Assembly: GCA_038365355.1 (NCBI GenBank) | Contig: JAYPLH010000001.1 | Coordinates: forward strand, 1-32,547 | DNA length: 32,547 bases | Direction: 5' to 3' | DNA from: Fidelibacterota bacterium | GTDB taxonomy: Bacteria; Fidelibacterota; Marinisomatia; Marinisomatales; UBA1611 | Part shown: positions 1 through 32,547 of the stretch, piece by piece | Numbering within the stretch: the first letter of the stretch is position 1 | Layout: the number at the start of each line of letters is the position of its first letter | Program-made: the position numbers and the translations under genes | The notes under the pieces: model-generated | Seen by the model: the letters and a program-made list of their open reading frames with translations, nothing else | Database searches by the model: none | What the model was told of the DNA's origin: nothing

Positions 1-127
1 TTTCTAGTTTATATTGCTCAACTTGCAAATTGTTAGAAAATAAAAAACTAAAAAAAAGCGTGACTACACCAAAAAAATATTTCATGTATTTGTTACCATT
101 ATAAAATGTTAGCGTAAAATGAAAAAC

Positions 128-1207
128 TCATTTCAAATAGGATACTTTTCTAATTTTAGAATGATTTTTATTTTTGATCTGAAAAAAATAGGTTCCAGAA
201 GAAACTTCTTTCCCATTTGATCTTTTTCCATTCCAAGAAATATGCTTAATGTCTTTATCAATAAAAAAACTTTTTGAAGACATTACTTTTTCTCCTTTTA
301 TATCAAAAATAGAATATTCTACTACGCCCGATTCCCTGCTGTTAATAGGTAAAACTACATTATTATTAAAAGGATTTGGAAATGGTGATCCAATAGAAAA
401 AGTCTTTGGTAAGGGGTCTAATTGAACTGTGAGTGGATCCCCATTATATCCTGTGTTGGTTGAATTAGTAAGACACAAAATTAAATAGCCATATTCAAAA
501 ACAACATTTGAATAAATAAGATCACAATTATTACCATCCCATGTATGATTTGCCTTATCCCATCGGGATGCATCATAATAATCAAAATCATCTGTCCACA
601 TTAAAATGAAATCATTATCTGTACCCGCATTACCTGAATTGGGAACATAAGCATAGTATTTTACCCAATCATAAAATGCATAAACTGGTAAAATACTAGA
701 GTCAAACTCACCAACCCAATCTTCATATGTGGGCTGCCAAATATTCATCATGAGCTTTTGGTAGTGATACAACGAATCTGTATAAAAATTAGCTACAGAT
801 CGAATCAACTGGTCATCAATAAAAAAATGAACATTTAAGGGAGTCCATTCAATTGCATAGATATGAAAATCTTCATGAGGATTAATATTTAAATCAACAA
901 GTTCTGGCAAATCCCACTCATTTTGAATTATAAGATTAGTTTGGACTTTATCATCATAGTTACCCAACCACTCAAAATCAATTTCATTCCAATAGCTATT
1001 ATCAAGCCCATCTTCCCAAAAGTCATTATAGGTAAAAAAAGAACTAACCACTCCATTTCCAAAAGCAGATTTCATTCGTACTTCCAATCTCCCATATCGA
1101 AAAGAATCTTCGGTTCTTAACTCTCCTCCCTTGTAGGGCTTAGAAAAAATCAAAGTAGAAAAAAAGATAAGAAATAAAAGTTTATTTAAGCAAAATTGTT
1201 TTTTCAT
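128..1207 (-). CDS. Secreted GH16 beta-glucanase, circularly permuted lichenase type, with T9SS C-terminal sorting domain
   Basis: 359-aa ORF with signal peptide MKKQFCLNKLLFLIFFSTLIFS. It has the non-bulged GH16 catalytic motif E-I-D-F-E in WNEIDFEWLG. The lichenase blocks YGRLEVRMKSA / VSSFFTY / YAIEWTP / MMNIWQP / YAFYDWVKYY are followed, not preceded, by FILMWTDDFD..SRW..GYLILCLT. In Bacillus lichenases that last segment is N-terminal. The C-terminus PFPNPFNNN...SGTYFFQI...VSYLK is a type-A T9SS CTD. Confidence 0.85.
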   Translation of the reverse strand: MKKQFCLNKLLFLIFFSTLIFSKPYKGGELRTEDSFRYGRLEVRMKSAFGNGVVSSFFTYNDFWEDGLDNSYWNEIDFEWLGNYDDKVQTNLIIQNEWDLPELVDLNINPHEDFHIYAIEWTPLNVHFFIDDQLIRSVANFYTDSLYHYQKLMMNIWQPTYEDWVGEFDSSILPVYAFYDWVKYYAYVPNSGNAGTDNDFILMWTDDFDYYDASRWDKANHTWDGNNCDLIYSNVVFEYGYLILCLTNSTNTGYNGDPLTVQLDPLPKTFSIGSPFPNPFNNNVVLPINSRESGVVEYSIFDIKGEKVMSSKSFFIDKDIKHISWNGKRSNGKEVSSGTYFFQIKNKNHSKIRKVSYLK

Positions 1208-2987
1208 ATTCGTTCTTGTTATTGATGTTTAGTTGAATGAAATAGATCCCACTTGCAGCTTTTTTTGCATTCCATGTTAGATTATGATATCCAGGTAAAA
1301 GTGAGCCGCTATATATGTTTTTTATTCGCTGACCATTGATATTAAATACATCGATTTCAACATAGGATTTCCTAACCAGTTCTATAGGAATGGAAAGTTG
1401 ATTATTAAACGGATTTGGAAAAGGTTTGGATAATAAATAATCTTTGGGATGATTTGAATTAATTGAAAGCTCTTCAAGGAGATGAATCTCTAATCCGTTC
1501 AAAAAAGGACCTGCGTATTCGTAACCTGCTCCATAGTTTACAGCAGAAAAATATAAATCGAGTATACCATCTTCAACCCTTATTGCATTTAGCATTGTAT
1601 CGAACGCAGTATGTATGTTGGACTGGCTGAACACGTCTAAATTTGATATCCATAAAGAATCTTCAGCAAAAACATCAAAAGATCGAACACCTATTTCATT
1701 GTAATGATTTTCTGAAAGTTTTAATACTGCTGAATATATACCTTTCGGCACTCGCACTTTGTAAGACACAACCCTATTCAAACTAGTTTGATAGATAGTT
1801 TCTTCAAGTGTATTGCCAATAGTTTCCTCTGTAATTTGGTAATTCCCATTCATATGTCCATATTCAACAGAGGAAGACCACAGTTGATCTGGCAAAAAAT
1901 CATTATACTCTTCACCTGCAACATTTACTTTTAACGGAAAAGAAATTGGATCAGGCATATCCAATGAAACAGATTGAGTTACTTGGGTGTTGGGAGGATC
2001 TGCATCATCCTTTATACCTATGATGTATAAAGTATACGTCTCAGTTAAGATCATGTCAGACACATGTAAATGAACTGTACGCTGATTATCCATCAAGACT
2101 GCTGAATTTATAGTAACTCCTGGGATAGTATAACTGCCTACATTTTGTGAAGTTTCTGGATCTAATTCTTCGCTAAACTGCACAATGATTGAGTCAGCCT
2201 CTGCTCTTGCCCATAACAAATGGGGTTTTTCTTGATCTTGATATCCAATATTTTCATCATCTGTAAGGCAAAGTATAAGCTGGCCATTATCAAAAATAGC
2301 ATTTTCTTCAATAAAAAGAGCCTGATTCCCTCCCCAGGTATGATTATCGCTTATTTCCCATCGACTAACATCTAATGCATCGAAATCATCTTGCCATTGA
2401 AAAGTAAAATTATTATCGGTTCCGGTATCTCCATTACCAGGAGTATAGGAGGCATATCGAACCCAATCATAAAATGCAAACCTTGGAAGGACTCTATCAT
2501 CCCAGATACCAACCCAGTCTTCATATGTTGGATTCCAAATATTCATCATAATTTTTGCTGGATGTATTAAGTCTGCTATGTGATTTGCTGTTTGGCGGTA
2601 GACTTCCTCTCCATTAATAAACCAGGCAACATAATCTGGAGTCCATTCAAAACCATATACATAAAAATCTAAATGAGTATCCATAGATAGATAATGAGTT
2701 CTAAGGTGACTTGTTGTTGTAATGACATTCATGTCTACAATATTTGGGAATCTGCCTAAAATTTCCACATCAACCTCAACCCAGCTAGTGTTGGGGAAGT
2801 CATCATTATAGACAAAAAAAGAAGAAACTAAACCCTCCCCCTGAGCAGGCTTATAACGGGCTTCAAATTTTCCATACAAAACCGGCTCTAAAGTTCTCAG
2901 TTCAGCTCCTCGATAAAATTGTGAGTATGCAAAACAACTAGATAAAACAAGGATAGTTAAAACTTTACTAATTAAATGTTTTTCCAT
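1182..2987 (-). CDS. Secreted multidomain GH16 beta-glucanase (circularly permuted lichenase type) + Ig-like module + malectin-like (CBM57-type) module + T9SS CTD
   Basis: 601-aa ORF with signal peptide MEKHLISKVLTILVLSSCFAYS. The catalytic motif is E-V-D-V-E in WVEVDVEILG. YGKFEARYKPA, VSSFFVY, YGFEWTPDYVAW, MMNIWNP and FAFYDWVRY are followed by FTFQWQDDFDALDVSRW...GQLILCLT, closely echoing the Fibrobacter succinogenes lichenase order as I recall it. The middle has an SbsA/Big-like segment (SYTIPGVTINSAVL...YTLYIIGIKD). A malectin-like pattern follows (VNVAGEEY..DQLW..YG...IYQTSLNR..YKVRVPKGIYSAVLKLSE...GVRSFDVF...LNGLEIH). The C-terminus is PFPNPFNNQLSIPI...SGIYFIQL...ILLK. Confidence 0.85.
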   Translation of the reverse strand: MEKHLISKVLTILVLSSCFAYSQFYRGAELRTLEPVLYGKFEARYKPAQGEGLVSSFFVYNDDFPNTSWVEVDVEILGRFPNIVDMNVITTTSHLRTHYLSMDTHLDFYVYGFEWTPDYVAWFINGEEVYRQTANHIADLIHPAKIMMNIWNPTYEDWVGIWDDRVLPRFAFYDWVRYASYTPGNGDTGTDNNFTFQWQDDFDALDVSRWEISDNHTWGGNQALFIEENAIFDNGQLILCLTDDENIGYQDQEKPHLLWARAEADSIIVQFSEELDPETSQNVGSYTIPGVTINSAVLMDNQRTVHLHVSDMILTETYTLYIIGIKDDADPPNTQVTQSVSLDMPDPISFPLKVNVAGEEYNDFLPDQLWSSSVEYGHMNGNYQITEETIGNTLEETIYQTSLNRVVSYKVRVPKGIYSAVLKLSENHYNEIGVRSFDVFAEDSLWISNLDVFSQSNIHTAFDTMLNAIRVEDGILDLYFSAVNYGAGYEYAGPFLNGLEIHLLEELSINSNHPKDYLLSKPFPNPFNNQLSIPIELVRKSYVEIDVFNINGQRIKNIYSGSLLPGYHNLTWNAKKAASGIYFIQLNINNKNEYEKTILLK

Positions 2988-4434
2988 AATTCAATTTATT
3001 ATCAGAAGTAATGATAGGGAAAGATGGAACTATAATTGGATAAGGTACTCCCCTCTGTATTACCATCATATCTGTCTGTGTTAATTTAATCTTTTCAAAA
3101 GCATCCATATTTATTTGAATTTTATCAGAATACCTTTCTTGTAAGGAATCTATCTTGGGATTCATAAAATTAAGCCATGCATCCTGATTTTCTATTTCTT
3201 TGGTCTTCTTCCTTAATGAAGATAAATAGGTTTTGCTTTTATGCACATCTTTCCACATTTCTTCATAGGCCTTAACATTCCAACGGTTATTGTAGCCTTT
3301 TTTATAGCTTGTCTTTGTGATCTCCATATCTCGCATTAAATCTGCTATGGCATATCGAAGCTGCTCAGGAAACTCATTTCGTTTCATTTTACGTTTTCTA
3401 AACACATATGGATGTGATTGTAATTGTTGATTTAACTTTTTAATTGACCATGGACTACCTTCATAATCAAAGATAATTTCATCTTCGCTTAGTTTATTCT
3501 CTTTATAAGAAAAACTGTTGTTATCAATCTCCGGATCATCCCATAGAACTTGATTAAACATTTGTTTCTTGGCTGAATCCATTTTGAAAAAGTAATCTGC
3601 TGCGTGCTCCGCATATTTATAAAAAATCTCTGAATTAAAGTTAATCTTTTTATTAGACATTAATTCTTCTACCCATGATAAATATTCTTTTTTTGCTTTA
3701 TTTTCGGTCAATTTTTCGTCAATATCTTTCCATAATAGATTTTGATCAGAGCTAGTAATAGGTACACTTTCAGTCCAACTATTGATTTTTAACAAAACAT
3801 GTGTGTTTTCATCTGTAAGAAATGGACCCAACAAATCTCCTTTTTTTACATTAGTTGCAAAAACTGCTTTATGGATATAGTCCTGCTCACGATCAAACCA
3901 TCCAATCTCTTTATTTGGTGCTTTTCCACCCCAAATAACGCTATGGATTGAATCAAAAGGAACTCCTTGCCTGTCTAATTCTTGTACTTTCTTTGCTATG
4001 CTTTCGTCAGGAAGATTTAAAAATTGAAGATTAACTCTTCTGCTAGCTAATTTTAGATTACTCTGTACTTTATCAGGAGGTATGTTTACTTTCGAAAAAT
4101 ATTCATCAAAGTACAACATCTGCCTCATTGCCTGCTCTCTTCTGCCTTTAAAATATTTTTCTGAATCTTCAGATTGAAATTTAGAATTTTGTTTTTCAAA
4201 CTCAAGTGAAGTCAATTTCTCTGCAATTAATGAATTCAAAACAATTTTTTTGTGAATATAATTATCTTGTCTACAATAATCTGGACGTATAGTATACTCT
4301 GATCTTCTGATAAAATCTTGAATTGTTATTATTTTCTCACCAACTCGAGCAAGAATTACTTCCTCAGGAACAGAGGGCTTTTTAGCACAGCTAAGAAAGA
4401 GGAATAAAATAAAAAGAAAGTAAGTGAATCTCAT
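2968..4434 (-). CDS. Lipoprotein of unknown function, SurA/PpiD-like chaperone suspected (degenerate parvulin-like segment)
   Basis: 488-aa ORF with lipobox FLFLSC followed by AKK. The N-terminus VILARVGEKIITIQDFIRR resembles SurA_N-type chaperones. GGKAPNKEIGWFD...KKGDLLGPFLTDENTHVLLKI resembles a degenerate parvulin core. There is a 9-nt gap to the upstream gene and a 20-nt overlap with the downstream GH16 gene. Confidence 0.5.
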   Translation of the reverse strand: MRFTYFLFILFLFLSCAKKPSVPEEVILARVGEKIITIQDFIRRSEYTIRPDYCRQDNYIHKKIVLNSLIAEKLTSLEFEKQNSKFQSEDSEKYFKGRREQAMRQMLYFDEYFSKVNIPPDKVQSNLKLASRRVNLQFLNLPDESIAKKVQELDRQGVPFDSIHSVIWGGKAPNKEIGWFDREQDYIHKAVFATNVKKGDLLGPFLTDENTHVLLKINSWTESVPITSSDQNLLWKDIDEKLTENKAKKEYLSWVEELMSNKKINFNSEIFYKYAEHAADYFFKMDSAKKQMFNQVLWDDPEIDNNSFSYKENKLSEDEIIFDYEGSPWSIKKLNQQLQSHPYVFRKRKMKRNEFPEQLRYAIADLMRDMEITKTSYKKGYNNRWNVKAYEEMWKDVHKSKTYLSSLRKKTKEIENQDAWLNFMNPKIDSLQERYSDKIQINMDAFEKIKLTQTDMMVIQRGVPYPIIVPSFPIITSDNKLNYGKTFN

Positions 4435-4443
4435 TACATATCA

Positions 4444-5514
4444 TTAGAAAGAAACACCAACTGTATACATTTGAACGTTACCTAAAATACCCATAGGTTT
4501 ATACGTGTAATCAATAGAAAGTGATTTATTTGCTAAATAAAACATTTTTGCACCAATACCAAATGTGATGCTAAAGTCATTTCCATCACTATTAATACTT
4601 TTCATACCATTTTTAGCGCCAGAGGTAAGACTCACCTGCCCAAAACCAGGAATTTTATAATCCAAAGCAGCTCCAATATTCACCGATTCAGCATTATTAT
4701 TGGGATGTAATGCATCCGCAGATATAGTAAGGTTCATCATATTTGATACAATTGGCTTTAAAGCAAATCCAATTCTAAAAATCAAAGGTAATTCCCATTC
4801 AGAAGTTCTAAACTGTCCTGCTACATCTCCATAATTACCCTCTTCAAATTCAGAAATATCTATAGGCTGATAGCTATCAATACCATCATATTGCATTCTA
4901 GTGCCATAATTCGATATGCTCATACCTATATTCATTCCGTCTTTATCATTACCCGTAAAAGAAAAAAACTTTGTATTTACTAAAACCCCTAAATCAACAG
5001 CAAAAGCACTTGCGGAGCTATGCCAAATATTAGAGCTTATATATTTCATGGATGAACCAAAAGAAAACCATGAAACAATTTTTCTGGAAAACGTGAAGGT
5101 AGCAGCCATATCAGATGCTCCAAACCTCTCACCAGTTCCATCTTGATATTCCAAATTGGTAACGTCCATCTCTCCATAATCTAAATGAGTAATACCTAGT
5201 CCTAGCACGCCTACATTGGGTACCACTACGGCACCACCTGCAAACAACATGTCAATATCCACCAACCAAGGTTGAACCATGAACAATGCTGAAGAGTTGG
5301 AGACATTTGAAAGTCCAGCAGGATTCCAATATATGGATGAAACATCATTTGCAACAGCCACATATGCATCTCCCATGGAGGTAGCCCGGCTTCCAACACC
5401 TATTTCTAAAAAGTTGGCAGCCGTTGTTCCATAACGATTAATCGTTTGTCCAAATACATTCGAACAAATTAAACTAATCATTATCAAGATAGATTTAGGT
5501 AGGTTAAACATCAT
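4444..5514 (-). CDS. Outer-membrane beta-barrel protein, PorV/PorQ-like
   Basis: 356-aa ORF with signal peptide ending NVFGQ. The N-terminal motif GTTAANFLEIGVGSRATSMGDAYVAVANDVSSIYWNPAGL matches the pattern I associate with PorV/PorQ-family (FadL-superfamily) barrels. It shows an alternating hydrophobic beta-strand pattern and a C-terminal aromatic residue (YTVGVSF). Its start overlaps the upstream stop as ATGA. Confidence 0.55.
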   Translation of the reverse strand: MMFNLPKSILIMISLICSNVFGQTINRYGTTAANFLEIGVGSRATSMGDAYVAVANDVSSIYWNPAGLSNVSNSSALFMVQPWLVDIDMLFAGGAVVVPNVGVLGLGITHLDYGEMDVTNLEYQDGTGERFGASDMAATFTFSRKIVSWFSFGSSMKYISSNIWHSSASAFAVDLGVLVNTKFFSFTGNDKDGMNIGMSISNYGTRMQYDGIDSYQPIDISEFEEGNYGDVAGQFRTSEWELPLIFRIGFALKPIVSNMMNLTISADALHPNNNAESVNIGAALDYKIPGFGQVSLTSGAKNGMKSINSDGNDFSITFGIGAKMFYLANKSLSIDYTYKPMGILGNVQMYTVGVSF

Positions 5515-8500
5515 TTAATTATTGCAAATTTTCCAAGTTTTTCTTCACCAATATCCAAAGCATCTATATGATAAACATACATACCAGCTGCAACTTCTAA
5601 ATTTTCCCTAGTCAACATATCCCAATGAATAATGCCATTACTTGGTTCATTATTAACAATTATTTCATCTACCAAGACACCACTTACAGTAAAGATCTTA
5701 ATAATACAGTTTGCAGGTATGTGAGTAAACATAATTTTTCTACGTTGATTTAAAAAAGGGTTCGAGACGGCTGACTCCATCATATTGGTCATTACATACG
5801 GATTGGGTACAACCCTTATACTATCTAAATCAGATTGAACAATAGATAAATCTAAAGCATTCTCTTGTTCTACAGAAAAACGAATTGTATCTGTAAGAAA
5901 ATAAGGTCTATTATAATCAACTTGATAAGAAGACTCTGATGAAGGGTAATTTGCTCCAGAATCAAGCTGAAAATCCATGATAAATGCTGTTGCTCGCCAC
6001 CTTGATCCCACCGTTGCCCCAACAAAGAACCTATCTACTCCTATATCCACAATATCGTTATCATTTACATCCTGAACAACAACATCCATAATAGGATGTT
6101 GGCCAGTAGAGGTATCTATAAACGACATGTTTTGAACAAAAAAGTTTACTGCTGGTTGAGTTATTTTATTTGAACCAATGGATGTACCATTTTCATCCCT
6201 GATAGTACCTGAACGAGCAATACCGACATATGCAGAATCATCATCCGTAAAGGTTATATTGTATTTCCATGAAAGTTGTAAACCTTCTGTAACCGTAGGA
6301 GTGATTCTCATTGTACCAGCGCCAGTAATCCATCCAGATTTTTCATAATTCAAAGATGAAGCTTCCACCTCTTCGGGCTCGATTTCTAATTGTAATCCAT
6401 CAAAAATATCCGTTAAAATTTCTTCTGAATTGTTTAATACCCAATAATTAGCAGTATCTTTAAAAACTATGTTCTGACCTACATATTTTGACGAATCTTC
6501 AGAATAAATCAGGACAGTACTATCTGTTTCATCAAAAATTTGAATTCCATTAGTTACATATTGGAATCCATAATCATAACCACTTATACTTGCTATTGTA
6601 TCTGCTAGAAAAGTAAGAGCATACTGATGACCTTGTTTTAATGCCCCCTGAGCTCTTATAAGAGGCTCCACAGATCCCGTGCCAAGTAATTCTGTTTCTT
6701 CAATAGTGACTTCAGGTGGAACGTAACCAGCTGCTCTTGGATGAGGAACAACAACTGCTACATTTTTTCCAATAGAGCGAATTTCTTCAGCTTCATCAAG
6801 TTCTATCACCGCATTATTTTCTGAAGGCGCAATTCCTGGACCAATGTTGGGTGCACCAAAATCATATGCCACTACTGCATAATAATACGTTCTACCATTT
6901 TGAACTGTATTATCAACAAAAATATGAGTAATTCCTGTTTCTCCTCCTAAATTGTATCCAGCCCCATTAACTAAGCCAAAATCTGTAAAGCCAGAAATAC
7001 CATCTACTAAATCACATTGATATATAGGCTTTTTAAACATAGGTGTTCCATATCCATCTGTGATAATTTCTGGATCAGACATATATTTATCCGTTGATCG
7101 ATAAACCTTATATCCTTCAAAGTCGTTTATATTTCCAACAAATGGATCCCTAGTTTTTGTGTCTGCGATGTCATCCCATGTTAAAATAACTTTACCATCT
7201 CCAGCAGTTGCAGTTAGTGTAGGCATTTTGGGAGGTTGAGCAAATCGGTAATCTTTTTCGTAAATAACTTGTACAATTCTTTTTAATTCATATAATGCAG
7301 GGGCTGTATGTTCATCCGAGCTCAGCCCTTCTAGTGGATCGTAAGAATGCAATTCAGACATAGATATTCTCTCTACCCTACCTTGATAAAGAGGGAAAGG
7401 CCCTGAAGCAAAAACCTCCACTAAGTTGGATACATTATCAAGATATTCTTCCAAGGAGTCAACACCAATCAGACCCCACATAGCTTCATCGTTTTTAAAC
7501 CAGGTTGTTTCATTAGAAGGGGCATGACTTGGAATTGGAAACATACGAAAAGTAGTTAAACCTACCATATCAGATTCTGAAACATCTGTAGTATTAAAAT
7601 TAGGTTCGCAACCAACACCCTCAAGGAAATCTGGTTTATGGTTACCTTCACTACCATCTAAATCAGGTCCAGTATAATTTAATTCACCAGGAGCAACACC
7701 GTCGATGCCAATATCATCTCCATAATTTTCTGAAATCTGATAAATCCCATCACCATTAGCATCTTCTCCATCTTCCCAATCTTGATCTTCATCTGCATCC
7801 CAATGTTCTTTTAAATCCTCAACATTTAATTTATAAAATTCTAAAAAAGCATTTAAATCATTGATACCATCGGTTGGTCCAATTAAAGCAGTTGCTTCAT
7901 TATCCCTCTTTTCATCAACCAAACCATCATTATCATTATCTTGAAAATCATAGGCTAATCCAGGACTTTCTAAATATGCAAATCCCATTACTCCTGTAGG
8001 AAGTCCGCCGGCTCCCACTCCATTTATATCCCAGGAGTAAGCCATATCCTCTTGCTTATTAAAATAGCCGAGGTCGTCATCACCATCTCCACCAATTGAG
8101 TTATCTAGCCAATATCCAAAAGCGACATCCCTAAGGTCATAATCTGATACATTTGCAATAGAGTATTCCCAAAAAATAGCATCTCTTGCTTGAGGATTAT
8201 TCCATTGAAAACCTCTTACTGAAACACGTAATCCTAATCCTCCCCATGGAGCACCTGGTTGAATCGTCACATCCGGTTTTAAATCTCCAATGTAATGCCC
8301 TGGTCTAGGGTAGTATTTGACATTATCCTCTGATCCAAGATACTCTTGATCCTGAGCATCATTTACCACATAATATGATTCTTGATCAGCGTAAGTAACA
8401 CCCCTGCCAAATCTTCCGTTCCACTCTCCTGGCCATTTGGTAGCAAGTCCTGTTGAAGGCCAACCATTTACTGGCCACGAATTGGGTATGTTTGATAAGG

Positions 8501-8984
8501 CAGGATATTCGCCTGTTTCATCAAAATATCCAAACACTGGGTAGAATCCCCATTCTACAGTTCCAGTAGGATCTAAATCCATCTCTTCACGGTAACTAGT
8601 TTGAAGGTAATATAGTGTATGCCTTTCATTATTTGGATTAAGTAATTCAGGTAATTCCGTAATTGGGATAGTATCGACAGTCGAAGGATCACCATCATCT
8701 TCAATATAAACTTTTGCACCAATTAATAGGCCAATACCATCTGTCATTTTCAAACCATCAGGATTATTAGGCCATTTTGATACATTTACTCTAGGCCAGT
8801 CTGAAAGTTCAGTTGTATTTCTAAAATAGATAAAAACTCTATTTCCTGTCATATACCCCTCTTTTTCAGCAGCAATGTCTCCAGCTGGATCCTCTGGACC
8901 TTCATAAGGTTTACCCTGAGAAAAAATAGTATCTACAAAAAGGGTAAGCAGAAAAAGAAATGTAAAAGTGGTTTTTATATTCAT
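5511..8984 (-). CDS. Large secreted protein of unknown function with Asp-rich Ca-binding-type repeats, FN3-like module and divergent T9SS-type CTD
   Basis: 1157-aa ORF with signal peptide MNIKTTFTFLFLLTLFVDTIFSQ. It has thrombospondin-type-3-like Asp runs (DNDNDGLVDEKRDNE, DADEDQDWEDGEDANGDGIY). It has an FN3-like segment (GDGKVILTWDD...FEGYKVYRS...NGRTYYYAVVAYD). The last ~100 aa are VVPNPY...IKIFTVSGVLV...IHWDMLTRENLEVAAGMYVYHIDA...GKFAIIK. I recognised no catalytic motif. The start overlaps the TonB-dependent receptor stop as TAATG. Confidence 0.7.
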   Translation of the reverse strand: MNIKTTFTFLFLLTLFVDTIFSQGKPYEGPEDPAGDIAAEKEGYMTGNRVFIYFRNTTELSDWPRVNVSKWPNNPDGLKMTDGIGLLIGAKVYIEDDGDPSTVDTIPITELPELLNPNNERHTLYYLQTSYREEMDLDPTGTVEWGFYPVFGYFDETGEYPALSNIPNSWPVNGWPSTGLATKWPGEWNGRFGRGVTYADQESYYVVNDAQDQEYLGSEDNVKYYPRPGHYIGDLKPDVTIQPGAPWGGLGLRVSVRGFQWNNPQARDAIFWEYSIANVSDYDLRDVAFGYWLDNSIGGDGDDDLGYFNKQEDMAYSWDINGVGAGGLPTGVMGFAYLESPGLAYDFQDNDNDGLVDEKRDNEATALIGPTDGINDLNAFLEFYKLNVEDLKEHWDADEDQDWEDGEDANGDGIYQISENYGDDIGIDGVAPGELNYTGPDLDGSEGNHKPDFLEGVGCEPNFNTTDVSESDMVGLTTFRMFPIPSHAPSNETTWFKNDEAMWGLIGVDSLEEYLDNVSNLVEVFASGPFPLYQGRVERISMSELHSYDPLEGLSSDEHTAPALYELKRIVQVIYEKDYRFAQPPKMPTLTATAGDGKVILTWDDIADTKTRDPFVGNINDFEGYKVYRSTDKYMSDPEIITDGYGTPMFKKPIYQCDLVDGISGFTDFGLVNGAGYNLGGETGITHIFVDNTVQNGRTYYYAVVAYDFGAPNIGPGIAPSENNAVIELDEAEEIRSIGKNVAVVVPHPRAAGYVPPEVTIEETELLGTGSVEPLIRAQGALKQGHQYALTFLADTIASISGYDYGFQYVTNGIQIFDETDSTVLIYSEDSSKYVGQNIVFKDTANYWVLNNSEEILTDIFDGLQLEIEPEEVEASSLNYEKSGWITGAGTMRITPTVTEGLQLSWKYNITFTDDDSAYVGIARSGTIRDENGTSIGSNKITQPAVNFFVQNMSFIDTSTGQHPIMDVVVQDVNDNDIVDIGVDRFFVGATVGSRWRATAFIMDFQLDSGANYPSSESSYQVDYNRPYFLTDTIRFSVEQENALDLSIVQSDLDSIRVVPNPYVMTNMMESAVSNPFLNQRRKIMFTHIPANCIIKIFTVSGVLVDEIIVNNEPSNGIIHWDMLTRENLEVAAGMYVYHIDALDIGEEKLGKFAIIK

Positions 8985-11653
8985 TAAAAATTAATTCCTA
9001 GAGCTAGCTTTAATGATCTAGGAGATGAAAACATCGAAGGATTTTTAATGCGATCTTCAAATTCATTGAAGTCGCTTCTGTGCCCTGCATAGTCGGTTTC
9101 TCGAATAACTGCAGTATATGCTCGACCTGTTTCGCTATCCACCCCGTTCTCATTTAATCTATCTAATAAGTTGTAAATAGTTAAATCTAATTTTGCAGAA
9201 AACCTATCAAATAATTTAAAATTATAATAAAGAGCTGCATCAACTGTGTATGTCGATGGTTTATAATCATTGTTTGGATATAAATTAATTCTAGACAGGA
9301 CACTTTCACTTTGAGGTGAAAAAGTATAAGGAGAACCTGAATTATAATAAGCTGTTACGGTTCCTCCATATTTAGGTCCAAGCATCATCAGAGTCCCGTT
9401 AAGCGTATGCCTTTGATCCCAGCTCATAGGTATAAAACGATTCACTGGATCCATATTATTACCTGCTCTATCAAATGTCTGAGTTGGATTATCTGCATTG
9501 CCTCTTGTGTACTGCAATGTATAGTTCAGCATTCCTTTTAAGGATCCATATCCTAAATCTGCAGTAACCTCTAACCCTCGAACGTTGCCATAATCTTTAT
9601 TACTATACAAACCATATTCAATCTGGTTGTAGGTTGAAATGATTTTCGTGCTCAACAAATTATAGATATCTCGATAAAATAAAGCTACATCTAAATTCAC
9701 ACCTCGAGTTAATTCTTGCCATAAACCTATTTCATATGTAATGGTTTTCTCAGGTTCAAGAAGAACACTTCCCATCGTAGTTGAATAATCACTTGGGCCT
9801 ATGAGAAAGCTTTTATTTTGATACATTGAGTATAAAGGGGGCATTTGGAAAAAATGGCCATAACTAAAGTGGAGCACGGCTTGACCACCAAGTTGATATG
9901 CAAATCCCACTCTAGGACTTAATTGATCAATTACAGGTGCGTCTATTTGAGTAGACATCATGGAATCCGGCAATACCAGTTGGTTAGCTGGATTTCTACG
10001 ATCAGAGGGATAATAACTAGCTGGATCAAAATAATCATATCGTATACCAAAATTAATCACCATATTCTCGAATTCCATTTTATCCTGGATATATGCTGCT
10101 GCTTCTTTGGGCTTTACTTCAAAAATATCAGCATATACTGTTGAGTCACCAAAAACTTCAGGCTCATAAATACTTAAATCAGATTGCCCATCATATTTAT
10201 TTCTAATCATTTGCCATTTATGCTTCACATCATGAGAAATTCCCATTAATCCCAATTTAAAACTGTGATTATGATTGGCCTGCCAAGTAACATCAAACTT
10301 TATAGTTTGGTCTAAATCTCTATGCTTTGTATGTTCTTTTTGTTGGCCTCCTGTAAAAAATCCAGAGCCATAACTTTCTAAATATTTATCATGTACATAT
10401 CTTGTATCTAGAGAATCTTCATAAAGATAAGTTCCTGTCTTGTTTTTCATGTAAGCTATTTTCAGCTCATAAAAAAACTTTGGAGTTATCATGTGATTTA
10501 CTTGAAACGCTGAGTAAAAAGTATTCTTGTGGCTTCCTACTCTACCATCGGGGTTATACTTCATAGAGTGATCATACCAATACCAAGTATCATCGCTGTA
10601 GGAATTTAGAAGTGAAAAACGTACTCCTTTGATAAAATTAAACCCAATTTTTAATAGTGCAGATGTATTATCACCCGTATTCATAGGTACGTAGGATCGG
10701 TCTCCAGATTTAGATGAATTCCATTCCAAAGGATTATCGGAATAGAAATCACTGCTATCTGTAACCGTGAAAAGGCGATAACCATTCAGGTGGCCTCTAT
10801 TATTTTGCTTTCGAAAATTTGTGAAGAAGGTAACTTTATCTCCTATAACAGGACCACCAAGACTAAATTTCAAATCTTCACTTCGATTGAGGCTAGGAGA
10901 TAATCCAATAAATACATCATCACCATTACTATCAGTACTATTCGTAAAAAAAGATGATGATGCTCCAGATATTGAACCTTCAAATTTAGGACCTCCATCA
11001 CGGGTGACCATGTTTACTACTCCACTCATAGCTCGTCCATATTCAGCATTAAACGTACCTGTAATCACCTCCAAATCTTGAACGGCCTCAGGCTGTACAT
11101 CAACCGCTGCACTCCCACCACCATAAGATTCATCTACCTGTACTCCATCTATCATATAAGTAACTTCTGTATTTCTTCCTCCACGAAAATGGCCATTTAC
11201 CACTCCTGCCTGCATATTAATTACATTCCCAATATTTTCTACAGGTAGAGCATCTATTTCCTCACTTGAGATATTTTTAATGGTGCCGGTCTGATCTTTT
11301 TTTTGAGTTAACCTAGATACTTCAACGGTAACAACCTCGCCTTCAATCACAGTAGACTCCATTTCAATATCAAGAGATGTTGTCCTGTTTACGGAAACTA
11401 TAAGCTCGTCTAATTGAACTGATTTATATCCTATCATGTCTACTTTCAAAGTGTATTTACCTGGAGGAATATTTATAATAGTAAATCTTCCTTCTCCATC
11501 AGAAGCAGTACCATAGGCAGAATTAATTATGTAAATATTCGCACCTGGAAGGGCGTCTTTTTTATCTTTGTCCACTACAACACCAGAAATTTTTCCAGTA
11601 GTTTGAGCGAATAAAAATGAAAGTAAGAAAAGTAAGCCTAAGATTTTTTTCAT
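8984..11653 (-). CDS. TonB-dependent outer-membrane receptor with N-terminal carboxypeptidase-regulatory-like domain (no adjacent SusD)
   Basis: 889-aa ORF with signal peptide MKKILGLLFLLSFLFAQ. It has a CarboxypepD_reg-like segment (GKISGVVVDKDKKDALPGANIYII...GRFTIINIPPGKYTLKVDMIGYKS). A TonB-box-like EVVTVEV is followed by a plug (EEIDALPVENIGNVINMQAGV...FRGGRNTEVTYMIDGVQV). A long beta-barrel ends in the terminal Phe of LALGINF. Confidence 0.9.
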   Translation of the reverse strand: MKKILGLLFLLSFLFAQTTGKISGVVVDKDKKDALPGANIYIINSAYGTASDGEGRFTIINIPPGKYTLKVDMIGYKSVQLDELIVSVNRTTSLDIEMESTVIEGEVVTVEVSRLTQKKDQTGTIKNISSEEIDALPVENIGNVINMQAGVVNGHFRGGRNTEVTYMIDGVQVDESYGGGSAAVDVQPEAVQDLEVITGTFNAEYGRAMSGVVNMVTRDGGPKFEGSISGASSSFFTNSTDSNGDDVFIGLSPSLNRSEDLKFSLGGPVIGDKVTFFTNFRKQNNRGHLNGYRLFTVTDSSDFYSDNPLEWNSSKSGDRSYVPMNTGDNTSALLKIGFNFIKGVRFSLLNSYSDDTWYWYDHSMKYNPDGRVGSHKNTFYSAFQVNHMITPKFFYELKIAYMKNKTGTYLYEDSLDTRYVHDKYLESYGSGFFTGGQQKEHTKHRDLDQTIKFDVTWQANHNHSFKLGLMGISHDVKHKWQMIRNKYDGQSDLSIYEPEVFGDSTVYADIFEVKPKEAAAYIQDKMEFENMVINFGIRYDYFDPASYYPSDRRNPANQLVLPDSMMSTQIDAPVIDQLSPRVGFAYQLGGQAVLHFSYGHFFQMPPLYSMYQNKSFLIGPSDYSTTMGSVLLEPEKTITYEIGLWQELTRGVNLDVALFYRDIYNLLSTKIISTYNQIEYGLYSNKDYGNVRGLEVTADLGYGSLKGMLNYTLQYTRGNADNPTQTFDRAGNNMDPVNRFIPMSWDQRHTLNGTLMMLGPKYGGTVTAYYNSGSPYTFSPQSESVLSRINLYPNNDYKPSTYTVDAALYYNFKLFDRFSAKLDLTIYNLLDRLNENGVDSETGRAYTAVIRETDYAGHRSDFNEFEDRIKNPSMFSSPRSLKLALGINF

Positions 11654-11716
11654 TATATAATTTATATTATAGAATTAAGCTTTAAAGATAAAGAAATAAT
11701 TGAATATGTTGGATAT

Positions 11717-11752
11717 AAAAAAGGATGGGCAGTTTAAACTGCCCATCCTTTT
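11717..11752 (-). terminator. Rho-independent terminator of the 1176-aa gene
   Basis: On the minus strand the sequence is AAAAGGATGGGCAG-TTTAAA-CTGCCCATCC-TTTTTT. The stem is a perfect 10 bp (11723-11732 pairing with 11739-11748) with a 6-nt loop and a T6 tail. It begins 12 nt after the TAA stop at 11764-11766. Confidence 0.75.
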
Positions 11753-11763
11753 AGCAATCTTAT

Positions 11764-14700
11764 TTACTTCATCAATAACATTTTCTGGGTGAGACTTTTG
11801 TTACCTGAAGTGAGTTTATAAATGTATACACCGGATGCAATGTCACCTGCGTACCATTTAGCAGTGTGATAACCCGCTGGTAATTCTCTATCTACCAGGG
11901 TCATAACCTGCTGACCTAACATATTGTAAACAGATAAGTTTACTAACTGAGATTCAGGTAGTGAAAACTTAATCGTTGTCTGCGGATTAAACGGGTTCGG
12001 ATAGTTTTGATGAAGAGCAAATTCATTTACAACAATATCTTCATCAGTACTTACCATCGTAGCTTGATCACCAATCCACGTGTTGGACCAAACCTCACAT
12101 GTTTGGTGCGCCATGTCATCATTGGTCGCTGAAAGTACTAACTGACCTTCCCATCCATCTCCATCATTATCATGAATCATGGGCTCAAAAGGAGTCCTCA
12201 TCCCGTTTGCCGGATTTAATCTAACATCATCATCAATTAAAATATCATCAAGAGAAATTCTAAATTCAAAAACATAGTCAGGGTTAAATACTTCATGGAA
12301 ATAATTTCCATCTGCATGTTCAGCTAGCATACCTGCACCATTATCTGAGTAGGCACCATCTGGAAGAAAATACATTTTATAGTCAGGCTCTTCGCCTCTC
12401 TGCATACCTACATGCTTTGCACCTCTTTGATCATATAGCCCTAAACATACTTGTACAACATCCGAGGTCCACCAACCTCCAGACTGATCATTATTCACAA
12501 CATTATCTAGAACCTCAGCAGCTATGTATAAGTAATCATTATCAACTGCGACATAAAATGTACCATGCAAGTCGTTGTCATCATCAACGGTACCCATACC
12601 AACATTTGGTGTTCCATATGAATTTTCTGTTGCACCAATCATGAAAGGTTCAATACCACTATCATACCATTCTGTTAAATCTCCATCTGCAGCAAATGCT
12701 GTTGGAGGATTTAAAGAGATTGTTGGGACACCTTTCGCTCCATTTGTAATAGAACTTTCAGATGCTCCCGCAGGACCTACATTATTAGAAGCGTCTTTAC
12801 AAGCAACTGCATAATAATAGGTTACATCTGTATCTTCAAGTGGGTGGAATAAGTAGTGTACAGCTGCCTGACTTCCTTCTAACACATTTGTAGCAACGAC
12901 ATCAACCGACGGATCAGTGACATCTGTGATTGGTGAGGTACTTGCATACACATGATATGTTTCACCTTCTTCCCCTGCAATGTCAGACCAAGTTACTAAA
13001 TTATAATAAGAAGCAGGGACCGCTCCGATGTCCTCCACCGCAACTGGAGGGATTACATCTAAAACTCCCATACTCATTAAAAACATATTATCGAAAGCAT
13101 AATCAACTTCAACGCCATCCCATCTTGAAGCAACAACTACAGCTGTAACTGTTTCAACCCCTTCTGGCATAACGAATTCTATGGAGTGCTCTTCCCATTC
13201 AGTTGTCAATGGTAGAAACACATCACCAGAAGTACCAAGAATATTGCCAGCTGCATCTTTTCCTTCTAGTTTAAAAGCAGCACCAGCGCCCTCGACATTA
13301 TCTCCAAGTACTTGTTTCCCAAAACCACTTAGACGCCATGTCTCACCAAACTGAGCAGGTATTGTGTCTTCAGTGTAAAATACTGCCCAATTATCGGTTA
13401 CGCCAATACTGAGATAGTTATCACCACTATAAGCCATTGCAGGATCTGTAACTACCTCGGCATGGCCTCCGCCAATAGCTGAACCCCAGCCCATTCCATC
13501 ATCTTGTACATCTGGCAATTCGAATCCTGGATTTGTAAGCTGATTCAAAGAACCTGTAAGTGTAAAATTATCCAGGATAATTGTACCCGTTACATAATCA
13601 CCTTCTCCTCCACCACTTACAGAAAATTCAAAATGAAAACCTCCAATAGCGTGTTTATCAAGCTCTCCATTTCCAGTCGTGCCTGCCCAACCAGTTAAGT
13701 TAAATCCATTCCCATTCCAATCATCATTTCTAACTAGTGGAAGAGTAACAGTATTCCAACCAGGCTCACTGTCTAAAAGATAATGAAAAGAGTAATAGTA
13801 CTCTCCTAAATCTGTGTAATTAGAAGGATCAGCTATATCTCCATAGTCACTAAGGTTAAGTCTTAAATGTACACGACCCGGAGCAGCATCTCCGCAATTA
13901 CCATTGTTATCACATTGAGCAACTGTATTATTGTAAGAAAAAGACAGGCTGTCATAACCAGACCAATCCCATGGTCCTTCACCATCGCGAGGTCTCATTT
14001 CTAATAATGAAAAGTAATTATCATTATTTTGACCGATAGCAGCAAGGGCGGTTTGAGAGCTAACCAATTTAAATGTCCAAAAAACGCCTGTTCCACATTC
14101 AATAACTAATGTCATCATATCTCCATCCATGGTAGCAGAATAGGTTACAGACTCAGGGACATCAACATTTGGCAATTCTCCAGCATTTACTGCCTTTGGA
14201 AGGCCCATATAAGCTCCAACTCCAGTTAAGGTGATATGACCGGTAGCGGCATCGTACTCCCATGTCGCAGCATTCGAACCGTCATGAGGAGCAACGGGCG
14301 CACCACACTGATCTGCATCCACACCTTGCCATGCTTCTAACCAGGTCTCATCGCCTAACACATTTTGGAATGAGCCATCTGCATTTAAAACATACTGATC
14401 ATCGAAAAAACAAGCTCTTGTTGTAACATCGTCAGCAGAGCTTGACCACCACTCACCACTTCCTGCTGAAGGACCAACCTGCAAAGCTCCTGCTTCTGGG
14501 GCTAACATCCAGGTACCAGAAAGAGGAGTGTCTTGAGCTTGAGCAACTAGCTTGTAAGTCCAAAAGACTCCTGTGCCTGCTTCAATCACTACAGTCATCA
14601 TATCTTCTTCCATAGTAACATTATAAGTAACAGATTCAGGAACATCTACATTCGGTAATTCTCCAGCGTTCACTGCCTTTGGAAGTCCTAAATATGCACC

Positions 14701-15294
14701 TAAACCAGTTAATGTAACCTCGCCAGTTGCCTCATCATATTCCCATGTTGCAGGATTAGAACCATCATGAGGAGCAACAGGCGCACCACACTGATCTGCA
14801 TCCACACCTTGCCAGCCTTCTAACCAAGTTTCATCACCTAATACATTTTGGAAAGAACCATCTGCATTAAAAACATAATGGTCATCAAAATAACATGCTC
14901 TGGTAGTAACATCATCCTCAGAGCTAGACCACCACTCACCGCTTCCAGCTTCAGGGCCAACCTGTAAAGCACCTGCTACAGGCGCTAGCATCCACGTTCC
15001 TTCTACAGGGGATCCAGTATCACCACCAAAAGGGTTTGCATAGTGGTAAATTTTTGTGTAACCACCCCAGCCTTCGCTATTATGCACACTGTAGTCAATT
15101 TGTAAGGCTCCTGGACTATCATGCCCCGGAGAGACAGTGCTTAATGTGGTATTACTAAGTGCTGGATCAGCATTATCAGAGTTTTCTACACCAAAATAGG
15201 TTGGATCTAACTCTGTATCAAAATCATTGATCATCTGCCCAAAAGACAGTACTGGCATTAAAACAAATAAAAAAGTTGTTATCCATTTACTCAT
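11764..15294 (-). CDS. Large acidic T9SS-secreted multi-module glycan-binding-type protein (tandem ~152-aa modules, CBM4/9-like, FN3-like, CBM9-like, T9SS CTD)
   Basis: 1176-aa ORF with signal peptide MSKWITTFLFVLMPVLSFGQ. It has two near-identical W/C-rich modules (GTWMLAP.AGALQVGP..GSGEWWSSS..DVTTRAC.FDD...). It has a jelly-roll-like segment (DWSGYDSLSFSY...GFHFEFS...IILDNFTLTG) and a CBM4/9-like segment (LTNPGFELP...YSGDNYLSI). It has an FN3-like segment (YNLVTWSD...YHVYAS...YYYAVACKD) and a CBM9-like segment (FAADGDLTEW...LHGTFYVAVDNDYLYIAAEV). The canonical type-A CTD is NYPNPFNPQTTIKFSLPE...SGVYIYKL...MLLMK. No catalytic motif was seen. Confidence 0.8.
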   Translation of the reverse strand: MSKWITTFLFVLMPVLSFGQMINDFDTELDPTYFGVENSDNADPALSNTTLSTVSPGHDSPGALQIDYSVHNSEGWGGYTKIYHYANPFGGDTGSPVEGTWMLAPVAGALQVGPEAGSGEWWSSSEDDVTTRACYFDDHYVFNADGSFQNVLGDETWLEGWQGVDADQCGAPVAPHDGSNPATWEYDEATGEVTLTGLGAYLGLPKAVNAGELPNVDVPESVTYNVTMEEDMMTVVIEAGTGVFWTYKLVAQAQDTPLSGTWMLAPEAGALQVGPSAGSGEWWSSSADDVTTRACFFDDQYVLNADGSFQNVLGDETWLEAWQGVDADQCGAPVAPHDGSNAATWEYDAATGHITLTGVGAYMGLPKAVNAGELPNVDVPESVTYSATMDGDMMTLVIECGTGVFWTFKLVSSQTALAAIGQNNDNYFSLLEMRPRDGEGPWDWSGYDSLSFSYNNTVAQCDNNGNCGDAAPGRVHLRLNLSDYGDIADPSNYTDLGEYYYSFHYLLDSEPGWNTVTLPLVRNDDWNGNGFNLTGWAGTTGNGELDKHAIGGFHFEFSVSGGGEGDYVTGTIILDNFTLTGSLNQLTNPGFELPDVQDDGMGWGSAIGGGHAEVVTDPAMAYSGDNYLSIGVTDNWAVFYTEDTIPAQFGETWRLSGFGKQVLGDNVEGAGAAFKLEGKDAAGNILGTSGDVFLPLTTEWEEHSIEFVMPEGVETVTAVVVASRWDGVEVDYAFDNMFLMSMGVLDVIPPVAVEDIGAVPASYYNLVTWSDIAGEEGETYHVYASTSPITDVTDPSVDVVATNVLEGSQAAVHYLFHPLEDTDVTYYYAVACKDASNNVGPAGASESSITNGAKGVPTISLNPPTAFAADGDLTEWYDSGIEPFMIGATENSYGTPNVGMGTVDDDNDLHGTFYVAVDNDYLYIAAEVLDNVVNNDQSGGWWTSDVVQVCLGLYDQRGAKHVGMQRGEEPDYKMYFLPDGAYSDNGAGMLAEHADGNYFHEVFNPDYVFEFRISLDDILIDDDVRLNPANGMRTPFEPMIHDNDGDGWEGQLVLSATNDDMAHQTCEVWSNTWIGDQATMVSTDEDIVVNEFALHQNYPNPFNPQTTIKFSLPESQLVNLSVYNMLGQQVMTLVDRELPAGYHTAKWYAGDIASGVYIYKLTSGNKSLTQKMLLMK
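14062..15000 (-). repeat. In-frame tandem duplication of a ~152-aa module (period 483 nt) inside the 1176-aa gene
   Basis: Unit 1 is aa 99-250 (nt 15000-14545). Unit 2 is aa 260-411 (nt 14517-14062). My hand alignment gives about 20 substitutions in 152 residues. Long shared DNA runs include ggcgcaccacactgatctgcatccacaccttgcca, present in both copies (near 14292 and 14772). Confidence 0.9.
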
Positions 15295-15533
15295 TATAAT
15301 TGCTCCTTTAAATTAATTTTTAAGACTTAACTTAAGTTTATGAAAAAATCATAAAGTAACATATGATTAGAATCACATACAGTTCTTCCAACCATTAAAA
15401 GATAATCTATTATGCCAAAAAAATGCAATCTTTTTTCAAAAAATTTTCAAAATGGTGAAAAAAATTTGCAATACACGTAATTATTTGATACTTTTTTTCA
15501 TTATATACATACAATAAATAACTAAAAGAATTA
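15295..15533. promoter_or_regulatory. Divergent intergenic control region between the 1176-aa gene and the LacI-led operon
   Basis: This 239-bp non-coding gap lies between divergent starts. It contains a possible sigma70-like TTGATA (15485-15490), a 19-nt spacer and TACAAT (15510-15515), ahead of the GTG start at 15534. It also has TGCAAT twice (15424-15429, 15467-15472) and TTTTCAAAA twice with 11-bp period (15433-15441, 15444-15452). All of this is weak evidence in AT-rich DNA. Confidence 0.35.
15303..15308 (-). promoter_or_regulatory. Canonical Shine-Dalgarno (AAGGAG) of the 1176-aa gene
   Basis: The plus strand reads ctcctt at 15303-15308, which is AAGGAG on the minus strand. It lies 8 nt upstream of the ATG at 15294. 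Most other genes in the window lack a comparable SD. Confidence 0.6.
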
Positions 15534-16523
15534 GTGCGTACAACATTAAAACAAGTAGCAGACGATACTGGATTATCCATTGCCACAGTTTCTAGGGCTC
15601 TACGCCGAGATAAGAGAAGATATTCCAAAAATGAAGAGAAAATCTATGCTTCAGCTAGGAAATTAGGATATCCTTTTATTGGAGAACTGAACAATGAAGA
15701 GCAATTAACAATCGCTCTTGTCACAGAAGTACATCAGGGTGAGTTTTACTCGTCTTTATTTAACGGCTTTTACAATTCAAGTAAAAACTCTGAGTCCGAT
15801 ATTGTTTTTGTAAATCTTGCAAAACATAGCGATGATCCTGTTCAGCATATTATAAATCTCAGTAAAAAATACAGTGGAATATGTCTTTTCTTACCTAATT
15901 TAGAAAAAATTGACTACAAACGAATACGGCAAGGAGTTGGGAAATATCCAATTATTTCTCTTACGCCAATGAAAAACCCTACTATTGATACGGTCTCATT
16001 TGACTCTTACAGCGGTGGATATATGATTGCAAAACACTTTGAAGAGCAAGGATATAAAAATTTTGGTATTGTTTCCGGTCCTGGAGATGCTGTAGATGCA
16101 GTTTTCCGTAAGAATGGTTTCGTAGACCACATCAGTGAAAAAGAAGATTTAAAACTTGTCTGGGAATATAAGGGTGATTTTAGCAGTGAATCTGGAAGAG
16201 ATGCCTTTAATGACTATAAAAAGAAAAACATTCCTAACATGGCAATTTTTGGATGCAATGACCACACTTGTTTTGGCTTTATGAAGGGAGCCTTAGAAGC
16301 AGGTTACAAAATTCCTAAAGATTTTATAATTGCTGGTTACGATAATCTATCCTTTTGTGACAATTTTACTCCAGAGCTGACTTCCGTTGCAACCAACTTT
16401 GACATCCTAGGGAAAAGAGCAATCCGAACGATTGAAAACATGGTAAACGATAGTAATGAAATAATTCGACAATTTTCAATGGTCCCTGTTGAAATAGTTA
16501 TCAGATCCAGCACACAGAACTAG
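15534..16523 (+). CDS. LacI-family transcriptional regulator
   Basis: 329-aa ORF with a GTG start. The N-terminal HTH is TLKQVADDTGLSIATVSRALRR. The periplasmic-binding-protein-like sugar-sensor core includes GYKNFGIVSGP, AIFGCNDHTCFG and IIAGYDN. Confidence 0.9.
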   Translation: MRTTLKQVADDTGLSIATVSRALRRDKRRYSKNEEKIYASARKLGYPFIGELNNEEQLTIALVTEVHQGEFYSSLFNGFYNSSKNSESDIVFVNLAKHSDDPVQHIINLSKKYSGICLFLPNLEKIDYKRIRQGVGKYPIISLTPMKNPTIDTVSFDSYSGGYMIAKHFEEQGYKNFGIVSGPGDAVDAVFRKNGFVDHISEKEDLKLVWEYKGDFSSESGRDAFNDYKKKNIPNMAIFGCNDHTCFGFMKGALEAGYKIPKDFIIAGYDNLSFCDNFTPELTSVATNFDILGKRAIRTIENMVNDSNEIIRQFSMVPVEIVIRSSTQN

Positions 16524-16544
16524 CGTATAAATATTTAAATTACT

Positions 16545-17840
16545 TTGTTCCAGTACTCAACCAGAGCTCTTTCTTCTATCTGCATATTACTACTTTTTTG
16601 TTCATGCTCTACAAAAACAATTTCCAATGATGGAGACTGGGAACTTGTTTGGCAGGATGAATTCGAAGGTGACAAACTGGACAGATCAAATTGGACTTTT
16701 GATCTAGGAACAGGGGCACCATCTTTCAAAGAGTATGGGCAGAGTTCGCCATATTTTGTACCTGAAAATTTTCCAAGCGATAATTTTTCAGTTCGCTGGG
16801 AAGGAGAAATTAAAATAGACTTTAACACCGAGTATACTTTCTACCTTATTTCTGATGATGGAGTAAGGCTATATGTCAATAACAATGTAATAATTGATAG
16901 CTGGAAACCTCAACCTGCAACAGAAAAACAAGGTGTGATCAAGCTTCAAAAAAATAAAAAATATACTATACAGATTGAGTATTTTGAACAGACTGGTGGA
17001 GAAGCAATAGTTCTTGGATGGGAAAGTGAAAAATTCTCAAAAAGATTAGTACCCAGCTCACATCTATCTACACCCGATGGAAAACCAGGACTTCAGGGAA
17101 CATACTTTAAAAACAGGGAACTGAAACAAACAACCACGGATCCTCCTTTAGTTAGAATAGATAAAGAAATCAACTGGGTTACCGGAGGAGGATGGGGTAA
17201 TAATGAATCTCAATACTATACAGATAGAGCCCAAAATGTTAGAATTGTAGATGGAAAGTTAATCATTGAATCTCACAAAGAGGCCTACAGAGGATCTAAT
17301 TATACCAGTTCACGAATTAAAACAAAAAACAGTTGGAAGTACGGAAGATTTGAAATTAAAGCAAAATTACCACCTGGAAGAGGAACATGGAGCGCCCTTT
17401 GGGCTTTACCTACGGATTGGGAATATGGGAACTGGCCGCTAAGCGGGGAAATTGATATTATGGAGCACGTTGGTTATGATGAAGATATCATTGTAACAAG
17501 CCTTCATAACGCTGCTCTCTCTGCTGGGAAAATTGGCGGAACAGACCAACACGGATATATCGAGCAACCAAATGCTTGTAAAGAATTCAACACGTACACT
17601 CTGGAATGGAGCGAACAAGAGATTAAAATCTTTGTTAATGATAAAATTTCATTACAATATCCAAAACAAGATAAAAATTGGGCAAAATGGCCATTTGATA
17701 AAAGATTTCACTTGCTTTTTAACATTGCAGTAGGCGGTAATTGGGGAGGGGAAAAAGGCATAGATGATAACGCATTCCCATCTAAAATGGAAATAGACTA
17801 TGTTAGAGTTTATTCTAACATAGGAAACAGAGAATCTTAA
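16545..17840 (+). CDS. Lipoprotein GH16 laminarinase (beta-bulge type) with a PA14 domain inserted in an N-terminal loop
   Basis: 431-aa ORF. The only plausible start is TTG at 16545, because an in-frame TAA lies at 16536-16538. The lipobox-like signal is ILLLFCSC. The GH16 start is WELVWQDEFEGDKLDRSNWTFDLGTG, and the domain resumes at GGGWGNNESQYYTDR. The catalytic motif is GEIDIMEHVG (E302, D304, E307; nt 17448-17465). The PA14 hallmarks between the two parts are NFSVRWEGEI, YTFYLISDDGVRLYVNN and YTIQIEYFE. Confidence 0.85.
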   Translation: MFQYSTRALSSICILLLFCSCSTKTISNDGDWELVWQDEFEGDKLDRSNWTFDLGTGAPSFKEYGQSSPYFVPENFPSDNFSVRWEGEIKIDFNTEYTFYLISDDGVRLYVNNNVIIDSWKPQPATEKQGVIKLQKNKKYTIQIEYFEQTGGEAIVLGWESEKFSKRLVPSSHLSTPDGKPGLQGTYFKNRELKQTTTDPPLVRIDKEINWVTGGGWGNNESQYYTDRAQNVRIVDGKLIIESHKEAYRGSNYTSSRIKTKNSWKYGRFEIKAKLPPGRGTWSALWALPTDWEYGNWPLSGEIDIMEHVGYDEDIIVTSLHNAALSAGKIGGTDQHGYIEQPNACKEFNTYTLEWSEQEIKIFVNDKISLQYPKQDKNWAKWPFDKRFHLLFNIAVGGNWGGEKGIDDNAFPSKMEIDYVRVYSNIGNRES

Positions 17841-17843
17841 AAA

Positions 17844-19490
17844 ATGAAAAAAATCATATCCATATTTTTTATCCTAGCAGTCTATTTCTTTGCCTCTTGT
17901 GAGAATAAAACAAACCGAGATCTAGAAGGTCTGATTGTATATCAAGAAAATCAAATTTCCTGGACTCGAAATTTTGAACCATTGAATCCAGTTTCAATAT
18001 GTAGATGGCCTACTAGAGGAGGCATTTACGAGCCTCTATACATTTACAATCCTATCAGCACTGAATGGGTTCCCTGGCTAGCAACAAACTATGAATGGAA
18101 AAACGACAATAGAAAGCTATTATTTTCTATACGAACAGGTGTTAAATGGTCTGACGGGAGAGAATTTAGTGCCTATGACGTAGCATATACTTTAAACTTA
18201 TGGAAACAATTTCCAGCCTTGGATACCCGTAATGCATGGGATTATCTGCAAAATGTTGTTGCAATTTCAGATACATTAGTAGAAGTTGACTTCAAAAGGG
18301 TTTACGTCCCAGGTTTTGAAGCTATTGCAGGGGCCTATATTGTACCAAAACATATATGGAGTAAACTTGATGATCCCCTTAAGTTTGATAACCCTGACCC
18401 TGTTGGAACCGGCCCGTATACAGAAGTATTACGTTTTAACAGCCAAGTATGGGAACTTGGGAAAAATCATAATTATTGGCAAAAAGGAAAACCTCACGTA
18501 GAAAAATTAATTTTCCCCACATTTTCAACTAACGAACAAACAACTCTTGCGCTTCTAAGCGGAAATCTGGACTGGGCAGGAGCGTTTATTCCTGCTATAC
18601 AACGAATCTTTGTTGACAAAAATCCTGAGCACCATCATTACTGGTTTCGAAATACTGGATACTCTACATTTTTACATACCAATACGAAAGACCCTATTTT
18701 ACAAGATACAAATGTGCGAAAAGCAATAAGCTATGCAATAAACCGAGAGCAAGTAGTCAAAGTTGGAATGTATAACTATACCTCTCCTGCCCATGTAACA
18801 AGCCTAGCAGGACCAATGGCTAAATGGCATTCACCAAAAATTAATGAAAAAGAAAATTGGACTGCTTTTAACCTAGAAAAAGCTAATGAGCTACTTGATG
18901 ATGCAGGATATAAGTGGAAAAACAAAAACGAAAGAATAGATTCAAATGGGTCACCATTAAAGTTCAATATAATCGTAGTATCTGGATGGAGCGATTGGGT
19001 TCGATCTGCTCAAGTCATTAGTCAGAACTTAAAGAAAGTCGGAATTCAAGCAACCGTAAGGACCTATGACTTTGGAGCTTGGATTGCTAGGATGCAACAA
19101 GGAAACTTTCAAATGGCTGTTGGATGGGCTGATAAAGGCGCTACCCCTTATAACTTTTTTAAATCAATGATGTTTTCAGAATATGTAAAACCATTAGGAG
19201 AAACTGCTGATATTAATTGGCACAGATTTGGAATTAAAGAAGCAGATTTTTTGATCAAGGAGTTTGAACAAACATCAGATGAAAATAAAATAAAAAATAT
19301 CATTTACAAATTACAACACTTGTTTATAGAACACGCACCTGGTATTCCCCTATTTGCTGAACTTAGTTGGGCAGAATGCAATTCAAAATATTTTACCAAT
19401 TTTCCAAGCGCAGAGAACCCTTATGGACCATTGTCTGTAAATGAACAACCTAGCTTTATTTTTACTTTGTTAAATATTAAAAAAAGATGA
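17844..19490 (+). CDS. ABC transporter substrate-binding lipoprotein, family 5 (Opp/Dpp type), probably oligosaccharide-binding by context
   Basis: 548-aa ORF with lipobox FFASC. Its length and conserved blocks are typical of family-5 binding proteins (WSDGREFSAYDVAYT, VGTGPY, NHNYWQKGKP). It is followed by matching DppB/DppC-type permeases. The sugar specificity is inferred from the flanking glycoside hydrolases. Confidence 0.8.
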   Translation: MKKIISIFFILAVYFFASCENKTNRDLEGLIVYQENQISWTRNFEPLNPVSICRWPTRGGIYEPLYIYNPISTEWVPWLATNYEWKNDNRKLLFSIRTGVKWSDGREFSAYDVAYTLNLWKQFPALDTRNAWDYLQNVVAISDTLVEVDFKRVYVPGFEAIAGAYIVPKHIWSKLDDPLKFDNPDPVGTGPYTEVLRFNSQVWELGKNHNYWQKGKPHVEKLIFPTFSTNEQTTLALLSGNLDWAGAFIPAIQRIFVDKNPEHHHYWFRNTGYSTFLHTNTKDPILQDTNVRKAISYAINREQVVKVGMYNYTSPAHVTSLAGPMAKWHSPKINEKENWTAFNLEKANELLDDAGYKWKNKNERIDSNGSPLKFNIIVVSGWSDWVRSAQVISQNLKKVGIQATVRTYDFGAWIARMQQGNFQMAVGWADKGATPYNFFKSMMFSEYVKPLGETADINWHRFGIKEADFLIKEFEQTSDENKIKNIIYKLQHLFIEHAPGIPLFAELSWAECNSKYFTNFPSAENPYGPLSVNEQPSFIFTLLNIKKR

Positions 19491-20473
19491 ATAAATCCAT
19501 ATTATACATTGCAAGACGATTCGGTTTCTATCTTATAGCTGCATTTGCTGCATTAACTTTAAACTTTATTATTCCAAGATTAATGCCAGGAGACCCAGCT
19601 TCCATTATTTTTGCACGCTTCAAAGGGAAGTTAAAACCAGAAGCGATAGATGCTATGCGAGAAAGCTTTGGTCTAACCAACGATCCAATTATCACTCAAT
19701 ATGCTTCATATTTAAAGGGCATCCTTCAAGGGGACTTGGGAATTTCAATTGCCTATTTTCCTGAACCTGTTTCTGAAATCATTGGAGGCGGTCTCATTTG
19801 GACAATATTTTTAGCAGGAAGCTCTATGGTAATTGCATTCCTAATTGGAACAACTCTAGGTGTCATAATTGCTTGGAATAGAACAGGAAAATTGGATACC
19901 ATTTTACCACCCGCATTAGCATTCTTTGGAGCATTCCCCTATTTCTGGTTAGCAATGGTTGTTCTTTATATTTTTGGTTTTTCTATGAACTGGTTTCCTA
20001 TTGGTCGCGCCTTTGGAAATGAGGTTAATCCAGGATTAAACACACCTTATTTACTGAGCGTCTTATATCATGCTTTTCTACCAGCCTTAACTCTAGTTTT
20101 TGTGAGCCTAGGAGGTTGGATGCTATCCATGCGAAATACTATGATCAGTACTCTGGGTTCAGATTATATTACTTTTGCAAATGCAAAAGGCATCCCATCT
20201 CGATTAATTATGCTTCGTTATGCTGCACGAAATGCTATTCTACCAAACCTAACAGGATTTGGTATGGCTTTGGGTTTTATGTTAAGTGGAGCACTTTTAA
20301 CAGAAATGATTTTTTCTTATCCAGGCCAAGGGTTTCTACTTTTACAGGCTGTACAAAGTCAGGATTATCCTCTTATGCAGGGAATTTTCATGACAATTAC
20401 GCTTGCAGTACTTGGTGCAAACTGGCTAGTGGACATTGCGATTTTGTTTTTTGACCCTAGAACAAGAAGATGA
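19487..20473 (+). CDS. ABC transporter permease (DppB/OppB type)
   Basis: 328-aa ORF with a typical N-terminus (IARRFGFYLIAAFAALTLNFIIPRLMPGDP). It has multiple TM segments and an EAA-like loop (DYITFANAKGIPSRLIMLRYAARNA). The ATGA overlaps with both neighbours. Confidence 0.9.
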   Translation: MNKSILYIARRFGFYLIAAFAALTLNFIIPRLMPGDPASIIFARFKGKLKPEAIDAMRESFGLTNDPIITQYASYLKGILQGDLGISIAYFPEPVSEIIGGGLIWTIFLAGSSMVIAFLIGTTLGVIIAWNRTGKLDTILPPALAFFGAFPYFWLAMVVLYIFGFSMNWFPIGRAFGNEVNPGLNTPYLLSVLYHAFLPALTLVFVSLGGWMLSMRNTMISTLGSDYITFANAKGIPSRLIMLRYAARNAILPNLTGFGMALGFMLSGALLTEMIFSYPGQGFLLLQAVQSQDYPLMQGIFMTITLAVLGANWLVDIAILFFDPRTRR

Positions 20474-21411
20474 ATAATAAAAACAATCTGCAACAAAATA
20501 GTATCTTTACTCGATGGGTTTCTGGAATTATTGAGAATCAAAAAGCATTTAGCGGAAGCTGCATCATCTTATTTTTTGCTTTAGTGGCAATCTTTGTACC
20601 ATTCTTTATTAATTCCCCTACGGATTTTCTTGGTACTCCGCTTTCTCCTCCATCCTTTGAGTACATTTTTGGAACAAATGGTCAAGGACAAGATGTATTC
20701 GCACAAACGATATGCGGAGCAAGGCAGACGCTTTTTGTCGGATTTAGTGCAGGCATTCTTGTTGTAATAATTGGTGCATTAATTGGAGGAATTGCTGGAT
20801 TTTACGGTGGAAGAATAGATGATATCTTGTCTTTATTAATTAATGTTTTCTTAGTAATGCCGGGACTTCCTCTTATGGTAATCCTTGCTAGCTGGCTACC
20901 ACCAACACCTGGAACTTTGCTAGGAGTTTTAGTGCTCACAGGCTGGGCATGGAACGCACGTATCATAAGATCTCAAATGATGACGTTTAGAAATCGAGAT
21001 TTTGTCTCTGCTGCCATCATTAGCGGAGAATCAAATATTCGAATAATTGTTGTCGAAATTATGCCCAGGATGCTTTCTTTACTTGCATCTGCATTTATTG
21101 GAGCATCCATTTACGCTATTGGAGCACAGGTAGGCCTTGAGTTTTTGGGACTAGGGGATATCAGTACTGTCACATGGGGAACAAATCTCTATTGGGCAAG
21201 TAATGATCTTGCACTACTTACAGAATCTTGGTGGACATTTGTGCCTACTGGCCTAAGCATTGCGATCGTCAGTTTTGCCCTTACATTAATTAATTTTGGC
21301 ATTGATGAAGTATCCAACCCTCGACTTATTTCAGAACGCATATGGCGCAACAAGGTTCCAAAAGAGCTAATTAACCATGGAATAACTCCCGTAACTAGTC
21401 AAAATGAATAA
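20470..21411 (+). CDS. ABC transporter permease (DppC/OppC type)
   Basis: 313-aa ORF. It has an OppC-type N-terminal TM segment followed by GTNGQGQDVF. Further TM segments and RNRDFVSAAIISGESNIRII are present. Confidence 0.9.
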   Translation: MNNKNNLQQNSIFTRWVSGIIENQKAFSGSCIILFFALVAIFVPFFINSPTDFLGTPLSPPSFEYIFGTNGQGQDVFAQTICGARQTLFVGFSAGILVVIIGALIGGIAGFYGGRIDDILSLLINVFLVMPGLPLMVILASWLPPTPGTLLGVLVLTGWAWNARIIRSQMMTFRNRDFVSAAIISGESNIRIIVVEIMPRMLSLLASAFIGASIYAIGAQVGLEFLGLGDISTVTWGTNLYWASNDLALLTESWWTFVPTGLSIAIVSFALTLINFGIDEVSNPRLISERIWRNKVPKELINHGITPVTSQNE

Positions 21412-23077
21412 TCCTATTATTTCAGTAAACAACCTATCTGTTGAATACGTTACAGGCATAAAATCTGTTCAAGCTGTGCATAACGTTTCATTTGAGATTA
21501 ATTCAGGAGAAATCTTTGGTCTAGTTGGAGAATCTGGAAGCGGGAAGAGTACAGTAGTGCAAGCAATGATGCGAATACTCCCCCCTCCTGCGCTCATTAG
21601 CAAAGGAAATGTATTTATTAACAATGAAGATATCATGGCTGCTTCAGAAGCCGATATTATCAATTTTCGATGGAAAAAAATCTCCATTGTTATGCAAAGC
21701 GCTCTCAATGCTTTAAACCCTGTTTTATCTGTACGTGAACAAATCCATGATGTCCTAAAAATACATAAAGGTTTAATCGGAATAGAAGCAGATAACCGAG
21801 CCAAAGAATTATTGTCTCTTGTCGATATAGAGTATAATCGATTAGACAGTTTCCCTCATCAATTATCTGGAGGAATGAAACAACGTATTGTTATTGCGAT
21901 TGCTCTTGCAATTATGCCTCCAATAATTATTATGGATGAGCCTACAACCGCACTAGACGTAATCGTGGAACGTGAAATTATATCAAAAGTTATTGAGCTA
22001 AGGAAAAAATTAGATTTTACAATTTTGTTTATCACTCATGATTTAAACTTACTATTAGAATTTGCTGATAGGTTGGCAATAATGAAAGATGGGGAGGTCG
22101 TTGAATTGGATGAAGTTAAAAATATTCAAAAAGGCGGAAAACATCCTTATACCAAAAAATTAATTGGATCCATACCATCTGCATCTGGAGTTCGACAAAA
22201 GGGACTTCTAACAAAACCAGATAAATTAACCTTTCCAAAGGATCCTATTTTAGAAGTTAAAGACCTTGAGAAAGTATTTCAATCTTCAAATATTTTCAAT
22301 AAACAAAAATTAATAGCTGTAAATGGAGTGTCTTTTAAAATTTTTAAAGGAGAAATTATTGGTCTTGTTGGAGAATCAGGAAGTGGTAAAAGTACCATAG
22401 CAAAATTGGTAACACGCTTAATGAGGCCATCTGCGGGATCTATTTACCTTAATGGTCAAAACAAAAAAGTTACCGAATCTAGAAATGTCCCACTTGAATA
22501 TCGTAAAACGGTTCAAATGGTTTTTCAGGATCCATTTGGGTCCCTCAATTCTATTCATACCGTATACCATCATTTAGCAAGACCTTTATTTAGACATAAA
22601 TTAAAAGATCAAACAGAAATGTTTCCGTATATCGTTCATTTATTAGAAAAGGTTGGTCTTACTCCTGGAGATAAATTTGCGAAAAAATTTCCTCACGAAA
22701 TGTCTGGAGGAGAAAGACAACGGGTTGCAATTGCAAGGGCTTTAAGCTTAGATCCTCAGATTATAGTAGCAGATGAACCCACTTCAATGTTAGATGTTTC
22801 CATAAGAATGGATGTGCTTGAAATTTTTGCAAAAATGCGAAAAGAAAATAATTTAACTGTTCTGTTTATTACTCACGATCTAGCCTCTGCTCGATATTTG
22901 GCAGATAGAATAATTGTATTGAAAAATGGAGCCATTGTAGAAGAAAACGCCTCTGAAAAGCTAATACAAAGCCCAAAAAAAGAGTATACAAAACAACTAG
23001 TTACAGCAGCATCACCTGGTTGGCTAAGTAGTCTTGGAGAAAATTTTGAAAAAAAGGAAGAGTATAATGACCAATAA
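21404..23077 (+). CDS. Fused double ABC ATPase (DppD-DppF type)
   Basis: 557-aa ORF with two full nucleotide-binding domains. Walker A is GESGSGKST twice. The signatures are LSGGMKQR and MSGGERQR. Walker B is IIIMDEPTTALD and IIVADEPTSMLD. Confidence 0.92.
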   Translation: MNNPIISVNNLSVEYVTGIKSVQAVHNVSFEINSGEIFGLVGESGSGKSTVVQAMMRILPPPALISKGNVFINNEDIMAASEADIINFRWKKISIVMQSALNALNPVLSVREQIHDVLKIHKGLIGIEADNRAKELLSLVDIEYNRLDSFPHQLSGGMKQRIVIAIALAIMPPIIIMDEPTTALDVIVEREIISKVIELRKKLDFTILFITHDLNLLLEFADRLAIMKDGEVVELDEVKNIQKGGKHPYTKKLIGSIPSASGVRQKGLLTKPDKLTFPKDPILEVKDLEKVFQSSNIFNKQKLIAVNGVSFKIFKGEIIGLVGESGSGKSTIAKLVTRLMRPSAGSIYLNGQNKKVTESRNVPLEYRKTVQMVFQDPFGSLNSIHTVYHHLARPLFRHKLKDQTEMFPYIVHLLEKVGLTPGDKFAKKFPHEMSGGERQRVAIARALSLDPQIIVADEPTSMLDVSIRMDVLEIFAKMRKENNLTVLFITHDLASARYLADRIIVLKNGAIVEENASEKLIQSPKKEYTKQLVTAASPGWLSSLGENFEKKEEYNDQ

Positions 23078-24425
23078 TAAATTTCCAAAAGATTTTTTTT
23101 GGGGTACTGCAACCTCAAGTTACCAAATAGAGGGTGCTCCAGATGCAGATGGTAAAGGTCTTTCTGTTTGGGATACTTTTAGCCATAAAAAAGATACTAT
23201 AAAAAATGGAGACACTGGGGATGTTGCTTGTGATCATTATCATCTTTGGCCAAAAGATTTAGATCTCTTAGAAAATCTAGGAGTAAACTCATATAGGTTT
23301 TCAATTAGCTGGCCTAGGATTCTTCCAACAGGCAAAGAAAACAAGCCTAACCAAGCTGGATTGGACTTTTATAGCCGATTAGTAGACAACCTTCTTGAAA
23401 GAGGGATAACTCCTTTTCTTACTCTAAACCATTGGGATATTCCACAAGGTTTAGAGAATGAAGGCGGATGGACGGAAAGAATGATGGTTGATGCATTTGT
23501 AAAGTATAGCTACCACACTAGTAAACATCTTGGAGATAGAGTTAAGCATTGGATTACTCATAATGAACCGTGGTGTGTAAGTCATATTGGATATGTTGCT
23601 GGTCATAAACCACCTGGTCTTAAAAATGATTGGCCTAAAAGCCTGTCTGCTGCTCATCATCTACTTCTTTCCCATGGTATGGCTATTCCAGAAATCAGAA
23701 ATAATGTACAAGATGAAAAAGTAGGAATAACATTAAACTTGAATACTGCAATACCCGCATCTCCTAGTGAACATGATAAAAAAGCCTGCGACTTTTTTGA
23801 TAATATGTTTAATCGACTCTTTTTAGAACCTCTTTACAATAGAAAATACCCACTAGAACTTTTTGATGAACTTAAAAAACGAAAAAATATTACCGATAAA
23901 GATTTAAACTTTATCAAAGACAATGACCTTGAAATCATCGCCCAAAAAACAGACTTTTTAGGTGTCAATTATTACAGCCGAGGTGTAATTAGAAATGAAG
24001 AAATTAGTGAGGAAGAAAATTTACCTAAAAACATAGAAATGGGTCCGGAGACTGATTTTGGATGGGAAGTATACCCCCCTGGTCTATATGATCTACTCAT
24101 AAAACTAAAAAAAGAGTATAACGTGGAAAAGATTTTTATTACAGAAAATGGATGCTCATACTCAGATGGTCCAAATGAAGAAAATAAAATCAATGATCAA
24201 AGAAGAATAGATTATCATCATACCCATTTGATTGAAATACAAAAAGCTATCCATGATGGCGTGGACTGTAAAGGGTATTTTGCATGGTCATTAATGGATA
24301 ACTTTGAGTGGGCACAGGGATTCAGCCAAAGGTTTGGACTAGTTTGGGTTGATTTTGAATCATTAGATCGTATTCCAAAAGAAAGTTATCATTGGTATAA
24401 AAATTATATTTCAAACAATAAATAA
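23067..24425 (+). CDS. GH1 beta-glucosidase, cytoplasmic
   Basis: The family start is FPKDFFWGTATSSYQIEGA, the acid/base is ITHNEPW and the nucleophile is ITENG. There is no signal peptide. I place the start at the internal ATG 23067 (MTNNKFPKDFFWG), which is preceded by AGGAAG and overlaps the ATPase stop by 11 nt. The track start at 23034 seems less likely. Confidence 0.9.
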   Translation: MTNNKFPKDFFWGTATSSYQIEGAPDADGKGLSVWDTFSHKKDTIKNGDTGDVACDHYHLWPKDLDLLENLGVNSYRFSISWPRILPTGKENKPNQAGLDFYSRLVDNLLERGITPFLTLNHWDIPQGLENEGGWTERMMVDAFVKYSYHTSKHLGDRVKHWITHNEPWCVSHIGYVAGHKPPGLKNDWPKSLSAAHHLLLSHGMAIPEIRNNVQDEKVGITLNLNTAIPASPSEHDKKACDFFDNMFNRLFLEPLYNRKYPLELFDELKKRKNITDKDLNFIKDNDLEIIAQKTDFLGVNYYSRGVIRNEEISEEENLPKNIEMGPETDFGWEVYPPGLYDLLIKLKKEYNVEKIFITENGCSYSDGPNEENKINDQRRIDYHHTHLIEIQKAIHDGVDCKGYFAWSLMDNFEWAQGFSQRFGLVWVDFESLDRIPKESYHWYKNYISNNK

Positions 24426-24437
24426 GAGAAGATTCGA

Positions 24438-25781
24438 ATGAATTCACCTGAAAATACATCCATCTATTTAACCTCTAAAGATTCAAATCACAGACTTGAA
24501 AAAATTTCGGCAAGTGAAATATCAACGGTTTCAAAAACAGAGTTACAGTCTATTCGTCTGCACAAAAAAAATATTCGGCAAAGCATATTAGGTTTTGGAG
24601 GTGCTTTTACGGAAGCATCTGCAAGTATTTATGATCAGCTTGATAAAAATAAAAAAAATAAAGTTATTGAAGCATACTTCGGTAAAAGTGGGAATCAGTA
24701 CAATATGGGCAGAACTCACATAAACAGTTGCGATTTTTCATTGGGAAACTATGCTCTTTGCGAAACTGAAGATCGAGAATTAACAGACTTTTCTATTCAA
24801 AGAGATAAAAAGATGCTCATCCCATTTATCAAATCAGCTCTTGAAAAAGCATCTACTCCTATTCATATTATGGCCTCTCCTTGGAGCCCACCTCCATGGA
24901 TGAAAACAAATAATCAAATGAATCACGGTGGAAAGCTCAAAGAAGAGTATCGGGGTACTTGGGCTGAATATTATTGTAAATACATAAAATTTTACGAAGA
25001 AGATGGTGTTCCTATATGGGGAATCTCTGTACAAAATGAACCCGAAGCAGTACAGACGTGGGACTCATGTGTATACTCAGGAGAAGAAGAGCGAGATTTT
25101 ATAAAGAATTTTTTAGGTCCTGCTTTAGAAAAAAATAAATATCTTGATAAAAAACTTGTAATATGGGATCATAACCGAGACGTAATGGTCAGACGATCGA
25201 GAGCGGTGTTGTCAGACCCTGATGCTGCAAAATACGTATGGGGTACTGGTTTTCACTGGTATAATGGTGATCATTTTGACGAGGTCCAAAAGGTGCATGA
25301 TGAATTCCCCGACAAAAAATTAATATTTACAGAGGGTTGCCAAGAGGAAGGGCCACATCTTGGTTCGTGGGATTTAGGAGAAAGATATGCAACTTCTATT
25401 ATACATGATCTCAATAGATGGACAGTAGCCTGGATTGATTGGAACCTATTACTAGATGAAAACGGTGGACCAAATCATGTTGGCAATTATTGCAGTGCAC
25501 CTATAATAGTTGATACCAAGACCCAGGAATTACTTTTCCAAAGCTCTTATTATTACTTAGGTCATTTTTCTAGATTTTTTAGTAGAGGAGATAAAATTAT
25601 TAAAAGTGAGAATAATACCAACACACTTCTTGCACTTTCTGCTATTGATAAAAATCAAAAAATAACTACAACAATTATGAATAAAGAGGAAAATAGCGTA
25701 CCATTTTTATATGAAAATGGTTCAAGCTCTAAACCCTTTTCAATACCCCCTAGATCTATTATTACCATAATAAGCCAATAA
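24438..25781 (+). CDS. GH30 glycosidase (glucosylceramidase / beta-1,6-glucosidase-like), apparently cytoplasmic
   Basis: 447-aa ORF with GFGGAFTEASA and SPWSPPPWMKTN. The acid/base context is ISVQNEPE and the nucleophile context is IFTEGC. The hydrophilic N-terminus MNSPENTSIYLTSKDSNHR has no signal peptide. Confidence 0.85.
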   Translation: MNSPENTSIYLTSKDSNHRLEKISASEISTVSKTELQSIRLHKKNIRQSILGFGGAFTEASASIYDQLDKNKKNKVIEAYFGKSGNQYNMGRTHINSCDFSLGNYALCETEDRELTDFSIQRDKKMLIPFIKSALEKASTPIHIMASPWSPPPWMKTNNQMNHGGKLKEEYRGTWAEYYCKYIKFYEEDGVPIWGISVQNEPEAVQTWDSCVYSGEEERDFIKNFLGPALEKNKYLDKKLVIWDHNRDVMVRRSRAVLSDPDAAKYVWGTGFHWYNGDHFDEVQKVHDEFPDKKLIFTEGCQEEGPHLGSWDLGERYATSIIHDLNRWTVAWIDWNLLLDENGGPNHVGNYCSAPIIVDTKTQELLFQSSYYYLGHFSRFFSRGDKIIKSENNTNTLLALSAIDKNQKITTTIMNKEENSVPFLYENGSSSKPFSIPPRSIITIISQ

Positions 25782-25799
25782 AAAAAACGAACTATATAA

Positions 25800-28700
25800 A
25801 TGAAAGATAATCTGTACAAAATATCAAATTTCAAAGATATTGATCCTTTTCTCATGTCGATTACAAGTGCTGACAATCACTGGATGTATATTAGTAGCTC
25901 AGGATGTTTAAGTGCTGGAAGACAAAAAGCTGAGCATGCTCTGTTCCCTTATGTGACAGATGATTTGTTACATAAAAATGCACATTTTACGGGTCCAATA
26001 ACATGTATTTCTATTGATAAAGATAATAAAAAGTATTCTTGGCAACCTTTTTCAAATCAAATCGATAATTACAAAAAGAATCAGAATCTTTATAAAAATA
26101 GTTTAGGTAATAAAATAGTCTTTGAAGAAATCAATCATACTATCGGACTCACATTTCTCTATAGCTGGCAGGCATCTGCAAGATATGGTTTTGTTAAAAA
26201 AACTAAATTATTAAATCATAGTGGTAAAAAATTAAATATTAAGCTAGTTGATGGTTTAAGAAACATCTTACCTGCTGGAGTAAGTTTGAGAACACAGCAG
26301 GAGATGAGCAACCTGGCAAATGCATATAAAGTATCCGAATGTAATTCAGATTATAATTATGCTTTATATTATATGAACGCATTACTAATGGACAAACCAG
26401 ACCCTGGAGAATCGCTGTTTTCAAATATAGTTTGGTCACACTCTAGTGATAATATTGAACTTTCAGTGAATGAAAAATCAATTAGTACATTTTTGTCTAG
26501 TAATGAATTTGAGAAAGACCACTTACTAAAAGGTAAAGAAGGTAGCTTTTTAAACTTCATTCAAAAACCATTACCCTCTGATCAAGAAATGACCTGGTAT
26601 ATCATTGCAGATGTACAAAAATCTCAGTCTGACATTAGTTCAATTATTTCAGATTTAAAGGACAGTGATTCCATTGAAAAGAAACTAGAAAAAAGTTTAG
26701 CAGATAATTACAGTGCATTTGAAAAAAATATTGGAATGGCTGATGGATTCCAATGTACAGAGTTAGAAATAAATGATTTACATCATACAGCAAATGTTAC
26801 ATACAATGTTTTAAGGGGCGGAGTGTTTTTTGATAACTACAAGATACAAAAAAATAGCTTTGTATTATTTTTACAGAAGAGAAGTAAGAAGACATTTGAA
26901 GCTTATCAAACTAACATTAACCAACTCCCCGATTCTTTTAATATTAAAGATCTTTTAGAATTTGGTGACAAATTAAATAAACCTTCTATACGAAGGCTTT
27001 GCCGAGAATACCTTCCCCTTACGCTAGGAAGAAGACACGGAGACCCTAGCAGGCCATGGAATCATTTTAATATTCTAACAAAGGATATAAATGGTGACCC
27101 AGTACTTTATTTTGAAGGAAATTGGAGAGATATTTTTCAAAACTGGGAAGCACTAGGACTTAGTTATCCTAACTCATGGGAATCAATGGTGTCTATATTT
27201 TTAAATGCAACATCTGCTGATGGCTATAATCCATACAGAATCACAAGCTATGGCATTGATTGGGAAATTATAGAGCCTGATGATTCTTGGAGTCATATTG
27301 GATACTGGAACGACCATCAAATTATATATCTTTTAAAGTTACTAGAACATTTAAACGCTACTTACCCAGAAAGAATAGAGGAATTATTTAACGATGCAAT
27401 TTTTAGTTATGCAAATATTCCGTACAAAATAAAAAAGTTTAAAAAAATAGCTGAAAACCCTAAAGAAACAATTGACTTTGATTTTGAAAACCACAATAAA
27501 ATCTTGAACTTAGTTAATGAATTAGGATCTGATGGTAGATTACTGCTGAATAAGGACAAAGATGTTTACCACGTAACCTTATGTGAAAAACTTCTCGTTT
27601 TATCTCTAGCAAAAATTTGTAATTATGTTCCAGGAGCAGGAATATGGCTCAATACCCAACGACCTGAGTGGAATGATGCAAACAATGCATTAGTTGGAAA
27701 TGGATGCTCAATGGTAACTGTATATTACCTCAAAAGATTTCTTAACTTTTTCAAAGAGATTATCTCACAAATTAAAACAAAAAATATTAATATTTCTTCA
27801 GAAGTATTATTTTGGTTCCATGAAGTAGATGCAGAAATAACCAAAAATAAACATAAAAGCCATACTCTATTCTCCGATAAAGAGAGGATGAATTATGTAT
27901 CTGGCTTAGGAGAAATATTTGAAAATTATCGGGAGAAAATATACTCTTCAGGATTTAGCACTTTTGAGCAATTATCTTTAAATAAACTAGAAAGTTTTCT
28001 TTCAAAAATCTGTAGTCAATTTAATGAGACTATCTTCGACAATCGTAAGGATAATGGATTATTTGATGCTTATAACACAATAAATATTGATTCTAAAAAT
28101 CAGTCCATTGATATAAAAAAACTAGACCTTATGCTCGAGGGTCAAGTTGCTGGACTAAGCTGCGAATCACAAAAACCGTATAGCACTACTTCAACCCTGA
28201 AGTCACTTTTTTCCAGCAACCTGTACCGTGCTGATATGAAAAGTTTTATTTTATATCCTGAAAAAAAGATTACTCCTTTCTTAAATAAAAATATTATTGA
28301 CCCAGACCATCTTAAAAAGAGTATTTTATTAAGAAAAATGGTGGACCAAAAAAACACATCAATTGTAGAGCAGGATTCCGATGGGAATTTTCGTTTTAAC
28401 CCTAAATTTCGAAATATATTTGATTTAATTAATGCACTAAAACAATTACCAAAATCAGAAATTGAGGATATACCATTTGAAAAAGAATTAGAACATATTT
28501 CCAATATTTATGAACTTGTTTTTAATCATAGAAATTTTACAGGAAGATCTGGAACAATGTTTTCTTATGAAGGCATTGGATCAATATATTGGCATATGGT
28601 CTCAAAATTACTTTTAGCAACCCAAGAAAACTTCTTTTTAGCAAAAAACAATAATTCTTTTGAAAGAAATAATGTCCAAAGCCTTGGAAGATATTACTAT

Positions 28701-29207
28701 GAAATAAGAGAGGGTTTGAGCGCAGCTAAAACTCCAAAAGAATATGGCGCATTTCCTTTTGATCCCTACTCACATACCCCATCTCATTCAGGAGCACAAC
28801 AACCTGGGATGACGGGTCAAGTCAAGGAAGAAATCTTAACTAGGTTTGGAGAGCTTGGATGCTTTGTTCAAAATGGATGCATAATGTTTGATACTAGTCT
28901 TTTATCAAAAGAAGAATTCCTGATAAAAAACCAGATTTTTACTTATTTTGATATTTCTAAAACAAAAAGATCTCTTGAAATTCTTAAAAATCAACTCGCA
29001 TATACTTTTTGCCAAGTACCCATAGTATACACTCTGTCCAAACAGGATTATCGTATTAATTTAATTTTAAATGACAACTCTAACATTAAAATAGAAGGAA
29101 ATTTTATTGATCAAAAAAGAAGTCGTTCAATTTTTAATCGAGATGGTAGTGTAACCAAAATTCAATTTCAGGTTCATGAAAAGTTTTTATTTAACAATAA
29201 CAAATAA
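25800..29207 (+). CDS. Large cytoplasmic (alpha/alpha)6-type glycoside phosphorylase/hydrolase candidate, GH94-clan-like (GH149/GH161-like beta-1,3-glucan phosphorylase hypothesis)
   Basis: 1135-aa ORF with no signal peptide. The ordered motifs are GNWRDIFQNWE (aa 440-450), RPEWNDANNAL (aa 621-631, D626 at nt 27675-27677), YEGIGSIYWH (aa 923-932) and HSGAQQPGMTGQ (aa 996-1007). I recall the same order in GH94 phosphorylases: xRDxxQD, DWND with the catalytic Asp, ENGGIFxH, and LTGT. The coding region is certain; the function is inferred. Confidence 0.5.
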   Translation: MKDNLYKISNFKDIDPFLMSITSADNHWMYISSSGCLSAGRQKAEHALFPYVTDDLLHKNAHFTGPITCISIDKDNKKYSWQPFSNQIDNYKKNQNLYKNSLGNKIVFEEINHTIGLTFLYSWQASARYGFVKKTKLLNHSGKKLNIKLVDGLRNILPAGVSLRTQQEMSNLANAYKVSECNSDYNYALYYMNALLMDKPDPGESLFSNIVWSHSSDNIELSVNEKSISTFLSSNEFEKDHLLKGKEGSFLNFIQKPLPSDQEMTWYIIADVQKSQSDISSIISDLKDSDSIEKKLEKSLADNYSAFEKNIGMADGFQCTELEINDLHHTANVTYNVLRGGVFFDNYKIQKNSFVLFLQKRSKKTFEAYQTNINQLPDSFNIKDLLEFGDKLNKPSIRRLCREYLPLTLGRRHGDPSRPWNHFNILTKDINGDPVLYFEGNWRDIFQNWEALGLSYPNSWESMVSIFLNATSADGYNPYRITSYGIDWEIIEPDDSWSHIGYWNDHQIIYLLKLLEHLNATYPERIEELFNDAIFSYANIPYKIKKFKKIAENPKETIDFDFENHNKILNLVNELGSDGRLLLNKDKDVYHVTLCEKLLVLSLAKICNYVPGAGIWLNTQRPEWNDANNALVGNGCSMVTVYYLKRFLNFFKEIISQIKTKNINISSEVLFWFHEVDAEITKNKHKSHTLFSDKERMNYVSGLGEIFENYREKIYSSGFSTFEQLSLNKLESFLSKICSQFNETIFDNRKDNGLFDAYNTINIDSKNQSIDIKKLDLMLEGQVAGLSCESQKPYSTTSTLKSLFSSNLYRADMKSFILYPEKKITPFLNKNIIDPDHLKKSILLRKMVDQKNTSIVEQDSDGNFRFNPKFRNIFDLINALKQLPKSEIEDIPFEKELEHISNIYELVFNHRNFTGRSGTMFSYEGIGSIYWHMVSKLLLATQENFFLAKNNNSFERNNVQSLGRYYYEIREGLSAAKTPKEYGAFPFDPYSHTPSHSGAQQPGMTGQVKEEILTRFGELGCFVQNGCIMFDTSLLSKEEFLIKNQIFTYFDISKTKRSLEILKNQLAYTFCQVPIVYTLSKQDYRINLILNDNSNIKIEGNFIDQKRSRSIFNRDGSVTKIQFQVHEKFLFNNNK

Positions 29208-29222
29208 ATTGGAACGCCCAAT

Positions 29223-31049
29223 ATGAACAAAGTTTTTTTATATCTAATAGTTTCCTTTGCAACTCTTTTTGGAAGTGATTTATTACAACTAAAAAATGGA
29301 AAAATCACCAACAAAAAGAATCAACCGATTTTCCTAAAAGGTGTCAATACAGGTAATTGGCTTATGCTTGAAATGTGGATGTTAAACTATGCTGGTAAAG
29401 GTATTGAAGATCAACACGAATTTATTGAAACTCTAGAACATAGATTTGGAAAAGAAAAAGCTGAAAAACTGATGGATATATATCGATCTCATTGGATGAA
29501 AGAGAGTGACTTTGATATTATAAAATCATTTGGTATGAATACTATTAGATTACCGTTTGATTACAAACTTCTGATGGATTCAGATATAAAACCATTCAAA
29601 TTAAAAAATGATGCTTGGGAATGGTTAGATCTCACCATTAAAATTGCAAAAGAAAAAGGACTTTATGTTATTCTCGATATGCACGGAGCACCGGGACGAC
29701 AAAGCGGTATGGATCACTCAGGAAGAGTTGGTTATAATAAGCTATGGTCTAATAAAGGATTTCAAGATCAAACTGCTTGGCTTTGGAAACAGATATCCAA
29801 TCGATATAAAAACGAATCTACTGTTGCAGCTTATGACCTCTTAAATGAGCCTTGGGGTAGTAGTGAGAAAAATTTGAAAAAAATTGTTCTGAAGTGCTAC
29901 AAAGAAATAAGGAAAAATAATGATGATCATTTAGTGATTTTCCCAGGGCATACTAGCGGAATTGATTTTTATCAAAATATTAAATCTGTAGAATTAAATA
30001 ATGTTATATACACCATGCACTTCTATCCAGGTTTTTTTGGATGGGGATCAGCAACTCCATTTATACACGCAGAATTTTTATTAGAAGGTTTACCAAATTG
30101 GGTAGCAAAAATGGAAGAATTCAATAGCCCATTATTAATTGGCGAGTTTAACGTCGTACTGAAAGGTGCTGGCGGTGGTGAGATGATGCGGAGATATTAT
30201 GATTTTTATGAATCCTTATACTGGCCAGCAACAATGTGGTCTTATAAAGTTCTTGATGCAAATGGAGGAGTTGGAGATGGAACGTGGGGCATGGTAACTA
30301 ATGCTAAAGACATAAATTATGTAAATTTAAAAACCGCTTCTTACAATGAAATACGTGATTGGTTTATTTCTTTTGGAGAAATGGAAATATCTATAGATAA
30401 AGATCTAAAGTATTGGCTTACTACAAAAAACAAACCAGCTGTTTTAGATGAATTACCTCCAAAACCACCCTCTATAATAAAACCTCCTCATGAAGATCCT
30501 TTACCAATGTCATGGAAAGTCCGAGATATTGGAAGACCCTTAAAAGGCGGGCAAAAAGTAAATGAAAACAACTGGTCATTTTATGGAGGTGGTAATGATA
30601 TTTGGAATACAAATGATCAGTTCCGATATGCATATCAAAAATTAAATACAGACTTTAGTTTTAGTATAAAAATTGACTCACTATATAATGTTCATCAATA
30701 TGCTAAAGCAGGACTCATGATCCGAAAAAGCCTAAATTCAAATTCTGCACATGGGTTAATTAATATGTTTCCAAGCGGTAATACCGAGTTTGGCTACAGA
30801 ACAAATAATGGTGAGACTATGGAAGCTAAATCTGGACCCCAAATTGATTTAACAGATGCACGATTAAAAATGAAGAAATCAGGTAAAATTATTGAATTTT
30901 TTGTTTTGAGTAGTAATGATTGGCAAAAGCTCGGAGAATTAAATGTTTCAAAATGGGGAAAATCATTTTACGTAGGAATAGCTACTCTCTCTCATGACAA
31001 CTCACAATTAACCAAGGCTCAATATTCTGAAATAGTTTTAACTAATTAA
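29223..31049 (+). CDS. Exported GH5 beta-glucanase / glucan 1,3-beta-glucosidase-like enzyme with C-terminal concanavalin-like jelly-roll domain
   Basis: 608-aa ORF with signal peptide MNKVFLYLIVSFATLFG. It has NTIRLPF and VILDMHGAPGRQSGMDHSG, the latter resembling yeast exo-1,3-glucanase DLHGAPGSQNGFDNSG. The acid/base is YDLLNEPW (E209) and the nucleophile is LIGEFN (E308). The C-terminal ~180 aa (nt 30504-31046) carry WKVRDIG, GGGNDIWNTNDQFRYAYQ and YAKAGLMIRKSL. Confidence 0.8.
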   Translation: MNKVFLYLIVSFATLFGSDLLQLKNGKITNKKNQPIFLKGVNTGNWLMLEMWMLNYAGKGIEDQHEFIETLEHRFGKEKAEKLMDIYRSHWMKESDFDIIKSFGMNTIRLPFDYKLLMDSDIKPFKLKNDAWEWLDLTIKIAKEKGLYVILDMHGAPGRQSGMDHSGRVGYNKLWSNKGFQDQTAWLWKQISNRYKNESTVAAYDLLNEPWGSSEKNLKKIVLKCYKEIRKNNDDHLVIFPGHTSGIDFYQNIKSVELNNVIYTMHFYPGFFGWGSATPFIHAEFLLEGLPNWVAKMEEFNSPLLIGEFNVVLKGAGGGEMMRRYYDFYESLYWPATMWSYKVLDANGGVGDGTWGMVTNAKDINYVNLKTASYNEIRDWFISFGEMEISIDKDLKYWLTTKNKPAVLDELPPKPPSIIKPPHEDPLPMSWKVRDIGRPLKGGQKVNENNWSFYGGGNDIWNTNDQFRYAYQKLNTDFSFSIKIDSLYNVHQYAKAGLMIRKSLNSNSAHGLINMFPSGNTEFGYRTNNGETMEAKSGPQIDLTDARLKMKKSGKIIEFFVLSSNDWQKLGELNVSKWGKSFYVGIATLSHDNSQLTKAQYSEIVLTN

Positions 31050-31170
31050 AATATTATTAGCTCGATATGTTTGTAAAAAAAGAGTAAATACAAATCATAG
31101 CTTAAATAATACCAAAAGAGAATGCTCTTATGTATTCCTATGCAGTAAAATATTCTTAGAACAAAAAAAA

Positions 31171-32547
31171 CTATTTGATCAGTATCATTTTTTCGGTGCG
31201 AATAAATTCTCCAGATTCAAGAGAATAAAAATAAACTCCCGCGGACACTGACAACCCCTGATTATTGATAGCGTTCCATACAACAGATTTATTCCCTTTA
31301 GTTTGAAAGCTATTTACCAATGTTTTGACTTCTCTCCCCATCAAATCGATAACTTTTAAAATAACAAAATTATCTTTTGGTAACGCGTATCTTATTACTG
31401 TTGATGGATTAAATGGATTTGGAAAATTTTGAAATAAGTGAAAATCCTCTGGTATCCGTGCATTCATAAAAATGGATAAATCTGTATTTGAAAGACCAGG
31501 AGTGGGTAACATAAAGCCCCACTCATCATTCCCATCTGGAATCCTTCCATAGGATTGATCAGCTGTTTGCGGACCAAAAGAAACTGAATCAATAACTGTT
31601 ACGCCATCTGATTTCAGCAATTTAATTTCCTCACCATCCATACTTAATTTAAAGTTGGTATGTAGCAGTCCTTGGGACTCATCATCATCACACCATACAA
31701 GCAAAAAATCTCCAGGAGAAATTGTACTCGCCGTATCCGGAAATTGCCATTGATCTGAACCTTCTACTAATAATAATCCAGATAAATTTAAACTCTGATT
31801 TGTTGGATTGTATAACTCAATCCAATCGTCATATTCACCAGCCTCATCAGTATTGATTGTATTGTTGCTAGCTAATAATTCATTTATTTTTAATTGATCA
31901 ATAAAGGCATAAGTGATTTCATAGGGATAATCATCAGAGCTATACATGTAATAAGCACCGATATCAGAATTTGTTCCATCCTGATCCAATGGAAAATTTG
32001 GGCTACCTGAATTCAAGCAAGGAGAGTGACTAGCAAGTTCTAAATTATATATAGTCTGATCTAAAAACTGTGGGTCAGAAAATAAATTTCCTTCTCCCTG
32101 CAAAAGTTCAGAATCAGAAAGAGAGTACGTTACCGATGCACTTGAAAAGTCATCTAAATAAATTGATGATGAAGCATTACCAGAGAATATTGTATTTATT
32201 ATTTCTGCTGAACCACCTCCGGCACCATCATTTTTTTCAAAGCAAGATATGGAGGTATCATTATTGAAGAAAGTATTATTAGTAATATAAGCAAACGAAT
32301 TATCCTTAACAGCAATTCCATTATTACAACCAACGACCAAATTTTTATCCAAAGTGACGGATGAACTTTGCCCCACAGAAATCCCCTTGTCCCAGGCATG
32401 ATAAATTAAATTGGAAACAATTAAAATATCTTCTGAACTTTCTCCAATGTCTATACCATCCGAATTTGATCCATTAAAATTATAAATACGATTATTCCTA
32501 ACAATTCCATTATTCACATTATCAAGATCAATAGCATCTGTGTCTTC
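31171..32547 (-). CDS. 5'-truncated gene: secreted right-handed beta-helix repeat protein + lamin-tail domain (LTD) + T9SS CTD
   Basis: The frame stays open to the window edge (EDTDAIDLDNV precedes the track start). Parallel beta-helix repeats are present (NNRIYNF..DGIDIGESS..ILIVSNLIYH..KGISVGQSS..NGIAVKDNS..). The LTD signature is INELLASNN...EYDDWIELYNPTNQSLNLSGLLL. The CTD is NFPNPFNPSTVIRYALPKD...AGVYFYSL...MILIK. Confidence 0.75.
   Translation of the reverse strand, partial: EDTDAIDLDNVNNGIVRNNRIYNFNGSNSDGIDIGESSEDILIVSNLIYHAWDKGISVGQSSSVTLDKNLVVGCNNGIAVKDNSFAYITNNTFFNNDTSISCFEKNDGAGGGSAEIINTIFSGNASSSIYLDDFSSASVTYSLSDSELLQGEGNLFSDPQFLDQTIYNLELASHSPCLNSGSPNFPLDQDGTNSDIGAYYMYSSDDYPYEITYAFIDQLKINELLASNNTINTDEAGEYDDWIELYNPTNQSLNLSGLLLVEGSDQWQFPDTASTISPGDFLLVWCDDDESQGLLHTNFKLSMDGEEIKLLKSDGVTVIDSVSFGPQTADQSYGRIPDGNDEWGFMLPTPGLSNTDLSIFMNARIPEDFHLFQNFPNPFNPSTVIRYALPKDNFVILKVIDLMGREVKTLVNSFQTKGNKSVVWNAINNQGLSVSAGVYFYSLESGEFIRTEKMILIK

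What the first reader, a model, noticed from the sequence alone, without database searches (positions are those of the whole stretch)
2968..11653. SusD-less outer-membrane module: TonB-dependent receptor + 1157-aa unknown CTD protein + PorV/PorQ-like barrel + SurA-like lipoprotein
Seen in the sequence:
- Four genes are packed head-to-tail.
- The junctions are TAATG (8982-8986), ATGA (5511-5514) and a 9-nt gap.
- They run directly into two secreted GH16 genes.
- The receptor has the CarboxypepD_reg-plug-barrel layout of SusC-like transporters.
- No SusD-like gene follows it.

The next gene instead encodes a 1157-aa signal-peptide protein with no catalytic motif I recognise. After that comes a barrel whose N-terminal motif matches PorV/PorQ-type T9SS components.

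Established knowledge:
- PorV binds T9SS cargo CTDs.
- PorP/SprF-like barrels are often encoded next to the specific cargo they anchor.

Inference: the PorV-like barrel could tether the 1157-aa protein at the surface beside the receptor. That would be a functional replacement for SusD/SGBP, with the lipoprotein acting as an assembly chaperone. As far as I know, such a glycan-capture module has not been characterised.
Basis: partly seen in the sequence, partly recalled or inferred. Interest (0 to 1): 0.78.

Follow-up and report, generated by a model that had tools for sequence, protein, structure and literature searches.

The report
SusD-less glycan-uptake cassette with PorV-like barrel
A marine SAR406 (Marinimicrobia) laminarin locus carries a tightly linked gene set (an outer-membrane importer, a large unannotated secreted protein, a dedicated PorV-like barrel and a SurA-like lipoprotein) that recurs across several phyla related to Bacteroidota and probably does the job SusC/SusD does in Bacteroidota, though this has not been tested experimentally.

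Summary
**Observation: confirmed.** Four minus-strand genes (2968-11653) are joined by TAATG, ATGA and a 9-nt gap, then overlap two T9SS-secreted GH16 genes.

**What the genes are**
- A TonB-dependent transporter (TBDT) that is not SusC-family.
- An 1157-aa secreted protein ("BIG") with no Pfam or NCBIfam family and a divergent T9SS C-terminal domain (CTD).
- A PorV/PorQ-family barrel that is neither canonical PorV nor PorQ.
- A lipoprotein with a SurA/PrsA fold, not a SusD fold.

**Context.** The surrounding locus targets beta-1,3-glucan: GH16, GH30, GH1, GH149 phosphorylase, an ABC importer and LacI.

**Conservation**
- The order TBDT-BIG-PorV-like holds in 62/65 and 65/70 testable loci from Marinimicrobia, KSB1, Calditrichota (including cultured Caldithrix abyssi), Ignavibacteriota, Chlorobiota and Rhodothermales.
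- Paralogous cassettes in one genome each carry their own barrel.
- Cassettes sit beside varied CAZymes (GH3, GH5, GH9, GH16, GH43, GH92).
- The lipoprotein is a frequent accessory (43/63).
- BIG's family has about 3,340 clusters at 50% identity.

**Reading.** This is a PUL-like uptake cassette in which BIG is probably tethered through its CTD to the cognate barrel (as PorZ is to PorQ) and serves the transporter. The tether and the SusD-like role are inferred, not shown. I found no published description.

The parts
8984..11653 (-). TonB-dependent transporter, 889 aa. Layout: signal peptide, CarboxypepD_reg-like N-terminal extension, a TonB-box-like segment EGEVVTVEV (read by eye), plug, then 22-strand-type barrel. 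Not SusC family.
   Evidence: - Pfam: CarbopepD_reg_2, Plug, TonB_dep_Rec_b-barrel and OMP_b-brl_4 all score above their cutoffs.
- TIGR04056 (SusC/RagA) scores 60.3 bits against a cutoff of 368, and only over residues 21-220.
- It lies directly upstream of BIG in 62/65 loci.
5511..8984 (-). 'BIG': an 1157-aa secreted protein of an unannotated family. Layout: signal peptide 1-22 (Gln at +1), conserved N-core about 121-345, acidic DxDxDG-type loop region 346-475, FN3-like domain 586-720, poorly conserved beta-rich region 721-1050, divergent T9SS CTD 1051-1157.
   Evidence: - No Pfam family; the only NCBIfam hit is the PorZ C-terminus (E=9e-5).
- 3,340 clusters at 50% identity have E<=1e-3.
- Conservation by region was computed.
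- AF2 gives pLDDT 58.5 overall. Residues 725-1157 are confident and the N-terminal half is not.
5514..5834 (-). C-terminal domain of BIG (residues 1051-1157). It is a beta-sandwich sorting/anchoring domain with VVPNPY, an insertion of about 20 aa, and a ...GKFAIIK end.
   Evidence: - Across 20 family members, hits are FlgD_ig 13/20, CHU_C 10/20 and Por_Secre_tail 8/20.
- The family profile hits the PorU CTD (E=0.005) and the PorZ CTD (E=0.033) in PDB.
- Top Foldseek hits are PorZ 5m11 and PorU 6za2.
- It ties with the FN3-like domain as the most conserved region of the protein (0.58).
- It is the only BIG region with a positive partial correlation to barrel divergence (r=0.155, p=0.01).
5835..6824 (-). 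Variable beta-rich region of BIG (residues 721-1050). Candidate substrate-specific module.
   Evidence: - Lowest conservation of any region (0.32).
- Confidently modelled as beta-strands.
- Absent from the 708-aa short family member in L062.
7560..7949 (-). Acidic loop region of BIG (residues 346-475), with invariant D349/D351/D353/G354/D357/E358, D424/G426/D428/G429 and E460/D467/E470/D472. Probably calcium-binding (inferred).
   Evidence: - Invariant columns in a 25-sequence alignment of diverse members.
- 29% of residues are D or E, and the motif DNDNDGLVD is present.
- No regular secondary structure in the AF2 model.
4444..5514 (-). Cassette-specific PorV/PorQ-family outer-membrane barrel, 356 aa.
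   Evidence: - NF033709 scores 198.6 against a cutoff of 90, over the full length.
- The PorV equivalog (91.6 vs 250), the PorQ equivalog (93.9 vs 220) and Toluene_X (20.2 vs 29.7) all fall below their cutoffs.
- It matches PDB 6h3i_F PorV at E=1.2e-10.
- It is adjacent to BIG in 65/70 loci.
- Paralogous cassettes in one genome each have their own copy.
2968..4434 (-). SurA/PrsA-like lipoprotein, 488 aa (lipobox LSC, Cys16). It has a chaperone module plus a degenerate parvulin-like domain at about 132-222. A frequent accessory of the cassette.
   Evidence: - Cys16 is invariant in 54 homologues.
- AF2 gives pLDDT 79.5.
- Foldseek hits SurA (E=9e-6), LIC12922, PrsA, PEB4 and CBF2, each at probability 0.97-1.0.
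- Rotamase_2 reaches only 17.3 bits against a cutoff of 27.
- It is present downstream in 43/63 loci and adjacent to the barrel in 32/63.
1182..2987 (-). GH16 beta-glucanase with malectin domain and T9SS type A CTD. Same transcription unit.
   Evidence: Pfam and NCBIfam; 20-nt overlap with the lipoprotein gene.
128..1207 (-). GH16 beta-glucanase with T9SS type A CTD.
   Evidence: Pfam and NCBIfam.
11719..11752 (-). Intrinsic terminator hairpin (GGATGGGCAG-TTTAAA-CTGCCCATCC followed by T6). It lies between the CBM9 gene and the transporter gene and is followed by a TATAAT-rich leader.
   Evidence: A perfect 34-nt palindrome, read on the minus strand.
11764..15294 (-). 1176-aa CBM4_9 + CBM9 protein with T9SS type A CTD. 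Likely a surface glycan binder, and often conserved upstream of the cassette.
   Evidence: Pfam and NCBIfam; homologues lie upstream of the TBDT in many loci and in Caldithrix abyssi.
15534..31049 (+). Divergent beta-glucan catabolic arm. It encodes a LacI regulator, GH16+PA14, an SBP_bac_5 ABC importer, GH1, GH30, a GH149 beta-1,3-glucan phosphorylase and GH5.
   Evidence: Pfam; NF058639 GH149 scores 1450 bits against a cutoff of 1150.

Best explanation
This is a conserved outer-membrane glycan-uptake cassette. It resembles a PUL in function but lacks SusC/SusD. It is used by non-Bacteroidia members of the FCB group, and here belongs to a Marinimicrobia (SAR406) laminarin locus.

**Shown**
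- A non-SusC TonB-dependent transporter, an 1157-aa secreted protein of an unannotated family (BIG) and a dedicated PorV/PorQ-family barrel are translationally coupled.
- The three are inherited as a unit across at least five phyla.
- They diverge together, and whole cassettes are duplicated within single genomes.
- They sit next to varied CAZyme sets.
- A SurA/PrsA-fold lipoprotein frequently follows them.

**Inferred**
1. BIG crosses the inner membrane by Sec and the outer membrane by the T9SS, using its divergent C-terminal domain.
2. That domain is not removed. It stays bound to the cognate PorV-like barrel, as the CTDs of PorZ and PorU stay bound to PorQ and PorV. This fixes BIG on the cell surface.
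3. Anchored next to the transporter, BIG captures oligosaccharides through its variable beta-rich region and hands them to the TonB-dependent transporter. Here these would be beta-1,3-glucan fragments released by the co-transcribed T9SS-secreted GH16 enzymes. BIG may also cap the transporter. This is the role SusD/SGBPs play in Bacteroidota.
4. The lipoprotein acts as a periplasmic holdase/foldase for one or more of these large outer-membrane or secreted components.
5. Imported oligosaccharides are then taken up by the SBP_bac_5 ABC system and degraded by GH1, GH30 and GH149, under LacI control.
For: **Identity of the parts**
- The locus substrate is set by GH16, GH30, GH1 and GH149.

**Coupled junctions**
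- Read directly.

**Synteny**
- The TBDT is directly upstream in 62/65 loci. The PorV-like gene is directly downstream in 65/70 (69/70 within 5 kb). The lipoprotein is downstream in 43/63.
- The same cassette occurs in cultured Caldithrix abyssi.

**Co-divergence**
- Pairwise-identity matrices correlate at r=0.87-0.95 over 55 loci.
- Paralogous cassettes in one genome carry their own diverged TBDT/BIG/barrel: 57/59/55% identity in one genome and 36/38/40% in another.

**Not tied to one glycan**
- Neighbours of non-GH16 cassettes include GH3, GH92, GH9, GH43, GH2, GH5, CBM9 and many T9SS cargo proteins.

**CTD and barrel**
- BIG's CTD scores best against the PorZ and PorU CTDs, which are the two CTDs known to be retained on PorQ and PorV (review PMC10202324).
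- A 708-aa short family member in L062 keeps the N-terminal motif, the FN3-like domain and this CTD type, but lacks the acidic loops and the variable region. It again sits between a TBDT and a PorV-like gene.
- The CTD is the only BIG region with a positive partial Mantel correlation to barrel divergence after controlling for the TBDT (r=0.155, p=0.010).

**Modularity**
- Conserved and variable regions fit a constant scaffold plus a variable module.
Against: - No direct evidence exists for surface location, CTD retention, glycan binding, or contact between BIG and the transporter.
- The AF2 model of BIG's conserved N-terminal half is unreliable (pLDDT below 50 for most of residues 1-720). Its fold and any binding site are unknown.
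- Foldseek matches have very low TM-scores (0.05-0.13). Similarity to PorZ is at domain level at most.
- The CTD's matches to PorU and PorZ are weak (E=0.005-0.03).
- The CTD of the ordinary cargo protein upstream is also well conserved, so CTD conservation alone does not single out BIG.
- The partial Mantel signal is small, and such tests are liberal when sequences are phylogenetically related.
- A CBM9/CBM4_9 CTD protein is encoded just upstream and could be the real glycan binder. That would leave BIG with another role.
- The 80 loci analysed are the closest relatives of the query, so generality across the whole family is extrapolated.
Confidence: 0.5

Rival explanations
1. The PorV-like barrel is only a dedicated secretion shuttle for BIG, comparable to SprF for SprB. 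After export, BIG is cleaved and then either released or LPS-anchored like ordinary T9SS cargo. It then acts as a free or loosely attached glycan binder rather than as a stable partner of the barrel and transporter.
For: - PorP/SprF-type barrels encoded next to their cargo are required for that cargo's secretion (PMC10202324).
- BIG's CTD gives weak hits to both type A and type B CTD models.
- Barrel adjacency fits this reading as well as it fits a tether.
Against: - The review describes PorP/SprF barrels as proposed surface anchors of their cargo whose type B CTDs are probably not cleaved, so this analogy points towards retention.
- The best CTD matches are to the retained CTDs of PorU and PorZ.
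- The strict three-gene linkage with a TBDT is not explained by a secretion-only role.
Confidence: 0.2
2. BIG is an unrecognised surface enzyme, such as a glycan-active hydrolase/lyase or a processing enzyme. Its invariant acidic residues would be catalytic or metal-binding. The transporter simply imports its products.
For: - Many invariant D/E residues and a strongly conserved core.
- No known binding module was detected.
Against: - The same conserved core sits beside very different CAZyme sets (GH16, GH3, GH9, GH92, GH43). One catalytic specificity is therefore unlikely.
- The acidic motifs look like DxDxDG calcium loops rather than a catalytic site.
- The loci already encode dedicated secreted enzymes.
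Confidence: 0.12
3. The module is a cell-surface adhesin or coat assembly unit: BIG plus an anchor barrel plus a chaperone. It would be used for attachment to particles or algae. Its position next to a transporter and CAZymes would reflect co-regulation rather than joint function.
For: - FN3-like and beta-sandwich domains and calcium-type loops are typical of adhesins.
- T9SS adhesins with cognate barrels are known, for example SprB with SprF.
Against: - TBDT-BIG-barrel adjacency, with overlapping stop and start codons, is kept across phyla and in paralogous cassettes.
- BIG regions co-diverge strongly with the TBDT.
Confidence: 0.1
4. The transporter works outward or as part of an export/assembly route for BIG, as proposed for the Oar TonB-dependent protein of Myxococcus. 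The SurA-like lipoprotein and the FadL-family barrel would form a private assembly device, loosely like BamG plus PPIase lipoproteins in the Bacteroidota BAM.
For: - The barrel region hits PF25183 OMP_b-brl_4, and the receptor has a CarboxypepD_reg N-terminus.
- Bacteroidota BAM contains a FadL-like barrel and PPIase lipoproteins (PMC12578637).
Against: - BIG carries its own T9SS-type CTD, and the locus holds four other T9SS cargo proteins.
- The barrel is PorV family, not FadL/BamG-like.
- The cassette always sits in catabolic CAZyme loci with inner-membrane sugar importers.
Confidence: 0.05

Closest known systems
SusC/SusD (RagA/RagB) pairs and 'utilisomes' of Bacteroidota polysaccharide utilization loci
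   Same: - An outer-membrane TonB-dependent importer with an NTE-plug-barrel layout.
- The importer gene is immediately followed by a gene for a surface accessory protein.
- The pair is embedded in a substrate-specific CAZyme locus with a regulator.
- The pair is multiplied as paralogous cassettes beside different CAZyme families.
   Different: - The transporter fails the SusC family model (60 vs 368 bits).
- The partner is not a TPR lipoprotein. It is an 1157-aa Sec/T9SS-type protein with a CTD.
- A third constant gene encodes a PorV-family barrel.
- Anchoring would be through a barrel-bound CTD rather than a lipid.
PorQ-PorZ and PorV-PorU pairs of the T9SS attachment complex
   Same: - A PorV/PorQ-family barrel is paired with a large beta-rich surface protein.
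- That protein's CTD is the closest match to BIG's CTD.
- In the known pairs the CTD is retained and holds the protein on the barrel (PMC10202324).
   Different: - The barrel is below the PorV and PorQ equivalog cutoffs.
- The pair occurs in several copies per genome, inside catabolic loci and next to a TBDT.
- BIG is not homologous to PorZ or PorU outside the CTD by sequence.
Type B CTD cargo with adjacent PorP/SprF-family barrels (for example SprB with SprF)
   Same: - The cargo gene and its cognate outer-membrane barrel gene are clustered.
- The barrel is proposed to anchor the cargo, whose CTD is not cleaved.
- BIG-family CTDs give weak CHU_C (type B) hits in 10/20 members.
   Different: - The barrel is PorV/PorQ family, not PorP/SprF.
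- The CTD lies between type A and type B.
- Linkage to a TonB-dependent transporter is not a feature of SprB/SprF.
BtuB-BtuG (Bacteroides vitamin B12 transporter with a surface-protein lid) and other TBDT-plus-surface-partner systems
   Same: A non-SusC TonB-dependent transporter works with a dedicated extracellular capture protein encoded beside it (PMC10404256 appeared in the search listing; its content is cited from my own knowledge).
   Different: - BtuG is a lipoprotein.
- No T9SS or PorV-like barrel is involved.
- The ligand is a vitamin, not a glycan.
TBDT-centred carbohydrate utilisation (CUT) loci of Proteobacteria
   Same: CAZyme loci with a TonB-dependent transporter and no SusD (my own knowledge).
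   Different: They have no constant BIG-like or PorV-like partner genes and no T9SS.

Membership tests
SusC/RagA TonB-linked outer membrane protein (TIGR04056) | Whole-protein score at or above the curated cutoff | tested here: not met
   60.3 bits against a cutoff of 368.25. Only residues 21-220 (NTE plus plug) align.
SusC/RagA TonB-linked outer membrane protein (TIGR04056) | CarboxypepD_reg-like N-terminal extension, plug and barrel layout | tested here: met
   CarbopepD_reg_2 at 22-110, Plug at 118-212, barrel at 338-829.
SusC/RagA TonB-linked outer membrane protein (TIGR04056) | A SusD/RagB gene immediately downstream | tested here: not met
   The downstream gene has no SusD-type Pfam hit, and no ORF in the window has one.
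TonB-dependent receptor (generic) | Plug and TonB_dep_Rec barrel domains above Pfam cutoffs | tested here: met
   Plug scores 40.2 vs 23.9; the barrel scores 96.3 vs 27. The TonB-box-like EGEVVTVEV was seen by eye only.
SusD/RagB | TPR-rich alpha-helical lipoprotein fold | tested here: not met
   The 488-aa lipoprotein matches SurA/PrsA folds. The confident part of BIG is all-beta. There are no SusD Pfam hits.
PorV/PorQ family (NF033709) | Score above the curated cutoff over the full model | tested here: met
   198.6 bits against a cutoff of 90, covering model positions 1-326 of 326. Pfam PorV scores 34 vs 27. PDB PorV 6h3i_F matches at E=1.2e-10.
Canonical PorV (NF033710) or PorQ (NF033711) | Equivalog cutoff reached | tested here: not met
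   PorV scores 91.6 vs 250; PorQ scores 93.9 vs 220; PorV2 scores 56.2 vs 325. Several cassette-linked copies occur per genome.
FadL/TodX (Toluene_X) | Pfam gathering score reached | tested here: not met
   20.2 bits against a cutoff of 29.7.
T9SS type A CTD (TIGR04183 / PF18962) on BIG | Model hit at the C-terminus | tested here: inconclusive
   - The window protein has no hit at E<=0.01.
- 8 of 20 family CTDs hit weakly.
- The fold is a beta-sandwich with pLDDT 80-90.
- The profile hits the PorU and PorZ CTDs.
T9SS type B CTD with PorP/SprF partner | CHU_C-type CTD and an adjacent PorP/SprF-family barrel | tested here: not met
   CHU_C hits are weak and occur in 10/20 members. The adjacent barrel is PorV family, not PorP/SprF.
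SurA/PrsA-type chaperone-PPIase | SurA-like chaperone module plus parvulin domain fold | tested here: met
   The AF2 model has pLDDT 79.5. Foldseek hits SurA, LIC12922, PrsA, PEB4 and CBF2 at E=9e-6 to 7e-3 with probability 0.97-1.0.
SurA/PrsA-type chaperone-PPIase | Sequence-level parvulin (Rotamase) match and PPIase activity | tested here: inconclusive
   Rotamase_2 scores 17.3 bits against a cutoff of 27. Enzymatic activity cannot be tested here.
Canonical PUL (Bacteroidota definition) | A susC/susD pair next to CAZymes | tested here: not met
   CAZymes and a regulator are present, but there is no SusC-family or SusD gene.

The most novel reading that the evidence does not exclude
TBDT, BIG and the PorV-like barrel form a stable two-barrel outer-membrane complex assembled by the T9SS. 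This would be a second, independent solution to what SusCD solves. It would be the main glycan-capture device of SAR406, Calditrichota, KSB1, Ignavibacteriota and relatives, and it is missed by every PUL predictor keyed on SusC/SusD.
Probability: 0.35. Interest if true: 0.85.

Novelty: new variant of a known kind. Interest (0 to 1): 0.74.

Why it matters
- **Ecology.** SAR406/Marinimicrobia are among the most abundant bacteria of the dark and low-oxygen ocean, and laminarin is a major marine carbon pool.
- **Detection gap.** PULs are currently recognised by SusC/SusD pairs, so loci of this type go unseen.
- **A usable marker.** A conserved TBDT-BIG-PorV-like cassette would allow glycan-uptake loci to be found in at least five FCB phyla.
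- **A large unannotated family.** It would give a first functional context to a protein family of about 3,340 clusters at 50% identity that has no Pfam or NCBIfam model.
- **A wider role for PorV paralogues.** Their role would extend from secretion and attachment to nutrient uptake.
- **Testability.** The cassette is present in cultured Caldithrix abyssi and, by MAG evidence, in Melioribacter roseus, so the idea can be tested experimentally.

Tried and rejected
**Structure and fold**
- AF2 on BIG with a 45-sequence alignment gave an unusable N-terminal half. Deeper alignments could not be submitted, and both AF2 jobs are now spent.
- Foldseek on that model returned PorZ, PorU and FN3 arrays, but with TM-scores of 0.05-0.13. 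I use it only at domain level.

**Sequence and profile searches**
- Searching PDB with BIG alone and with the family profile found only FN3 and CTD matches.
- Pfam scans of 25 diverse family members found nothing beyond weak CTD families.

**Tests that did not discriminate**
- I tested whether BIG's CTD is unusually conserved relative to an ordinary cargo CTD. It is not clearly so: 0.59 for BIG against 0.50 for the CBM9 protein, and the CBM9 CTD is also better conserved than the rest of its protein.

**Readings rejected**
- The FadL/TodX reading of the barrel was rejected on scores.
- The SusD reading of the 488-aa and 1157-aa proteins was rejected.

**Literature**
- Eight searches and six papers checked by term search found no description of the cassette. 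These included the Melioribacter and Caldithrix genome papers, a T9SS effector review and a 2026 review of bacterial glycoside transporters.
- The library holds open-access papers only, so a prior description elsewhere cannot be excluded.

**Technical failures**
- The look-up of Calab_3088 by exact sequence failed; a near-identical Caldithrix protein worked.


Full report
**1. What is in the window**

All long ORFs between 128 and 15294 are on the minus strand. The finding's four genes are:
- 8984-11653 (889 aa)
- 5511-8984 (1157 aa)
- 4444-5514 (356 aa)
- 2968-4434 (488 aa)

- TAATG, with stop and start sharing one base.
- ATGA.
- A 9-nt gap.

The 488-aa gene overlaps the next gene by 20 nt, and that gene overlaps the last by 26 nt. 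These last two genes encode GH16 beta-glucanases with signal peptides and T9SS type A C-terminal domains (CTDs). One of them also has a malectin domain.

Upstream lies a 1176-aa CBM4_9/CBM9 protein with a type A CTD (11764-15294). It is followed by a canonical hairpin plus T6 terminator at 11719-11752 and then a TATAAT-rich leader. The transporter-to-GH16 block is therefore probably its own transcription unit.

The divergent plus-strand arm encodes the following:
- a LacI regulator
- GH16+PA14
- an SBP_bac_5 ABC importer
- GH1
- GH30
- a 1135-aa protein that Pfam misses but NCBIfam identifies as a GH149 beta-1,3-glucan phosphorylase (1450 bits against a cutoff of 1150)
- GH5

The locus therefore targets laminarin-type beta-glucan. 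Close homologues are labelled Candidatus Neomarinimicrobiota/Marinimicrobia.

**2. The four proteins**

*Transporter.*
- CarbopepD_reg, Plug and TonB_dep_Rec barrel all score above their Pfam cutoffs.
- It is not a SusC-family member. TIGR04056 gives 60 bits against a cutoff of 368, and only over the N-terminal 200 residues.

*Barrel.*
- It is a full-length PorV/PorQ-family protein (NF033709, 198.6 vs 90).
- It is below the PorV, PorQ and PorV2 equivalog cutoffs, and below the FadL/Toluene_X cutoff.
- It matches the solved F. johnsoniae PorV (6h3i_F, E=1e-10).

*488-aa protein.*
- It has an invariant lipobox cysteine.
- Its AF2 model (pLDDT 79.5) matches SurA, Leptospira LIC12922, PrsA, PEB4 and CBF2 (Foldseek E=9e-6 to 7e-3, probability 0.97-1.0).
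- It is a SurA/PrsA-type chaperone with a degenerate parvulin domain, not a SusD-like TPR protein.

*1157-aa protein (BIG).*
- It has no Pfam family. Its only NCBIfam hit is the C-terminus of PorZ.
- Its family is very large: 3,340 clusters at 50% identity with E<=1e-3, of which 423 have E<=1e-30.
- A 25-sequence alignment of diverse members shows this layout:
  - a signal peptide followed by a conserved Gln
  - a conserved N-core
  - an acidic region (29% D+E) with invariant DxDxDG-type motifs
  - an FN3-like domain (NGRTYYYAVVAYD)
  - a poorly conserved beta-rich region (721-1050)
  - a strongly conserved C-terminal domain (VVPNPY...GKFAIIK)
- The AF2 model is confident only for residues 725-1157. 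Its best Foldseek hits are PorZ and PorU plus generic FN3 arrays, with low TM-scores.
- The family profile hits the CTDs of PorU (E=0.005) and PorZ (E=0.033) among all PDB sequences.
- CTDs of family members hit FlgD_ig, CHU_C and Por_Secre_tail only weakly. BIG therefore carries a divergent T9SS-type CTD.

**3. Is the arrangement conserved?**

The best 80 loci come from MAGs labelled Neomarinimicrobiota, KSB1, Calditrichota, Ignavibacteriota (including Melioribacter roseus), Chlorobiota, Rhodothermales and "Bacteroidetes".

Searching the six-frame ORFs of these loci with the window proteins gave the following:
- The TBDT is directly upstream of BIG in 62 of 65 loci with enough flank.
- The PorV-like gene is directly downstream in 65 of 70, and within 5 kb in 69 of 70.
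- The lipoprotein family is downstream in 43 of 63, and adjacent to the barrel in 32.

The core is therefore a triad, and the lipoprotein is a frequent accessory.

Further points:
- Cultured Caldithrix abyssi DSM 13497 has LacI, a CTD protein, a CBM9 protein, TBDT, BIG, PorV-like, a 515-aa protein, GH3, SSF and GH5 in that order.
- Pairwise-identity matrices of the three core proteins over 55 loci correlate at r=0.87-0.95.
- Two genomes with two cassettes each show that every cassette has its own diverged TBDT, BIG and barrel: 57/59/55% and 36/38/40% identity. The barrel is therefore cassette-specific, not the housekeeping PorV.
- Neighbours of cassettes that lack GH16 include GH3 (6), GH92 (3), GH9 with CBM30 (3), GH43, GH2, GH5, CBM9 (12) and many T9SS cargo proteins (18 of 74). 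The cassette is therefore generic, and the adjacent enzymes set the substrate.
- Variants exist:
  - Three tandem BIG paralogues precede one barrel gene in L022.
  - In L062, a 708-aa short member keeps the N-terminal motif, the FN3 and the BIG-type CTD, but lacks the acidic loops and the variable region. It again lies between a TBDT and a PorV-like gene.

**4. Mechanism**

Established T9SS knowledge, as summarised in PMC10202324:
- PorU and PorZ keep their CTDs, which hold them on PorV and PorQ.
- Type B cargo depends on PorP/SprF barrels encoded next to it.
- Cognate PorV-like barrels have been proposed to protect a CTD from cleavage.

The BIG/barrel pair fits this pattern:
- Its CTD is closest to those of PorU and PorZ.
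- Its barrel is private and adjacent.
- The CTD ties with the FN3-like domain as the most conserved part of BIG.
- The CTD is the only BIG region whose divergence keeps a positive partial correlation with barrel divergence once TBDT divergence is controlled for (partial Mantel r=0.155, p=0.010; other regions -0.14 to -0.03).

I treat that last result as suggestive only. The effect is small, and such tests are liberal for phylogenetically related sequences.

My preferred model is this:
1. BIG is exported by the T9SS.
2. It is held on the surface by its retained CTD bound to the cognate barrel.
3. It works with the adjacent transporter as a capture or lid protein for oligosaccharides cut by the co-transcribed GH16 enzymes.
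4. The variable region 721-1050 is the substrate-specific module.
5. The SurA-like lipoprotein assists folding or assembly. After Cys16 its sequence reads AKKPSVPEE, with no acidic run like the lipoprotein export signals described for Bacteroidota. This hints at a periplasmic location, but it is inference only.

Steps 1-5 are not shown by any data here.

**5. Caveats and rivals**

- The CBM9/CBM4_9 protein upstream is a conventional candidate for the glycan binder.
- An ordinary cargo CTD in the same loci is also well conserved, so conservation alone does not mark BIG's CTD as special.
- The fold of BIG's conserved N-terminal half is unknown.
- The rivals are: a barrel that acts only as a secretion shuttle; BIG as an enzyme; an adhesin module; and an Oar-like export or private assembly device.
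- For the last rival, compare the FadL-like BamG plus PPIase lipoproteins in Bacteroidota BAM (PMC12578637).
- The rivals are listed with their tests in the rival-explanations section.

**6. Comparison with known systems and novelty**

- Functionally the cassette resembles a SusC/SusD core. It fails the membership tests for SusC, SusD and a canonical PUL.
- It borrows the PorQ-PorZ / PorP-cargo logic of the T9SS, but sits in catabolic loci, in several copies, next to a TBDT.
- BIG's family has no Pfam or NCBIfam model.
- Eight literature searches and targeted reading found no description. This included the Melioribacter and Caldithrix genome papers, a T9SS effector review and a 2026 review of bacterial glycoside transporters, which never mentions PorV, type IX, Ignavibacteria, Fibrobacter or Calditrichota.
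- The library is open-access only, so a prior mention elsewhere cannot be excluded.
- I rate this a new variant of a known kind: TBDT-based glycan uptake with a surface partner, combined with a T9SS cognate-barrel tether.

**7. Verdict**

- The component assignments and the predicted co-occurrence are supported.
- The tether and the SusD-like role remain plausible but untested.
- Interest is high. The cassette is widespread in abundant, poorly understood phyla, is invisible to SusC/SusD-based PUL detection, and is testable in a cultured host.

Noticed in passing
window 25800-29207 (+): A 1135-aa protein with no Pfam hit is a GH149 beta-1,3-glucan phosphorylase by NCBIfam NF058639 (1450 bits against a cutoff of 1150). 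This fixes the locus substrate as laminarin-type glucan.
   Followed up: yes
window 11764-15294 (-), residues about 101-250 and 262-411: The CBM4_9/CBM9 CTD protein contains a tandem duplication of an unassigned 150-aa domain. The two copies are 87% identical. The gene's GC content (0.40-0.45) is well above the rest of the window (0.30-0.39). It may be an undescribed glucan-binding module or a recent acquisition.
   Followed up: partly
window 11719-11752: A perfect 34-nt palindrome forms a GC-rich hairpin followed by T6, directly after the CBM9 gene's stop codon. It is a likely intrinsic terminator that separates that gene from the transporter operon. The consensus terminator scan did not list it.
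   Followed up: partly
window 15424-15470: An inverted repeat, TGCAATCTTTTTTCA / TGAAAAAAATTTGCA, lies in the divergent region between the LacI gene and the CBM9 gene. It is a possible LacI-family operator.
   Followed up: no
window 17844-23077 (+): The inner-membrane importer of this glucan locus is an oligopeptide-type (SBP_bac_5) ABC system with a fused double ATPase (557 aa, two ABC_tran domains). It is not a typical sugar-type SBP_bac_1 system.
   Followed up: no
L022 282-12260; L025 3743-8974: A KSB1 MAG has three tandem BIG paralogues followed by a single PorV-like gene. A Calditrichota MAG has two tandem copies. Several BIG proteins may share one barrel.
   Followed up: partly
L062 11137-17268: This is a second cassette in a Chlorobiota MAG. 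It has a TBDT, then a 708-aa short BIG-family member, then a PorV-like gene. The short member keeps the N-terminal motif, the FN3-like domain and the BIG-type CTD, but lacks the acidic loops and the variable region.
   Followed up: yes
window: N-termini of the genes at 11653, 8984, 5514, 15294 and 2987 (minus strand): The predicted signal-peptide cleavage leaves Gln at +1 in the TBDT, BIG (Q23 is at least 90% conserved), the PorV-like barrel, the CBM9 protein and GH16a. This recalls the Gln/pyroglutamate rule described for Bacteroidota exported proteins (my own knowledge).
   Followed up: no
window 31171-32517 (-): This is a further T9SS cargo gene encoding a right-handed beta-helix, a lamin-tail domain and a type A CTD. 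It has a GTG start close to the window end, so its N-terminus may be miscalled.
   Followed up: no
L084 (Caldithrix abyssi DSM 13497, CM001402.1 3,990,687-4,014,205): A cultured organism carries the full cassette with GH3, SSF and GH5 neighbours and a LacI regulator. It is a practical host for experiments.
   Followed up: yes

Follow-up and report, generated by a model that had tools for sequence, protein, structure and literature searches.

The locus studied here raises the question of whether a GH16 laminarinase can carry a PA14 domain inside one of its loops and whether that domain is circularly permuted, as an original prediction made from the DNA alone had proposed. The window, i.e. the whole stretch of 32,547 nucleotides that was analyzed, lies on a contig of a Fidelibacterota bacterium. 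We consider it probable (roughly 0.78) that the gene encodes a lipoprotein-type GH16 endo-β-1,3-glucanase in which one complete, circularly permuted PA14 domain occupies the β2-β3 loop and binds or gates the glucan as a built-in module. The gene and its parts are as follows.

16545..17840, + strand: gene of the GH16 laminarinase with nested PA14, 431 aa (ORF list and translation)
17838-17840, + strand: stop codon of this gene, of which the start codon is TTG
16545..16607, + strand: putative signal peptide and lipoprotein-like box (…LLLFCS-C21), from sequence reading
16635..16715, + strand: GH16 N-terminal strands, aa 31-57 (DWELVWQDEF…NWTFDLGTG), aligned with 3ILN 4-29 and with ULam111 up to Gly30
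16716..17072, + strand: PA14 part 1, aa 58-176, with the conserved AP hinge, the remainder of the β2-β3 connection and β3-β10 (Pfam, canonical-unit profile)
17073..17087, + strand: linker, aa 177-181 (PDGKP), from the old PA14 C-terminus to the old N-terminus; it aligns with the inter-domain linker of 6QE7
17088..17177, + strand: PA14 part 2, aa 182-211 (GLQGTYFKN…RIDKEINW), the canonical β1-β2 at the C-terminal end of the insert (profile positions 2-27/29, 6QE7)
17178..17837, + strand: GH16 remainder, aa 212-431, which begins VTGG-GWGNNE and holds the catalytic motif (3ILN alignment, Foldseek)
17448..17465, + strand: GH16 catalytic motif E302-I-D304-I-M-E307 (sequence reading)

Homologues of the protein start at the identical position and begin with M-F. 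A hydrophobic N-terminus precedes Cys21, which matches the 'SC' of the family consensus, and the protein is a putative lipoprotein.

The host domain was recognized by PF00722 (81.7 bits, cutoff 22) and by 3ILN, the Rhodothermus laminarinase LamR, which matched the protein with E = 2.4e-67 and 48% identity. Superposition of the full-length model on the same structure by Foldseek gave an rmsd of 1.7 Å and a target-normalised TM score of 0.80, again at 48% identity. The catalytic motif E-x-D-x-x-E is intact, and its residues E302, D304 and E307 do not vary among 57 family members. These matches assign the protein to GH16, by sequence to a laminarinase-type, GH16_3-like group. It is a putative endo-β-1,3-glucanase, a substrate supported by the presence of GH30, GH1 and GH149 genes in the same locus.

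The GH16 alignment is obtained in two pieces, as had been predicted, with the break at aa 57/212. Residues 31-55 correspond to 3ILN 4-29 and residues 212-424 to 3ILN 28-248, the second piece alone giving E = 1.4e-66. A construct lacking aa 58-211 produced a single continuous GH16 alignment (3ILN 5-248, 245.7 bits) that was gap-free over the junction when compared to ULam111. Because the host domain splits at these positions and is whole again once the segment is deleted, the insert was defined as aa 58-211 (nt 16716-17177). The interruption by about 156 residues (aa 58-213, nt 16716-17183) that the original prediction had described was thereby confirmed, its ends lying within two residues of those found.

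The position of the insert was mapped on ULam111, where G57 corresponds to Gly30, V212 to Cys31, G214 to Asn33 and G218/N219 to Gly37/Asn38. In ULam111 the substrate site is overlain by the β2-β3 loop, of which Asn33 makes contact with subsite -3 (PMC5595797). By this mapping the PA14 domain is nested at the tip of the GH16 β2-β3 loop, at what is the entrance of the negative subsites in related enzymes. ULam111 (5WUT), TmLam (3AZX), PfLamA (2VY0) and LamR share the catalytic domain, the motif and the loop position with our protein, whereas their β2-β3 loops comprise 4-10 residues (e.g. C31-P-N-C34) and here a folded domain of 154 residues is found. This 'bulging' or 'kink' loop affects the specificity of GH16 laminarinases (PMC5595797, PMC12296878). 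The hinges that flank the insert, GTGAP and TGG, are near-invariant in the family. The similar motifs seen earlier at both boundaries (NWTFDLGTG and INWVTGGG) proved not to be a repeat. We rejected them as a duplication scar: the first is a GH16 strand followed by the GTGAP hinge and the second the end of PA14 β2 followed by the TGG hinge.

The PA14 hallmarks that had been noticed in the insert are real. PF07691 scored 80.2 bits (cutoff 24, E = 1.8e-22), with positions 39-145 of its 147 aligned to aa 74-171. The first 38 positions of this model were never aligned, neither in the native insert nor in a re-ordered one, which again matched positions 39-145 with 79 bits. The 46-aa N-part of PA14 by itself had no Pfam match, and a phmmer search with the 30-aa N-part (aa 182-211) against tandem-PA14 proteins returned no domain below E = 0.01. 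Because re-ordering gained no Pfam positions 1-38, we used a canonical PA14 profile built from 200 canonical units of the nearest relatives. The phase of these units was verified on the nearest relatives by counting the motif GLxGxYY, which precedes 177 of the 256 first-in-array PA14 units by about 35 aa and follows only 13 of the 255 last-in-array units.

With the canonical-unit profile, positions 29-138 aligned to aa 64-176 (120.8 bits) and positions 2-29 to aa 182-217, i.e. after part 1 (14.4 bits, E ~6e-6 in a four-sequence test). The re-ordered insert gave one match over positions 2-138 with 146.6 bits, and a doubled insert gave a full-length match spanning the junction. The structure 6QE7, a PA14 dyad from RsgI3, is colinear with aa 74-211 through its domain junction, so that aa 182-211 align with the start of the second PA14 in the same colinear alignment as the core. 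When the insert was searched against the library, ~40% of the 149 best matches were colinear across repeat junctions (table count). By these alignments aa 182-211 are homologous to the N-terminal β1-β2 of PA14, far beyond chance, and the insert is exactly one PA14 repeat period, phase-shifted so that it begins in the β2-β3 connection. Every element is present once, the order is cyclically shifted and the old termini are joined. We assign the PA14 as permuted and not canonical because positions 29-138 precede positions 2-29, an order common to 108 family proteins. The proposed placement of the N-terminal PA14 block after the C-terminal block therefore stands with the canonical-unit profile and with 6QE7; with PF07691, which leaves its first 38 positions unaligned, it was not recovered.

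A Foldseek search with the full-length model returned GH16 matches only, and for that reason a model of the insert alone was made. AlphaFold2 predicted a single compact domain with a pLDDT of 91.5 and a pTM of 0.87. Within PA14 part 2, strands were predicted at residues 183-188, 202-206 and 210-212 with pLDDT values of 87-96. The top Foldseek matches of the insert-only model were all PA14 domains (6QE7, 6QDI, 5J6Y, 3AC0, 7KMP and anthrax PA), and the model has the PA14 β-sandwich fold. Single PA14 domains superposed over ~98 columns at 2.0-2.5 Å, and for PA14 dyads the alignment covered 140-147 columns, at 10-12 Å. That β1-β2 take their canonical places is suggested by homology, secondary structure and the confidence scores together. 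The full-length model has a pTM of 0.72, which makes the inter-domain orientation uncertain.

The closest solved PA14 sequences are the clostridial anti-sigma factor dyads RsgI3 and RsgI4 (6QE7, 6QDI; E = 1.6e-44, 37-38% identity). The insert is colinear with the C-terminal three-quarters of their PA14-A, the linker after it and strands β1-β2 of PA14-B. The RsgI modules are free-standing sensors of canonical order that have Ca2+-ligand positions in common with the insert. In the dyads the aligned pieces belong to two domains (rmsd 10-12 Å), whereas in the GH16 insert they are predicted to form one. A different reading is compatible with the nearest solved structure being a dyad, its two halves in different domains: the insert would be a truncated PA14 without β1-β2, continued by what is left of a second PA14, which serves as a mere linker to GH16. 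The restriction of the Pfam alignment to positions 39-145 and the weak score of the N-part alone (14 bits) point the same way. We judge this very unlikely: taken together, the two pieces account for the canonical profile once and no more, gapless and non-overlapping, and strands are predicted in aa 182-211 with the confidence given above, the insert-only model having a pTM of 0.87. Moreover, residues of part 2 are invariant or nearly so (G182, L183, G185, Y187, R204, D206, N210 and W211), whereas the true linker, aa 177-181, is the most variable segment, with a mean pairwise identity of 35% compared to 56% for the PA14 core and 66% for GH16. A sheet without strands 1 and 2 would also leave the core exposed. 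The insert is thus a complete single domain and not two fragments, in agreement with the original prediction.

The same architecture, for which a database search had been proposed, was found in >100 protein clusters (52-86% identity), each time in the same uninterrupted ORF, and in 25 independent species genomes, nearly all from Marinimicrobia. Permuted order of the PA14 was present in 108 of 146 scanned proteins and canonical order in none, while 16 had no PA14 match. Invariant family residues are D104, D105, E148, G182, D206, N210, E302, D304 and E307. Most members of the GH16-PA14 family are metagenomic. This, together with the origin of the DNA from an uncultured organism, could invite the view that the gene is an assembly or gene-calling artefact, i.e. 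a chimeric contig or two fused genes. We reject it as having a negligible probability, since the ORF recurs in these clusters and genomes with the same neighbors; furthermore, both junctions lie in one reading frame and are conserved. The best 150 matches in the insert search of representatives were mostly multi-PA14 arrays, with one member of the GH16-PA14 family. A GH16 with tandem or canonical-order PA14, which would be an intermediate, was not found, although these best 150 matches, dominated by arrays as they are, could not reveal one. Neither was a GH16 found beside the other PA14 loci (L026-L077).

The neighbors of the gene are:

15534..16523, + strand: LacI-family regulator, immediately upstream (Pfam)
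17844..23077, + strand: ABC importer, directly downstream, with a family-5 solute-binding lipoprotein, two permeases and a fused ATPase (Pfam)
23034..31049, + strand: GH1 β-glucosidase, GH30, GH149 and GH5, downstream (Pfam)
25800-29207, + strand: GH149 β-1,3-oligosaccharide phosphorylase (6HQ6 match, E = 3e-300)

In related loci the LacI regulator is upstream wherever the upstream sequence is long enough, and the synteny with the downstream ABC importer is conserved. Inspection of the N-termini of GH1, GH30 and GH149 showed no signal peptide; that of GH5 is hydrophobic and may be one. Oligosaccharide products of the laminarinase would pass to the adjacent ABC importer and then to cytoplasmic GH149, GH1 and GH30. 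The sole characterized GH16 laminarinase from Marinimicrobia is, to our knowledge, Jermuk-LamM. It comes from the same phylum (Marinimicrobia/Fidelibacterota) and is likewise a lipoprotein-type GH16 endo-1,3-β-glucanase, but unlike the GH16-PA14 protein it has 287 aa and no carbohydrate-binding domain or loop insertion (PMC12296878).

In the permuted order the chain enters the PA14 at the former β2-β3 connection, runs through β3-β10, passes a short linker equivalent to the one between repeats of tandem arrays, and ends with β1-β2 before it re-enters GH16. Since the new PA14 termini derive from a short direct connection of the canonical domain they would be spatially adjacent, so that the module fits a tight hairpin loop. 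The insert is exactly one out-of-phase tandem period, which makes capture of one such unit from a PA14 array the most economical origin. Natural circular permutation is also known from the GH16 lichenase of Fibrobacter succinogenes. A further case is that of CBM36/CBM60 (Montanier et al. 2010, as cited in PMC6852018 and PMC4444583). These are, like the insert, β-sandwiches with rotated strand order but of other folds, and they are free-standing or terminal, whereas the insert is both permuted and nested in another domain.

Insertion of PA14 into a hydrolase is itself not without parallel. PA14 is known as an insertion in GH3 β-glucosidases, as stated in the original prediction: KmBglI from Kluyveromyces marxianus (3AC0/3ABZ) and an enzyme from Streptomyces venezuelae have a PA14 in a loop of the catalytic domain (PMC4444583, PMC5104943). 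In these yeast and actinomycete enzymes the host is an (α/β)6 sandwich, whereas it is a β-jelly roll here. The KmBglI PA14, a Foldseek match of the insert, superposes over only ~98 columns (2.5 Å), a limit consistent with canonical strand order there and permuted order in the insert. It reportedly shapes substrate-length preference, in work by Yoshida et al. in 2010. PA14 domains are also inserted in the hydrolase domain of GH31 α-xylosidases, namely Xyl31A from Cellvibrio japonicus (2XVG) and Xac1773 from Xanthomonas (7KMP) (PMC4444583). They belong to another catalytic family and match the insert by sequence and fold, with only the core colinear (93-96 columns). No description of a PA14 within GH16 or of a permuted PA14 was found in our literature search, and the original prediction had likewise been aware of none; the component parts are known and their arrangement was not found in the literature.

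PA14 modules bind sugars via a Ca2+ site, of which the ligands in RsgI3 are D61/T62, D86/D87 and Q130 (PMC6852018). In part 1 of the insert are found D79/N80, the invariant D104-D105-G106 and the loop E148…G151…E153; when mapped via 6QE7, the RsgI3 ligands correspond, in the order given, to D79/N80, D104/D105 and E148. The insert thus keeps the predicted Ca2+- and sugar-binding residues. By strand-direction reasoning the tether is at the pole opposite this site, and the canonical site may thus face away from the cleft. A simple model of a 'lid' or an 'extra subsite' is weakened by this.

Such a site, conserved in the insert and with its binding pole directed away from the GH16 attachment, would also suit a generic targeting module. 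Like an appended CBM, the PA14 would then keep the enzyme on laminarin or particles, and its loop position would be without effect on catalysis or product size. We regard this account as possible though doubtful. The near-invariant GTGAP and TGG hinges suggest a fixed geometry and not a floppy tether, the insertion loop has a known influence on how GH16 laminarinases recognize their substrate, and appending at a terminus is the easier evolutionary route. Our preferred reading remains that the PA14, held on conserved hinges, is built into the enzyme for glucan binding or gating and would tune which β-1,3-glucan chains are cut, or how. A more specific version, which we put forward as speculative and rather unlikely, is that permutation enabled nesting by bringing both PA14 ends to one pole and that the PA14, rigidly hinged, clamps the non-reducing end of laminarin or its β-1,6 branches in a Ca2+-dependent manner, turning the endo-laminarinase into a 'ruler' enzyme. 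If this were true, the released oligosaccharides would be sized for the neighboring ABC importer and GH149 phosphorylase, and the abundant oceanic SAR406/Marinimicrobia would have a lineage-specific laminarin route.

For protein evolution, the gene provides a natural pairing of circular permutation, in the form of a phase-shifted tandem-repeat unit, with insertion into a tight loop, and it offers a concrete account of how a module with ends unsuited to nesting becomes insertable. For enzymology, it places a putative sugar-binding module on a loop that influences substrate recognition in GH16 laminarinases. In ecological terms, the enzyme is conserved in the Marinimicrobia (SAR406), a widespread and poorly characterized marine group, and its gene lies within a complete locus for β-1,3-glucan uptake and phosphorolysis, laminarin being a major marine carbon pool.

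GH16-PA14, the 431-residue laminarinase-type protein encoded by an open reading frame with a TTG start at 16545-17840 (forward strand), is a GH16 enzyme with intact catalytic residues that carries a complete, permuted and conserved PA14 domain in its β2-β3 loop, within a β-1,3-glucan uptake locus. All motifs quoted in the original prediction of a PA14 domain nested in a GH16 loop are present in the translation. Pfam recognized both domains, which are already tagged on family proteins in databases: GH16 with 81.7 bits, and PA14 with 80.2 bits (E = 1.8e-22), the latter with aa 74-171 aligned to no more than positions 39-145 of the 147-position model. In comparisons with solved structures, the GH16 alignment was split around the insert, as had been anticipated: in 3ILN, a Rhodothermus laminarinase, residues 4-29 matched aa 31-55 and residues 28-248 matched aa 212-424 (E = 1.4e-66). 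When aa 58-211 were deleted in silico, one uninterrupted GH16 alignment was obtained (3ILN 5-248, 245.7 bits), and the alignment with the Flavobacterium laminarinase ULam111 was gapless across the junction. Since removing these residues restores the alignment, the insert comprises nt 16716-17177 (aa 58-211), no more than two residues off the boundary first proposed.

Correspondences in the gapless alignment with ULam111
G57: Gly30
V212: Cys31
G214: Asn33
G215: Cys34
G218 and N219: Gly37 and Asn38

In ULam111 the β2-β3 loop, with its Cys31-Cys34 bridge, lies above the substrate-binding site; Asn33 touches the subsite −3 sugar, and substrate is also bound by Gly37 and Asn38 (PMC5595797). The matching 'kink' loop of Thermotoga and Pyrococcus enzymes is located at the cleft entrance and affects substrate preference (PMC12296878). 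These published roles and the residue correspondences place the PA14 domain on the tip of a specificity-relevant loop at the negative-subsite (non-reducing) side.

Among solved proteins, the insert was most closely related to the two tandem PA14 domains of RsgI3, an anti-sigma factor of Clostridium thermocellum (the 6QE7 dyad, E = 1.6e-44). The best alignment was colinear from aa 74 to aa 211 with chain residues 39-178, running from the first PA14 domain through the inter-domain linker and taking in the two opening strands of the second, where GLSAEYYGDAELK…RIDDAINF of 6QE7 pairs with GLQGTYFKNRELK…RIDKEINW of the insert. An exhaustive search of 1.84 billion representatives with the insert gave 20,610 PA14 relatives, with multi-PA14 array proteins as top matches. 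By our own count of the table, the best stretch was colinear to the insert end in about 40% of the 149 best relatives, which is possible only across a repeat junction. The canonical phase was evident in the nearest relatives: the GLxGxYY motif lay upstream of the core (median 35 aa) in 177 of 256 first-in-array units, and downstream in only 13 of 255 last-in-array units.

With the Pfam PA14 model, the N-terminal 38 positions stayed unaligned even on a re-ordered insert, and the 46-residue tail alone gave no match. Because these positions were reached in neither test, a closer profile of 139 positions was built from 200 canonical-phase units, and four sequences were scored. On the native protein, positions 29-138 matched aa 64-176 (120.8 bits) and positions 2-29 matched aa 182-217 (14.4 bits, E ~6e-6 in this four-sequence test). 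The re-ordered construct gave a single match over positions 2-138 (146.6 bits) and a doubled insert a full-length match spanning the junction (142.3 bits). The predicted order, with the N-terminal part following the C-terminal part, was thus borne out by the custom profile (29-138, then 2-29) and not by the Pfam model, of which only 39-145 aligned. Together, the native, re-ordered and doubled matches indicate that the insert holds every PA14 part, each exactly once. It starts at the 'dWGsGsP' β2-β3 connection and ends with 'vnf', the end of β2. A family scan covered 146 proteins from whole-protein searches, including 14 GH16 proteins without PA14. The core preceded the N-part (β1-β2, aa 182-211) in 108, another 20 were fragments or had only the core above threshold, and canonical order was found in none of the 146.

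Full-length AlphaFold2 modeling with a 57-sequence family alignment gave a mean pLDDT of 87.6 and a pTM of 0.72. The PA14 region was confident, including aa 181-210 (block means 96, 87 and 94), and strands were predicted in the N-part at 183-188, 202-206 and 210-212. The insert modeled separately (aa 54-216, 32-sequence alignment) reached a pLDDT of 91.5 and a pTM of 0.87, which indicates one compact domain. That the insert consists instead of two incomplete domains is very improbable: it covers exactly one PA14 period, is modeled with confidence as a single domain and has a conserved N-part, and the original view of a complete domain holds. In Foldseek searches of the PDB, single PA14 domains, including those of MpAFP (5J6Y), KmBglI (3AC0) and Xac1773 (7KMP), superposed over only ~96-105 columns at 2.0-2.6 Å. 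RsgI dyads aligned over 140-147 columns with an rmsd of 10-12 Å; there the two pieces sit in different domains. A permutant would be expected to give this pattern. At low rmsd, none of the solved structures matched the predicted insert over its whole length, so its connectivity seems to be absent from the PDB.

The insert corresponds to one phase-shifted period of a tandem array, inter-repeat linker included, and capture of a unit from such an array would be the most economical route to the single permuted domain. Profile positions 27 and 29, which gave rise to the new ends, are adjacent, so the ends must be near each other in space, a good fit for a hairpin loop.

Conservation among 57 aligned family members
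E302, D304, E307: GH16 catalytic residues, invariant
D104, D105: PA14, equivalent to RsgI3 Ca2+ ligands D86/D87, invariant
E148: PA14, equivalent to RsgI3 Q130, invariant
D79: PA14, equivalent to RsgI3 D61, 52/57
G182, D206, N210: displaced N-part, invariant
L183, G185, Y187, R204, W211: displaced N-part, 56/57
G55-T-G-A-P59 and T213-G-G: hinges, nearly invariant
Mean pairwise identity: PA14 core 56%, N-part 51%, linker (aa 177-181) 35%, GH16 C-part 66%

The equivalences were taken from the 6QE7 sequence alignment and the RsgI3 ligand list from PMC6852018. Purifying selection acts on the PA14 module, and its hinges look rigid, not floppy.

The architecture described from this one protein recurs in about 100 protein clusters (400-456 aa, 52-86% identity in the whole-protein search) and in 25 species genomes. 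Source names, where given, were Candidatus Marinimicrobia or Neomarinimicrobiota MAG proteins; the next-best matches were ordinary GH16 proteins without insert, with 52-57% identity over the GH16 part. Because the architecture recurs across many independent assemblies, an assembly artefact is ruled out. The 25 genomes carrying the insert with both junctions, from a scan of one genome for each of 185,579 species, were nearly all Marinimicrobia. The exceptions by label are two short contigs with the same neighbors as the Marinimicrobia loci, binned as Nitrospinales (L008, JAKUOQ010000093.1, 5 kb) and Flavobacteriaceae (L021, JAURBD010000155.1, 2.2 kb). Both have LacI followed by GH16-PA14 as in Marinimicrobia genomes, at 54-65% identity, and are probably mis-binned rather than transferred. 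A nearby GH16 was found at none of 52 other PA14 loci retrieved.

The conserved gene order is a LacI regulator, GH16-PA14, and a family-5 solute-binding lipoprotein with two permeases and a fused ATPase. Downstream of this importer the window encodes GH1, GH30, a GH149-like 1135-residue protein and GH5. Upstream, on the opposite strand, are a TonB-dependent receptor, a PorV-like protein, a CBM9 protein with a type IX secretion signal, and two further GH16 enzymes with such signals.

Further features of the window
128-2987, reverse strand: two GH16 genes with type IX secretion C-terminal domains, one with a malectin domain
2968-4434, reverse strand: 488-aa lipoprotein-like ORF (…FLSC…), overlapping its neighbors by a few codons
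5511-8984, reverse strand: 1157-aa secreted protein between the TonB-dependent receptor and PorV-like genes
23034-24425, forward strand: GH1 ORF, listed TTG start overlapping the ABC ATPase gene by 44 nt
25800-29207, forward strand: predicted GH149 β-1,3-oligosaccharide phosphorylase, 1135 aa (6HQ6, E = 3e-300 over residues 5-1127)
31171-32517, reverse strand: beta-helix/NosD-like/lamin-tail ORF at the window edge

The GH149 phosphorylase, which had no Pfam match, is a clear assignment by homology, and its presence would combine hydrolytic and phosphorolytic laminarin breakdown at the locus. Signal peptides were absent from GH1, GH30 and GH149; lipoprotein-like N-termini were seen in GH16-PA14 and the binding protein. 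Two loci from other species (L004 and L020) have a rearranged version, in which GH1, GH30 and GH149 come straight after GH16-PA14 without intervening ABC transporter genes. The match of the GH16 pair at 128-2987 begins at profile position 28-29, directly after the signal peptide; these enzymes are of a subtype different from that of the PA14-bearing one. The 1157-residue protein had no Pfam or PDB sequence match and is possibly a SusD-like partner or a surface glycan-binding one, of unrecognized type; the 488-residue ORF had no Pfam match. GH1 probably starts later than the listed TTG, as its homology is seen only from about residue 14 onward and the ORF contains an internal Met (…SIMTNNKFPKDFFWG). 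The ORF at 31171-32517 has no obvious link to the glucan locus. Only 30 bases separate its listed GTG start from the window end, and its beta-helix match does not start until profile position 55, so its true N-terminus may be outside the window.

Nesting of PA14 in a hydrolase domain, as in GH16-PA14, is known from GH3 (KmBglI and an S. venezuelae enzyme) and GH31 (CjXyl31A) (PMC4444583, PMC5104943). Among carbohydrate-binding sandwiches, circular permutation is known from CBM36/CBM60 (cited in PMC6852018 and PMC4444583). The searched literature contained no paper on a permuted PA14 and none joining PA14 with GH16, laminarin or laminarinase in this way. Jermuk-LamM, the only characterized Marinimicrobia laminarinase, differs from GH16-PA14 in having no insert (PMC12296878). 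The novelty lies in the topology, which combines nesting with permutation, and in its rationale; the constituent parts were already known.

In the proposed pathway, secreted GH16 enzymes would make the first glucan cuts outside the cell, and the fragments would be imported by the TonB-dependent receptor. The putative lipoprotein GH16-PA14 would then trim them to oligosaccharides fit for the ABC importer, and cytoplasmic GH149, GH1 and GH30 would complete the breakdown. A purely targeting role of the PA14 domain is plausible, if rather doubtful; the domain is probably a built-in glucan-binding or gating module. All core loops have 2-6 residues, so the strands alternate in direction, which would put D79, D104/D105 and E148 at one pole and W211 (the β2 end) and the chain entry at the other. 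The canonical Ca2+/sugar site would then lie opposite the tether, so that a simple lid is not obvious; the full-length pTM of 0.72 leaves the orientation of PA14 to GH16 uncertain. Other conceivable ligands of the PA14 domain are a branch, the non-reducing end or a chain segment farther away.

Follow-up and report, generated by a model that had tools for sequence, protein, structure and literature searches.

A putative GH149 beta-1,3-glucan phosphorylase in a predicted laminarin-utilisation operon of marine Candidatus Neomarinimicrobiota

The 1135-aa protein encoded at 25800..29207 of the window (the whole stretch of DNA analysed, 32,547 nucleotides) is very probably a cytoplasmic beta-1,3-glucan (laminaridextrin) phosphorylase of family GH149, an activity assigned by homology, and its role would be the phosphorolysis of imported laminari-oligosaccharides to glucose 1-phosphate (Glc-1-P). 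The host belongs to the marine Candidatus Neomarinimicrobiota (Marinimicrobia/SAR406, Marinisomatales).

Family membership of the 1135-aa protein

The original prediction had described a very large open reading frame (ORF) of 1135 aa, and the ORF listing of the window agrees, with an ATG start and the gene on the forward strand. A chance ORF is ruled out by its 3.4-kb length at the G+C content of the window (35%) together with family hits at E=0. A 120-aa antisense ORF (28142..28504), which lies wholly within the conserved coding region, was rejected as spurious. Against the curated, equivalog-level NCBIfam model NF058639.1 (GH149_beta_1_3, "1,3-beta-D-glucan phosphorylase, GH149 family"), the protein scores 1450.4 bits (cutoff 1150), and the match runs end to end, with residues 3-1125 on profile positions 15-1133 of 1134. 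In a HMMER search of PDB sequences, the protein was aligned over 1123 residues with Pro_7066 (PDB 6HQ6; E=3e-300; residues 5-1127 of the protein on 51-1171 of the chain), and a profile from 30 homologues reached 1651 bits against the same chain. The activity of Pro_7066 as a beta-1,3-glucan phosphorylase has been proved, and Glc to G6 serve as its acceptors (PMC5827456). This enzyme is, as judged by sequence, the nearest characterised enzyme, at just ~43-44% identity (~44% by our own count on the alignment, 43% by Foldseek). By these matches the protein is a clear member of GH149 (CAZy; clan GH-Q), and an ordinary one of a family that is already known. The candidate beta-1,3-glucan phosphorylase of the GH94 clan first proposed from the sequence is thus supported by the family model and by the sequence and fold matches to 6HQ6, whereas the suggestion that it could found a new family was rejected, since the curated GH149 model is matched above its cutoff. 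In Pfam, only a spurious DUF3861 fragment (E=0.028) was found on the 1135-aa protein, and no match to the GH94 catalytic domain; as there is no matching Pfam model for GH149, the missing hit is no argument against membership.

Two other families of phosphorylases must be considered. GH161 (PapP; PDB 9qqk, 9gy9) resembles GH149 in its clan (GH-Q), its catalytic residues and its beta-1,3 specificity, and its genomic company (ABC transporter, GH1/GH30) is similar to that of the present locus. GH94 (PsLBP, 6GGY/6GH2; CBP; CDP) has the same domain plan of beta-sandwich, linker, (alpha/alpha)6 barrel and jelly roll, and the same RD/WND/His catalytic apparatus, but lacks the inserted Dom 1 and Dom 2, and PsLBP is restricted to the disaccharide. 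Phosphorolysis requires DP>=3 in GH161, but still proceeds at DP 2 in GH149. It is very improbable that the protein works as a GH161 or GH94 type, requiring DP>=3 or acting on disaccharides only: the clan and the catalytic residues are common to the three families, and GH161 chains are the second-best PDB matches, but they align in three partial stretches (E ~1e-21 with the single sequence, 1e-26 with the profile; 15-16% identity by Foldseek), while the GH149 matches are full-length with E=0. Kinship with GH161 is at the clan level only, so that of the original label "GH149/GH161-like" the first half stands, as GH149 proper, and the second does not. No GH94 chain was found by phmmer or by the profile search of PDB sequences; these enzymes were reached by fold search only (8-11% identity to the model, Foldseek).

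Active site, domain architecture and predicted fold

The four motifs noticed beforehand were found at the expected residues: NWRDIFQNWE (aa 441-450), PEWNDANNAL (aa 622-631), EGIGSIYWH (aa 924-932) and QPGMTGQ (aa 1001-1007). The published active-site residues of Pro_7066 are all present in the protein and invariant across an alignment of 30 homologues (A1; 44-85% identity). The corresponding codons are the following:

27126..27131, + strand: R443-D444, RD motif, sugar 1-phosphate recognition (R470/D471 of Pro_7066; invariant in A1)
27669..27677, + strand: W624-N625-D626, WND catalytic loop (W651/N652/D653 of Pro_7066; invariant in A1)
28569..28595, + strand: E924-H932, EGIGSIYWH (E951 and H959 of Pro_7066; both invariant in A1)
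28800..28820, + strand: Q1001-Q1007, QPGMTGQ, conserved loop (identical in 6HQ6; invariant in A1)

In the sequence alignment R443, D626 and H932 pair with R470, D653 and H959, as had been anticipated. D626 is the predicted catalytic acid, D653 being the predicted catalytic Asp of Pro_7066, and, by equivalence with this enzyme, E924 would be a donor-site contact and H932 the phosphate-recognition histidine. These equivalences rest on alignment to the sequence of the crystal structure and not on three-dimensional superposition, because the active-site loops of the model (409-447, 621-630, 910-929 and 984-1005) have pLDDT <50. In GH94, a Thr-containing loop is the analogue for a phosphate-binding role, and by this analogy only the QPGMTGQ loop would probably bind phosphate.

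The reaction, as judged from the homologous Pro_7066 and from clan GH-Q, would be an inverting phosphorolysis, with inorganic phosphate attacking the beta-1,3 glucosidic bond at the non-reducing end. The general acid would be D626 of the WND loop; R443/D444 and E924 would keep the glucosyl/Glc-1-P moiety in place in subsite -1, and H932 would bind the phosphate, probably with the QPGMTGQ loop. The products would be alpha-glucose 1-phosphate and a chain shorter by one unit, and the cycle would be repeated down to glucose.

The domain boundaries of Pro_7066, including the GH149-specific Dom 2 at residues 852-938, have been published (PMC6771811) and were transferred through the alignment:

25800..26627, + strand: N-terminal beta-sandwich domain, ~aa 1-276 (Pro_7066 1-303; model strands 5-274)
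~aa 277-314, + strand: helical linker after the beta-sandwich (Pro_7066 304-341; model helices 276-312)
26742..28853, + strand: (alpha/alpha)6 catalytic domain, ~aa 315-1018 (Pro_7066 342-1045)
~aa 343-402, + strand: Dom 1 counterpart, in the catalytic domain (Pro_7066 370-428; single-residue gaps only)
~aa 825-911, + strand: Dom 2 counterpart, in the catalytic domain (Pro_7066 852-938; single-residue gaps only)
28854..29204, + strand: C-terminal jelly-roll domain, ~aa 1019-1135 (Pro_7066 1046-1156; model strands 1021-1126)

Alignment and model concur that the four-domain architecture of GH149, with both insertions, is present. The gap of ~300 aa between the second and third motifs, which had been attributed to inserted domains, is real and holds the counterpart of Dom 2. 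Pro_7066 (6HQ6/6HQ8) is like the 1135-aa protein in its length class, is collinear with it over the aligned region, and has in common with it the four domains and both insertions, the RD, WND, E and H residues and QPGMTGQ.

The AlphaFold2 model (pLDDT 80.7, pTM 0.80) has Pro_7066 as its top match among solved structures, with TM 0.86 over 1130 columns against 6HQ6 (Foldseek). After GH149, the fold ranking continues with GH161 (TM 0.61-0.64), GH94 (0.44-0.57) and, far behind 37 phosphorylase structures, the GH116 and GH63 hydrolases (0.21-0.29). The original prediction had named a lack of significant similarity to GH94/149/161 and a best match to hydrolytic (alpha/alpha)6 enzymes as outcomes against it, and neither was observed. 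A hydrolytic (alpha/alpha)6 glycosidase (GH15/GH63/GH116/GDE-like) has the fold of the catalytic domain in common with the protein, and the fold search does list GH116 and GH63 structures at E ~1e-8, but at those TM values and ~9% identity; in addition, the RD, WND and His residues, which are specific to phosphorylases, do not vary, and no hydrolase family model was matched. This reading was rejected on the fold ranking and the GH149 family model, and its probability is close to nil.

Gene neighbourhood and putative pathway

As had been predicted, the gene sits between a GH30 and a GH5 gene and downstream of an ABC importer (Pfam). The locus comprises the following features:

128..15294, - strand: divergent outer-membrane/secreted module (Pfam, NCBIfam)
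15534..16523, + strand: LacI-family regulator (Pfam LacI and Peripla_BP_3), first gene of the co-directional string
16545..17840, + strand: GH16 laminarinase-like enzyme with PA14 (Pfam Glyco_hydro_16 and PA14)
17844..23077, + strand: Opp/Dpp-type ABC importer, with SBP_bac_5 binding protein, two permeases and fused double-ABC ATPase (Pfam)
23034..24425, + strand: GH1 beta-glucosidase (TIGR03356, 577.6 bits, cutoff 478.5)
24438..25781, + strand: GH30 enzyme, glucosylceramidase / beta-1,6-glucanase-like (Pfam Glyco_hydro_30; PDB 2wnw at 2e-88)
25800..29207, + strand: GH149 beta-1,3-glucan (laminaridextrin) phosphorylase gene (NF058639.1, 6HQ6, fold match; 1135 aa)
29223..31049, + strand: GH5 enzyme with signal peptide and a C-terminal domain without assignment (Pfam Cellulase), last gene of the string

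The two ATPases of the importer are fused in one 557-aa protein, and the true start of the GH1 gene is probably an ATG 11 codons inside the listed ORF. The GH30 enzyme shows similarity to the endo-1,6-beta-glucanase model below its cutoff, and the best PDB relatives of the GH5 enzyme include exo-beta-1,3-glucanases. From their spacing, the LacI-to-GH5 genes would be co-transcribed; a promoter scan gave 69 promoter-like sites against 71 expected and a terminator scan 5 terminator-like sites against 10 expected, neither of them better than shuffled sequence. The divergent module encodes a CBM4_9/CBM9 protein with a T9SS tail, a TonB-dependent receptor, a PorV/FadL-like protein, two GH16 enzymes with T9SS tails, and a 1157-aa and a 488-aa protein for which neither Pfam nor PDB sequences yielded a homologue. 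Its adjacency and GH16 content suggest that it belongs to the same pathway as the string.

Signal peptides were judged by a crude hydropathy test (best 12-residue Kyte-Doolittle mean at the N-terminus, no dedicated predictor). GH1, GH30 and the 1135-aa protein are without a hydrophobic N-terminal segment (means of 0.2-0.7), which for the last of them accords with the earlier reading of no signal peptide and points to a cytoplasmic location. GH16-PA14, the binding protein and GH5 have such a segment (2.4-2.8), and the N-terminus of GH16-PA14 is lipoprotein-like, being hydrophobic and ending in ...LLLFCSCS.

In Proteobacteria, the so-called "type I" clusters of GH149 combine an ABC cassette and the phosphorylase with LacI/AraC regulators and a COG0747 binding protein (PMC5827456). 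The present string likewise brings together LacI, SBP_bac_5 (COG0747-type), two permeases, ABC ATPase domains and GH149, but goes beyond type I in its GH16-PA14, GH1, GH30 and GH5 enzymes and in the fusion of the ATPases. The gene context fits the published cluster types, type I in particular; because the string faces a module with a TonB receptor and GH16 enzymes as T9SS cargo, the locus is a mix of type I, type II and PUL-like features.

This gene content suggests a pathway in which laminarin would be cut outside the cell by the T9SS-secreted and lipoprotein GH16 laminarinases, the fragments would be handled by the TonB-dependent receptor and the periplasmic GH5, and the oligosaccharides would enter the cytoplasm via the SBP_bac_5 ABC importer. 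There, GH30 would take off the beta-1,6 branches, GH149 would phosphorolyse the beta-1,3 backbone and GH1 would hydrolyse the remainder, with the operon under the control of the LacI-type repressor. Glc-1-P would pass into glycolysis via phosphoglucomutase, for which no gene is found within the window, and the ATP of the kinase would be saved. Both the substrate range of the phosphorylase and the order of these steps are putative.

Substrate preference, taxonomic spread and significance

Pro_7066 (metagenomic, Bacteroidetes-like) comes from a flavobacterial host, unlike the present protein, and the two differ in their surface oligosaccharide-binding site: Y841 and E990 of Pro_7066 are replaced by K814 and R964, whereas Y993/E994 are kept as Y967/E968. 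According to the authors of the Pro_7066 work, this site (Y841, E990, Y993, E994) is not conserved family-wide, and it is not defining for GH149. As it is only partly kept here, the chain-length preference could differ from that of Pro_7066. A larger divergence, namely a phosphorylase of GH149 fold that differs from Pro_7066 in its physiological substrate or direction (with branched or mixed-linkage beta-glucans as substrates, a smaller span of chain lengths, or an intracellular beta-1,3-glucan store made from Glc-1-P), is improbable. Phosphorylases are reversible, EgP1 and Pro_7066 are already unlike in their kinetics with acceptor length, and the modest identity and the replacement of two of the four surface-site residues checked point the same way; however, the family model matched above cutoff is of equivalog level, the donor-site and catalytic residues are all invariant, and the operon is catabolic, with importer, GH16, GH30, GH1 and GH5 and no gene for glucan synthesis or storage nearby. 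A laminaridextrin phosphorylase working in the degradative direction is thus the preferred reading.

Three MAGs of Candidatus Neomarinimicrobiota have the LacI-to-GH5 gene order in common (85-91% identity). A search for contigs encoding the identical protein found none; the nearest cluster representative, 99% identical, lies on a 1.33-Mb ENA contig. Public records give "hypothetical protein" as the label of the two close homologues that have a usable source name. In the founding GH149 paper, the bacterial phyla are Proteobacteria and Bacteroidetes. A literature search returned no paper linking Marinimicrobia to GH149; the one paper that names both presents GH149 as Bacteroidetes-dominated. It is conceivable, if rather doubtful, that Marinimicrobia hold a GH149 clade with a chain-length or branch preference unlike that of Pro_7066, on account of the altered surface binding site (K814, R964), and that the locus is a SusD-less SAR406 laminarin system. 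The T9SS GH16s, the TonB receptor and the 1157-aa and 488-aa proteins would then replace SusD and the surface glycan-binding proteins, and this surface set would feed the ABC importer and the phosphorolytic cytoplasmic route.

For enzymology the gain is small, since the family, its fold, its catalytic residues and its typical clusters were published in 2018-2019 and the curated NCBI model already names the protein. Nevertheless, the gene can be re-annotated with confidence, and it would be reasonable to include the enzyme in biocatalyst panels. The ecological value is modest: SAR406, an uncultivated marine phylum (Candidatus Neomarinimicrobiota) outside the bacterial phyla of the founding GH149 paper, would have a complete and conserved operon for laminarin utilisation in which a phosphorolytic step saves ATP.

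GH149 membership of the 1135-aa protein

The gene under study (25800..29207, + strand; ATG start, 1135 aa in the ORF listing) was re-derived exactly where the original prediction had placed it, as were its motifs NWRDIFQNWE, PEWNDANNAL, EGIGSIYWH and QPGMTGQ (residues 441-450, 622-631, 924-932 and 1001-1007). Since the G+C content of the window is 35%, an open frame of 3.4 kb is not a matter of chance, and the database matches settle the point. The equivalog-type NCBIfam model NF058639.1 ("1,3-beta-D-glucan phosphorylase, GH149 family") gave a score of 1450 bits, above its curated cutoff (1150), and aligned residues 3-1125 with profile positions 15-1133/1134; a Pfam search of the protein gave no family match. 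The top match among PDB sequences was Pro_7066 (6HQ6/6HQ8; E=3e-300, residues 5-1127), with an identity of about 44% counted from the alignment and 43% by Foldseek. Pro_7066 has been demonstrated to be a beta-1,3-glucan phosphorylase accepting Glc to G6 at similar efficiency, and GH149 was founded on this enzyme and EgP1 from Euglena (PMC5827456). The GH161 chains in the PDB matched only in three partial stretches (E ~1e-21, or 1e-26 with a 30-sequence profile), and no GH94 chains were found among PDB sequences by HMMER. All the defining GH149 traits open to in silico testing were found in the protein. It falls outside GH161 and GH94, kinship with both being at the level of clan GH-Q only. Therefore, the protein is a new, uncharacterised member of the known family GH149. 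The proposal of a GH149/GH161-like beta-1,3-glucan phosphorylase holds for GH149 and fails for GH161, and the idea that the protein may found a new family has to be dropped. Its functional assignment as a GH149 beta-1,3-glucan phosphorylase is very probable, the residual doubt concerning the activity itself and the exact substrate range.

At least 8000 relatives were present in a large protein collection; among the matches listed, the closest named ones belong to Marinimicrobia, and Flavobacteriaceae proteins (about 45% identical) come next. The host phylum would be a slightly new element. The founding paper of 2018 reported GH149 in Proteobacteria, Bacteroidetes and Euglenophyceae (PMC5827456), a 2024 survey described the family as found exclusively, or for the most part, in Bacteroidetes, and no description of GH149 in Marinimicrobia was found in the open-access literature searched.

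Active site and predicted fold

In Pro_7066, the RD motif (R470/D471) recognises the sugar 1-phosphate, E951 contacts the donor site and H959 recognises phosphate. Once the 19-residue tag offset of the 6HQ6 chain numbering was applied, sequence alignments placed R443/D444, E924 and H932 opposite these residues, and W624-N625-D626 opposite the WND loop (W651-N652-D653). This agrees with the roles first assigned to D626 (predicted catalytic Asp) and to R443 and H932 (predicted phosphate site). Neither the active-site residues nor any position of the QPGMTGQ loop varies across the 30 aligned homologues (44-85% identical to the protein); by analogy with GH94, the loop may bind phosphate. Pro_7066 also has a surface site for oligosaccharides, which the authors of that structure describe as variable in more distantly related GH149 enzymes. 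It is only partly kept here: Y841 and E990 are replaced by K814 and R964, and Y993 and E994 are retained as Y967 and E968.

The protein aligns across all the domains of Pro_7066, including the N-terminal beta-sandwich (1-303), helical linker (304-341) and C-terminal jelly roll (1046-1156), with gaps of single residues only. The counterpart of the inserted domain Dom 2 (~aa 825-911) lies between the second and third motifs and explains part of their long spacing, which the original prediction had found consistent with extra inserted domains. An AlphaFold2 model built from the 30-sequence alignment (mean pLDDT 80.7, pTM 0.80) best matched GH149 in a Foldseek search of the PDB (6HQ6/6HQ8, TM 0.86), followed by GH161 (9gy9, 9qqk; 0.61-0.64), GH94 laminaribiose phosphorylase (6GGY, 6GH3; 0.56-0.57) and various other GH94 phosphorylases (0.44-0.48). 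Hydrolytic (alpha/alpha)6 enzymes, the alternative raised in the original prediction, are ruled out as best structural match, since various GH116/GH63 enzymes rank last (0.21-0.29). Because pLDDT falls below 50 in the active-site loops (aa 409-447, 621-630, 910-929 and 984-1005), the residue equivalences were drawn from sequence alignment to the crystallised protein and not from superposition. These segments coincide with the most conserved loops (RD, WND, EGIGSIYWH, QPGMTGQ). The low values probably arise artificially from the small depth of the alignment (30 sequences), whose invariant columns carry no covariation. They may also reflect loops that order only upon substrate binding or dimer formation.

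Gene neighbourhood and its conservation

The plus-strand string from LacI to GH5, with short or overlapping gene junctions, the divergent minus-strand module and the minus-strand gene beyond GH5 comprise, besides the GH149 gene:

+ strand string: LacI regulator
+ strand string: GH16-PA14, lipoprotein-like N-terminus
17844..23077, +: ABC importer (SBP_bac_5 binding protein, two permeases, fused double-ABC ATPase)
21404..23077, +: the fused ATPase, DppD/DppF type, with both ABC_tran domains in one chain of 557 aa
23034..24425, +: GH1 beta-glucosidase (TIGR03356, above cutoff)
24438..25781, +: GH30, glucosylceramidase / beta-1,6-glucanase type, directly upstream of GH149
29223..31049, +: GH5 with putative signal peptide, directly downstream of GH149; top PDB relatives include exo-beta-1,3-glucanases
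31171..32517, -: beta-helix / lamin-tail-domain (LTD) protein with T9SS C-terminal sorting domain, running past the window end
minus strand, divergent: CBM-bearing T9SS cargo protein, TonB-dependent receptor, PorV/FadL-like protein
minus strand, same module: two GH16 enzymes with T9SS tails
5511..8984, -: 1157-aa protein, directly downstream of the TonB-dependent receptor
2968..4434, -: 488-aa lipoprotein-like protein near these two

The placement of the GH149 gene between GH30 and GH5, downstream of the importer, is as predicted. A simple hydropathy test, a heuristic and not a signal-peptide prediction, found an N-terminal hydrophobic segment in GH16-PA14, the binding protein and GH5, and none in GH1, GH30 or the GH149 protein, in line with the cytoplasmic location proposed for the latter. 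The listed GH1 start is a TTG that overlaps the ATPase gene end by 44 bp, and the family model match begins at residue 17; the ATG 11 codons in (23067) is more likely the true start. The C-terminal domain of the secreted GH5 (aa ~420-608, ~190 aa), which matched nothing in Pfam, NCBIfam or PDB sequences, may be a carbohydrate-binding module. No phosphoglucomutase gene lies within the window.

The 1157-aa and 488-aa proteins had no detectable homologues in Pfam or PDB sequences, and the C-terminus of the former is weakly T9SS-tail-like. In Bacteroidota PULs the corresponding gene positions are occupied by SusD and surface glycan-binding proteins; by this analogy, both could be new glycan-binding components.

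The nearest genome records come from Candidatus Neomarinimicrobiota: three MAGs, of which one carries the label Marinisomatales, with GH149 proteins 85-91% identical. The two longer loci, L002 and L003, keep the LacI-to-GH5 order at 80-95% identity per protein, and the third, a 10.5-kb contig starting inside the ATPase gene, keeps it from ATPase to GH5. Split, overlapping tblastn matches in the L002 ATPase gene (5602..7273) and the L003 GH1 gene (7229..8621) suggest frameshifts, from assembly errors or pseudogenes; the window copies are intact. In the related MAGs, too, the beta-helix / LTD protein (69-94% identical) is encoded next to the operon. Between its gene and GH5, L002 and L003 carry an additional 543-aa ORF (15258..16889, -) without counterpart in the window, where the gap is ~120 bp (31049..31171).

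A putative route for laminarin

The plus-strand string has the make-up of the published type I GH149 cluster, with LacI and an ABC cassette whose binding protein is of COG0747 type, although in type I clusters the two ATPases are encoded by separate genes and not fused. The TonB receptor, GH16 and GH30 elements of type II and PUL-like clusters are also present. In the most likely route, laminarin would be cut extracellularly by the GH16 enzymes, and the fragments would be taken up via the TonB receptor, processed by GH5 in the periplasm and carried into the cytoplasm by the ABC importer. There, GH30 would remove the beta-1,6 branches, GH149 would shorten the beta-1,3 backbone step by step through phosphorolysis, releasing Glc-1-P, and GH1 would hydrolyse the leftover disaccharides. 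Phosphorylases save energy, as Glc-1-P is converted to Glc-6-P by phosphoglucomutase and the ATP of the kinase is left unspent.
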